Assembly (NCBI GenBank): GCA_002269645.1 | Contig: NIVC01000109.1 | Coordinates: forward strand, 855,670-919,669 | Direction of reading: 5' to 3' | DNA: 64,000 nucleotides | Origin: Macrostomum lignano | Taxonomy: Eukaryota | Part shown: positions 1-64,000 of the stretch, in pieces | Numbering within the stretch: the first letter of the stretch is position 1 | Layout of the letters: each line of letters opens with the position of its first letter | Made by a program: the position numbers and the translations under genes | Notes under the pieces: model-generated | Databases searched by the model: none | Seen by the model: only the letters and a program-made list of their open reading frames with translations | Told to the model about the DNA's origin: nothing

Positions 1-651
1 CAACTCTCGATATGCTTTTGGAGAGCAGAAGTTGATCCTCTCGGCGAAGTCTTTGATGTGGTTATTGAAACCACCTGTGGTATTTCGTGGTCGTAAAGAA
101 AACAGCTTGAGACCTTCAGAAGTCAACATTTGCTTTACATGTTTTAAGGTCGCTTCGGTACTTTTCCATTTTGCAACGCGTGGACCAAAAGTCTTAATCG
201 TGCGCTTCTTGTGCTTCAGCCGCATCAACAGGCGCTGTTGAGTGTTTGGTGGTGAGTCAACTGATTTGCGTGTGGTTGCCGCGCTGCAACTGACAGGCAT
301 CGGCATCTCAAACTCGCAGTCTCCAGTAGTTTCGTTTGCATAAGAGTTTGGATCGTGGAAGTCAGTGAGCTCTTGCGTTTCAAGCTTAGTCCACTCAAGC
401 TTCGGAACTGCGCCAGTTATCAGTCGCTTGCTCCTCCCATGAGCCTGCATGTCTCGCTGTTCAAAGTGCAGCTCACAAAGAAACTTACGAGCTCCGAATT
501 TGAAATGTGGCTTTGCTTGCACATTGCTGTTCCACTGCGCTAGTCGATACGGATCACCGATTGGATAAGAAAAAAGGGTGACAGGTTTCGTGCCTTGTCC
601 ACTTTTGGATAGGCATCCGATTGCAGCACAAATTCTGACGTCCTTAATCAT
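1..651 (-). mobile_element. P-element/THAP9-like transposase, N-terminal part (THAP zinc finger plus start of transposase body); ORF runs off the left edge
   Basis: Hand translation of the minus strand from ATG at 651 gives 217 open codons: MIKDVRICAAIGCLSK...LFSYP...RLAQW...FLCELHFEQ...LITGAVPKL (THAP C-x4-C...P...W...C-x2-H-F...AVP signature), then KDFAERINFCSPKAYREL, like the 'FAl.l.f.SPkaY' motif of P-element transposases. Absent from the ORF track because there is no stop in the window. Confidence 0.85.
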
Positions 652-2539
652 CTCGCGAAGCCATCTTTTGCCGCTGTAGAGTGTTCTACCTCCCGTAAAA
701 AAGGAAAAAGAAGTTAATCGTAGGATGCTAGTAAGTAAGTAGTAAGTAAGTAAGTAGGATGTAAGTAAGTAAGTACACACATGCGCACCTAAATCTTAAA
801 TGAATCATGTTACCAGAAAATACGCGATGAGCTATGTTCCCCTTTTAGCGCAACACATGAGTTGTAATGCTGCTATTTTGGACTGCAAATTCGCCTATAA
901 ATACAAGTGGTCCGAAGCGGACCAGGAGCCAACTCCCGACGATAGGAGAAGCTCCGAAGAGGAAGCCTTAGGAGGACTTCCTGATCACCAAGTCAATCGA
1001 GACTCGGTCGAGTTGTTGCGGTAAGCCTTCCTTATTTGCGCCCGTTGTGTTAGAGACGTCTCGCTCAAGTCTAGTGTTACATGAGTTTAGTTGAGTCTGT
1101 TTAGACTCTACTGGTTGCAGTCTCCAGAAGGACTGCCCCTGATAGGTCTTAGAAGACTATCAGTGGTTTCCGGAGCTATACCTAAGGTGCATAGAGGCAC
1201 TGCTAGAAGAAGGAGGCTTAATTCAAACCGCAGTTCGGCGCAGGGTACCCATTGTTGATACGAGACCTCTGATTGGTCCTGACTGCAGATACCGGCCGGA
1301 ACAACTTCATCTGAAGTACAAGAGGAACCAGGACCAGAGAAACAGGAGAGACAAGGCGCCTGATCGACAGATCAACTGTGAATAACAGTCAGCGAGATCT
1401 ACGTTCGAGATCAACTCAAGGAAGAGATCTACACATCCCGATTTAAAGGTAATTGAATACCTTCAGTTAATTACTGGGTTGCCTAGCAAAGTAGCTAGAA
1501 GTGATTGTTCCTTGATTACGGTTGAGGACTGGTAATAAGGAACACATCACCGCCCTGCATATATTGCGAGCATGTGCTTGGACATAAAATAGAATACTTA
1601 TAAATAAAGGTTTGCAGCTTCTGCAGCGGCTATTTGTCTATGTGTGAAAGTACGGCATTCTGAGCTTCTTGTGATGCTGGTGCTTGTCTATGGCTAGGAC
1701 CAAAAAAATCGAGCTTCTGGCGATCCAGTTATATTATTCATCCATGGTTAGACTGGACCCCAGTCTAAATTGTCTGAATTGAATTGAATTGAACGTGAAA
1801 AGGTGTAGCAAGCATTAGCAAGACAATGCACAAGTATTTCCATAGACGCTACAGGCAAGTTTTTTTTCCGCTGGCGTCATTGACCTTGCGATGGAAGTGG
1901 CAGTTGACTCTATCGCGGGACAAACACCCGGCTGTCGCAGGATAAAGTTTCCGGATGCTTCTGTGTACTGTCGATCTAGACGTCAAGCAAAATCCCATGC
2001 TTCGCAGGTAGCAGTGGCATCGAGGATTGTAGTGAATTACAGGTCTAAGTCTCTATGAATTAAAAAATAGATCTTGAATGACGGCACGAGCAGTTGGATT
2101 CAGTTTTTCAGGAAATTACAGAAGCGTTTTGATGCCAAGCCGCTGCGGCGAAAAGCTGCTTCCAACGTTGAATTCTTAGACTTGACAGCAATTATCTGGC
2201 ATTTCAGCCTCTAAAAACTTGACTTCTAGCAAGATCCAGCTTCCTCGCTTCGAACTACTGGTGCTTTTCGGTGTTGTTCAGCAGTAACGTCCTTGCAAAG
2301 GTTCAATGCAGGATATGTACTGCTTAACAGGCGCGTTCCCGGCTCGTGACGGTGATTTGGACAGGTGTACATCTCATCCCTGAAGTGTAAGCTGCACACA
2401 ACCGCTCTCTTCTATTTGAGTTCGTTTGCTTTTCCCAGAAGGTCACCTCGAAACAATCGGCGAGCTCAATCTTCGCACCTGGAAGATGTCAGAGAGAGTT
2501 TGAACACTGAAACGATTCCAAAATCGAAAAAGAAAAATT

Positions 2540-2950
2540 ACACCACAAGAGACAACTATGTGTTCTTTGAAGTACGTACCTCTTCACTGTCTCCAGATGG
2601 AAATGCATGGAAGCGTGTCAAAGACGGGCACTTGTAGGCATCGGAATTGCAAATGTAAGCTTCTCACTGGGCTCGAGATTTTGTTAGGATTACTGCGCCT
2701 GCACAGTTTTTTTGCCGCAGAATAAAAGAATGAGGCTCTTCGCTGATCTATGATTACTCAAAAACACAAAAAACTAAAATTACAAGCACGGCCATGGGAG
2801 TGTGATATCGTCTGATTGGTGATATGGTGATTCTACTCCCTACTACTTTCCCACAGCTTCACAGGAAGAGTAGCACAAAGCGAAAATTATTTCGCATCGA
2901 ATTTTTTTCATCAGGGTGGCTGAATAAGCATGATCATGGTAGGAATATTG
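2540..2950 (+). pseudogene. Possible degenerate FLYWCH-type zinc-finger fragment (Mutator-like transposon relic)
   Basis: Pieces in different frames read RDNYVF..., W..., CRHRNCKCKLLT..., LNKHDH, matching the FLYWCH motif order, but they are broken by stops and frameshifts. Confidence 0.25.
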
Positions 2951-3183
2951 GTTTTGACAATCAATATGAGAAAATGGACAATCAAAATGAAAACAGCCGT
3001 AGATCTGCTGTGAATCCATTGCTGTCAAATCCATTTTGACAATGTTGATAATGTTGATAATGAAGTGGAAAAAATTCTAAATACCAGCTCTAACATAGAC
3101 TAAACTAGATGGTTAATATAACTCTCCGTTGGGGGTTTAGATAGCCGAAAGCAGGTATTCATTGCACGTCACCGCAAGTCTGA

Positions 3184-3278
3184 GTCTACGACGTTTGCCT
3201 GTCAGTTGCAAGTCGGCTGGCAAGCGTCCCGCAGGCAAACGTCGGCTGGCAAACGTCCGACAGGCAAACGTCGTAGAC
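3184..3278. repeat. 20-bp perfect inverted repeat enclosing short ggcaa(a/g)cgtc tandem copies
   Basis: gtctacgacgtttgcctgtc (3184-3203) is the reverse complement of gacaggcaaacgtcgtagac (3259-3278). Confidence 0.8.
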
Positions 3279-3613
3279 CCAGACTTGCTAGCAAAACCAG
3301 CAGCCGACTTGCTGACAAACGTCCCGCAGGCAAGCGTTACTATCCCCGCGCGCAAGTGTTTACTACAATAATTCGTGAATTTAGCATCTAATTTGTGAAG
3401 AAAAAACAAAACCTAATTTTTAAAGGAACTTATTAAAGGAACTTTTAAAAATTTATATTAACCAGATCTAATGTAGAAAAAAGTTACACAACAATCTAAA
3501 TTAAATGAGCCTAAAACCAAAGCAGTATAGTAAACCATTTCCAATTCAATATTCAATATTCAATTCAATTCAATAACGTTTTTGTTAATGCACGTTAACT
3601 AACAGCTTTCTAC

Positions 3614-4308
3614 CAAGGACGACTTAAGTAGAAGGACGGGAAACCTCGTTTCTTAGAAAATTTTTGAAGGCACTTTTTCCCGAAAAAATACACTACGGAG
3701 ATAGGAAATTTTCATTTTTTCAGCACAAAAATTGCTATTACTTTTGATAGGAGGCAGATCCAGTGCTCATATTTTGATATGTTGTGCCTTTTTTATTGCT
3801 CTATCGATATTTATAAAGCTTTTCGTTCAGAAAATTAGGATTCTATGTAAATTTTTTATTCTCCGTATATTTTCACGTGTCTTGTGATTGAAATACATTA
3901 GAAAGCCACGGCTCGGCTCTTTGGTTTTAGAAGTCTATTTTATCATTCTTAACTGACTGTTTAGCAAATATTCGTAACAGAGATGATAAAACAGGTTCAT
4001 AAAAGCGAATATTGGAGCTGTGTCATGCATTTTTGTGATTTTCAGATACAGGAAATGTACGTAGAATAAAAAATTGACATATAATCCTAATTTTCTGAAC
4101 GAAAAGCTTTATAAATATCGATAGAGCAATAAAAAAGGCACAACATATCAAAATATGAGCACTGGATCTGCCTCCTATCAAAAGTAATAGCAATTTTTGT
4201 GCTGAAAAAATGAAAATTTCCTATCTCCGTAGTGTATTTTTTCGGGAAAAAGTGCCTTCAAAAATTTTCTAAGAAACGAGGTTTCCCGTCCTACTTAAGT
4301 CGTCCTTG
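3614..4308. mobile_element. Non-autonomous MITE/foldback element, P-superfamily type
   Basis: About 270-bp near-perfect terminal inverted repeats starting CAAGGACGACTTAAGTAG and ending CTACTTAAGTCGTCCTTG; exact 8-bp TSD ctttctac at 3606-3613 and 4309-4316. CANRG termini with a 7-8 bp TSD are typical of P elements; hAT also makes 8-bp TSDs. Confidence 0.85.
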
Positions 4309-7023
4309 CTTTCTACTTTTTTTGGTGTTTGGCTGTAGCAATGATGTAGCAATGATAGGCCTAACATAGCAGGTCATTTTGTTTGTTGCCTTTTTGTTTG
4401 CTAGCAAATAAAACAACTTAAAAAAATAATAATATAGTACATAGTTAAGATATATAGATTTTTGTTTTTAATATTATATATATTGGTGTCATGCTTAGTT
4501 CCAGACTCTAGGTTATAATTACATGTATGGCAAAATTTTCCTATGTACCATTGGAGAGTTCATGGCTATTTTGGTATACCAGTTAGGTGTATCACTTTGA
4601 GCTTGAAAATTTTTTGGCACATTAATCAGCAACAATATGCATATTACAACAAAAATTAGGCTTAGAGTTAAAAAATTATATTTTTATGTACATTACTAAT
4701 GTTACTTTTTTGGGTGATCTTCCAGTTTATTTTGCAATATTATTTTTGAGTTTGAAATGGTGCATCAACGTAGTGGGCTAGGGATGGGTGCATGCAGATA
4801 ACTTAATTTCAGGCTAACATAATTTATGCATGGCTTTTCTGTTGACCAGCAAGAAAAAACAAATTATTGATCGCCTACTGTACTGAGGTTTACAAATATA
4901 CGCAAGTTATTTAAAATTCTTTGGCCACTACTTTAAGCAGACATGAGAGTATGGGACCATTAAATTGACAATATTACAGATTGGTAACATGTTAAAATGG
5001 TCCTTGACGGGCTGCTAAAATTGAAAACGTCAATAATATTTGTTTTTAGGATGAATTTCACCATAGGCCTAAGTTAATTATGGATATATTATAGAACGTA
5101 TCATTTTTTTTCAATTAGATACCACTCTCCTTAATTTCCTATTATGTTTTAAGAATATTATAAATGTTGATATAAGCTATAACTGATTAAACAAATATAT
5201 GGTTAATTTAATCAACATTATTAAAAGCAACCATTTATTGCACAAAATAGTAATTGCAAAATTGGCCATAGTCTAGATCATGCTAGCATATAATAGTTTT
5301 TTCAGTTTTCCAATTCAAAAAGTTATGTCTTGAGGCAATTTAAGATTATTTAATAAACTAGCACAATCAAAGCCCATGGGTTAGACAATTATCATTTACC
5401 ATTACCAATGACATTTTTATTATTACTTGGATAATAATCAGGCACATTATAGGAGATAACTGAACTAATTAAAGTAGCAAAAATGATAATGTAGAAGCAG
5501 TTAAACTAATAGCTAAGAATAGGTATTAGTTTGGACTATTAAGTGCAGGCTAGATTATAAGCTTTATACATAAAAATTTAACCTTGTTGAAAAGATAAGA
5601 ATGTATCAAAAACTTCTAGCAAAGCAATTTTTGTGAATTTGATAATTTTAGTAATTATAAATAATAACTTACTCCTTATAATAATGTTTTGTGAATTTTA
5701 ATCCAAAGGCTATATGCCCCAAATTATGAATAAAAATAGCTATAAAAGATAGTATAGTATATCTAGTTCTTTGCTATTATTCTTCATTTTTTGGTCTGAC
5801 TGTATAGGAGAAACAATAGTTGTACTGTCCTAGGTGCCACACTTTTTAGCAAGCTGGTTCTACAGCTAGGTACTAATAGGTTTTTTGAAAGCATTACCTT
5901 GTTGCTTCAACTTTGGATGGCATTGCAAAGCTGTTGCTATCAAATAGATATGATGAGAACATGATAAGAAAATTAATCTATTTTCAAATAAATAATGGGC
6001 CAAATATAATATATCTTTGATTGGCTTTTGTACTTGCATCTCATTGGCAAACTTAGATTCCTGTTCATATGTCTGCGTTATAATTTATTTTGCAGTTTGA
6101 TTTTGTGTCAAACAATCTGCCAGTATAAGCCTCATTAGCACTACTACATTTTCAATTGACATAGCTTCAGTAGGTTCTGACAACTCTTTATCTTCAGAAG
6201 CTCCATGCAGCAGCTTCTTTATCTTTGGATAAAGTCAGCTGGTAAAATATCTTAAAAGTAGGGTGGGTGTAAGAGCAGCTCAAAATTTGCCTGCTAATTT
6301 GTCTCCTCTTTCTTGGCCATGTGGGGACATGCATTGTCATGGTTGGCAAGGTATGGCTTCTTACCTGACTTACCCAGGTTCTGGATGTCCAATAATTATC
6401 AATCAATCAATAAATGAGACACCATTAATGAATGGTAGGTTAAAAATTTCTATCATTTTTACTTCCTCACTACTATATAGTGAGTAATGTAACTGTTGGC
6501 ATTGGATTTAATGCTATTAAAAGTTCTAGGAAGTTACAGGAAATTAACCAGCTATAGATGCAGATAATATGGATAGGCTACATAGCTTATAGCTATATAG
6601 CTATAAATCCTAGCTATAGCAAGACTCAAAATAGCATAAACTTAGCTATTACTCTAAATATTATTAAACTGAATACAATTCAAATTTATGCAAAAGAAAA
6701 ATCAATTAATAATTATTATAATAATTATTAGAGAAGGCAATACTTAGGAGTACATTATTATTGTCTAGATTGAAGAGCTCATTTAAAGGTTTTATAGGGT
6801 TAATTAAAACACCTTTAATTAACTACTTTGCAAGCAAAAGCTTGTGGAAAGTTTCTTTAAAAATGTGTAAAAGTAGTATTGAAGTATTATTTTATTCATA
6901 AATTATTATTAGTTTTGAGTGGATTACAATTACATTACACAATATACTAATATAAAAAATTTATTGCTTCTGGCATACAATTCAACTTCATGAACAAAAT
7001 ATTTGATAAATTCGAACACCAGA

Positions 7024-10000
7024 ATGCTTCACGATTTCACCAATTTATTCGAAGATTTGGCCAGAAGTTTCACTCCGGCCTCGCTAATCTGCCTGCTGTC
7101 TATTATTCTGCTGGTGGCGCCAACCAAATGCCAGCTTGCTAATCAGGAGCCCCAGCAGCAGCAACAGCAGATGGCCACAGTGTCTGACCTGCCGATCTAT
7201 CGGCTGCATCAGTTTGACATGTTCGGCTCTCGCTATGGCAGTCGTTCGGCTCAGCTCAATTTTGAAGCTAGAACTGTTGCTTCCGGACAGCTCAATAGAA
7301 AATGCGTGGTTGCCAGGGTTCAGGTGGGTTTTTCTGCTTTCGGAATTGGCCTTTTCCCAGCAAATCCCTCCCTTGCCCTCTGAGAATCACAACACAATCC
7401 AAAATGGCATTCGAATCTCTATTAGAATCGACACTAATCCTCTCCCAGAATCGACACTAATCCTGTCTCAGAATCGACACTAATCCTGTCTCAGAATCGA
7501 CACTAATCCTCTCCCAGAATCGACACTAATCCTCTCCCAGAATCGACACTAATCCTCTCCCAGAATCGACAACTAATCCTCTCCCAGAATCGACACTAAT
7601 CCTCTCCCAGAATCGACAACTAATCCTCTCCCAGAATCGACACTAATCCTCTCCCAGAATCGACAACTAATCCTCTCCCAGAATCGATACTAATCCTCTC
7701 CCAGAATCGACACTAATCCTGTCTCAGAATCGACACTAATCCTCTCCCAGAATCGAAACTAATCCTCTATCAGAATCGACTCTAATCCTCTCCCAGAATC
7801 GAAACTAATCCTCTATCAGAATTGACACTAATCCTCTCCCAGAATCGACACTAATCCTGTCTCAGAATCGACACTAATCCTGTCTCAGAATCGACACTAA
7901 TCCTCTCCCAGAATCGACACTAATCCTGTCTCAGAATCGACACTAATCCTGTCTCAGAATCGACACAAATCCTCTCCCAGAATCGACACTTACCCTCTAT
8001 CAGAACCGACACTAATGCCATCCTGAGATACTGTTAGCAATTTAATCAAGACACATTGATTTCTAACTTGCACGATTCCCCAGGAGCTGTCTGGCGCAGT
8101 GATCAAGCGCCTAGTGCAGGACAACGTGGGCGCCATTCTAGTGTTGGTGCCGCCAGCTCTGCTCCAGGATCCAACTGGCATACCGACTGAGACTCGGGCC
8201 GCTCTGCACTCGCTGGAACAGGTTTGTTTTGCTTTTCTTTGCTTCGCCTCGAATCTCCATGAGAATCGCCCCAAATCTCCATGTGATAATTCCCCTCAAA
8301 GCTCCATGAGATTCGCCCCAAAATCTCAATCAATGAGAATCGCCCCCAAATCTCAATGAGAATCGCCCCCAAATCTCCATGAGAATCGCCCCAAAATCTC
8401 AATTAGAATCGCCCTCAAATCTCCAAAACAATCGCCCCCAAATCTCCATGAGAATCGCCCCCCCCCCCCAAATCCCAATGAGAATCGCCCCCAAATCTCC
8501 ATGAGAATCGCCCCCAAATCTCCATGAGAATCGCCCCCAAATCTCCATGAGAATCGCCCCCAAATCTCCACGAGAATCACCCCAAAATCTCCATGAGAAT
8601 CGCCCCCAAATCTCAATGAGAATCGCCCCCAAATCTCCATGAGAATCGCCCACAAATCTCAATGAGAATCGCCCCCAAATCTCAATGAGAATCGCCCCCA
8701 AATCTCCAAGAGATTCGCCCCCAAATCTCCAAGAGATTCGCCCCCAAATCTCAATGAGAATCGCCCCCAAATCTCCATGACAATCGCCCCCAAATCTCCA
8801 TGAGAATCGCCCCCAAATCTCCACGAGAATCACCCCAAAATCTCCATGAGAATCGCCCCCAAATCTCAATGAGAATCGCCCCCAAATCTCCATGAGAATT
8901 GTCCCCAAATCTCCATGAGAATCGCCCCCAAATCTCCATGAGAATCGCCCTCTCCACCCGCCGCAGGACCTGTGGGGCGACAGCATCCCCGTGCCGGTGT
9001 ACTTCCTGGCCGAGACGCCGGACTTCAGCCGGGTATTTGAGGACATGCGCCGCATTGACCAGTCCAACGATTTCAACTCGCCTCTCCGCCTGATTGCCAA
9101 CTCTGTGCTGGGCAACACGTATCACGTGGCGGCCAGGTCTGCCCAGAGCAAACCGATCGATAGCTTAGAATTTGTTGCTATGCACGGATTCTTGTATCCT
9201 CAAGCCTCATCCGCCGCAGCCGCAGCCGCCGGAGTTGCTCACCAGGGCGGCTCCGAGGGCACCATAGTCATCTCCGCCTACATGGACTGGTTTGGCTCGG
9301 TGCCAACTCTTGGCCGAGGCTTCGATAGCAACGGCAGCGGCATGCTGCTGCTGCTCAGGCTGGCTAGGCTGCTGTCTTATTACTACGGCATGCCTGGAGT
9401 CCGGCCGAAGTACAGCGTGCTCTTCCTATTGACCAGCGGCGGCAAGCTGTCCTATTTCGGTACTAAGCGCTGGATTGAGGACAATCTTGAGTCGCCGGAT
9501 TCAACTGTACTCGCCAGGGTTGTCATGGCCCTGTGTCTGGACTCGGTTGGCCTGGAGCCAGCCGTTAATCTGCACGTGTCCAAGCTGCCCAAGGAGGGCA
9601 CTCTGATGCATGCTTTCTACGACAGAATGCGCAAACACTCGGAGAAGCCCGATTTGGTGAGCTGAAATTCTATCACTGCTCTCTGTTCTTAGACTTCTTT
9701 GCTGCCCTGCTATCTACCGTGAATATCTACCCTCTTTGTCTGCAACTTATCTACCCTGCTATCTACCGTTAACATCTACCCTCTTTGTCTGTAACTTATC
9801 CACCCTGCTATCTACTGTGAATATCTACCCTCTTTGTCTGCAACTTATCTACCCTGCTATCTACCGTTAACATCTACCCTCTTTGTCTGTAACTTATCCA
9901 CCCTGCTATCTACCGTGAATATCTACCCTCTTTGTCTGTAACTTAGCTGCCCTGCTATCTACCGTGAATATCTACCCTCTTTGTCTGCAACTTATCTACC

Positions 10001-12435
10001 CTGCTATCTACCGTTAACATCTACCCTCTTTGTCTGCAACTTATCTACCCTGCTATCTACCGTTAACATCTACCCTCTTTGTCTGTAACTTATCTACCCT
10101 GCTATCTACCGTGAATATCTACCCTCTTTGTCTGCAACTTATCTACCCTGCTATCTACCGTTAACATCTACCCTCTTTGTCTGCAACTTATCTACCCTGC
10201 TATCTACCGTTAACATCTACCCTCTTTGTCTGTAACTTATCCACCCTGCTATCTACCGTGAATATCTACCCTCTTTGTCTGTAACTTATCTACCCTGCTA
10301 TCTACCCTCTCTGCTACCCTGCTACCTACCCTCTCTGCTACCCTGCTACCTACCCTCTATGCTACTCTGCTACCTACCCTCTCTGCTACCCTGCTACCTA
10401 CCCTCTCTGCTACCCTGCTACCTACCCTCTATGCTACCCTGCTACCTACCCTCTCTGCTACCCTGCTACCTACCCTCTATGCTACCCTGCTACCTACCCT
10501 CTCTGCTACCCTGCTACCTACCCTCTCTGCTACCCTGCTACCTACCCTCTCTGCTACCCTGCTACCTACCCTCTCTGCTACCCTGCTACCTACCCTCTCT
10601 GCTACCCTGCTACCTACCCTCTATGCTACCCTGCTACCTACCCTCTCTGCTACCCTGCTACCTACCCTCTATGCTACCCTGCTACCTACCCTCTCTGCTA
10701 CCCTGCTACCTACCCTCCCTGCTACCCTGTTACCTACCCTCTGCTACCCTGCTACCTACCCTCTCTGCTACCCTGCTACCTACCCTCTCTGCTACCCTGC
10801 TACCTACCCTCTCTGCTACCCTGCTACCTACCCTCTCTGCTACCCTGCTACCTACCCTCTATGCTACCCTGCTACCTACCCTCTCTGCTACCCTGCTACC
10901 TACCCTCTCTGCTACCCTGCTACCTACCCTCTCTGCTACCCTGCTACCTACCCTCTCTGCTACCCTGCTACCTACCCTCTCTGCTACCCTGCTACCTACC
11001 CTCTATGCTACCCTGCTACCTACCCTCTCTGCTACCCTGCTACCTACCCTCTATGCTACCCTGCTACCTACCCTCTCTGCTACCCTGCTACCTACCCTCT
11101 ATGCTACCCTGCTACCTACCCTCTCTGCTACCCTGCTACCTACCCTCCCTGCTACCCTGTTACCTACCCTCTCTGCTACCCTGCTACCTACCCTCTCTGC
11201 TACCCTGCTACCTACCCTCTATGCTACCCTGCTACCTACCCTCTCTGCTACCCTGCTACCTACCCTCTCTGCTACCCTGCTACCTACCCTCTCTGCTACC
11301 CTGCTACCTACCCTCTCTGCTACCCTGCTACCTACCCTCTCTGCTACCCTGCTTCCTACCCTCTCTGCTACCCTGCTACCTACCCTCTCTGCTACCCTGC
11401 TACCTACCCTCTCTGCTACCCTGCTACCTACCCTCCCTGCTACCCTGTTACCTACCCTCTGCTACCCTGCTACCTACCCTCTCTGCTACCCTGCTACCTA
11501 CCCTCTCTGCTACCCTGCTACCTACCCTCTCTGCTACCCTGCTACCTACCCTCTCTGCTACCCTGCTACCTACCCTCTCTGCTACCCTGCTACCTACCCT
11601 CTCTGCTACCCTGCTACCTACCCTCTCTGCTACCCTGCTACCTACCCTCTCTGCTACCCTGCTACCTACCCTCTATGCTACCCTGCTACCTACCCTCTCT
11701 GCTACCCTGCTACCTACCCTCTCTGCTACCCTTACCAACCCTCCGCCATCCGTCCAGGTGCAGCTCCGCCAGAAGAAGATCAACCTGGCCAACGAGTGGC
11801 TGCCCTGGGAGCACGAGCGCTTCTCAATCAAGCGCCTGCCGGGCCTCACGCTTAGCCAGTGCCCGTCTCACTCGGACTGCTCCCACCGGCTCAGCGTGCT
11901 GGACAGGCGGATCGACTGGCAACAGCTGGACTCGAACTACAGGACCGTGGCCAAATCCCTGCTGGACCTGCTGCTCAATCCGTCCACGAATGTCACTGAC
12001 GAGCAGATGATGAAGCACGTATATAACGATGTAGACGACTCTGGGGATCCACAATCTGCCTGGACTAGCTATGCTCAACTTCTTGAGCACGATCACCGGT
12101 CCTATCACAATCTGCGTCGCTCAGATCCCTACGTGCAGACCCTGCAGAGCATGCTGTCCCCTCTGGTCAAGGACTACCGGCTGGTCGCCTTCAAACCGGA
12201 TCGGAAGGAACCCGAAGTGGTCGTCTACGACGCCTCAGACTCTGTGCTCAGCGTCTACATTGTGAAACCGGCTCTGTTCGACCTATTCCTTGCCGGACTC
12301 ATCACTGCCTATCTGGCCATTGTGTTCGGCTTTGTTGTTCATTTTCATCGCATTGCCGGACTGTGTCTGGCGCCGCTGCTGGCGCTGCTTTCATCTGGCG
12401 CCAGGCAGTCTAATGGCGGCAAAAGTACGCACTGA
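7024..12435 (+). CDS. NCLN: Nicalin (BOS complex subunit NCLN; inactive M28-like lumenal domain, type I membrane protein), ~601 aa
   Basis: Exons 7024-7323, 8084-8221, 8967-9656, 11758-12435; all GT-AG, phase 0, total 1806 nt. Signal peptide; YRLHQFDMFGSRYGSR; TIVISAYMDWFG..P.L..G.DSNGSG; LTSGGKLSYFGTKRW; KKINLA...WEHERFSIKRLP; C-terminal VKPALFDLFLA TM segment. All are nicalin hallmarks. Confidence 0.93.
7425..7995. repeat. 23-bp minisatellite (gaatcgacactaatcctctccca) in nicalin intron 1
   Basis: Direct tandem copies with period 23. Confidence 0.95.
8250..8950. repeat. ~21-22-bp minisatellite (aaatctccatgagaatcgcccc) in nicalin intron 2
   Basis: Direct tandem copies; explains several spurious minus-strand ORFs. 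Confidence 0.95.
9705..11730. repeat. Composite minisatellite in nicalin intron 3 (longer ccctgctatctaccg..tacc..tttgtct unit grading into a 24-bp ccctgctacctaccctctctgcta unit)
   Basis: Tandem copies; the unit changes near 10290; source of the PCYLPSLL and ATLLPTLS ORFs. Confidence 0.95.
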
Positions 12436-12629
12436 ACTTTACTTATAACTGCAACAATTATGCTAACCGATGGCAGTCTAGGGTGTTGTCTACATTATAG
12501 AATTGAGTTCTTACTTTATCAGCACTGACTGGGTCTGTCATGGGTCTGTCATGGGTCTGAGTTGGTGACTGGGTCTGTCATGTTTAACGCAATTGTCTAC
12601 AATGGCCAGCTAAGCTTATCTGACAGCTT

Positions 12630-13280
12630 ACTGCTTTTCTGACACTTCTCCTGACACTTGCTCTTTTGACACTTCCCTATCCTGATACTTCTCCCCTGAC
12701 GCTTTCTCCTGACATTTTCTCCTGAAACTTTCTCTCCTGACACTTTTTCTCCTGACACTTCTCCTCCTGACACTTCTCCTCCTGACACTTCTCCTCCTGA
12801 CACTTCTCCTCCTGACACTTCTCCTCCTGACACTTCTCCTGACACTCTTCTGACATTCTCTCCTCCTTACACTTTCTCCTGACACTTCTCCTGACACTCT
12901 CTTCTGACACTTTCTCTCCTGACACTTCTCTTCCTGACACTCTCCTCCTGACACTTCTCTTCCTGACACTCTCCTCCTGACACTTCTCTCTGACACTTTC
13001 TCTCCTGACACTTTCTCCTGACAATTTTCTCTCCTGACACTTTCTCCTTTTGACACTTTCTCCTCCTGACACTTTCTCCTGAAACTTGCTCTTTTGACAC
13101 TTCCCTATCCTGACACTTTCCTCCCCTGAAATTTTCTCCTCCTGACGCTTTCTCAATCCTCTTGACACTTTTTCCTGATACTTTTCTCGCGTGACACTTT
13201 CTCCTCCTGACACTTTCTCCTCCTGACACTTTCTCCTCCTGACACCCTTTTCCCTTATTGACACTTCCCTTATTTAGACA
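12630..13280. repeat. CT-rich degenerate minisatellite (ctcctgacactt-like)
   Basis: Tandem degenerate copies downstream of nicalin. Confidence 0.9.
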
Positions 13281-13739
13281 CTTACTAAAGAATTTGTGAA
13301 CGAAGGAAGGTTAAACCCGGGTCACTGATCGGTGTGAAAAAAATCGGCAGCGCAGAGATCATTGTGGCCAGCTAAGCACATGTAGTCAATGTAAGCTATT
13401 AGTTGGCCCAACCATTTGTCTTGTGTTTTTTAATATGTAAAATGTTGTTTTTTAGTCTTTTTATATCGATCGCTACAGTGATTTGATTGGGTAGAAACTA
13501 TTGTCAGTTAAGCAGGAAGTCTTCTCTTGTCTAGATTGCCCCTTCCTGATTCGGTATTGATATCGCATTGGGCCTGTTCACGCCGTTCTTAGCGCAACAA
13601 CATTGCTATGAAGTTATCAAAGCTTTTTTCATTATTGTTGTTAGTGCCGTTGTTTATTAGTCACCATTGTTCCTGCTTTTCTATTTTGTTCCATTGTTGT
13701 GAGCAATTAATATGCATGAGATACATCATCATGCCGTGA

Positions 13740-14110
13740 ATAATTTGGTGAACGCTGTTTATGAGTTGGTGAATGCCGTGAATGAGTTGAGGAATACCAT
13801 TAATTAGTTAGTGAATGCTGTGAATGAGTTGGTATATGCCATGAATGAGTTGGTGAATACCATGACTGAGTTGGTGAATACCGTGAATGAATTGGTGAAT
13901 ACCGTGAATGAATTGGTGAATACCGTGAATGAATTGGTGAATACCATGAATGTATTGATGAATGCCATAAATTAGTTGGTGAATACCATGAATGAGTTAG
14001 TGAATGCTGTGAATGAATAGGTGAATACCGTGAATGAGTTGGTGAATACCGTGAATGAGTTGGTGAATACCATGAATGAGTTGGTGAATGCGGTGAATAC
14101 TCGTAAGTTT
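13740..14110. repeat. 21-bp minisatellite (gtgaataccgtgaatgagttg)
   Basis: Tandem copies. Confidence 0.9.
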
Positions 14111-15127
14111 GTGAATGAGTTGTTGATTAATGATTAGCCAATCATCTCTCACTCGATAGCTCATTAGCTTCATGACTGTTACCATTGATTTCTTCAACTT
14201 GCAGTCTGGAATCCAGTTGCCAGCTGCAGTTCTGTTAGACTGCGCGCCCCTGGCTCACAGCGCAGTGCAAATTAAAAATATAAAATAAACCTATTATGCA
14301 TCATTTGCCGTTGGATTTACGCTACCCAGCGCATTGTGGAACAACTTTGTCGAAGCAGTCAGCATAATCCAAGATGTTTATTATTATTTCTGCCTTGGCT
14401 CTGACATGCTTTAAACTGCACTTGTACAGGCGGCATGGCCATTTTCCTGCACAGGTATATAAAGGAACCACAGAGATCATAGCTCTCCATTAGCAGTAGT
14501 ATGTTCCGTATATTTGCAACAGTTTTCAAGATACAAGTATGATACTATACTAAAAAAATAGGCATAAATGTAGTTATAGGTGTATACGAGTATATATTTG
14601 GAGCTGATTGACAAGGTAAATGATAAATTCATGCCAAAGCTTTACTGTTTTATACTACTTATATTCGAAAGTAGTATATAAAGCAGAAGGCCATATTTTC
14701 GAAGAAGTTAAAAGCTAACAGAAATCCTTCTTCAAAGAGATTTCTCATGCAATATAAATCCCGAAATTTGACAAAATAATGTAACCTGAATCTTATTTGT
14801 AAGAACTTTTTTATACACACGCGTAGTTTGTTGTTTAAAACAGTCGATTTGTCGAAAATATCGGGTACAAAACCTATCTAAAAATTCTTGTAACCTTTTT
14901 ATCTACCTACCTACCTATCTACATGCACCTACATATAACCTACATACCTACTTATCTAAATACATTTTACCTATCTACCTACCTAGGCATCTCCTATACT
15001 TTCCCACCAAATTAGAATTCAGTCAAATATAGCATTTGTATATTTGACCCTACAGCATGACTGTGGGTCTGTTAGAACATTTTTCCTAGCAGCTCCCTGT
15101 GGTTGCGTCATCCAATCCACCTCAGCG

Positions 15128-17815
15128 TCACTTCGCGCCCGCATCGGCTCCAGAGAGCATCGCCTTCACCGCCTTGTCAACCTTGGCCACCAGTTTCTCC
15201 TGCTTGCCAGCTGGCGACTCCGTCTTGGCCCGCAAGAAGTGCAGCAGCAGCTCCACCAGGGTGTCGGCCTGCTGCTGCCGGCCCTTCACCCGCGCGCAGG
15301 CCAGCAGGCTGAGAGTGGCTGGCGGCAGCGGCCGCTTGCTGATCCCGGCGAAGGCGCAGTCGGGGTCAAAGTAGGTCAGGACGCGGCTCTTGTCCAGCAG
15401 CAGCTCCAGGGTCTCCTCCAGGCGGCCGCAGAAATTCGCCCGAAAATACGCGGTGCCGTCGTCGGATTCAAAGCGGCGCAGCGACTCGCGGACGGAGCCG
15501 CAGGCCAGGAAGCTGAGCTGCGAGTCCGGGCGAGCGATCTCACCTTTGTCCAGGCTGAGCTGCTGGCCCACCTGCAGCAGGAACTTCACGATGCGGACGA
15601 GACGGAGCTTCGGATGGTCGGGACCTTCGGCTCCGGACAGCAGGGCGGCCTGCTCCTCCCTTGAATGGGTGGTTTTTGGGGGACAAAATTGAGATACAGT
15701 CGGGGTTAAGTTGGGATAAACTCGGTCATGAGCTCACTCATGAGCTCACTCATGAACTCACTCATTCACTCACTCCCTCATTCACTCACTCCCCCATTCA
15801 ATCACTCCCTCATTCACTTACTCACTCACTCACTCACTGACTCAATCCACAAACGCACTCATGAACTCACTCATGAACTCACTCATAAACTCACTCATAA
15901 ACGCACTCATGAACTCACTCATGAACTCACTCTTGAATTCACTCATGAACTCACTCATGAACTCACTCATGAAATCACTCATGAACTCACTCATGAACTC
16001 ACTCATGAACTCACTCATGAACTCACTCATGAACTCACTCATGAACTCACTCATGAACTCACTCATAAACTCACTCATGAACTCACTCATAAACTCACTC
16101 ATGAACTCAGTCATGAACTCAGTCATGAGATCATACCACAACAACATACCTAGCCAGGCACAGCATCCTTGGCTGGCTGAAGCCCAGCAGCAGGTGGCCA
16201 AACAATCCGCGGTCCCGGCTGGCCCCGAGCAGTTGGCAGGGAGCTCCGAAGAGCAGCCGCAGGGTGGCCGGCCGCACGCTGCCCGAGCTGGTGTGGCACA
16301 GAACTGGCAGAGTCGCCCGCTTCGGCGACCAGACCATCGCAGAGTCTCCGGCCCCGGCGTTGCAGCTTATGCGGCGACTCGAGTCCGGGCGCACCGGCGA
16401 CTCAGCCGAGTCTTGCAGCACCGCCGCGGCCGTGTTGGCAACGATTCGCTCGACTCCGCACACCAGCGCCTGGTGCACGTTGGTCTCGAATGGCACCCAG
16501 CCGGAGGAGGCGGCCGGCCGCAGCACCGTCTGCGAGATGCCGGCCGTGCCGCAGACGCAGAGCTTGTTGACACGCAGCCAGGCGGGCATGGAGATCACGT
16601 AGTCCAGGGTGGGCTGCGCACAGCGAAGGGCCGTCTCCTGAGCCCAGCTGCCGATCAGGGTGGGGCTGGAGTCCTGCCAGAGAGAAAAAGCAGTGAATCA
16701 CTTGCTCTGGCGCGATCGGCTCTGGATGACCGCGTCACTCTTAGCCCCTCCCTGCCCTAATTGATTGCACAGCCACCTCACTCCCCAGCTCCTCCCTGCC
16801 CCTCTTAATTTCACAGCCAGCCACCTCACTCCCCAGCTCCTCCCTGCCCCTCTTAATTTCACAGCCAGCCACCTCACTCCCCAGCTCCTCCCTGCCCCTC
16901 TTAATTGCACAACCAGCCGCCTCACTCCCCAGCTCCTCCCTTCCCCTCTTAATTGCACAACCAGCCGCCTCACTCCCCAGCTCCTCCCTTCCCCTCTTAA
17001 TTGCACAGCCAGCCACCTCACTCCCCAGCTCCTCCCTGCCCCTCTTAATTGCACAACCAGTCGCCTCACTCCCCAGCTCCTCCCTGCCCCTCTTAATTGC
17101 ACGGCCAGCCACCTCACTCCCCAGCTCCTCCCTGCCCCTCTTAATTGCACGGCCAGCCACCTCACTCCCCAGCTCCTCCCTGCCCCTCTTTACTACACAG
17201 CCATCTCACATCTCACTCATCACAGAGAACAGATAACAGACACAGTCGGCCAACCTTGAACAGCAAGGGCATCATCGGCGCCAGGTGATTGGCGCACAGT
17301 GTGTGCAGAAACTCGGTTGTCAAGTTGATCATCTCGTAGGCTTCGTCGCTGGCGTCGAACCCGAGCTCGCCCTCGCCTCCGGCCAAGTCATGCAGCCGCT
17401 GCACAATCGGCGTCATCGGGTTGAAGGCCATCGCCAGCAGGCGGCCCTGCTCACGACTGTTCAGAGTCGGGCCTTCGGCAGTCCCCGCCGCTGCCAGCTG
17501 CTGCTGGCCGGAGAGCAGCGGGCCGAGGTTCCAGTGCAGGCAGCCGTCATCTTCAGGCTGGCAGTTGGCGCAGAGCCGGCGCCCGACGCCCGGCTGGCTG
17601 AACCGCAGCAGCGCCGCGTGGCTTCGTGCCGCCTGCCTGACCGCATCGCCTTGAATTGCCGCCTCCTCCGCCTCCTCCTCGGGAGCAGCCGCCGCTTCTC
17701 TCTCTTCGTTCGGGCCACCGTTGGACGCCTGCAGGCGCTGCTTGAACGAGCTGGCCTCCTCTTTGATCTTGCCGACCAGCTTCGACATCTTCGTCGGCTG
17801 CCGCTGTTGCTGCAT
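15128..17815 (-). CDS. Mab-21/cGAS-like receptor (cGLR) fold protein, probably catalytically degenerate, ~538 aa
   Basis: Exons 17815-17255, 16673-16150, 15659-15128; GT-AG, phases 0 and 2, total 1617 nt. Motifs in Mab-21 order: LIGSWAQETALRCAQPTLDYVISM (GS...[E/D]hD strand), KRATLPVLC (VDlvPai equivalent), GHLLLG...RMLCLAREEQAALL (wrlSfs..E..ll), PKLRLVRIVKFLL (r..l.llK), LEETLELLLDKSRVLTYFDPDCAF (L..cL....l.hYF.P..nlf). Confidence 0.7.
15725..16125. repeat. 12-bp minisatellite (actcactcatga) in intron 2 of the Mab-21-like gene
   Basis: Tandem copies between the splice sites at 15660 and 16149. Confidence 0.95.
16745..17190. repeat. 48-bp minisatellite in intron 1 of the Mab-21-like gene
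   Basis: Period 48 (e.g. 16771 to 16819), about 9 copies. Confidence 0.95.
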
Positions 17816-18254
17816 TTTCAATTCTGCCGTTCTACGGTTTCCGTTTTCCTTCTCTCTCTCTTTCTTGGCCTGTTTTCATGCCGCACCCCTCACTGCTTTT
17901 ATATTTCTTCTTATCGAGCCAGCGGCCTGTTCTGCACGCGATCTTCTTCTCTTCAATTTCTGCCCCCCCCCCGCCCCCACCCCGGCTAAGTACACAAGAG
18001 AGCCTGAATTCAATCTAGTGCCTTCACTCGTCCGAAGGCGTGCGTGACCAAGCCTTAAAACCCTCTATGTAGCTGCTTTTGGGGGGGGGGGGTGCAGCAG
18101 TGTTTCTGCTGTGTTCTCACTGCGGTGCCCTGCCATGCGCAGGGGGCGGGAATGAAGCATTGGTGCAGCAATGAATACCATCGGAAGACTCTATTCTGCT
18201 GTGAGATATATAAATAGCTATTGTGACTACAAATTTATTAATTTGTACGAGTCC

Positions 18255-19075
18255 ATGGCATCTCTACATGAGCCATGGCATCTCTACATGAGCCATGGCA
18301 TCTCTACATGAGCCATGGCATCTCTACATGAGCCATGGCATCTCTAAATGATCCATGACATCTCTACATGAGCCATGGCATCTCTACATGGGCCATGGCA
18401 TCTCTAAATGATCCACGACATCTCTACATGAGCCATGGCATCTCTACATGAGCCATGGCATCTCTAAATGATCCATGACATCTCTACATGAGCCATGGTA
18501 TCTCTACATGAGCCATGGCATCTCTACATGAGCCACGACATCTCTACATGAGCCATGGCATCTCTACATGAGCCATGGCATCTCTAAATGATTCATGACA
18601 TCTCTACATGAGCCATGGCATCTCTACATGAGCCATGGCATCTCTAAATGATCCATGACATCTCTAAATGATCCACGACATCTCTACATGAGCCACGACA
18701 TCTCTACATGAGCCACGACATCTCTACATGAGCCATGGCATCTCTACATGAGCCATGGCATCTCTACATGAGCCATGGCATCTCTACATGAGCCATGGCA
18801 TCTCTACATGAGCAATGGCATCTCTACATGAGCCATGGTATCTCAGCAACACGCCATTGAGCCATGACATCTCTACATGAGCATGGCATCTCGGCAACAC
18901 CCCATTGAGCCATGACATCTCTACATGAGCCATGGCATCTCGGCAACACCCCATTGAGCCATGACATCTCTACATGAGCCATGGCATCTCTACATGAGCC
19001 ATGGCATCTCTACATGAGCCATGGCATCTCTACATGAGCCATGGCATCTCAGCAACACCCCATTGAGCCATGACA
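18255..19075. repeat. 20-bp intergenic minisatellite (gagccatggcatctctacat)
   Basis: Tandem copies between the divergently transcribed Mab-21-like and innexin genes. Confidence 0.95.
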
Positions 19076-19378
19076 TCCCAGCAACTCTCCATGCGCTAAA
19101 ATGTTATTCAACCAAATACCAAAAAGTATCTTTTTCGAGTGCGTTTCCAGTTGATCGGCTACTTACTAAATAAGCCTCAGTATATGCAAACCAACTGTGA
19201 ACTGAAGCAGTCCAAGATTTTGTTACTTTGCCACAGGGTTTTGTCACCTCTTTCCTGTTGTTTGCTCAACTCATAAGTTGCTACGTGACCACCGCACGGG
19301 GCTGAATAAGTTTTAGTCTCGGTGGCTCGAGTTTTCCTATGCTGCTCAACAAACAAGGCTTGGAAGCTTTGAAGAAAG

Positions 19379-22300
19379 ATGAAGGTGTTCGAATTTTTTG
19401 AGTATATTCGCACATTTGGCCTTCTATCGTCGGTCGGGCTGCTTGACTTGGGCGATCGGGTCACCTTCCTGCTCAGCGCCATCGTGCTGCTGGTGTGCAG
19501 TCTGGTGATCGGCGCCAAGGAGTACTTCACCAAGTCCATATCCTGCATGCTGCTGCACAAGTTCATCACCCCATTCACCATGATGGACGCGCAGATGATC
19601 GAGAGCTACTGCTGGGTGACCGGAGTTTACCCGCTGCGCATGACCGAGCCGCTGCCGGATGTCAGCGACGAGTGGCTGCTCAAGCATCCAACCATTATTC
19701 GTGAGTTGACCGCCTAGGAGAGGAGGCTGGGGATTGAGTAGAGAAGAGAAGAGGAGAGGAGAAGAGATGAGATGAGAGGAGAGGAGAAGAGGAGAGGAGA
19801 AGAGATGAGATGAGAGGAGAGGAGAAGAGAAGAGATTAGAGGAGAGGAGAAGAGAGGAGAGGAGAGGAGAGGAGAGCAAAGCAGAGGAGAGCAAAGCAGA
19901 GGAGAGCAAAGCAGAGGAGAGCAAAGCAGAGGAGAGCAAAGCAGAGGAAAGCAAAGCAGAGGAGAGCAAAGCAGAGGAGAGCAAAGCAGAGGAGAGCAAA
20001 GCAGAGGAAAGCAAAGCAGAGGAGAGCAAAGCAGAGGAGAGCAAAGCAGAGGAGAGCAAAGCAGAGGAGAGCAAAGCAGAGGAGAGCAAAGCAGAGGAGA
20101 GCAAAGCAGAGGAGAGCAAAGCAGAGGAGAGCAAAGCAGAGGAGAGCAAAGCAGAGGAGAGCAAAGCAGAGGAGAGCAAAGCAGAGGAGAGCAAAGCAGA
20201 GGAGAGCAAAGCAGAGGAGAGCAAAGCAGAGGAGAGCAAAGCAGAGGAGAGCAAAGCAGAGGAGAGCAAAGCAGAGGAGAGCAAAGCAGAGAAGAGCAAA
20301 GCAGAGGAGACCAGGGTTCATACCAGTCTGCACACTGCTAGACTAGTGATATATGTAAAATCAGGTAAACTAACCCAATAAACAGCCGCCGCACTTCCGA
20401 CTTCACCAACCGATCCCTCCGCAGGTTATTACCTGTGGGTGCCGCTGCTACTTGCGCTGCAGGCTCTGCTGTGCTACCTGCCGAAAGCGCTGTTTGATTT
20501 GATCTGCTTCAGCCGCTCAGCTTACTGCTTGAGCTTCATCGCTGTCTCCGCCCGGGAGGCGTCGCTGCTGTCGCCAGCCAGACGGGCGGAGAGAGTCGAC
20601 GAGCTGGCGACTTGCCTGGCCGACCTGCTGGTGGCGTCGCGGGAGTACCGGCAAGGCCGGGCGGTCAAGTGGGCCACCGCGGTGCACCGCTGCCTTCCGT
20701 GGTGCCCCATCAGCAAGAGATTCGGTAACTACACCTTTGTGATGTACCTGGTAACCAAACTGGCGGGCCTGGCAGTCTTGCTGTTGCAGCTGGAGCTGAT
20801 GAGGCAGTTTCTCGGCTTCCAGTCTTTGTCGTATGGCGCCGAACTGATGCGAAATATCACTATGGGACTGGACTGGGAGATCACCATGGTGCTGCCCAGG
20901 TAAGCACTACTCTATGCCCAGGTGTGTGTGTGTGTGTGTGTGTTTGAGTGAGTGAGTGAGTGAGTGAGTGAGTGAGTGTGTGAGTGAGTGAGTGAATGAG
21001 TGAGTGCGTGAGTGAGTGAGTGAGTGAGTGAGTGAGTGAGTGAGTGAGTGAGTGAGTGAGTGAGTGAGTGAGTGCGTGAGTGAGTGAGTGAGTGAGTGAG
21101 TGAGTGAGTGAGTGAGTGAGTGAGTGAGTGAGTGAGTGAGTGCGTGATTGAGTGAGTGAGTGAGTGAGTGAGTGAGTGAGTGAGTGCGTGAGTGAGTGAG
21201 TGCGTGAGTGTGTGAGTGCGTGAGTGAGTGAGTGAGTGAGTGCGTGAGTGAGTGAGTGAGTGAGTGAGTGAGTGAGTGAGTGCGTGATTGAGTGAGTGAG
21301 TGAGTGAGTGAGTGAGTGAGTGAGTGAGTGAGTGCGTGAGTGAGTGAGTGAGTGAGTGAGTGAGTGAGTGCGTGAGTGAGTGAGTGAGTGAGTGAGTGCG
21401 TGAGTGAGTGAGTGAGTGAGTGAGTGAGTGAGTGAGTGAGTGAGTGAGTGAGTGAGTGAGTGAGTGAGTGAGTGAGTGAGTGAGTGAGTGAGTGAGTGAG
21501 TGAGTGAGTGAGTGAGTGAGTGAGTGAGTGAGTGTGTGAGTGAGTGAGTGAATGAGTGAGTGCGTGAGTGAGTGAGTGAGTGAGTGAGTGAGTGAGTGAG
21601 TGAGTGAGTGAGTGAGTGAGTGAGTGCGTGAGTGAGTGAGTGAGTGAGCGAGTGAGTGAGTGAGTGAGTGAGTGAGTGAGTGAGTGCGTGATTGAGTGAG
21701 TGAGTGAGTGAGTGAGTGAGTGAGTGAGTGCGTGAGTGAGTGAGTGCGTGAGTGTGTGAGTGCGTGAGTGAGTGAGTGAGTGAGTGAGTGCGTGAGTGAG
21801 TGAGTGAGTGAGTGAGTGAGTGCGTGCGTGATTGAGTGAGTGAGTGAGTGAGTGAGTGAGTGAGTGAGTGAGTGCGTGAGTGGGTGAGTGAGTGAGTGAG
21901 TGCGTGAGTGAGTGAGTGAGTGAGTGAGTGAGTGCGTGAGTGAGTGAGTGCGTGAGTGAGTGAGTGAGTGAGTGAGTGAGTGAGTGAGTGAGTGTGTGAG
22001 TGAGTGTGTGTGTTTTAGTCTGTGCGCTAGTTGATGTGTGTCTTTGTGCAATGTCTGTTCGAGCTCATATCCCATTTGTACTGAACAAATTACCTGCATA
22101 TACCTGGTGTATTTTCTAATTAAAAAACGACATTCCAGGCTCGGCGCATGCCGCTTCTCTTTCCCCGACCGAACCAGCGTAATCAGCGTCACTCCCTACT
22201 GCACCATCAGCTCCAACATTTTCACCGAGAAGGTGTACATCATCCTGTGGTTCTACTTTGTCCTGGCTGCCATTGTTAACTCAGCCAGCATACTGCTCTG

Positions 22301-23383
22301 GCTTAGAAGATTTCTACTCACCCGAAGCAGGTGCCAGTGTCTCAGATCGCTGATCAGAGGCTGCGGATGCCCCGGAACCGATCAAGACGAGGTTCGTTTA
22401 CGAGTATTTAATTGACTGAGCTCATTATCGCCTGAAGTGTTCGCCGGGTTTTTATTGCCTTCTATCTAGATGTACAATTGCACACTCGATGGCAATCACG
22501 TGACTCTCTGCTGGTAAAAAATGTACAGTCTCTCTCGTCTTCCTTCAGTACACTATCGGATCACGTGATTTCTAAGCCTATGCACATCTCCGCCTTGTAT
22601 TCAACTGTACAGTCTGGAACATCACGTGATTTAGTATTGAGTGCGGTCGCATGCTCTTAATGATCACGTGATTATACGTTTACTGAAGCCTCTCGTCACC
22701 CACTTAAAGAATTTAAAGTGTAGACTGTTATATACATACCATCTATATCTTATTAAGTATCACTGCAGTCTTACTACAGTTTCTAGAGTACAGGATACTT
22801 GAGTACATAAGATTCCCATTGAGTACAGAAGATTTGCGTTGAGTACAGAAGATTTACATTGAGTACAGATGATTTAGATTGAGTACAGAAGATTTACATT
22901 GAGTACAGATGATTTAAATTGAGTACAGAAGATTTACATTGAGTATAAATGATTCCCATTGAGTACAGAAGATTCCCATTGAGTACAGAAGATTCCCATT
23001 GAGTACAGAAGATTCCCATTGAGTACAGAAGATTCCCATTGAGTACAGAAGATTCCCATTGAGTACAGAAGATTCCCATTAAGTACAGAAGATTCCCATT
23101 GAGTACAGATAATTCCCATTGAGTAGATTTCCACAGAGCCCCCAACCACGAATTGCAGACTTGGCTGGAGCGGTTCGAATTTGAGTTCATCCGCATTGAC
23201 GGGCTGTTTTTTCTGTGGATGATCCGCCTGAACTGCGGCCACATTGTCACTGGCGAAATTGTGCGCAAAATTTTCTGTGATTTTGTGCGCAAGATGGAGC
23301 GCAGCGGCGGCAGCGGTGGGGCGCGAGGAGCGGAAGCTTCACTTACTGACTCTACAGTTGCTACAGAGCAATATCACCTGTGA
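19379..23383 (+). CDS. Innexin (gap-junction/hemichannel protein), divergent, ~424 aa
   Basis: Exons 19379-19700, 20425-20899, 22139-22391, 23159-23383; total 1275 nt, in frame. DLGDRVT N-terminal motif, ISC...ESYCW (EL1 cysteines), YYLWVP (canonical YYQWVP), LPRLGAC...[21 protein letters not shown] (EL2/TM4), [15 protein letters not shown]. The exon 3/4 junction is the least certain. Confidence 0.9.
19740..20310. repeat. Purine-rich repeat, mostly 15-bp gaggagagcaaagca, in innexin intron 1
   Basis: Tandem copies. Confidence 0.95.
20922..22015. repeat. (GAGT)n microsatellite in innexin intron 2
   Basis: About 1.1 kb of tetranucleotide repeat. Confidence 0.97.
22800..23125. repeat. 20-bp minisatellite (attgagtacagaagattccc) in innexin intron 3
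   Basis: Tandem copies. Confidence 0.93.
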
Positions 23384-23599
23384 ACTCTGCTGCTGTCACA
23401 GCTCTTTTTGTGTCTCATTTTCTAACACGCTTGTCTCCAATATTCTATCGTGAACTTTTACATTTTTGTACGATCGAAGCGCTACAAACCGAATGTCTCA
23501 TTTTCCGGAATTAACTAATTCTAGCCAGTATGTGATTTTTCTAACTCTTGAAAGCTGAGAAATGATTTCTGAGTTGAATTCAGTTGCCAGGCAACAGTG

Positions 23600-26500
23600 G
23601 CTTTAGCACCAAGGGGCTTTAGCACCAAGGGGCTTTAGCACCCGGGGCTTTAGCACCGAGGGTCTTTAGCACCAAGTGGCTATAGCACCAGGGGCTTTAG
23701 CACCAAGGGGCTTTAGCACCAAGGGGCTTTAGCACCAAGGGGCTTTAGCACCAAGGGGCTTTAGCACCAAGGGGCTTTAGCACCCGGGGCTTTAGCACCG
23801 AGGGTCTTTAGCACCAAGTGGCTATAGCACCAGGGGCTTTAGCACCAAGGGGCTTTAGCACCAAGGGGCTTTAGCACCCGGGGCTTTAGCACCGAGGGTC
23901 TTTAACACCAAGGGGCTTTAGCACCAAGGGGCTTTAGCACCCGGGGCTTTAGCACCAAGGGGCTTTAACACCAAGGGGCTTTAGCACCAAGGGGCTTTAG
24001 CACCAAGGGGCTTTAGCACCAAGGGGCTTTAGCACCAAGGGGCTTTAGCACCAAGGGGCTTTAGCACCAAGGGGCTTTAGCACCAAGGGGCTTTAGCACC
24101 AAGGGGCTTTAGCACCAAGGGGCTTTAGCACCAAGGGGCTTTAGCACCAAGGGGCTTTAGCACCAAGGGGCTTTAGCACCAAGGGGCTTTAGCACCAAGG
24201 GCTTTAGCACCAAGGGGCTTTAGCACCAAGGGGCTTTAGCACCAAGGGGCTTTAGCACCAAGGGGCTTTAGCACCAAGGGGCTTTAGCACCAAGGGGCTT
24301 TAGCACCAAGGGGCTTTAGCACCAAGGGGCTTTAGCACCAAGGGGCTTTAGCACCAAGGGGCTTTAGCACCAAGGGGCTTTAGCACCAAGGGGCTTTAGC
24401 ACCAAGGGGCTTTAGCACCAAGGGGCTTTAGCACCAAGGGGCTTTAGCACCAAGGGGCTTTAGCACCAAGGGGCTTTAGCACCAAGGGGCTTTAGCACCA
24501 AGGGGCTTTAGCACCAAGGGGCTTTAGCACCAAGGGGCTTTAGCACCAAGGGGCTTTAGCACCAAGGGGCTTTAGCACCAAGGGGCTTTAGCACCAAGGG
24601 GCTTTAGCACCAAGGGGCTTTAGCACCAAGGGGCTTTAGCACCAAGGGGCTTTAGCACCAAGGGGCTTTAGCACCAAGGGGCTTTAGCACCAAGGGGCTT
24701 TAGCACCAAGGGGCTTTAGCACCAAGGGGCTTTAGCACCAAGGGGCTTTAGCACCAAGGGGCTTTAGCACCAAGGGGCTTTAGCACCAAGGGGCTTTAGC
24801 ACCAAGGGGCTTTAGCACCAAGGGGCTTTAGCACCAAGGGGCTTTAGCACCAAGGGGCTTTAGCACCAAGGGGCTTTAGCACCAAGGGGCTTTAGCACCA
24901 AGGGGCTTTAGCACCAAGGGGCTTTAGCACCAAGGGGCTTTAGCACCAAGGGGCTTTAGCACCAAGGGGCTTTAGCACCAAGGGGCTTTAGCACCAAGGG
25001 GCTTTAGCACCAAGGGGCTTTAGCACCAAGGGGCTTTAGCACCAAGGGGCTTTAGCACCAAGGGGCTTTAGCACCAAGGGGCTTTAGCACCAAGGGGCTT
25101 TAGCACCAAGGGGCTTTAGCACCAAGGGGCTTTAGCACCAAGGGGCTTTAGCACCAAGGGGCTTTAGCACCAAGGGGCTTTAGCACCAAGGGGCTTTAGC
25201 ACCAAGGGGCTTTAGCACCAAGGGGCTTTAGCACCAAGGGGCTTTAGCACCAAGGGGCTTTAGCACCAAGGGGCTTTAGCACCAAGGGGCTTTAGCACCA
25301 AGGGGCTTTAGCACCAAGGGGCTTTAGCACCAAGGGGCTTTAGCACCAAGGGGCTTTAGCACCAAGGGGCTTTAGCACCAAGGGGCTTTAGCACCAAGGG
25401 GCTTTAGCACCAAGGGGCTTTAGCACCAAGGGGCTTTAGCACCAAGGGGCTTTAGCACCAAGGGGCTTTAGCACCAAGGGGCTTTAGCACCAAGGGGCTT
25501 TAGCACCAAGGGGCTTTAGCACCAAGGGGCTTTAGCACCAAGGGGCTTTAGCACCAAGGGGCTTTAGCACCAAGGGGCTTTAGCACCAAGGGGCTTTAGC
25601 ACCAAGGGGCTTTAGCACCAAGGGGCTTTAGCACCAAGGGGCTTTAGCACCAAGGGGCTTTAGCACCAAGGGGCTTTAGCACCAAGGGGCTTTAGCACCA
25701 AGGGGCTTTAGCACCAAGGGGCTTTAGCACCAAGGGGCTTTAGCACCAAGGGGCTTTAGCACCAAGGGGCTTTAGCACCAAGGGGCTTTAGCACCAAGGG
25801 GCTTTAGCACCAAGGGGCTTTAGCACCAAGGGGCTTTAGCACCAAGGGGCTTTAGCACCAAGGGGCTTTAGCACCAAGGGGCTTTAGCACCAAGGGGCTT
25901 TAGCACCAAGGGGCTTTAGCACCAAGGGGCTTTAGCACCAAGGGGCTTTAGCACCAAGGGGCTTTAGCACCAAGGGGCTTTAGCACCAAGGGGCTTTAGC
26001 ACCAAGGGGCTTTAGCACCAAGGGGCTTTAGCACCAAGGGGCTTTAGCACCAAGGGGCTTTAGCACCAAGGGGCTTTAGCACCAAGGGGCTTTAGCACCA
26101 AGGGGCTTTAGCACCAAGGGGCTTTAGCACCAAGGGGCTTTAGCACCAAGGGGCTTTAGCACCAAGGGGCTTTAGCACCAAGGGGCTTTAGCACCAAGGG
26201 GCTTTAGCACCAAGGGGCTTTAGCACCAAGGGGCTTTAGCACCAAGGGGCTTTAGCACCAAGGGGCTTTAGCACCAAGGGGCTTTAGCACCAAGGGGCTT
26301 TAGCACCAAGGGGCTTTAGCACCAAGGGGCTTTAGCACCAAGGGGCTTTAGCACCAAGGGGCTTTAGCACCAAGGGGCTTTAGCACCAGCTTTAGCACCA
26401 AGGGCTTTAGCACCAAGGGGCTTTAGCACCAAGGGGCTTTAGCACCAAGGGGCTTTAGCACCAAGGGGCTTTAGCACCAAGGGGCTTTAGCACCAAGGGG

Positions 26501-28310
26501 CTTTAGCACCAAGGGGCTTTAGCACCAAGGGGCTTTAGCACCAAGGGGCGGGGCTTTAGCACCAAGGGGCTTTAGCACCAAGGGGCTTTAGCACCAAGGG
26601 GCTTTAGCACCAAGGGGCTTTAGCACCAAGGGGCTTTAGCACCAAGGGGCTTTAGCACCAAGGGGCTTTAGCACCAAGGGGCTTTAGCACCAAGGGGCTT
26701 TAGCACCAAGGGGCTTTAGCACCAAGGGGCTTTAGCACCAAGGGGCTTTAGCACCAAGGGGCTTTAGCACCAAGGGGCTTTAGCACCAAGGGGCTTTAGC
26801 ACCAAGGGGCTTTAGCACCAAGGGGCTTTAGCACCAAGGGGCTTTAGCACCAAGGGCTTTAGCACCAAGGGGCTTTAGCACCAAGGGGCTTTAGCACCAA
26901 GGGGCTTTAGCACCAAGGGGCTTTAGCACCAAGGGGCTTTAGCACCAAGGGGCTTTAGCACCAAGGGGCTTTAGCACCAAGGGGCTTTAGCACCAAGGGG
27001 CTTTAGCACCAAGGGGCTTTAGCACCAAGGGGCTTTAGCACCAAGGGGCTTTAGCACCAAGGGGCTTTAGCACCAAGGGGCTTTAGCACCAAGGGGCTTT
27101 AGCACCAAGGGGCTTTAGCACCAAGGGGCTTTAGCACCAAGGGGCTTTAGCACCAAGGGGCTTTAGCACCAAGGGGCTTTAGCACCAAGGGGCTTTAGCA
27201 CCAAGGGGCTTTAGCACCAAGGGGCTTTAGCACCAAGGGGCTTTAGCACCAAGGGGCTTTAGCACCAAGGGGCTTTAGCACCAAGGGGCTTTAGCACCAA
27301 GGGGCTTTAGCACCAAGGGGCTTTAGCACCAAGGGGCTTTAGCACCAAGGGGCTTTAGCACCAAGGGGCTTTAGCACCAAGGGGCTTTAGCACCAAGGGG
27401 CTTTAGCACCAAGGGGCTTTAGCACCAAGGGGCTTTAGCACCAAGGGGCTTTAGCACCAAGGGGCTTTAGCACCAAGGGGCTTTAGCACCAAGGGGCTTT
27501 AGCACCAAGGGGCTTTAGCACCAAGGGGCTTTAGCACCAAGGGGCTTTAGCACCAAGGGGCTTTAGCACCAAGGGGCTTTAGCACCAAGGGGCTTTAGCA
27601 CCAAGGGGCTTTAGCACCAAGGGGCTTTAGCACCAAGGGGCTTTAGCACCAAGGGGCTTTAGCACCAAGGGGCTTTAGCACCAAGCTTTAGAACCAAGGG
27701 GCTTTAGAACCAAGGGGCTTTAGCACCAAGGGGCTTTAGCACCAAGGGGCTTTAGCACCAAGGGGCTTTAGCACCAAGGGGCTTTAGCACCAAGGGGCTT
27801 TAGCACCAAGGGGCTTTAGCACCAAGGGCTTTAGCACCAAGGGGCTTTAGCACCAAGGGGCTTTAGCACCAAGGGGCTTTAGCACCAAGGGGCTTTAGCA
27901 CCAAGGGGCTTTAGCACCAAGGGGCTTTAGCACCAAGGGGCTTTAGCACCAAGGGGCTTTAGCACCAAGGGGCTTTAGCACCAAGGGGCTTTAGCACCAA
28001 GGGGCTTTAGCACCAAGGGGCTTTAGCACCAAGGGGCTTTAGCACCAAGGGGCTTTAGCACCAAGGGGCACCAAGGGGCTTTAGCCAAGGGGCTTTAGCA
28101 CCAAGGGGCTTTAGCACCAAGGGGCTTTAGCACCAAGGGGCTTTAGCACCAAGGGGCTTTAGCACCAAGGGGCTTTAGCACCAAGGGGCTTTAGCACCAA
28201 GGGGCTTTAGCACCAAGGGGCTTTAGCACCAAGGGGCTTTAGCACCAAGGGGCTTTAGCACCAGAGGCTTTAGCACCAGAGCACCAGAGGGCTTTAGCAC
28301 CAGAGGCGCC
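23600..28310. repeat. 4.7-kb homogeneous 16-bp satellite (ggggctttagcaccaa)n
   Basis: Near-perfect core, variant units at both edges. Confidence 0.98.
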
Positions 28311-28884
28311 AGCACATTACTAAAACTAATATCCGATTCAGTCAGTATTTTATCAAGGACGACCAAAGTAGTGTATATATTAAGTAGTCCTTGTATTTAT
28401 GTGAAATATTTTTATAATTCTATAAGAATGCCTTCTGCTCCCAGGTGTCTGACTGCATCTCTGCCCAAATATAGTTCTTGATTACACTACACTATTGACT
28501 TTCTATTGTATTATGTATGCCAATTGCAATGGCTCTGAATGCATTGCGAACATGTGCACCAGTTTCCCATTGCACTCCTCGCATCTCCCTCATCTCCAGC
28601 CTGGCATGTCATTACCTGCTCCATCTCTTCCCTCCCGCTCTCCCAATTATTCTGTGTCAATCATGCGTCACAGGGTGTCTGCCATGCTGAGCGCAAAGGC
28701 AATTCTGTACACCAAAGAAAGCTACTCACTGCTCCAGGGCCGCCAGCCTTGAGTTAAATTTAGATCTGCTGTAGAGAAGTGCATTTTTGGTGGATTTTTT
28801 TCAACTAAAAGCAACTTAAAGTCTGCGGAGCCTGCTTGAAAATCTGTGCTCAACACACTGTCCATCTGCATCTATAAGTTCCTC

Positions 28885-30625
28885 TAATCATTTCCCTAAT
28901 CAGTTCCCTTAATTAGTTCCCCTAATCAGTTCCTCTAATCAGTTCCCCTAATCACCCATAATCAGTTCCCTTAATCACCCCTAATCAGTTCCCCTAATCA
29001 CCCCTAATCAGTTCCCCTAATCACCCCTAATCAGTTCCCTTAATCACCCCTAATCAGTTCCCCTAATCACCCCTAATCAGTTCCCCTAATCACCCCTAAT
29101 CAGTTCCCCTAATCACCCCTAATCAGTTCCCTAATCATTCCTCTAATCAGTTCCCATAATCAGTTCCCCTAATCATTTCCCTAATCACCCCTAATCATTT
29201 CCCTAATCAGTTCCCCTAATCATTTCCCTAATCACCCCTAATCATTTCCCTAATCAGTTCCCCTAATCATTTCCTCTTATGTGCAGTTCCCCTTATCAGT
29301 TCCCCTTATCAGTTCCCCTTATCAGTTCCCCTAATCATTTCCCTAATCAGTTCCCCTAATCAGTTCCCCTAATCACCCCTAATCAGTTCCCCTAATCACC
29401 CCTAATCAGTTCCCCTAATCACCCCTAATCAGTTCCCTAATCATTCCTCTAATCAGTTCCCCTAATCAGTTCCCCTAATCATTTCCCTAATCACCCCTAA
29501 TCATTTCCCTAATCACCCCTAATCATTTCCCTAATCAGTTCCCCTAATCATTTCCCTAATCACCCCTAATCATTTCCCTAATCAGTTCCCCTAATAATTT
29601 CCTCTTATGTGCAGTTCCCCTTATCAGTTCCCCTAATCATTTCCCTAATCAGTTCCCCTAATCATTTACCTAATCAGTTCCCCTAATCATTTCCCTAATC
29701 AGTTCCTCTAATCAGTTCCTCTTATCTGCAGTTCCCCTTATTAGTTCCCCTAATCAGTTCCCCTAATCAGTTTCCCTAATCAGTTCCCCTAATCAGTTCC
29801 CCTAATCAGTTCCCCTAATCAGTTCCCCTAATCAGTTTCCCTAATCAGTTCCCCTAATCAGTTCCCCTAATCAGTTCCCCTAATCAGTTCCCCTAATCAG
29901 TTCCCCTAATCAGTTCCCCTAATCAGTTCCCCTAATCAGTTCCCCTAATCAGTTCCCCTAATCAGTTTCCCTAATCAGTTCCCCTAATAATTTCCTCTTA
30001 TGTGCAGTTCCCCTTATCAGTTCCCCTAATCATTTCCCTAATCAGTTCCCCTAATCATTTACCTAATCAGTTCCCCTAATCATTTCCCTAATCAGTTCCT
30101 CTAATCAGTTCCTCTTATCTGCAGTTCCCCTTATTAGTTCCCCTAATCACCCCTAATCATTTCCCTAATCAGTTCCCCTAATAATTTCCTCTTATGTGCA
30201 GTTCCCCTTATCAGTTCCCCTAATCATTTCCCTAATCAGTTCCCCTAATCATTTACCTAATCAGTTCCCCTAATCATTTCCCTAATCAGTTCCTCTAATC
30301 AGTTCCTCTTATCTGCAGTTCCCCTTATTAGTTCCCCTTATCAGTTCCCCTAATCATTTCCCTAATCAGTTCCCCTAATCATTTACCTAATCAGTTCCCC
30401 TAATCATTTCCCTAATCAGTTCCTCTAATCAGTTCCTCTTATCTGCAGTTCCCCTTATTAGTTCCCCTAATTAGTTCCCCTAATCAGTTTCCCTAATCAG
30501 TTCGCCTAATCAGTTCCCCTAATTAGTTCCCCTAATCAGTTCCCCTAATCAGTTTCCCTAATCAGTTCCCCTAATCAGTTCCCCTAACTAGTTCCCCTAA
30601 TCAGTTCCCCTAATCGTTCCCCAAA
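28885..30625. repeat. ~13-bp satellite (cccctaatcagtt) containing the telomere hexamer CCCTAA
   Basis: Tandem copies with recurring variant blocks. Confidence 0.95.
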
Positions 30626-30976
30626 TCAGTCCCAATAACCTAGCTACAGCGGAAGCTATCAGAACTGCTCAACTGAGTTTTGCAACCGCCATTGAGCAGG
30701 TTAGGCTGGTGCAAGAACTGCCAGTCTGCCTCTCTGGCAGAAATGCCTGCATAAAACAGCCTCAGTTGTCCACCAACGCAGCAGGGAGTCGGCAGTCGCC
30801 ACCCCCACTGCAGGCTGCAGTTGAACTCTACGAAATCTATTGCAATGCTCATGAAACAGCTCAGTAATAATAATTCAGTTTTCCAAGCCAAAAATCCCTA
30901 TTTAATCCAATCATGGGCTTTGACAGAGAGCCACTCTCCATTTCCGTTGCTTGTCCCTCTCTGCTGCTTTCCCCTT

Positions 30977-31010
<34 letters not shown>

Positions 31011-31304
31011 CATTGTCTCCCCGCTCTCTCCGCCAGCGTCTCTCCCCAATGCTTTCTTGTTTTAAATTCAGCAGCCATTTGTCACAGAAGCGTCGAGGCA
31101 ACAACGGAAGGCAGAAGAGGCCCCGCAGCAATCTGAATCAAAACTGAAGTAAAGCCGGAAAAACGAAGAACTCCAGGTGAGCCGGACAGCTGCAGGTAGA
31201 TGTAGAGGTGCTGGACAGAAAATTATTGGCTGAAATCTAATAGACTCTCTAGATACAGTTGCATCAACTAAAGACAAATCCTATAGTACTAACACAAATC
31301 GACA

Positions 31305-31750
31305 GACACAATGAGTAAATCTACAGACACAGTGAGTAAATCTACAGACACAATGAGTAAATCTACAGACACAATGAGTAAATCTACAGACACAATGAGT
31401 AAATCTACAGACACAGTGAGTAAATCTACAGTCAAAATGAGCAAATCTACAGACACAATGAGTAAATCTACAGACACAATGAGTAAATCTACAGACACAA
31501 TGAGCAAATCTACAGACACAATGAGTAAATCTACAGACACAATGAGTAAATCTACAGACACTGTGAGTAAATCTACAGTCAAAATGAGCAAATCTACAGA
31601 CACAATGAGTAAATCTACAGACACAATGAGTAAATCTGCAGACACAATGAGTAAATCTACAGACACAATGAGTAAATCTACAGACACAATGAGTAAATCT
31701 ACAGACACAGTGAGTAAATCTACAGACACAGTGAATAAATCTACAGACAC
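31305..31750. repeat. 21-bp minisatellite (acacaatgagtaaatctacag) upstream of the glycosyltransferase
   Basis: Tandem copies; source of the MSKSTDT and VSVDLLI ORFs. Confidence 0.95.
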
Positions 31751-31840
31751 ATCAGGCCGGTGCTCCACCAGAATCCGCCACGCCCTCCCCATCCCCAACC
31801 GCAGGCGCTCCTGCAGTGACCGCGCGCCCCAGCCGCCGAC

Positions 31841-34800
31841 ATGCGCCTCTTCCGCTGCCTGCGCCGCGGCTCGGGCTGCTCTCCTCTGCTCTCATTGCTG
31901 CTGCTGCTGCTGCTGTTGCTATTCGTGTACTCGGTCGGCCGGGGCTGGATCTACTTCACCTGGGAGGAGCCGGCCTGGCTGCAGCTCACCGGAGACCCCC
32001 AAATTGACGCGAGAATCCGCCAGCTGGCCGCAGCAAGCCGGCCTCGCCGACTGAATTTGAGCAGCCGATGCGACGGCCGGATACCGCTGCTGCTGCACCA
32101 GATCTACACCAGCGACAGCGTGCCAGAGCTGTACAGGCACTCCATCGCCTCCTGCATTCGTCGGCATCCGGACTTTGTCTACGTGCTCTGGACAGATACT
32201 GAGGCGAGAAGATTTGTAGCGGCAAACTACCCGGCCTACCTGGCCATGTTCGACGGATACAAGAACACCTTGCAGAGATCCGATGCCCTGCGCTACTTCA
32301 TTCTGTACCACTTTGGAGGTGACGGCACTGAATTCTAGGGCTGACAGCTTCCTGTACCCACAAGGGATTTCCTACAGGGGATTTCCCCCAATGGGTTTCC
32401 CGCAAGGGGTTTCCCGCAAGGGGTTTCCCGCAAGGGGTTTCCCGCAAGGGGTTTCCCGCAAGGGGTTTCCCGCAAGGGGTTTCCCGCAAGGGGTTTCCCG
32501 CAAGGGGTTTCCCGCAAGGGGTTTCCCGCAAGGGGTTTCCCGCAAGGGGTTTCCCGCAAGGGGTTTCCCGCAAGGGGTTTCCCGCAAGGGGTTTCCCGCA
32601 AGGGGTTTCCCGCAAGGGGTTTCCCGCAAGGGGTTTCCCGCAAGGGGTTTCCCGCAAGGGGTTTCCCGCAAGGGGTTTCCCGCAAGGGGTTTCCCGCAAG
32701 GGGTTTCCCGCAAGGGGTTTCCCGCAAGGGGTTTCCCGCAAGGGGTTTCCCGCAAGGGGTTTCCCGCAAGGGGTTTCCCGCAAGGGGTTTCCCGCAAGGG
32801 GTTTCCCGCAAGGGGTTTCCCGCAAGGGGTTTCCCGCAAGGGGTTTCCCGCAAGGGGTTTCCCGCAAGGGGTTTCCCGCAAGGGGTTTCCCGCAAGGGGT
32901 TTCCCGCAAGGGGTTTCCCGCAAGGGGTTTCCCGCAAGGGGTTTCCCGCAAGGGGTTTCCCGCAAGGGGTTTCCCGCAAGGGGTTTCCCGCAAGGGGTTT
33001 CCCGATTTATCAAAAAATATATCCCACAGGGGATTTCCATAGGGATTTCCCTCAGGTTATTGTTAGAGATGATTTCTACAGGGATTTTCCATAGAAGACT
33101 TTGACTTGGATCTTCCTATAGCAATTTATTTTGGCAAGAATTTCCTAAGAGTCCATTTTGCTGCGGCACCAATTATTCCTGGAAATCATAAACTCTACTT
33201 TAGCCGTAGTATTTGAATCAAGCTCTCATTGCATTGGACAACGGGATGGAATATCTCCAGCAACAAAAAATATTGCTGAAAGAGAAAAAGCCAGGAAAAA
33301 TTTCCTGAAAGTCTGAAATTTCTCAGCTATTAATGTCCTGCAGCCCCCCAGCCCTGCCATCTCTGGGCCACTGCAGCTAAATGGGGGCCTGCTTCTCTCG
33401 ACGCATGAAATATTGATGGTATTTTTTTCTAATCCGCAGCAGCATATGGAAGGGGAAAAATTGAGGGGGAAGAAATCCCAAACTATTGTTCCTGAGACGC
33501 TGCTTGCTCCAAAACAATGGCATGCATAAAAATTGCTTGTTGTAGCGGCCATAAATCCAAGTATCAACATTCTATTGTGATATTTGAAATGTACATCTCT
33601 AGTGTGTAATGTTTGGAATGTACATCTCTAGTGTGTAATTTTTGGAATGTACATCTCTAGTGTGTAATGTTTGGAATGTACATCCCTAGTGAGCAGTGAC
33701 TCACTCCCCTAACAACACCGTCAACAGGAGTGTACATCGACATGGATGTACACTGCCTTCAACCGTTCGACACTCTGGTGGCAACAGAGGCCTGCTTCTT
33801 CGATCAGGAGCGCCCAGAGCAGACTCAAATCCTTCACGGCACTGAGTACTCGGTGATGAACTCGGTCATTGGCTGCGTCAAGAAGCACCCGTTTCTAGCA
33901 AAAGTGATTCAGAATTTACCACGAAAGAAGGACGGTAAGTAATGAAATAGCTTTTGAAGTGCTAGCTGAGATATACCTCAGTGGACTGAGAGACTGTCAA
34001 ATGTTCACCTTGGCTTCTCGTTCACCAGTTGACGACATAATCAGTTCAACGGGTCCTCTCTACCTGACACAGCAGTACCAGCAGTACATTGCTGAGGTGC
34101 CAAAATTGGGGAGTCAGCGACTGCGACTACTGAGCCCGAGTGTGTTTTCACCTCTGCTGGACATGTCTGCACTTCTGAACTCCGTCTGCGGTAAGTGCTA
34201 AAGCCAATTAATTAACTACTACAGTAAAACAAAACAACAATAATCGTATGTAATCGCCGCGCTTTGCCCAGAGTCTAAAAATAGCTCGCGTACATTGACA
34301 CCGCACAGTCAGAGATTAATCCACTTTGCCCAGAGTCTAAAAATAGCTCGCGTACATTGACACCGCACAGTCAGAGATTGATCCACTTTGCCCAGAGTCT
34401 AAAAATAGCTCGCGTACATTGACACCGCACAGTCAGAGATTGATCCACTTTGGCCAGAGTCTAAAAATAGCTCGCGTACATTGACACCGCACAGTCAGAG
34501 ATTGATCCACTTTAGCCAGAGTCTAAAAATAGCTCGCGTACATTGACACCGCACAGTCAGAGATTGATCCACTCTGCCCATAGTCTAAAAATAGCTCGGG
34601 TACATCAAGACTAACGCACATTACGGATCTAAAAATAGCACAGCAGATTGAAAGCTGATTTCTTAATGGCTTATTTGATAACGAAAAGAGGGCACTGTGT
34701 ACTTCATAGAATTTTTTATCTGACTTTTATCTCGCCACTGTTTTTTCATCCAATAAAGAACGCCTGCTGAATCCGACAAAAAGACCGGCGGTATTCCACA

Positions 34801-35141
34801 GACTGTATCGCCTTCGACAGCACTACCAGCCTCGGGAACTGAATGACAGGCCGTCAGGCTTTGAGGATCCCATATCTTTGAAGTTGACCGCCTGTAAAAA
34901 GTTCAGCCAGTCTGGCTACAGTCAGCAGGCAGACCAGTGGCTAACCATCGAGACCCTAGGAATTCACCGGTTCCTTCACCTGGGCTACCCGGCGGCAGCT
35001 AACCGGGACCGGCGCCGGCCATTGAAAAGATTCCAAGTTGGCGAACTGCTGCACGGCCGCCCAAATAATGGGGGCGCCGGACCGCTGGCGCCATCGGACC
35101 TGGAGGCCGCGCCGCTGGCTGCCAAAATGTGCTTCGCTTGA
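31841..35141 (+). CDS. GT32-family (DXD, OCH1/alpha-1,4-glycosyltransferase-like) type II Golgi glycosyltransferase, ~409 aa
   Basis: Exons 31841-32318, 33728-33934, 34029-34190, 34759-35141; all phase 1, total 1230 nt. N-terminal TM; RIPLLLHQIY, YVLWTD, RSDALRYFILYHFGGVYIDMDV (DXD), NSVIGCVKKHPFL, STGPLYLT are standard GT32 motifs. Confidence 0.9.
32392..33003. repeat. Perfect 14-bp minisatellite (ttcccgcaaggggt)n in GT32 intron 1
   Basis: About 43 near-identical copies. Confidence 0.97.
34262..34600. repeat. 62-bp tandem repeat, ~5.5 copies, in GT32 intron 3
   Basis: Period 62 (34262 to 34324 and onward). Confidence 0.93.
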
Positions 35142-35149
35142 CTGGGCAG

Positions 35150-36145
35150 GGGTGACTGCTGGCTGCGATGGGGGGTGCGTGACTGCTGGCTGCGATGGGG
35201 GGTGCGTGACTGCTGGCTGCGATGGGGGGTGGTTGACTGCTGGCTGCGATGGGGGGTGGGTGACTGCTGGCTGCGATGGGGGTGCGTGACTGCTGGCTGC
35301 GATGGGGGGTGCGTGACTGCTGGCTGCGATGGGGGGTGGTTGACTGCTGGCTGCGATGGGGGGTGGGTGACTGCTGGCTGCGATGGGGGGGTGGGTGACT
35401 GCTGGCTGCGATGGGGGTGCGTGACTGCTGGCTGCGATGGGGGTGGGTGACTGCTGGTTGCGATGGGGGTGGGTGACTGCTGGCTGCGATGGGGGGTGCG
35501 TGACTGCTGGCTGCGATGGGGGTGGGTGACTGCTGGCTGCGATGGGGGGTGGGTTACTGCTGGTTGCGATGGGGGTGCGTGACTGCTGGCTGCGATGGGG
35601 GGTGGGTGACTTCTGGCTGCGATGGGGGGTGGGTGACTGCTGGTTGCGATGGGGGGTGGGTGACTGCTGGCTGCGATGGGGGTGGGTGACTGCTGGTTGC
35701 GATGGGGGTGCGTGACTGCTGGCTGCGATGGGGGGTGGGTGACTGCTGGTTGCGATGGGGGGTGGGTGACTGCTGGCTGCGATGGGGGGGTGCTGGCTGC
35801 GATGGGGGGTGGGTGACTGCTGGCTGCGATGGGGGGTGGGTGACTGCTTGGCTGCGATGGGGGTGGGGTGGGTGACTGCTGGCTGCGATGGGGGTGGGTG
35901 ACTGCTGGCTGCGATAGGGGGTGGGGGTGGGTGACTGCTGGCTGCGATGGGGGGTGGGTGACTGCTGGCTGCGATGGGGGGTGGGTGACTGCTTGGCTGC
36001 GATGGGGGTGGGGGTGGGTGACTGCTGGCTGCGATGGTGGGTGGGTGACTGCTAGCTGCGATAGGGGGGGGGGTGGGAAACTGCTGGCTGCGATGGGGGT
36101 GGGTGACTGCTGGCTGCGATGGGGGGTTGGGGTGACTGCTGGCTG
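35150..36145. repeat. G-rich ~24-25-bp minisatellite (gggtgactgctggctgcgatggggg) immediately after the GT32 stop codon
   Basis: Tandem copies with variable G-runs. Confidence 0.95.
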
Positions 36146-37489
36146 CCGCTAAGCAGGTCTGCCCCTACATGTATGGGAGAGGGTTAGGTGCCTGACTGTG
36201 GTGAAGGAATCGCCTGTTACTGATGTACATGATCTTAGAAGTGGTGCTTCGAATTTTAGTTTGCAAACTGATTGTATGGACTTGTGTAGGGCTGATTCGA
36301 AACGTGCTTCTTTTTCACTCAGAAGTCTGAATTAGTTTTAATGCTTTTTTCTGTTTTTTACTGCTGATAGAAGTTTAAAAGACACAAAAATGGCTCGGCT
36401 TTGCACATGTTTTATTAAAAAATTCAACAGGGTTGGTGTTCAAATGAAGCTGTTTATCTGCTAAGCTATGTCTACTATATTGCCTTAATAAATATTTGAA
36501 TTATTTTAATTTTCATTAATTAGTTTTACTTTCTCTGCAAAATAAAAATTAAATAATCTGCAAAGCGACACTCAATGGGTAAGCAGATTAATAATTGTTT
36601 TTAATTCCTTCAAGTGACTTATATATAGTCCTTTGTTACGTTTTCGGAATGTGTATTTCTTTACATATTTTACGCAGGACAGACACGGGAACAGCAGCTG
36701 AATGAAATATAAAAGTACAAAAGTTGGTCCAGATTAAAACTTCGACTATAGAATTATAATACATTAGCATAATCTAAAAGTTAAGACTATTGATCAACTC
36801 TTTTCGGCGCTAACATTCCAGTACGAGCTAGTGTCAGCACATCACATTTTATGAGTCAGGCATTCTGTACACAAGAGAGAATAACAAGCAAGCAATAAAT
36901 AATGGGCAGTAGGCTAACAGACTAAAATCACAGATACTAGAATAACTAGATGGGCCACTCAGCACATTTGCGTGTAAACTACTTTCAGTTCAGTAGCTAG
37001 TTTGGCAGAAGCATTTTAATCTATTTTTAAAGCCAAGACTCATTTATTGGCTCTAACCCCCCCCCTCCGGCTTAACCCTCCAACTGCGCCTTTCCACACT
37101 ACCCCGCCGCCCCGCTCCAAGTTTTATTGCCTTTCTCGGAATTCCAGCCTAAAGCTGCCATGTACATTTCAGTGGACTGGCTAATGTACATTATTGCTGA
37201 ACCAATTAGCAAGTTGTTTGTGCGTGCAAGCTTGGGCTTCTAAACTTTATCAGTCGTTATTTTTATATAACAGCTAATGGATTCTTCTTTGCTATTGAAC
37301 TGAAAGTAGAAAGCTGTTTTACAAAGTACATATACCTGAGTGGCCCATCTATTTTAGTATCTAGAATCCATGCAAACAGACAATAATTAGGCTGCAAGCT
37401 TTCCACATTTAAAAGTTTCATTGGTCAATTATTTGCGTGTACAGCTGCTACACGACATCAACGGAGCCCCATCGCTCAGCTTCCATTTT

Positions 37490-39447
<1,958 letters not shown>

Positions 39448-39572
39448 TGTTTTGGCTTTGGTTGTGGAAGATTCTGTCTGACAAAGATCGTAGGGGCCTC
39501 AGGTGAAGACTGCAAGATTAAATAGGAAACGAAAAACGAAAAAAACAGTCGCGTTGCCTTACTGGGAGAATT

Positions 39573-39609
39573 GGAAATCCCCTGTTAGCCAGGGAACTTC
39601 CCTTTTATA
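39573..39609 (-). promoter_or_regulatory. TATA box (TATAAAAG, 39609-39602) with two kappaB-like decamers (39592-39601, 39573-39582) for TNF-like 1
   Basis: Motifs read directly: GGGAACTTCC on + and GGGGATTTCC on -. Function is inferred. Confidence 0.45.
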
Positions 39610-40179
39610 CTGTTTGGCAGATGGGGCTTCTCTTTCTCTGCCCTCTCTCTCTCTCCCTCTCTCTCCCTACTCTCCAGTGTACTGTGCAGCTGCGCACAAG
39701 CACTCGGCAGTGTACACTGAGTCCTGTGCATACAAAATGCATTTGCCACATTGTGCGTGCTTTTCTACAACACAAGGGACTGATAAACAAACAAGGATGT
39801 TGAGAAAATAGGACTGAAGCAGCCAGGTGATAAGCATTTGCCAGAGAGCGAACTTCTGAGTCATGTTTGTGAATTACCAAAACTCATCGAAAGCACACAA
39901 CCTTATTGCAGTCATTGAAAGGTAGTTTTATCAGTGCTTTATTATCTTTTAAACTTGACTGGGGTGGTCACAAGGTGTTTTAAAACAAGGTTATGACTGG
40001 AATAAGTGCAGCGTTCGTCTGCGGTTTTTAGAATCCGGAATGACCTGCTATGACTAAATTTAACACAAATGCATACTATTTTTGGAAATGCTTCAATTTG
40101 GCTACAGGAAGTTAAAGCAGCCAAATGCTACCTCCAGAGGCTGTCCTTAGATTACTGTTTCTACTGCATGTCATGTATC

Positions 40180-43100
40180 TGTCCTAGTGTCTTAGTGTCT
40201 GTCCTAGTGTCTTAGTGTCCTAGTGTCTTAGTGTCTGTCCTAGTGTCTTAGTGTCCTAGTGTCTTAGTGTCTGTCCTAGTGTCTTAGTGTCTGTCCTAGT
40301 GTCTTAGTGTCCTAGTGTCTTAGTGTCTGTCCTAGTGTCTTAGTGTCCTAGTGTCTTAGTGTCTGTCCTAGTGTCTTAGTGTCCTAGTGTCTTAGTGTCT
40401 GTCCTAGTGTCTTAGTGTCTGTCCTAGTGTCTTAGTGTCCTAGTGTCTTAGTGTCTGTCCTAGTGTCTTAGTGTCTGTCCTAGTGTCTTAGTGTCCTAGT
40501 GTCTTAGTGTCTGTCCTAGTGTCTTAGTGTCTGTCCTAGTGTCTTAGTGTCTTAGTGTCTGTCCTAGTGTCTTAGTGTCTTAGTGTCTGTCCTAGTGTCT
40601 TAGTGTCCTAGTGTCTTAGTGTCTGTCCTAGTGTCTTAGTGTCTGTCCTAGTGTCTTAGTGTCTTAGTGTCTGTCCTAGTGTCTTAGTGTCTTAGTGTCT
40701 GTCCTAGTGTCTTAGTGTCTTAGTGTCTGTCCTAGTGTCTTAGTGTCTGTCCTAGTGTCTTAGTGTCTTAGTGTCTGTCCTAGTGTCTTAGTGTCTGTCC
40801 TAGTGTCTTAGTGTCTTAGTGTCTGTCCTAGTGTCTTAGTGTCTGTCCTAGTGTCTTAGTGTCTTAGTGTCTGTCCTAGTGTCTTAGTGTCTTAGTGTCT
40901 GTCCTAGTGTCTTAGTGTCTGTCCTAGTGTCTTAGTGTCTGTCCTAGTGTCTTAGTGTCTTAGTGTCTGTCCTAGTGTCTTAGTGTCTGTCCTAGTGTCT
41001 TAGTGTCTTAGTGTCTGTCCTAGTATCTTAGTGTCTTAGTGTCTGTCCTAGTGTCTTAGTGTCTTAGTGTCTGTCCTAGTATCTTGGTGTCTGTCCTAGT
41101 ATCTTGGTGTCTTAGTGTCTGTCCTAGTATCTTAGTGTCTGTCCTAGTATCTTAGTGTCTTAGTGTCTGTCCTAGTATCTTAGTGTCTGTCCTAGTGTCT
41201 TAGTGTCTGTCCTAGTATCTTAGTGTCTTAGTGTCTGTCCTAGTATCTTAGTGTCTGTCCTAGTGTCTTAGTGTCTGTCCTAGTGTCTTAGTGTCTGTCC
41301 TAGTGTCTTAGTGTCTTAGTGTCTGTCCTAGTGTCTTAGTGTCTGTCCTAGTGTCTTAGTGTCTGTCCTAGTGTCTTAGTGTCTTAGTGTCTGTCCTAGT
41401 GTCTTAGTGTCTTAGTGTCTGTCCTAGTGTCTTAGTGTCTGTCCTAGTGTCTTAGTGTCTTAGTGTCTGTCCTAGTGTCTTAGTGTCTTAGTGTCTGTCC
41501 TAGTGTCTTAGTGTCTGTCCTAGTGTCTTAGTGTCTTTCCTAGTGTCTTAGTGTCTGTCCTAGTGTCTTAGTGTCTTAGTGTCTGTCCTAGTGTCTTAGT
41601 GTCTGTCCTAGTGTCTTAGTGTCTTAGTGTCTGTCCTAGTGTCTTAGTGTCTGTCCTAGTGTCTTAGTGTCTTAGTGTCTGTCCTAGTGTCTTAGTGTCT
41701 TAGTGTCTGTCCTAGTGTCTTAGTGTCTGTCCTAGTGTCTTAGTGTCTTAGTGTCTGTCCTAGTGTCTTAGTGTCTGTCCTAGTGTCTTAGTGTCTTAGT
41801 GTCTGTCCTAGTGTCTTAGTGTCTTAGTGTCTGTCCTAGTGTCTTAGTGTCTTAGTGTCTGTCCTAGTGTCTTAGTGTCTTAGTGTCTGTCCTAGTGTCT
41901 TAGTATCTTAGTGTCTGTCCTAGTGTCTTAGTGTCTGTCCTAGTGTCTTAGTGTCTTAGTGTCTGTCCTAGTATCTTGGTGTCTGTCCTAGTATCTTGGT
42001 GTCTGTCCTAGTATCTTGGTGTCTGTCCTAGTATCTTGGTGTCTTAGTGTCTGTCCTAGTATCTTAGTGTCTGTCCTAGTGTCTTAGTGTCTGTCCTAGT
42101 GTCTTAGTGTCTTAGTGTCTGTCCTAGTGTCTTAGTGTCTTAGTGTCTGTCCTAGTGTCTTAGTGTCTGTCCTAGTGTCTTAGTGTCTTAGTGTCTGTCC
42201 TAGTGTCTTAGTGTCTTAGTGTCTGTCCTAGTGTCTTAGTGTCTTAGTGTCTGTCCTAGTGTCTTAGTGTCTGTCCTAGTATCTTAGTGTCTGTCCTAGT
42301 GTCTTAGTGTCTTAGTGTCTGTCCTAGTGTCTTAGTGTCTTAGTGTCTGTCCTAGTGTCTTAGTGTCTGTCCTAGTGTCTTAGTGTCTTAGTGTCTGTCC
42401 TAGTGTCTTAGTGTCTTAGTGTCTGTCCTAGTGTCTTAGTGTCTTAGTGTCTGTCCTAGTGTCTTAGTGTCTTAGTGTCTGTCCTAGTGTCTTAGTGTCT
42501 GTCCTAGTGTCTTAGTGTCTTAGTGTCTGTCCTAGTGTCTTAGTGTCTTAGTGTCTGTCCTAGTGTCTTAGTGTCTGTCCTAGTGTCTTAGTGTCTTAGT
42601 GTCTGTCCTAGTGTCTTAGTGTCTTAGTGTCTGTCCTAGTGTCTTAGTATCTGTCCTAGTGTCTTAGTGTCTGTCCTAGTATCTTAGTGTCTGTCCTAGT
42701 GTCTTAGTGTCTTAGTGTCTGTCCTAGTGTCTTAGTGTCTTAGTGTCTGTCCTAGTGTCTTAGTGTCTTAGTGTCTGTCCTAGTGTCTTAGTGTCTGTCC
42801 TAGTGTCTTAGTGTCTGTCCTAGTGTCTTAGTGTCTTAGTGTCTGTCCTAGTGTCTTAGTGTCTTAGTGTCTGTCCTAGTGTCTTAGTGTCTGTCCTAGT
42901 GTCTTAGTGTCTGTCCTAGTGTCTTAGTGTCTGTCCTAGTATCTTAGTGTCTTAGTGTCTGTCCTAGTGTCTTAGTGTCTTAGTGTCTGTCCTAGTGTCT
43001 TAGTGTCTTAGTGTCTGTCCTAGTGTCTTAGTGTCTTAGTGTCTGTCCTAGTGTCTTAGTATCTGTCCTAGTGTCTTAGTGTCTGTCCTAGTATCTTAGT

Positions 43101-46100
43101 GTCTGTCCTAGTGTCTTAGTGTCTTAGTGTCTGTCCTAGTGTCTTAGTGTCTTAGTGTCTGTCCTAGTGTCTTAGTGTCTTAGTGTCTGTCCTAGTGTCT
43201 TAGTGTCTGTCCTAGTGTCTTAGTGTCTGTCCTAGTGTCTTAGTGTCTTAGTGTCTGTCCTAGTGTCTTAGTGTCTTAGTGTCTGTCCTAGTGTCTTAGT
43301 GTCTGTCCTAGTGTCTTAGTGTCTGTCCTAGTGTCTTAGTGTCTGTCCTAGTATCTTAGTGTCTTAGTGTCTGTCCTAGTGTCTTAGTGTCTTAGTGTCT
43401 GTCCTAGTGTCTTAGTGTCTTAGTGTCTGTCCTAGTGTCTTAGTGTCTTAGTGTCTGTCCTAGTGTCTTAGTGTCTTAGTGTCTGTCCTAGTGTCTTAGT
43501 GTCTTAGTGTCTGTCCTAGTATCTTAGTGTCTGTCCTAGTGTCTTAGTGTCTTAGTGTCTGTCCTAGTGTCTTAGTGTCTTAGTGTCTGTCCTAGTATCT
43601 TAGTGTCTGTCCTAGTGTCTTAGTGTCTTAGTGTCTTAGTGTCTGTCCTAGTGTCTTAGTGTCTTAGTGTCTGTCCTAGTGTCTTAGTGTCTTAGTGTCT
43701 GTCCTAGTGTCTTAGTGTCTTAGTGTCTGTCCTAGTGTCTTAGTGTCTTAGTGTCTGTCCTAGTATCTTAGTGTCTGTCCTAATGTCTTAGTGTCTTAGT
43801 GTCTGTCCTAGTGTCTTAGTGTCTTAGTGTCTGTCCTAGTGTCTTAGTGTCTTAGTGTCTGTCCTAGTATCTTAGTGTCTTAGTGTCTGTCCTAGTGTCT
43901 TAGTGTCTTAGTGTCTGTCCTAGTGTCTTAGTGTCTTAGTGTCTGTCCTAGTGTCTTAGTGTCTTAGTGTCTGTCCTAGTGTCTTAGTGTCTTAGTGTCT
44001 GTCCTAGTGTCTTAGTGTCTTAGTGTCTGTCCTAGTGTCTTAGTGTCTTAGTGTCTGTCCTAGTGTCTTAGTGTCTTAGTGTCTGTCCTAGTGTCTTAGT
44101 ATCTTAGTGTCTGTCCTAGTGTCTTAGTGTCTGTCCTAGTGTCTTAGTGTCTTAGTGTCTGTCCTAGTATCTTGGTGTCTGTCCTATTATCTTGGTGTCT
44201 GTCCTAGTATCTTGGTGTCTTAGTGTCTGTCCTAGTATCTTAGTGTCTGTCCTAGTGTCTTAGTGTCTGTCCTAGTGTCTTAGTGTCTGTCCTAGTGTCT
44301 TAGTGTCTGTCCTAGTATCTTGGTGTCTTAGTGTCTGTCCTAGTGTCTTAGTGTCTGTCCTAGTATCTTAGTGTCTGTCCTAGTGTCTTAGTGTCTTAGT
44401 GTCTGTCCTAGTGTCTTAGTGTCTTAGTGTCTGTCCTAGTGTCTTAGTGTCTTAGTGTCTGTCCTAGTGTCTTAGTGTCTTAGTGTCTGTCCTAGTGTCT
44501 TAGTGTCTGTCCTAGTGTCTTAGTGTCTTAGTGTCTGTCCTAGTGTCTTAGTGTCTTAGTGTCTGTCCTAGTGTCTTAGTGTCTTAGTGTCTGTCCTAGT
44601 GTCTTAGTGTCTTAGTGTCTGTCCTAGTGTCTTAGTGTCTTAGTGTCTGTCCTAGTGTCTTAGTATCTGTCCTAGTGTCTTAGTGTCTGTCCTAGTATCT
44701 TAGTGTCTGTCCTAGTGTCTTAGTGTCTTAGTGTCTGTCCTAGTGTCTTAGTGTCTTAGTGTCTGTCCTAGTGTCTTAGTGTCTTAGTGTCTGTCCTAGT
44801 GTCTTAGTGTCTGTCCTAGTGTCTTAGTGTCTGTCCTAGTGTCTTAGTGTCTTAGTGTCTGTCCTAGTGTCTTAGTGTCTTAGTGTCTGTCCTAGTGTCT
44901 TAGTGTCTGTCCTAGTGTCTTAGTGTCTGTCCTAGTATCTTAGTGTCTGTCCTAGTATCTTAGTGTCTTAGTGTCTGTCCTAGTGTCTTAGTGTCTTAGT
45001 GTCTGTCCTAGTGTCTTAGTGTCTTAGTGTCTTTCCTAGTGTCTTAGTGTCTTAGTGTCTGTCCTAGTGTCTTAGTGTCTTAGTGTCTGTCCTAGTGTCT
45101 TAGTGTCTTAGTGTCTGTCCTAGTATCTTAGTGTCTGTCCTAGTGTCTTAGTGTCTTAGTGTCTGTCCTAGTGTCTTAGTGTCTTAGTGTCTGTCCTAGT
45201 GTCTTAGTGTCTTAGTGTCTGTCCTAGTGTCTTAGTGTCTTAGTGTCTGTCCTAGTGTCTTAGTGTCTTAGTGTCTGTCCTAGTATCTTAGTGTCTGTCC
45301 TAATGTCTTAGTGTCTTAGTGTCTGTCCTAGTGTCTTAGTGTCTTAGTGTCTGTCCTAGTGTCTTAGTGTCTTAGTGTCTGTCCTAGTATCTTAGTGTCT
45401 TAGTGTCTGTCCTAGTGTCTTAGTGTCTTAGTGTCTGTCCTAGTGTCTTAGTGTCTTAGTGTCTGTCCTAGTGTCTTAGTGTCTTAGTGTCTGTCCTAGT
45501 GTCTTAGTGTCTTAGTGTCTGTCCTAGTGTCTTAGTGTCTTAGTGTCTGTCCTAGTGTCTTAGTGTCTTAGTGTCTGTCCTAGTGTCTTAGTGTCTTAGT
45601 GTCTGTCCTAGTGTCTTAGTATCTTAGTGTCTGTCCTAGTGTCTTAGTGTCTGTCCTAGTGTCTTAGTGTCTTAGTGTCTGTCCTAGTATCTTGGTGTCT
45701 GTCCTAGTATCTTGGTGTCTGTCCTAGTATCTTGGTGTCTTAGTGTCTGTCCTAGTATCTTAGTGTCTGTCCTAGTGTCTTAGTGTCTGTCCTAGTGTCT
45801 TAGTGTCTGTCCTAGTGTCTTAGTGACTGTCCTAGTATCTTGGTGTCTTAGTGTCTGTCCTAGTGTCTTAGTGTCTGTCCTAGTATCTTAGTGTCTGTCC
45901 TAGTGTCTTAGTGTCTGTCCTAGTGTCTTAGTGTCTGTCCTAGTATCTTAGTGTCTTAGTGTCTGTCCTAGTATCTTAGTGTCTGTCCTAGTGTCTTAGT
46001 GTCTGTCCTAGTATCTTAGTGTCTTAGTGTCTGTCCTAGTGTCTTAGTGTCTGTCCTAGTGTCTTAGTGTCTTAGTGTCTGTCCTAGTGTCTTAGTGTCT

Positions 46101-46570
46101 TAGTGTCTGTCCTAGTATCTTAGTGTCTGTCCTAGTATCTTAGTGTCTGTCCTAGTATCTTAGTGTCTGTCCTAGTGTCTTAGTGTCTTAGTGTCTGTCC
46201 TAGTGTCTTAGTGTCTTAGTGTCTGTCCTAGTATCTTAGTGTCTTAGTGTCTGTCCTAGTATCTTAGTGTCTGTCCTAGTATCTTAGTGTCTGTCCTAGT
46301 ATCTTAGTGTCTGTCCTAGTATCTTAGTGTCTGTCCTAGTGTCTTAGTGTCTGTCCTAGTATCTTGGTGTCTTAGTGTCTGTCCTAGTGTCTTAGTATCT
46401 TAGTGTCTGTCCTAGTATCTTAGTGTCTGTCCTAGTGTCTTAGTGTCTGTCCTAGTGTCTTAGTGTCTGTCCTAGTATCTTAGTGTCTTAGTGTCTGTCC
46501 TAGTGTCTTAGTGTCATAGTGTCTGTCCAAGTATCTTAGTGTCTGTCCTAGTGTCTTAGTGTCTGTCCTA
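40180..46570. repeat. 6.4-kb satellite built from two units, gtgtctta (8 bp) and gtgtctgtccta (12 bp)
   Basis: Units interleave as AB/AAB; internal 1520-bp higher-order duplication; degenerate tail to ~46800. Confidence 0.98.
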
Positions 46571-47139
46571 GGGTTTTGGTGTCTGTTCTAGTGTCTATCT
46601 TAGTATGTGTCTTCTTGTGTGTCTTAGTGTGTGTCTTAGTGTCTGTCTTAGTGTTCGTTTCAGTCTCTTTATTAGCGTCTATCTTAGTGTGTGTCTTAGT
46701 GTACGTCTTAGTATGTGTGTTAGTATGTGTCCTAGTGTATGTAGTGAGTGTCTTCGTGTGTGTCTCTGAGTGAATTCAGTGTCTGTCTCAGTATCTGTCC
46801 TGGACCTTTCTCTCTACCCCCGTGCCCGCACTCCGCTTGTGCACCCCATTCGTGTCTCACTGACATTGTTAAACTGTATGACGCATAGTCCGCGTGTTTC
46901 GCTAGCGCAAGTTTTCCTGGCCAAGAACTGGGCCGCCAATTTCCGAGGCATTCTGCTGTTTCCCTTCGCGTCGTTAAACCGCATCCGGAATATCAGAGAG
47001 TGCAGATTGCGTTCATGGCTGAATTCTCGGGCCGTTTTCCGGTTAAAATATGAAATTAATACGATTTGAACTTCTTGGTAAAGGCACTGGCGGAAACTGC
47101 AATTATATTTTACAATTTTTATAACAAGTTAGGTTCTTA

Positions 47140-48190
47140 GGGTAGCGCAACACCTTGTGAAAGGTCAGGGGAGGGTAGCGGCATCCAGTGAAGGATCAGG
47201 GGAGGGTAGCAGCATCCAGTGAAGGATCAGGGGAGGGTAGCAGCATCCAGTGAAGGATCAGGGGAGGGTAGCGCAACACCTTGTGAAAGGTCAGGGGAGG
47301 GTAGCGGCATCCAGTGAAGGATCAGGGGAGGGTAGCAGCATCCAGTGAAGGATCAGGGGAGGGTAGCAGCATCCAGTGAAGGATCAGGGGAGGGTAGCGG
47401 CATCCAGTGAAGGATCAGGGGAGGGTAGCAGCATCCAGTGAAGGATCAGGGGAGGGTAGCAGCATCCAGTGAAGGATCAGGGGAGGGTAGCGCAACACCC
47501 AGTGAAGGATCAAAGGAGGGTAGCGGCATCCAGTGAAGGATCAAAGGAGGGTAGCGCAACACCCAGTGAAGGATCAGGGAAGTGTAGCGGCATGCAGTGA
47601 AGGATCAGGGGAGGGTAGCGGCATCCAGTGAAGGGTCAGGGGAGGGTAGCAGCATCCAGTGAAGGATCAGGGAAGGGTAGCGGCATCCAGTGAAGGATCA
47701 GGGAAGGGTAGCGGCATCCAGTGAAGGATCAGGGAAGTGTAGCGGCATGCAGTGAAGGATCAGGGGAGGGTAGCGGCATCCAGTGAAGGATCAGGGGAGG
47801 GTAGCGGCATCCAGTGAAGGATCAGGGGAGGGTAGCGGCATCCAGTGAAGGATCAGGGAAGGGTAGCGGCATCCAGTGAAGGATCAGGGGAGGGTAGCGG
47901 CATCCAGTGAAGGATCAGGGAAGTGTAGCGGCATGCAGTGAAGGATCAGGGGAGGGTAGCGGCATCCAGTGAAGGATCAGGGGAGGGTAGCGGCATCCAG
48001 TGAACGATCAGGGAAGTGTAGCGGCATCCAGTGAAGGATCAAAGGAGGGTAGCAGTATCCAGTGAAGGGTCAGGGAAGGGTAGCGGCATCCAGTGAAGGA
48101 TCAGGGGAGGGTAGCGGCATCCAGTGAAGGATCAGGGAAGGGTAGCGGCATCCAGTGAAGGATCAGGGGAGGGTAGCGGCATCCAGGGAA
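47140..48190. repeat. 31-bp minisatellite (gggtagcggcatccagtgaaggatcagggga)
   Basis: Period 31 (47173 to 47204). Confidence 0.95.
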
Positions 48191-48512
48191 GGCTTAGAGT
48201 GGTCTCCAAAAATACACACTCATCCTGCCCAAAATAGTTCAATTATTAAAGCTGTACAGCTGAGCTCAGTGTGTGGTCACTCAACATTCGAGGATGGTTA
48301 CGCCATGCAGGAAGCAGAAATAACTTAATTTCTTACTTCATCAACTAAGCCACCTCGTGAGTGGCGGGCGGACGCCCACCTAAACTAAACAACACGTGTG
48401 GTTTTTTTATCTAACTCCATTCTATTTTTAGAATTTTACACACATTCAATTCAGACCGCGATTCAAACTGTCTTGCAGACCAAGTGCATCACTGGGTTCG
48501 CAGCAATCTGTG

Positions 48513-48520
48513 TATAAATA
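48513..48520 (+). promoter_or_regulatory. TATA box for TNF-like 2
   Basis: TATAAATA 77 bp before the ATG at 48590. Confidence 0.55.
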
Positions 48521-48589
48521 CCTGCAAAAGTTTTTAGCATTGCTGCTTTAAACCTTCCACAAAGTTCAGCCGCCAGAGTCATCATCATC

Positions 48590-49342
48590 ATGGCTTCCAA
48601 TCAGCTGATTGAGACCGCATCGAGTGTCGAGCTTGGAGCAGATCCCAAGGCAACCGGACATCGAAGGCAACTTCCACCGGCACTGGCGGCTGCCTCAGGT
48701 GTGCTGCTGCTGCTGCTGCTGCTGGCTGCTGGCTTCATCCTTGGACTGGCCTTCGCTGCTCAGAGGGGTGTCGAGAAGTCTGGTGCCGACAGTGGCCGCG
48801 GCGGCGGACGGCAGTTGCTGGCCGCTCAGCTGTCCACGGATTCGCAGCGCCCATCAGGTGTGCGATTTGCCGAGTTCGCCCTGGACACCGAGTCTTCCCC
48901 TGGCAACTGCGGCCCGAACTCGCAGCAGCCCTGCTGGCAGGGCGGCAGCTACCTGACCTCGGGCGACTTGGGCCCGCTGCGCCAGCTCAGCGGCGACGGC
49001 TTCGCCCTGACGGAGGACCGGCGCAAAGTCCGCCTGTTGCAGGACGGCGTGTTCGCCATCGACGCGCAGGTGCGGGTGAAGCTGGATGGCAGCCACCCGA
49101 CGCTGAGGGGTCACCTGGAGGTCAACGGGTTGCCATGCAAACTGTTCTGCGGGGAACGAACCCCGGCCGCCCTGGCCACCAGCCAGGAGAAGTCTGCAAG
49201 GCGCACCGTCACCTGCCGGCTGAACGGGTTTGCAAAATTTCAAGCCGGAGACCAGCTGGCCGTGAGGCTGGAGCTGTTCAAAGTCCAGCCCGTGCTCAGC
49301 CAACCCGACAGCAGCTTCATCAGGCTGGTGAAGCTGGGCTGA
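48590..49342 (+). CDS. TNF-superfamily-like ligand 2, intronless, type II membrane protein, 250 aa
   Basis: Single ORF with TM GVLLLLLLLAAGFILGLAFAA, then RFAEFALD, C...PCW, LGPLRQ, KVRLLQDGVFAIDAQVRV, CRLNGFAKFQAGDQLAV, SSFIRLVKLG*. AATAAA at ~49545. Confidence 0.78.
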   Translation: MASNQLIETASSVELGADPKATGHRRQLPPALAAASGVLLLLLLLAAGFILGLAFAAQRGVEKSGADSGRGGGRQLLAAQLSTDSQRPSGVRFAEFALDTESSPGNCGPNSQQPCWQGGSYLTSGDLGPLRQLSGDGFALTEDRRKVRLLQDGVFAIDAQVRVKLDGSHPTLRGHLEVNGLPCKLFCGERTPAALATSQEKSARRTVTCRLNGFAKFQAGDQLAVRLELFKVQPVLSQPDSSFIRLVKLG

Positions 49343-49645
49343 AGACACACATTAAACTTAGTTGATCAATTAGAATATTAAATGCAAATTTGGGCAGCCT
49401 CAGGATTTTTTTAGCTATTTACTTGAACAAAATGTTAAATTTGCGCCAAATTTTGTTTAAATGCCAAGCTATTTTGTTATGTGTACATTTTGTTGTAAAA
49501 TTTAATTCATTGAAGCTTGTGTTATTGACAATTGAGATATTTGAATAAACGATTTCATTCATGCTATTGACAAACCTTGCTGGGATGCCTCAGTTACCAA
49601 TTGACAGTGCTTGACAGTGAGTTGCTCATTTAGTCATGCATTATC

Positions 49646-50145
49646 CAGGGGCGTCGCCACCGGGACGGGGACAGGGGGGCATGTCCCCCCCCCAGCAAAA
49701 GATATGGGGGGCATAGTTTCTGAGGCGCTAAAATGAGTGCCTGCGGCGCTAAAATGAGTGGATGACTGCGGCGCCAAAATGAGTGTCTGCGGCGCCAAAA
49801 TGAGTGTCTGCGGCGCTAAAATGAGTTTCTGCGGCGTCAAAATAAGTGACTGCGGCGCCAAAATAAGTGACTGCGGCGCTAAAATAAGTGCCTGCGGCGT
49901 TAAAATGAGTGCCTGAGGCGCCAAAATAAGTGCCTGTGGCGCCAAAATGAGTGCCTTAGGCGCCAAAATGAGTGCCTTAGGCGCCAAAATGAGTGCCTTA
50001 GGCGCCAAAATGAGTACCTGTGGCGCTAAAATAAGTGACTGCGGCGCCAAAATGAGCGCTGACAACACCGATTCTGAAAGTAATGTACATGTACATGTAG
50101 TTTTCTTGGCTTTGTCCCCCTCCATAAAATCTATAGACGCCCCTG
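49646..50145. mobile_element. Possible hAT-like MITE (10-bp TIR caggggcgtc/gacgcccctg) containing a 21-bp tandem repeat
   Basis: Short TIR visible; no TSD found; internal ggcgccaaaatgagtgcctta repeats. Confidence 0.4.
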
Positions 50146-50489
50146 GTCTCGTATCCGGTTCCTGTGTCTCTAAAATTGCTCCTTAAGAGTGCAACGCGCT
50201 AACAGACACTTGCTGCAAGCATCCCCCTTTGCTGCACTGCGCCAAGCGCTACTCTCACGTTAGTGAAACGAAAAAACTATACACTTTTCTCTTACCTTTC
50301 TATGCCACGATGAGTAATGTTCAGTCCGTGGGAAACCCGCGTGTCTCTAGTCAGGAGCTAAAAATAGCACTAGATCTACTCTGGAATAGAAATTTGGAAG
50401 TATCACACAAAGCAAAATTAAAATTTCATAGTTTGCTTTTGTTGATTGCTTTTCTCGGGGTCTGTCAGCGACTCGGAGTCTCTTGGGTG

Positions 50490-51545
50490 CACACACTGGG
50501 ACACACACTGAGACACACTGAGACACACACTGAGACACACACTGAGACACACACTGAGACACACACTGAGACACATACTGAGACACACACTGAGACACAT
50601 ACTGAGACACACACTGAGACACACACTGAGACACACACTGAGACACACACTGAGACACACTGAGACACACACTGAGACACACACTGAGAGACACACTGAG
50701 ACACACATTAAGACACAGATTAAGACACACACTGAGACACACATTAAGACACACATTAAGACACACACTGAGACACACACTGAGACACACACTGAGACAC
50801 ACACTGAGACACACATTAAGACACACATTAAGACACAGACTGAGACACACACTGAGACACACACTGAGACACACATTAAGACACACACTGAGACACAAAC
50901 TAAGACACACATTAAGACACACACTGAGACACACACTGAGACACAAACTGAGACACACATTAAGACACACATTAAGACACACACTGAGACACACACTGAG
51001 GCACACACTGAGACACACTGCTGAGACACACACTGAGACACACACTGAGACACACACTGAGACACATACTGAGACACACACTGAGACACATACTGAGAAC
51101 ACACACTGAGACACACTGAGACACGCACTGAGACACATACTGGGACATACACTGAGACACACTGAGACACACACTGAGACACATACTGAGACACACACTG
51201 AGACACATACTGAGACACACACTGAGACACACATTAAGACACACATTAAGACACACACTGAGACACACACTGAGACACACATTAAGACACACATTAAGAC
51301 ACACATTAAGACACACACTGAGACACACACTGAGACACACATTAAGACACACATTAAGACACACACTGAGACACACACTGAGACACACACTGAGGCACAC
51401 ATTAAGACACACACTGAGACACACACTGAGACACACACTGAGGCACACATTAAGACACACATTAAGACACACATTAAGACACACATTAAGACACACATTA
51501 AGACACACATTAAGACACACATTAAGACACACACTGAGACACACA
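50490..51545. repeat. 12-bp minisatellite (acacactgagac/acacattaagac)
   Basis: Tandem copies between TNF-like 2 and 3. Confidence 0.95.
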
Positions 51546-51709
51546 ACAAGAGCCGAATTGGGCACCCCTAGAATAACCGCGAGCTGCCCCGAGCAGACCT
51601 AAAATTAGAAGCGGTAGCTACCAAAATATGCCTGCCCTACTCGCCCAGCTGTGTGTCATAACAAGGAACAGTGTGTTTTTGGCCTGCCCGTGGGAACGTC
51701 TGGCTTGGC

Positions 51710-51747
51710 TATAAATACGGGTAGTGGAGCAAGCCAGGTATTCATTC
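51710..51747 (+). promoter_or_regulatory. TATA box plus initiator-like TCATTC for TNF-like 3
   Basis: TATAAATA at 51710-51717; TCATTC about 32 bp downstream, the canonical spacing. Confidence 0.6.
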
Positions 51748-51777
51748 AATTGTTTCAATCCGAGCAACAGGTGAATA

Positions 51778-52572
51778 ATGCATCAACCGAGAACTCTGGC
51801 ACCGCAACAGTCTGTGGACAATGAGGTCTACAGCAGCTCGGATGGTGCCGTGGACAAGTGCCTGGACAATCAGGTGTACACTAGCCTGACTATTAACAAT
51901 GGGCCCGAGCCGTCTGAGCAAGCGTCAGACAAGCCGCTACCCAGCCGAGTACAGAAGGGATGCAAGAAGCATTTCTGCCTTCTATTGAAGGTCATTGTGT
52001 CTGCCGCTTTGCCAGTCCTGATTGTACTAACCGTCATTAACATGATGAAGAGTTGCGAGCTGAGCCAGCAACCACTAAAAGTTCGACCAACAGCCCAGCT
52101 TGCCAAGTTCGTTCTTGACTTGAGCAAAACCGCCAGTTGCCATGGCAACGGGCCTGACAGCCGCAGGCAGCCCTGCTGGACTGGCAGACGGCTGATGACC
52201 CTCGGCAGTCTGGGGCCGCTCAGGCAGATCGGGGAGCCCACCGAGGACCTGGTGCTGACCAGCAGTGGCAAGGAGATTCTCGTTCGTCGAGACGGAGTTT
52301 ACGCCGTGGACGCGCGGGCCCGGGTTCGATTCCGCACTGGCTACCTCCAGCTGTCTGGCGGCCTGGCTGTCAATGGCTCGCTGAGCAATGTCATCTGCGA
52401 GGACAAGAGCTGGTCTGTCCCAGCCAAGTCAGTTGTTCTCCTCTGCCAGGTGAACAGCTTCGTCAGGCTGAAGGCCGGAGATCGGCTCTCCCTGGTGCTG
52501 CTGCTGCTCAGCGGCCAGGAGCTGCAGGTCACCGAGTCCAGCACCTTCATCAAAGTAGTTGCTATGGCTTGA
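51778..52572 (+). CDS. TNF-superfamily-like ligand 3, intronless, type II membrane protein, 264 aa
   Basis: TM FCLLLKVIVSAALPVLIVLTVI; LAKFVLD, C...PCW, LGPLRQ, ILVRRDGVYAVDARARV, CQVNSFVRLKAGDRLSL, STFIKVVAMA*. Colinear with TNF-like 2. Confidence 0.78.
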   Translation: MHQPRTLAPQQSVDNEVYSSSDGAVDKCLDNQVYTSLTINNGPEPSEQASDKPLPSRVQKGCKKHFCLLLKVIVSAALPVLIVLTVINMMKSCELSQQPLKVRPTAQLAKFVLDLSKTASCHGNGPDSRRQPCWTGRRLMTLGSLGPLRQIGEPTEDLVLTSSGKEILVRRDGVYAVDARARVRFRTGYLQLSGGLAVNGSLSNVICEDKSWSVPAKSVVLLCQVNSFVRLKAGDRLSLVLLLLSGQELQVTESSTFIKVVAMA

Positions 52573-52829
52573 CTGGGAAACCATTTGTTGATGGCTTCCA
52601 TCCCATCTATGATTCGGTTGCTAATAGATTATATAGCTCATCTGTTTTATACTTTTCGATTTCTAACCAACTGTATCAACCTTATTTTTTAACTGCATGT
52701 CTTTAATAATTTTCATATAACGAAATACAAGTCGCTAATGCTGCTATTTTTTCAGCAATACAACCTGCTGGCTTAAGCTCATATTGTTCGCAATTGAAAT
52801 TTGTAACGGTAAATATGAAGAATGGGACA

Positions 52830-54010
52830 GGAGAGACAGGTAGATAGGAGAGCAGAGACAGGTAGATGGGATTGGAGAGACAGGTAGATAGGAGAGCAGA
52901 GACAGGTAGATAAGAGAGCAGAGACAGGTAGATGGGATTGGAGAGACAGGTAGATAGGAGAGCAGAGACAGGTAGATGAGATAGAAGAGACAGGTAGATG
53001 GGAGAGCAGAGACAGGTAGATGGGAGAGCAGAGACAGGTAGATGGGAGAGCAGAGACAGGTAGATGGGAGAGCAGAGACAGGTAGATGGAATTGGAGAGA
53101 CAGATAGATGAGAGAGCAGAGACAGGTAGATGGGATTGGAGAGACAGATAGATGAGAGAGCAGAGACAGGTAGATGGAATTGGAGAGACAGATAGATGAG
53201 AGAGCAGAGACAGGTAGATTGGATTGGAAAGACAGGTAGATGAGAGAGCAGAGACAGGTAGATGGGAGAGCAGAGACAGGTAGATGGGAGAGCAGAGACA
53301 GGTAGATGGGAGAGCAGAGACAGGTAGATGGGATTGGAGAGACAGATAGATGAGAGAGCAGAGACAGGTAGATGGGATTGGAGAGACAGGTAGATAGGAG
53401 AGCAGAGACAGGTAGATGAGAGAGCAGAGACAGGTAGATAGGAGAGCAGAGACAGGTAGATGGGAGAGCAGAGACAGGTAGATGAGAGAGCAGAGACGGG
53501 TAGATAGGAGAGCAGAGACAGGTAGATGGGAGAGCAGAGACAGGTAGATGGGATTGGAGAGACAGGTAGATGAGATAGAAGAGACAGGTAGATGGGATTG
53601 GAGAGACAGGTAGATGAGATAGAAGAGACAGGTAGATGAGAGAGCAGAGACAGGTAGATGGGATTGGAGAGACAGGTAGATGAGATAGAAGAGACAGGTA
53701 GATGGGATTGGAGAGACAGATAGATGGGAGAGGAGAGACAGGTAGATGGGAGAGGAGAGACAGGTAGATGGGAGAGGAGAGACAGGTAGATGGGAGAGGA
53801 GAGACAGGTAGATAGGAGAGCAGAGACAGGTAGATGGGAGAGCAGAGACAGGTAGATGGGAGAGCAGAGACAGGTAGATGGGAGAGGAGAGACAGGTAGA
53901 CGGGAGAGGAGAGACAGGTAGACGGGAGAGGAGAGACAGGTAGATGGGAGAGGAGAGACAGGTAGATGGGAGAGGAGAGACAGGTAGACGGGAGAGGAGA
54001 GACAGGTAGA
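52830..54010. repeat. ~23-bp purine-rich minisatellite (gagacaggtagatgggagagca-like)
   Basis: Tandem copies. Confidence 0.95.
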
Positions 54011-54519
54011 TAGCAGACAGATACTGTCATATTCAGAGTTGAAGATCAGCGAAAACCCAATATGAAGGGCACCCGGCACAAGCACTCGCACCTAATAGCA
54101 AGGAATGAAGATTCTTGATTCCTTGAAGGTCATTTGGCAGGTCCGCGTAATTCCTGCGTGAGAGAATCTCTTTGGATAAGAAGTACTTGTCGCGGTTTGC
54201 CTTGGAATTTCTTATTGCAGTCCAATATTCTAATGGCGATTACAGAATATAGAAGTTCTTTACCCTGACAACCTTGTTTTAGATTCTAATCTTGTGTAAA
54301 CTGTCCTCGAGTACACCAGAACGCACAACGAATTTAAACAGAATGATGTACACTCGTCTATCTGGGGCGCGGAGTGAATATGAGCAAATTTTTAGTGCGT
54401 TGTCTGAGATTTTAAACCACGCAAATTCATTCATGCACAGCGAATCCTTCTTCGATGAAAGGAAAGATGGAGCAAACAGTGAAGTTCTCTTTTATATTCT
54501 CAATATGGAGAAATACCAG

Positions 54520-55615
<1,096 letters not shown>

Positions 55616-55883
55616 CTATCTATAGCTGGATTTATTGATTGACGGCTTCAGCTCAACTAGTCATGGAACCCCAACTGTTTCAGGTCTGCAAGCCTATTTT
55701 AAGCAGTCAGATATTCACTGGATTATTATTTCAGTTAAAAATAATCTTAAAGAATAAAAAGCAACTGCATTTTTCTCGGTCTTTTCGGCTCGAGTTTTTT
55801 TGCAAATCGCTTATTTAGAATTTTAGGCTAAGGCGACTTTCTAAATTGTTGCTAATTTCATCACCCAGGGCGAGGCTGGCGCA

Positions 55884-55912
55884 ACCGGAAGTGCGACGAT
55901 GAATTATAAATA
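55884..55912 (+). promoter_or_regulatory. ETS-like ACCGGAAGTG and TATA box (55905-55912) for TNF-like 4
   Basis: Motifs read directly, ~110-135 bp before the ATG at 56021. Confidence 0.45.
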
Positions 55913-56020
55913 ACAGCCGCGAAATGGTTTCAACTGTGACATGAATATCCGTTTTGTGGTATTCTCTACTCCTAAAGAAAAATATTTCAGCTAGACAATT
56001 TGATTGATCAAACAGTCAAA

Positions 56021-57557
56021 ATGCCCAGCATTCTGCTCGACACAATCAGGACCGTTCTGGTGATGACTGCGGTCCTCAGTCTGGTGGCTGCGGCTCCGGC
56101 TACATCGAAAATGGTGACCAGCCTCTTGCCTTCTTACATAGGAAATTTGGAATTCAGGCACTTTAAGCGACATTGTCAGACAACCGGCGAGAGGCATTGC
56201 TGCCCATTCCGCCGACTCCCCTGAGCAAGCGCGCGGACACGTACGCTGTCATAAGCACAGGCTCACACTCACACAGGGCCCCTGACTTATTTATCGTTAG
56301 GCATGGGTTGGCCCCCAGGGGCGTTAATTGCACGAGCAGAGCCAAGCCAAGATTACAATTTAGCCCCAAATTAATGTGACATCAGACCACTGGGCTGCGG
56401 CCCTCGGAGATTAGGGGGATGCTTTTGCTGTGTCAGATTTCAACAAATATAATAGAAAGTCATTTTATTCGCTTCTTCCGCAGATTTCGCTCGAGCTGAA
56501 CTACGCCAGCCTGCCTTCGTGCTCGGAGACCCCGAATGGAAGTCTTTGCGAGCCGAACTGCACTCAGAGAAACAACTTCTGCCCCTTCATCATCGGCAGA
56601 GGTTAGCGACCAATTGACGTCTCTTTTGCCACTCTGATCCCTTATCAATTTTGGACTTTCAAATAATCTAGAAAGTGGACTTTTTGAAATTAAGGTACAT
56701 GCTTACTACTAGGGGGTTGAAGCCTAGTGGTCAGAGCTTCGGACTCCCGAATTGAAGGTCGGGGGTTCGATTCCCGATCCCACTGGAACGATTTGTGTCC
56801 TTGAGCAAGACACTTAACTCTGCATTGCTTCAGTTCACCCAGCTGTAAAATGGGTACCAGCATTAGCTGGGGTAATTGAGGATGTGTGTGGCGACCCCCC
56901 AGCCCTTGGACTGAACAGCCGTACGCAGCCTTCAGATGCGCCGCGCAATAGCTGCAGCTGAGCTGTCGGTTGCACATCTGGCCCAATTGGGGCAGGTGTA
57001 ATCAATAATTATTATTATCAATATTATTATTACTATTATTAGTAAGCTGCAGCATGTCATTCTCATTGTTTGAAAACTTAGAAAAATCCATTTAGCACAG
57101 ACAAACTAACAGAATCAATGATTCTTCAATTGCAGAGACAGAATGGAATCCGAGCACTCGTATTGTCGTGGGCCCCTGGGCGCCGACGCCAACCTCTGTT
57201 AAGAAATGGCCAGGCGACACATTCGAGCTGGCCGACAACAGCTCGGCGCTGAAGGTGCTGCAGTCCGGGCTCTATCACGTGACCGCCCAGCTGCTGGTGC
57301 GGCTGCCGGGCAAGTTCGCCGCCAGGACAATGGAATGCGCCCTGAGAGTCCAAGACAAGGTGGTCACCGCTGGCCGAGTGCTGAGCGCGGAGCACCCGCT
57401 CACCTGTCTGACGGTGGGCGTGCTGCGACTCACGGCAGGGGAGCAGATCCAGGTGGCCCTGCTCCGTCTGGACAGCGTCCAGTACAGCGACGACTTCCAG
57501 ATCTACGTGTACCGCAAACGACTCAACTTCTTCCAGGTGACCCGAATCGGGTCTTGA
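56021..57557 (+). CDS. TNF-superfamily-like ligand 4, probably secreted (signal peptide), 3 exons, ~210 aa
   Basis: Exons 56021-56113, 56484-56601, 57136-57557; phases 0 and 1, total 633 nt. MPSILL...VLSLVAAA/PATSK, then ISLELNY, VVGPW, LKVLQSGLYHVTAQLLV, CLTVGVLRLTAGEQIQV, NFFQVTRIGS*. Confidence 0.72.
56712..57040 (+). mobile_element. tRNA-derived SINE in intron 2 of TNF-like 4
   Basis: A-box-like tagtggtcagagc and B-box-like ggttcgattccc in a tRNA-like head, a body, and an (att)n-type tail at ~57000-57040. Confidence 0.7.
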
Positions 57558-57932
57558 CAAAAAAGCCGAATTAACAAATCACTCACGCTGGCTGCCTTGT
57601 TGCAATTCTTAGAGATTATCCAAGCATAATACGTTGCTAGATATTCCTCATGACGTTTCTACATGCAGAATAAATATTTGTTTCAAATAGCCCGCAAATT
57701 TGTTTTATTTAAATTGGCCCCAAAAATATAACAAAACTTTATGTGAGATAACGATACAGAATCTTTTACTACAGTCAAATCTCTCTGCTTCATGCATGCT
57801 ACTCGAGGATTGCCCGAGAGCACCGACGAACGCACATTGCTGAGCGTACAAGAATTGCATTGGCAAGAGGGTTGCACAAGTTGGTTATTTTTATCATTCT
57901 TATTGCTGATCTTGCACACTCACGAGTACAGA

Positions 57933-59070
57933 ATTGAATGATTCCCGCACTCGTGAACGTAAAGGAATCCCATTGTCGGATGATTCATCGTGCAGGAATG
58001 CACAAAACCGTGCAGGAATGCATTTCTGCGCCTAATGCTTTTTCAGTGAGATTTTACCATAGACATCCATTCCTGCACGCAAAAGAGTGCAAGAATGCCA
58101 TTCTTGCATGGAAAATCAGCCGACAATGATTTTGTCTATGGCAAAATCATCTTTATGTCTAATGCATCATAGGTATTTTCAGAAATAGTATTTTCAGAAA
58201 TTGAAAAGACAACAAAAAAGAAAGTGCAGGATTGATTTTTTCTTGTTTGATTCTACGTGCAGGAATGTATTTAAGCGTGCGGAAATGCTTTCGTCTATGG
58301 TAAATCTTCATTTAAAATGTTACTGCTTACAGTGCAGAATGCATTTTCATTCCTGCACGGTAATAGACTGAATTGTATTTCAATAAGAACAAACAAGTGA
58401 CAAAAAATGAGTAACAACATTAACGTATTAAAGCAATGGAATTCTCATCTTCTTTGTTGACGCCGACGTAGTCGGCTCACTTGTTAACAGCACTTCAGAC
58501 TGTGCCGCACTCCGAATGCCGACCGATGAAGTCTCAGAGCCAGTTCCGTCAAGAGCAATAGTCAACTGTCCACTCATGCCCACCATTATAGTGTCTCTTC
58601 GTTTTCGTTCACTTCGATAGAAATTTTCACATAAACGTAAGAATAATTCTATCAGATACAATGTGCAAGCTTTGCTACGTTGTGTACACACAGTGTAACG
58701 GTTTTCAGCTTACCTTGTGCCCCGTCACTTACACAGACACGTAGCGCAGGTCTATCAATGGACCAACCAAATTTTTGTCACTCAGAGTGGCCATGTTTGA
58801 TTTCAATTTTCTAAATAACAAACACTATTATCACTACGTAACTAACTCCAGCCATTCTTCTTCTTTTTTTATTCGGCGTGCAGGATTGAATGATTCCCGT
58901 GAAGGAATCCCATTGTCGAATGATTCATCGTGCAGGAATGCACAAAAACCGTGCAGGAATGCATTTCTGCGCCTAATGCTTTTTCAGTGAGATTTTACCA
59001 TAGACATCCATTCCTGCACGCAAAAGAGTGCAAGAATGCCATTCTTGCATGGAAAATCAGCCGACAATGC
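57933..59070 (+). repeat. Two ~190-bp direct repeats (57933-58128, 58885-59069), probably a dispersed transposon remnant
   Basis: Near-identical aaggaatcccattgtc...cagccgacaatg blocks ~950 bp apart. Confidence 0.8.
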
Positions 59071-60277
59071 TTTCGTCTGTGGTAAAAATCCTCGTGAATT
59101 CTGTTGAAACAGTTTTTGTCTATGGTAAATGTTTTTTTTTCATGTGGGACCCCCCCCCCCAGCAAGGGGACTGCGTCCCCTTACCCCGCTTCCCGCTGCA
59201 CCTCCCTTCCACTCTAATTGATCCAACAAGAATAATATTCCAGCACGAAAACGAGTGCGACTGTGGCAAAGGCACGAGTGTTAAGCCGATTCTGAGCGCA
59301 TTAAACGCCAATCGAGTGATTAAATGAGGGGTTCAATAGCATTGCAGCAGCATTGCATTCATGATATATATTTCTCGTGAATTAAGTGACTCTAGAAATA
59401 CGCGATCACGAGATGCAGATGCAGAGTGGAGGCGGAGGAGACCACCCATTCCGCTAGCCTCTGGTGACCAATAACGAAGTGATGTCGCTCAGGAGAACCC
59501 GGCGGTTCGCGGTCCTCCTCACCGGCGTTGGGGAAGAACTCAGCTCTCCCCTCGTCCCTGAGGTACCGGTGTTAGGCTTTGCAATCTCCGTGCGTTTGCA
59601 GTCTCCGCCCAGAGATTGCAAGACAAATGTGACTCTGCCTTGCGCTCTCCAGTCCCGGGTGAACTGTAATTGTAATTGCGCAATTTATACTTCATTCTCT
59701 CTGATGCTCATTGTATTTTAAAAGCTATTTATTAAGAATTTAGAAAGCTGCAAATGTGACTCAGGTATTTGTAGTGTCAAGTAAAGACCGACATGGCAAA
59801 GGCGACTTCGAAATGATCAGGGCTCTCTTCAAGCGAGCAAGACACTGAGTTGAAACTGTCAATAGATAATCAATAACGAAGTGTAATAAAAATGTAAAAT
59901 CAAAGCGAGATTTACTGAAACCGAGAAATAAATAATAAGTTTTAAACAGCTGGTGCTTTTAGTCCTGCCTCATTATGTAACAATCATTTCTATAAACTTC
60001 TTTCCGTTTCAAGTGCATTCGTGAAAATGGTCACCTGTTGCAGAACTCCGTTGCAGAACTATGATACAAAAATGAGTACCGTAAATAGATCAATGATGTA
60101 ATCTTTATGACACCTGAAGAGCCTCAAAACGGCAATGACTGGTGTGACGTAAAACTTCAATCGCGAATGACGTTCCCCATCACGCTAACGTTCCACTTTC
60201 AAAAGCGGTCATCTCAGCAAGTGTGCATCGGAAGACTTGCTCTATTGTCTGTGCTGTACTCAACTCTCGCTCTCGCA

Positions 60278-60358
60278 GGGAAATTCCGTGGCAACCTTAG
60301 AACGAAAAAATTACTTTGATGCTTACGTTTTTATTACCTCGTTGTAGAATTATATAAG
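60278..60358 (+). promoter_or_regulatory. kappaB-like GGGAAATTCC (60278-60287) and TATA (TATATAAG, 60351-60358) for TNF-like 5
   Basis: Motifs read directly upstream of the ATG at 60462. Confidence 0.5.
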
Positions 60359-60461
60359 AAATTCGAGGCAAGCTGTAAATTTGCTCAGACATCTCAAGTC
60401 ATCTTCTGATCTTTCGCCATCTTGCAAGAAAAACAGCAAACAGCGCCACTAAAGCTGCAGA

Positions 60462-61361
60462 ATGTCTTCTCCAAGCGAGTCGTTGATTGCAGTCGAAGCT
60501 GGCAGCACATCGGTGCCAACTGAGCCACCGACTGCAGCTCGCAGAGTCGCCAAGTCCCAGCAAAGTCTCTCGAAAATTGGCGTGATGGCGGCCTGCTTCA
60601 TCTTCTGCTCGGTGGCTGCGGTTGCTGGCCTGACCAAACTGCAGCAGCCGCCACAGCCTGCGGACTGCTCTGGCTTGAGCTGTGAGCCTGCGGTTCCAAT
60701 GGTGAGCAAAGAGCATAGTGGCATTCTCATTTTCAGGATGCCTCGCAGACTGTCCAACACTCAGCAACCCCCGGACTTTCATTGCAGGTGTCGCTTCGAA
60801 TCGCCTACGAGCGGCTGCCTCCATGTCTCCGGGGCGGCTTCAATGGAAGCCTCTGCAACCAGAAAGGCATTGTCCATAGCAGAGGTAAGCAGCACTGCCA
60901 CTCACTCAGGTATGCGGATGTTGGACTGACGGGCTCTGTTGGTTCTTGCAGATGAAGACAACGACATCACCGTGGGCCCGTGGGCGCCCGTCAGTAGAGG
61001 CGATTCTTTTGCGAGGAGCGCCTTCGCTCTGATCGATGACGACTCCGCCCTGGAGGTGCTGCTGGGAGGGCTGTACCACGTGACCTCTCAGCTGCTGGCT
61101 CAACTGCCGGCCGCCGACAACGCGCACAGAATTGTCGAGTGCGCGCTCAGAGTCAATGGCACCGCCATGTCAGTGGTGAAATCACCGAGTACGGGCGCTC
61201 CTCTCACCTGCACCACAGTCGGTGTGTTCAGGCTGGAAGCCGGCGACAGGATCTGGGTGTCGCTGAGGTACGATGAGAGCGTCAATGGGCAGAACCGGCT
61301 TTCCATCGGTGCCAGACGGCCGGCAATGAACCATTTTCAGGTGACCCGACTCGGCCGGTGA
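60462..61361 (+). CDS. TNF-superfamily-like ligand 5, type II membrane protein, 3 exons, ~248 aa
   Basis: Exons 60462-60701, 60788-60884 (an in-frame upstream acceptor at 60737 is possible), 60952-61361; total 747 nt. TM IGVMAACFIFCSVAAVAGL; VSLRIAY, TVGPW, LEVLLGGLYHVTSQLL, CTTVGVFRLEAGDRIWV, NHFQVTRLGR*. AATAAA at ~61564. Confidence 0.78.
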
Positions 61362-61729
61362 CCGCATCCCGCCTTGCCAATTAGGCTACAGAACCTACCT
61401 CACCTTTCTGATCGCAAACTTGTTTTCTTAGAACAGAAACTTCTCATTTATTCTGGCATGCAAAGTTTTTGTCTGCTGCATTTCAGACGGAGTGTTCGGA
61501 GAATTCCAGTATTCAGAGTTTCTGTTACAGAACTGCAATGCCTCATGATATTCTGCAGTTGAAAATAAAATTGACTTTAAGTACACCTTAAATTGACTTG
61601 ATTTTATTTAAGTTTCAACTTTTTTAAACGTGTTAAAATAGTAGAAAACTGACTAGCAACCAGCGCCCCCCGTTGGCGAGCCAACAAAGAATGTAATACA
61701 AATTTTTGAATAAACTACATGTAGCCTCA

Positions 61730-62075
61730 GCCTTGACATCTCAGCAATTCTCCCCGTAAGCATTGACATCTCAGAAATTCCCCCCGTAAGCCTTGGCATC
61801 TCAGCAATCCCCCCATAAGCCTTGACATCTCAGCAATTCTCCCCCCATAAGCCTTGACATCTCAGCAATTTCCCCCATAAGCCTTGACATCTCAGCAATC
61901 CCCCCATAAGCCTTGACATCTCAGAAATTCCCCCCGTAAGCCTTGGCATCTCAGCAATCCCCCCATAAGCCTTGACATCTCAGCAATTCTCCCCCATAAG
62001 CCTTGACATCTCAGCAATTCTCCCCCCATAAGCCTTGACATCTCAGCAATTTCCCCCATAAGCCTTGACATCTCA
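61730..62075. repeat. ~30-32-bp minisatellite (ccataagccttgacatctcagcaatt..ccc)
   Basis: Tandem copies. Confidence 0.9.
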
Positions 62076-63142
62076 GAAATTCTTTCTAAAACTACCTGAC
62101 ACTTCTTTTTTGACATGACGCTTCTTTCATGTCTGACATGACGCTTCTTTCATATTTGACGACGCTTTTTTATGTTTTGGCTATTCTCGATCCTGTGAGC
62201 CTTGACCTTTCAACAATTCCCACCTGTAAGCCTTGAACTCTTCGCGAATTCCCCCTAACCCTAAAGCCTGGACATTTCAGAAATTCTCCCCAAGTGTTAC
62301 AGCATTAGCGATCCCCCCAAGTCTTGACATTGTAGCAATTCCCAAATGAATCTTCTATGTTCGACATGACGCTTCTTTTATGTTTTATGTTTTCTTGACT
62401 CTTCTTTTTTGTGACTTGACGCTTCTTTTATTGAATTTATCAATAAAACAACTATTAATCATTCAGTTTATCAATATATCAACTATAGTAATCACTCAGT
62501 TTATCAATATACTCAGCAACATTGGAAAAGTCGTGAGCAATTTCTTTTGGACTTGATAAATTCTTTTGGATCTTTCGTATTCTGAAATAAAAGATACGAG
62601 AAAAAACTGAGGGGTTGCTTTAATCCGTCCAACCCTCGCACATGATCTATGTATCAAATATCAATTTATCAGTTTATTAGCATAACGGAATACCAATCCA
62701 CAAGCTATTAATAGACGATATACAATACGATAGCAACATATCAATATATTATCAGCAACTATCCGATCTTCGCGAGTTCATTTCTTTCTAAAGTAAACTA
62801 TTTTCAAGTCCATCGATGCCAGAAACCTTCGCCTTCATTCCGTCAGATGTGGCGCAATCATATTTCTAAAAGCGTTGAAAAGAACTATTAGAAATTTCGA
62901 AAACTGCCAACTGCTAAAGATAATAACGACTGTTTCTAAAAATAGAATCAGTGGCTGTCCGCAGGCTGCCGCTGTGCAGAATCTCGCCAACAGACAGCTG
63001 CTAAATTTAACCATCGGCGCACAATTGGACTCGCGAACTTGCCTCGAGCCTGGCTATTCTTCTGCAGCCTGGCCCGGCACAGACTTCCCAGTTTAGCTCG
63101 AGCTGGATTCTATTTTTGTTGCAACAAGATTTGGCACACAAT

Positions 63143-63208
63143 GGAACGTCCCCTCGGCATCCGTTGGCTGTTGAGGGAAGCAAAGCAGTTCGCCAAACTC
63201 TATAAAAG
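63143..63208 (+). promoter_or_regulatory. kappaB-like decamer (GGGACGTTCC on -, 63143-63152) and TATA (TATAAAAG, 63201-63208) for TNF-like 6
   Basis: Motifs read directly upstream of the ATG at 63311. Confidence 0.45.
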
Positions 63209-63310
63209 AGGCGACAGCTTCGACTAAAAAAAATTCAACCAAAAATTGCTTGCAAAGCAGAAGCAGACTTGCAAAGACAGCGGAATAAACATCTTCTCTT
63301 CAAAGCAACA

Positions 63311-64000
63311 ATGTCCCACCAGGCTCAATCGCTTCTTCTGGAGGCTGGACACGCTGAGCGTCAGCAGCCGTCGGAGCCGTCCGCGGTGCCCGCCGCCGGT
63401 CCTAAACCGGCCGCCGAGACGCGCCGTCATCCGCGGCTGCTGCTAGCGGCGGTCGCCGTGGCAGCCTGCGTCCTGGGCGCTCTGGCCATCGCTGGCGGAG
63501 CCACTCAGGCGGCCACAGCTGAAGCCAGCAGCAGCGGTCATGACTCGGCCAATGTGAGTCATTTTGTGAGTTATTCTTTCTCTTCGAGAAGTCCTTGGCC
63601 GCAGAGGCTCCCCCGTCCGCTTTTCAGTGGATTCTGCTCCGACTGACGCACAAGGGTCTGCCCCCGTGCTCATCAAACTACAGCGGAACTCTCTGCTGGG
63701 GAGCTGGGGAGATCAATAGCAGAGGTGAGCTTGCTGAATATTCGCAGTCAACCGAGTGCAAGCCCCAACGACATTTACCTTTCGTCTCCGATTCCAGAGG
63801 GCACCAACAATGTCTTGGTGGGGCCATGGACCTCAGACGGTGGGCCTGCAGCACCCAATTTTGTCCTGCTAAATGACAGCTCGTTCGGGCTACGGGTCCT
63901 GAGCCCCGGACTCTACCAGGCAGTGCTCCAGCTGACGGCTCAGAACCACAACGGCAGCTCTCCGGTCAATCTTGAGTGCCGAGTCAACCTCGACGGCAGA
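63311..64000 (+). CDS. TNF-superfamily-like ligand 6, type II membrane protein, 3 exons seen, truncated by the window end
   Basis: Exons 63311-63553, 63628-63724 (97 nt, same length as in TNF-like 5), 63798->64000. TM LLLAAVAVAACVLGALAIAG; WILLRLTHKGLPPCSSNYSGTLC; VLVGPW; LRVLSPGLYQAVLQL; LECRV. Confidence 0.75.

What the first reader, a model, noticed from the sequence alone, without database searches (positions are those of the whole stretch)
15128..17815. cGAS/Mab-21-fold gene that looks like a pseudo-enzyme, near the TNF array
Seen: the spliced 538-aa protein keeps the NTase GS motif and the C-terminal Mab-21 helical motifs. By manual alignment the metal-binding triad is degraded: E/D-h-D reads T-L-D, and the third Asp strand reads RATLPVL. 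The N-terminal extension has C-x2-C-x6-C-x-H (CANCQPEDDGCLH), a possible zinc site. Known: cGAS-like receptors need all three acidic residues to make cyclic dinucleotides, while MiD49/51 and MAB21L are fold-retaining non-cyclases. Inference: a catalytically dead cGLR acting as a nucleotide sensor, adaptor or decoy, ~20 kb from a cytokine cluster.
Basis: partly seen in the sequence, partly recalled or inferred. Interest (0 to 1): 0.72.

Follow-up and report, generated by a model that had tools for sequence, protein, structure and literature searches.

The report
Flatworm orphan, possibly a dead cGAS-like protein
This is a real three-exon gene of the flatworm Macrostomum lignano that standard tools cannot place in any family; a custom comparison gives weak but consistent evidence that it is a very diverged cGAS-like protein lacking two of the three catalytic acidic residues, which is a known kind of non-enzyme relative.

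Summary
The gene is real. Three GT-AG exons on the minus strand (17815-17255, 16673-16150, 15659-15128) encode 538 aa, identical to GenBank PAA90499.1 of Macrostomum lignano.

The family assignment is not confirmed by standard tools.
- Pfam finds no Mab-21 domain, while genuine M. lignano cGLRs hit Mab-21_C at 1e-8 to 1e-13.
- PDB sequence and profile searches find nothing.
- AlphaFold2 fails (pLDDT 35-39), so Foldseek is uninformative.
- Among about 15 billion proteins the only relative is one M. lignano paralog (31% identity).

A profile I built from 32 published cGLRs matches the helix-GS-Asp region in register. hhalign gives P 2e-5 and probability 76% for that segment, and 48% for the whole protein. 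Two weaker hits (P about 0.1) fall at colinear positions.

In that alignment the triad reads T209 / D211 / R326 (M / D / N in the paralog).

The proposed zinc motif is not conserved beyond CxxC. The nearest significant TNF-like exon is about 31 kb away, with other genes in between.

Verdict: probably a lineage-specific, inactive NTase-fold protein. Modest interest.

The parts
17255..17815 (-). Exon 1 (codons 1-187). Contains the low-complexity, helical N-terminal extension, the CxxC motif and most of the predicted long helix that precedes the GS loop.
   Evidence: ATG at 17815, donor AAG|GTTGGC. 100% identical in the two other genomic copies.
16674..17254 (-). Intron 1, mostly a 48-bp tandem repeat (16770-17203, 9 copies).
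   Evidence: It is 144 bp (3 units) longer in copy L002 and 143 bp longer in L003 (exon coordinates).
16150..16673 (-). Exon 2 (codons 188-362). Holds the putative NTase core: GS loop, TLD strand, CxC, helix, beta-hairpin and the LGFS stretch.
   Evidence: hhalign match to the cGLR N-lobe.
15660..16149 (-). Intron 2, mostly a 12-bp tandem repeat (15726-16128, 33.5 copies).
   Evidence: It is 24 bp (2 units) shorter in copy L003 (exon coordinates).
15128..15659 (-). Exon 3 (codons 362-538 plus stop). Helical C-terminal half.
   Evidence: Between genomic copies, 5 of 6 substitutions are synonymous and 1 is V522I.
16647..16652 (-). G195-S196, the candidate NTase 'GS' loop. Conserved in the paralog (LIGSWA).
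   Evidence: Aligned to the cGLR GS by hmmsearch for the paralog and by hhalign.
16602..16610 (-). T209-L210-D211, the position of the [DE]h[DE] catalytic pair. Only the second acidic residue is kept (M-M-D in the paralog).
   Evidence: for the register; for the coordinates.
16239..16265 (-). T324-LRLLFGAP, the candidate strand of the third catalytic Asp. R326 (16257-16259) sits at the Asp column (N in the paralog).
   Evidence: segment hhalign, colinear, but P only 0.1. Paralog alignment.
16299..16319 (-). It aligns instead with the preceding PAVTL strand of cGLRs.
17534..17572 (-). Only C82 and C85 (17561-17572) are conserved in the paralog.
16551..16559 (-). C226-V-C228, a second conserved cysteine pair (N.LC.CG in both paralogs).
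   Evidence: A similar C-rich patch follows the Asp strand in some M. lignano cGLRs.
15350..15472 (-). Residues 425-465 (AYFRANF...LELLL...TYFDPDCAF). Weak colinear match to the cGLR C-lobe element W..eNL...L..L...hYFIP..NLF.
   Evidence: P 0.07-0.13.
16223..16226 (-). G4 run in codons 336-337. The two other genomic copies have G3 here, which is why they are annotated as a frameshifted 385-aa product.

Best explanation
The locus encodes a Macrostomum-restricted, fast-evolving cytosolic protein. Its central part is most likely a highly diverged cGAS/cGLR-type nucleotidyltransferase fold: a long helix, a GS loop, a beta-strand with one Asp, a helix, a beta-hairpin and a helical C-lobe.

In the best alignment the three metal-binding carboxylate positions read T209 / D211 / R326 (M / D / N in the paralog). 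The protein therefore cannot run two-metal nucleotidyl transfer and is a pseudo-enzyme.

Inferred, not shown: it keeps the GS loop and one Asp, so it may still bind a nucleotide or a partner. It would then act non-catalytically as a scaffold or regulator, as other inactive Mab-21-fold proteins do. The conserved CxxC (82-85) and CxC (226-228) pairs may form a structural metal site that ties the N-terminal extension to the core.
For: The gene is real and under constraint.
- It is an exact match to an annotated M. lignano protein with GT-AG introns.
- A paralog is conserved over about 400 aa (E 2e-20).
- Exons are 99.6-100% identical between three genomic copies. The flanks are 87-98% and intron 1 about 97% identical; intron 2 is as conserved as the exons (98.9-99.8%).
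- 5 of 6 exon-3 substitutions are synonymous.

Fold evidence.
- hhalign of the 2-sequence family against 20 cGLRs scores 31.8 (P 0.0022). 200 column shuffles gave mean 13.8 and maximum 25; the reversed alignment gave 16.3.
- Against 32 cGLRs the score is 38.4 (P 1.9e-4, probability 48%). For segment 140-250 it is P 2.3e-5, probability 76%. 60 shuffles gave a maximum of 19.5.
- The register is the same in four profile builds (20, 15, 12 and 32 cGLRs): GS on GS and D211 on cGAS D227.
- hmmsearch with the 32-sequence HMM ranks the paralog first and this protein second of 1004 sequences, 1000 of them shuffles.
- Segment 250-345 hits the PAVTL/ISVDI strands (P 0.1). Segment 400-470 hits the W..NL...YFIP element (P 0.076). 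Both are colinear.
- As a control, genuine M. lignano cGLRs match other cGLRs in the N-lobe only at P 0.044. Weak N-lobe similarity is therefore normal inside this family.

No transmembrane segment is present: the maximum Kyte-Doolittle score over 19 residues is 1.28.
Against: - Pfam gives no Mab-21 or Mab-21_C hit at E<=10 for the protein, the paralog or four sub-segments. Genuine M. lignano cGLRs hit Mab-21_C at 8.6e-13 and 1.5e-8.
- PDB phmmer and profile searches are empty.
- The C-lobe, which is the best-conserved part of true cGLRs (P 5e-23 in the control), is not significantly similar here (P 0.07-0.13).
- An independent 12-sequence cGLR profile gave only P 0.06-0.15, and hmmsearch ranks 157 and 229 of 1004.
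- Against the five M. lignano cGLRs alone there is no N-lobe hit.
- AlphaFold2 gives pLDDT 39 and 35. Foldseek on that model returns noise.
- Column shuffles are a lenient null.
- The third catalytic position rests on a P 0.1 alignment.
- Nothing here bears on ligand binding or function.
Confidence: 0.5

Rival explanations
1. It is an orphan, lineage-specific protein of another, unknown fold. The GS...D and YF.PD resemblances to cGLRs are chance matches of short motifs in a Leu/Ala-rich sequence.
For: There are no Pfam or PDB hits. The replicate profile is not significant. The C-lobe is never significant. The protein alone scored 0.5 bits and off-register with the first HMM. Only two family members exist among about 15 billion proteins.
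Against: The signal grows as the cGLR profile deepens, from P 2e-3 to 2e-4, and to 2e-5 for the segment. The register is the same in four profile builds (20, 15, 12 and 32 cGLRs). Three separate segments land in colinear order. Both members beat all 1000 shuffles.
Confidence: 0.3
2. It is a decaying duplicate of a cGLR gene, that is a pseudogene or a gene on the way to loss, with no function of its own.
For: Two of the three acidic residues are lost. Two of the three genomic copies carry a 1-bp shorter G-run and are annotated as truncated 385-aa products. The sequence is extremely divergent.
Against: The 538-aa frame is open across three exons. The paralog keeps blocks of identity over about 400 aa. 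Exon-3 differences between copies are 5 synonymous and 1 conservative in the full-length frame, even in the 'frameshifted' copies. Exons are much more conserved than the flanks and intron 1, though intron 2 is equally conserved. The G3/G4 difference lies in a homopolymer and may be an assembly error.
Confidence: 0.12
3. It is still an active nucleotidyltransferase that uses a non-canonical set of metal ligands.
For: The GS loop and D211 are retained and conserved.
Against: The aligned first and third positions are T/M and R/N in the two paralogs. Neither candidate strand of the hairpin region (RATLPVLC, TLRLLFGAP) contains an acidic residue. From established knowledge of Pol-beta-type NTases and cGAS mutagenesis, loss of these carboxylates abolishes catalysis.
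Confidence: 0.05

Closest known systems
Animal cGAS-like receptors (cGLRs), including the five M. lignano cGLRs listed by Li et al. 2023 (PAA86972, PAA45980, PAA57558, PAA93208, PAA68676; PMC9980059 supplement 3)
   Same: The order of elements is the same: long helix, hGS loop, Asp-bearing strand 12-13 residues later, helix, beta-hairpin, helical C-lobe ending in a YF.PD-type element. The N-lobe profile match is in register. A Cys-rich patch follows the Asp strand, as in some M. lignano cGLRs.
   Different: The active-site motif h[QT]GS-X8-20-[DE]h[DE]h-X50-90-h[DE]h is not met: the sequence reads LIGS-x12-TLDYV...TLRLL. There is no Pfam Mab-21_C hit, while the true M. lignano cGLRs have one. 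The C-lobe similarity is not significant. The protein has a roughly 150-aa N-terminal extension.
Catalytically inactive Mab-21-fold proteins (MAB21L1/2/3, MiD49, MiD51). My own knowledge, plus the Figure 1 legend of PMC9980059, which says Mab21L1/2/3 lack a predicted functional active site
   Same: The concept is the same: an NTase or cGAS-like fold retained without the catalytic carboxylates and used non-enzymatically.
   Different: Those proteins are recognised by the Pfam Mab-21 models and are widely conserved. This one is not recognised and is restricted to one genus. It has no N-terminal membrane anchor like MiD49/51. Ligand binding is unknown.
Vertebrate cGAS
   Same: The best-aligned template region is the cGAS spine helix, the G212-S213 loop and the E225/D227 strand.
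   Different: There is no zinc thumb H(X5)CC(X6)C between the LGFS and IVKFLL elements; only C359 and H377 lie there (read). The protein has no basic N-terminus. Two of the three catalytic residues are absent.

Membership tests
cGLR as defined by Li et al. 2023 (PMC9980059) | Active-site motif h[QT]GS [X8-20] [DE]h[DE]h [X50-90] h[DE]h | tested here: not met
   The sequence reads L-I-G195-S196, x12, T209-L-D211-Y. The candidate third strand is T-L-R326-L-L. The paralog reads M-M-D and V-N-L.
cGLR as defined by Li et al. 2023 (PMC9980059) | [quoted passage not shown] | tested here: inconclusive
   N-lobe: hhalign P 1.9e-4 to 2.3e-5, probability 48-76%, against 32 cGLRs. It falls to P 0.06-0.15 against an independent 12-sequence profile. 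C-lobe: P 0.07-0.13 at a colinear position.
cGLR as defined by Li et al. 2023 (PMC9980059) | AlphaFold2-predicted structural homology to cGLR/CD-NTase enzymes | tested here: inconclusive
   AlphaFold2 with 1 or 2 sequences gave pLDDT 39.1 and 34.6. Foldseek against PDB found no hit at E<=0.001. No deeper alignment exists in the databases searched.
Pfam Mab-21 (PF03281) / Mab-21_C (PF20266) | Score above the gathering threshold of either model | tested here: not met
   No hit at E<=10 for the protein, the paralog or four sub-segments. Positive controls PAA86972 and PAA93208 hit Mab-21_C at 8.6e-13 and 1.5e-8.
Pol-beta-type nucleotidyltransferase fold superfamily | hG[GS] loop followed by a strand with [DE]h[DE] and a third carboxylate on a later strand | tested here: inconclusive
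   The GS loop is present and conserved. Only one of the three carboxylates (D211) is present in the aligned positions. The fold itself was not demonstrated.
MiD49/MiD51-type Mab-21 pseudo-enzymes | N-terminal transmembrane anchor to the mitochondrial outer membrane | tested here: not met
   The maximum Kyte-Doolittle hydropathy over 19 residues is 1.28, at residues 256-274. The N-terminus is hydrophilic.
Vertebrate-type cGAS DNA sensor | Zinc thumb H(X5)CC(X6)C between the NTase core and the C-lobe | tested here: not met
   Residues 354-384 contain only C359 and H377 (sequence).
Any of the above | Nucleotide binding, cyclase activity or a signalling partner (STING or another receptor) | not testable with these tools
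   This needs biochemistry.

The most novel reading that the evidence does not exclude
Macrostomum carries a previously unrecognised, extremely diverged and catalytically dead offshoot of its own cGLR expansion. The offshoot has two paralogs, each with homeologs, an N-terminal extension and a Cys4 metal site. It acts as a ligand-binding regulator or decoy of cGLR signalling in a phylum that is otherwise said to have largely lost this pathway.
Probability: 0.12. Interest if true: 0.5.

Novelty: new member of a known kind. Interest (0 to 1): 0.3.

Why it matters
If the fold assignment holds, some cGLR-derived proteins have drifted beyond the reach of Pfam, PSI-BLAST-type surveys and shallow-alignment AlphaFold2. 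Censuses restricted to complete active sites would then undercount the non-catalytic side of the family. It would also add a regulator candidate in one of the few flatworms with cGLRs. Inactive Mab-21-fold proteins are already a well-known category, however, and nothing here points to a new mechanism. The practical value is mainly a better annotation of a 'hypothetical protein'.

Tried and rejected
- Pfam hmmscan of the whole protein, the paralog and four sub-segments found nothing relevant.
- PDB phmmer and profile hmmsearch found nothing.
- Three word-indexed homology searches, one with low-complexity regions trimmed, and one exhaustive HMMER scan of 1.84 billion representatives found only the protein itself and one M. 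lignano paralog.
- AlphaFold2 with a single sequence and with the 2-sequence alignment gave unusable models. Foldseek on the poor model returned noise.
- hhalign against the five M. lignano cGLRs alone was not significant.
- Global hhalign produced a meaningless alignment.
- The UniRef names attached to cluster members (HECT domain, Peptidase A2, Mediator 13, protein kinase) are rejected. They come from fused gene models that run into neighbouring genes or retroelements.
- Full-text searches of the held papers found no occurrence of Mlig002013 and no paper focused on cGAS in M. lignano.
Full report
**What is there.** The window is from the flatworm Macrostomum lignano (assembly GCA_002269645.1, scaffold NIVC01000109.1). 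On the minus strand, three exons (17815-17255, 16673-16150, 15659-15128) joined at GT-AG introns give a 538-aa ORF. This ORF is 100% identical to GenBank PAA90499.1, 'hypothetical protein BOX15_Mlig002013g1'. Both introns consist mostly of tandem repeats: a 48-mer array at 16770-17203 and a 12-mer array at 15726-16128.

**Is it a real, constrained gene?** Two further genomic copies exist (L002 and L003), and both keep the same innexin neighbour.
- Exon 1 is 100% identical in both copies.
- Exon 2 differs only by one base in a G4 run (window 16223-16226, codons 336-337).
- Exon 3 has 4-6 substitutions. Read in the 538-aa frame, five are synonymous and one is V522I.
- The flanks are only 87-98% identical and intron 1 about 97%, although intron 2 is 98.9-99.8%.

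This pattern argues for purifying selection on the full-length frame. The G3/G4 difference, which makes the other two copies annotated as 385-aa products, lies in a homopolymer. It may be an assembly error or a very recent lesion, and I cannot decide which. A paralog (P0004, full length inside the fused model P0005) shares 31% identity over about 400 aa (E 2e-20). The conserved blocks are LIGSWA, D[YF]V, P.W..N.LC.CG, FET.VHQA, T..L.FG.P, GHLL.G.S, CLA.EE and RLVR..KF.

**Standard family assignment fails.**
- Pfam hmmscan at E<=10 gives no Mab-21 or any other relevant domain. This holds for the protein, the paralog and four sub-segments.
- PDB phmmer and a family-profile hmmsearch give nothing.
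- An exhaustive HMMER scan of 1.84 billion cluster representatives finds only the protein and its paralog. Three word-indexed searches agree.
- AlphaFold2 with one or two sequences yields pLDDT 39 and 35. Foldseek against PDB on such a model returns only noise.

**A targeted test.** Li et al. 2023 (PMC9980059) define cGLRs by three criteria: the motif h[QT]GS-X8-20-[DE]h[DE]h-X50-90-h[DE]h, homology over both lobes, and AlphaFold2 similarity. They state that most platyhelminths have no cGLRs beyond Mab21-like proteins. Even so, their screening table lists five M. lignano cGLRs, none of which is this protein. I took 32 diverse cGLR sequences from that table and built profiles from them.
- 20 sequences: hhalign of the 2-sequence family scores 31.8 (P 0.0022). 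The match covers the long helix, the GS loop and the Asp strand. 200 column shuffles gave mean 13.8, sd 2.3 and maximum 25; the reversed alignment gave 16.3.
- 20-sequence HMM: hmmsearch put the paralog first of 1004 sequences (7.2 bits), aligned in register. The protein itself scored only 0.5 bits and off-register.
- 12 other sequences, as an independent replicate: the same register, but P only 0.06-0.15 and no hmmsearch signal.
- All 32 sequences: hhalign scores 38.4 (P 1.9e-4, probability 48%) for the whole family. Segment 140-250 gives P 2.3e-5 and probability 76%. 60 shuffles gave a maximum of 19.5. hmmsearch ranks the paralog first and the protein second of 1004.
- Separate segments against the 32-sequence profile: 250-345 lands on the PAVTL/ISVDI strands (P 0.1), and 400-470 lands on the W..NL...L..L...YFIP..NL element (P 0.076). 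Both positions are colinear. Segment 340-405 does not land where expected.
- Controls: true M. lignano cGLRs match other cGLRs very strongly in the C-lobe (P 5e-23) but only at P 0.044 in the N-lobe. They also hit Pfam Mab-21_C at 1e-8 to 1e-13.

The N-lobe similarity of this protein is therefore as good as that between genuine members. The C-lobe, normally the conserved part, is not detectably similar. I put the chance of a true cGLR/NTase-type fold at roughly two in three.

**The catalytic positions.** In every profile alignment G195-S196 pairs with the cGLR GS, T209 with cGAS E225 and D211 with D227. The paralog has M-M-D at the same place. The third Asp column falls on R326 in T-L-R-L-L-F-G, and on N in the paralog's T-V-N-L-R-F-G. 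This last alignment is weak. Neither candidate strand contains an acidic residue. From established knowledge of Pol-beta-type NTases and cGAS mutants, that precludes two-metal catalysis.

**Other claims.**
- The proposed zinc site C-x2-C-x6-C-x-H is not conserved. Only C82 and C85 persist in the paralog; C92 and H94 become T and V.
- Five of the 16 cysteines are conserved (positions, conservation). They include the pairs CxxC (82/85) and CxC (226/228), which could form a different structural metal site. This is inference.
- There is no cGAS-type zinc thumb and no transmembrane anchor.
- The TNF-like array is real. Exons at 48935-49270, 57096-57554, 60930-61358 and 63803-64000 are mutually similar. 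Their profile hits a single-chain APRIL/BAFF fusion construct (4zch) and EDA structures at about 1e-7, although single-sequence Pfam scores are below threshold.
- The nearest significant exon of that array is about 31 kb from the gene. An innexin gene (20382-20900) and a glycosyltransferase gene (31820-32335) lie between them. Nothing links the two functionally.

**Mechanism and verdict.** Best-supported reading (confidence about 0.5): a Macrostomum-specific, rapidly diverged, catalytically inert NTase-fold protein, probably an offshoot of the cGLR/Mab-21 lineage, acting non-enzymatically. Shown: the gene, the constraint, the paralog, the motif register and the absence of two carboxylates at the aligned positions. 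Inferred: the fold itself, any nucleotide or partner binding, and any immune role.

Rivals:
- an orphan of unrelated fold with chance motifs (about 0.3);
- a decaying duplicate (about 0.12);
- a non-canonical active enzyme (about 0.05).

The protein is not a cGLR by the published definition and not a Pfam Mab-21 member. At most it works like the known inactive Mab-21-fold proteins. Novelty is modest, because fold-retaining dead NTases are a known kind. Interest 0.3.

Noticed in passing
window 48935-49270, 57096-57554, 60930-61358, 63803-64000 (+ strand): A tandem array of four TNF-homology-domain exons or genes. Each alone is below the Pfam TNF threshold (E 0.03-0.06). A profile of the four hits a single-chain APRIL/BAFF fusion construct (4zch) and ectodysplasin structures at about 1e-7. 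A weak extra tblastn match lies at 38309-38479 on the minus strand (E 0.05-0.45).
   Followed up: partly
L002 4287-4809 and L003 4286-4808; window 16223-16226: The two other genomic copies of the gene have GGG instead of GGGG in exon 2 and are annotated as frameshifted 385-aa proteins (PAA55766, PAA82361). Their exon 3 still evolves synonymously in the full-length frame. This is either a homopolymer assembly error or a very recent frameshift.
   Followed up: partly
window 16770-17203 and 15726-16128; L002, L003: Both introns are tandem-repeat arrays, and their copy number differs between genomic copies. Intron 1 is 3 units of 48 bp longer in L002 (143 bp longer in L003). Intron 2 is 2 units of 12 bp shorter in L003.
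   Followed up: yes
whole window, e.g. 23599-28278, 40178-46596, 10290-11743, 54520-55622: The window is packed with long tandem-repeat arrays: 35 TRF rows with score >=200. They include a 16-mer repeated 294 times and a 6.4-kb 20/28/48-mer array. Many mechanical ORFs in the window are just translated repeats.
   Followed up: no
P0003 and P0005 (UniRef A0A1I8HHW7, A0A1I8IF59): The UniRef names attached to this family (HECT domain, Peptidase A2, Mediator subunit 13, protein kinase) come from giant fused gene models of an older assembly. Those models run through neighbouring genes and a retroelement gag/protease, so the names are misleading.
   Followed up: partly
PMC9980059 supplement 3, rows 89-93: Li et al. 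list five M. lignano cGLRs with complete active sites, although the text says most platyhelminths lack cGLRs. M. lignano therefore has a small lineage-specific cGLR expansion. Two of the five were checked here and hit Pfam only with Mab-21_C.
   Followed up: partly
window 20382-20900 (+), 31820-32335 (+), 8919-9662 (+): Neighbouring exons with clear Pfam hits: innexin (E 4e-19), a glycosyltransferase DXD sugar-binding region (E 1e-11) and an M28 peptidase-like region (E 6.5e-5). The innexin neighbour is conserved next to all three copies of the gene.
   Followed up: partly
window 17561-17572 and 16551-16559 (minus strand): Two cysteine pairs, C82-x2-C85 and C226-x-C228, are conserved between the paralogs, while most other cysteines are not. 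They may form a four-Cys metal site bridging the N-terminal extension and the core.
   Followed up: no
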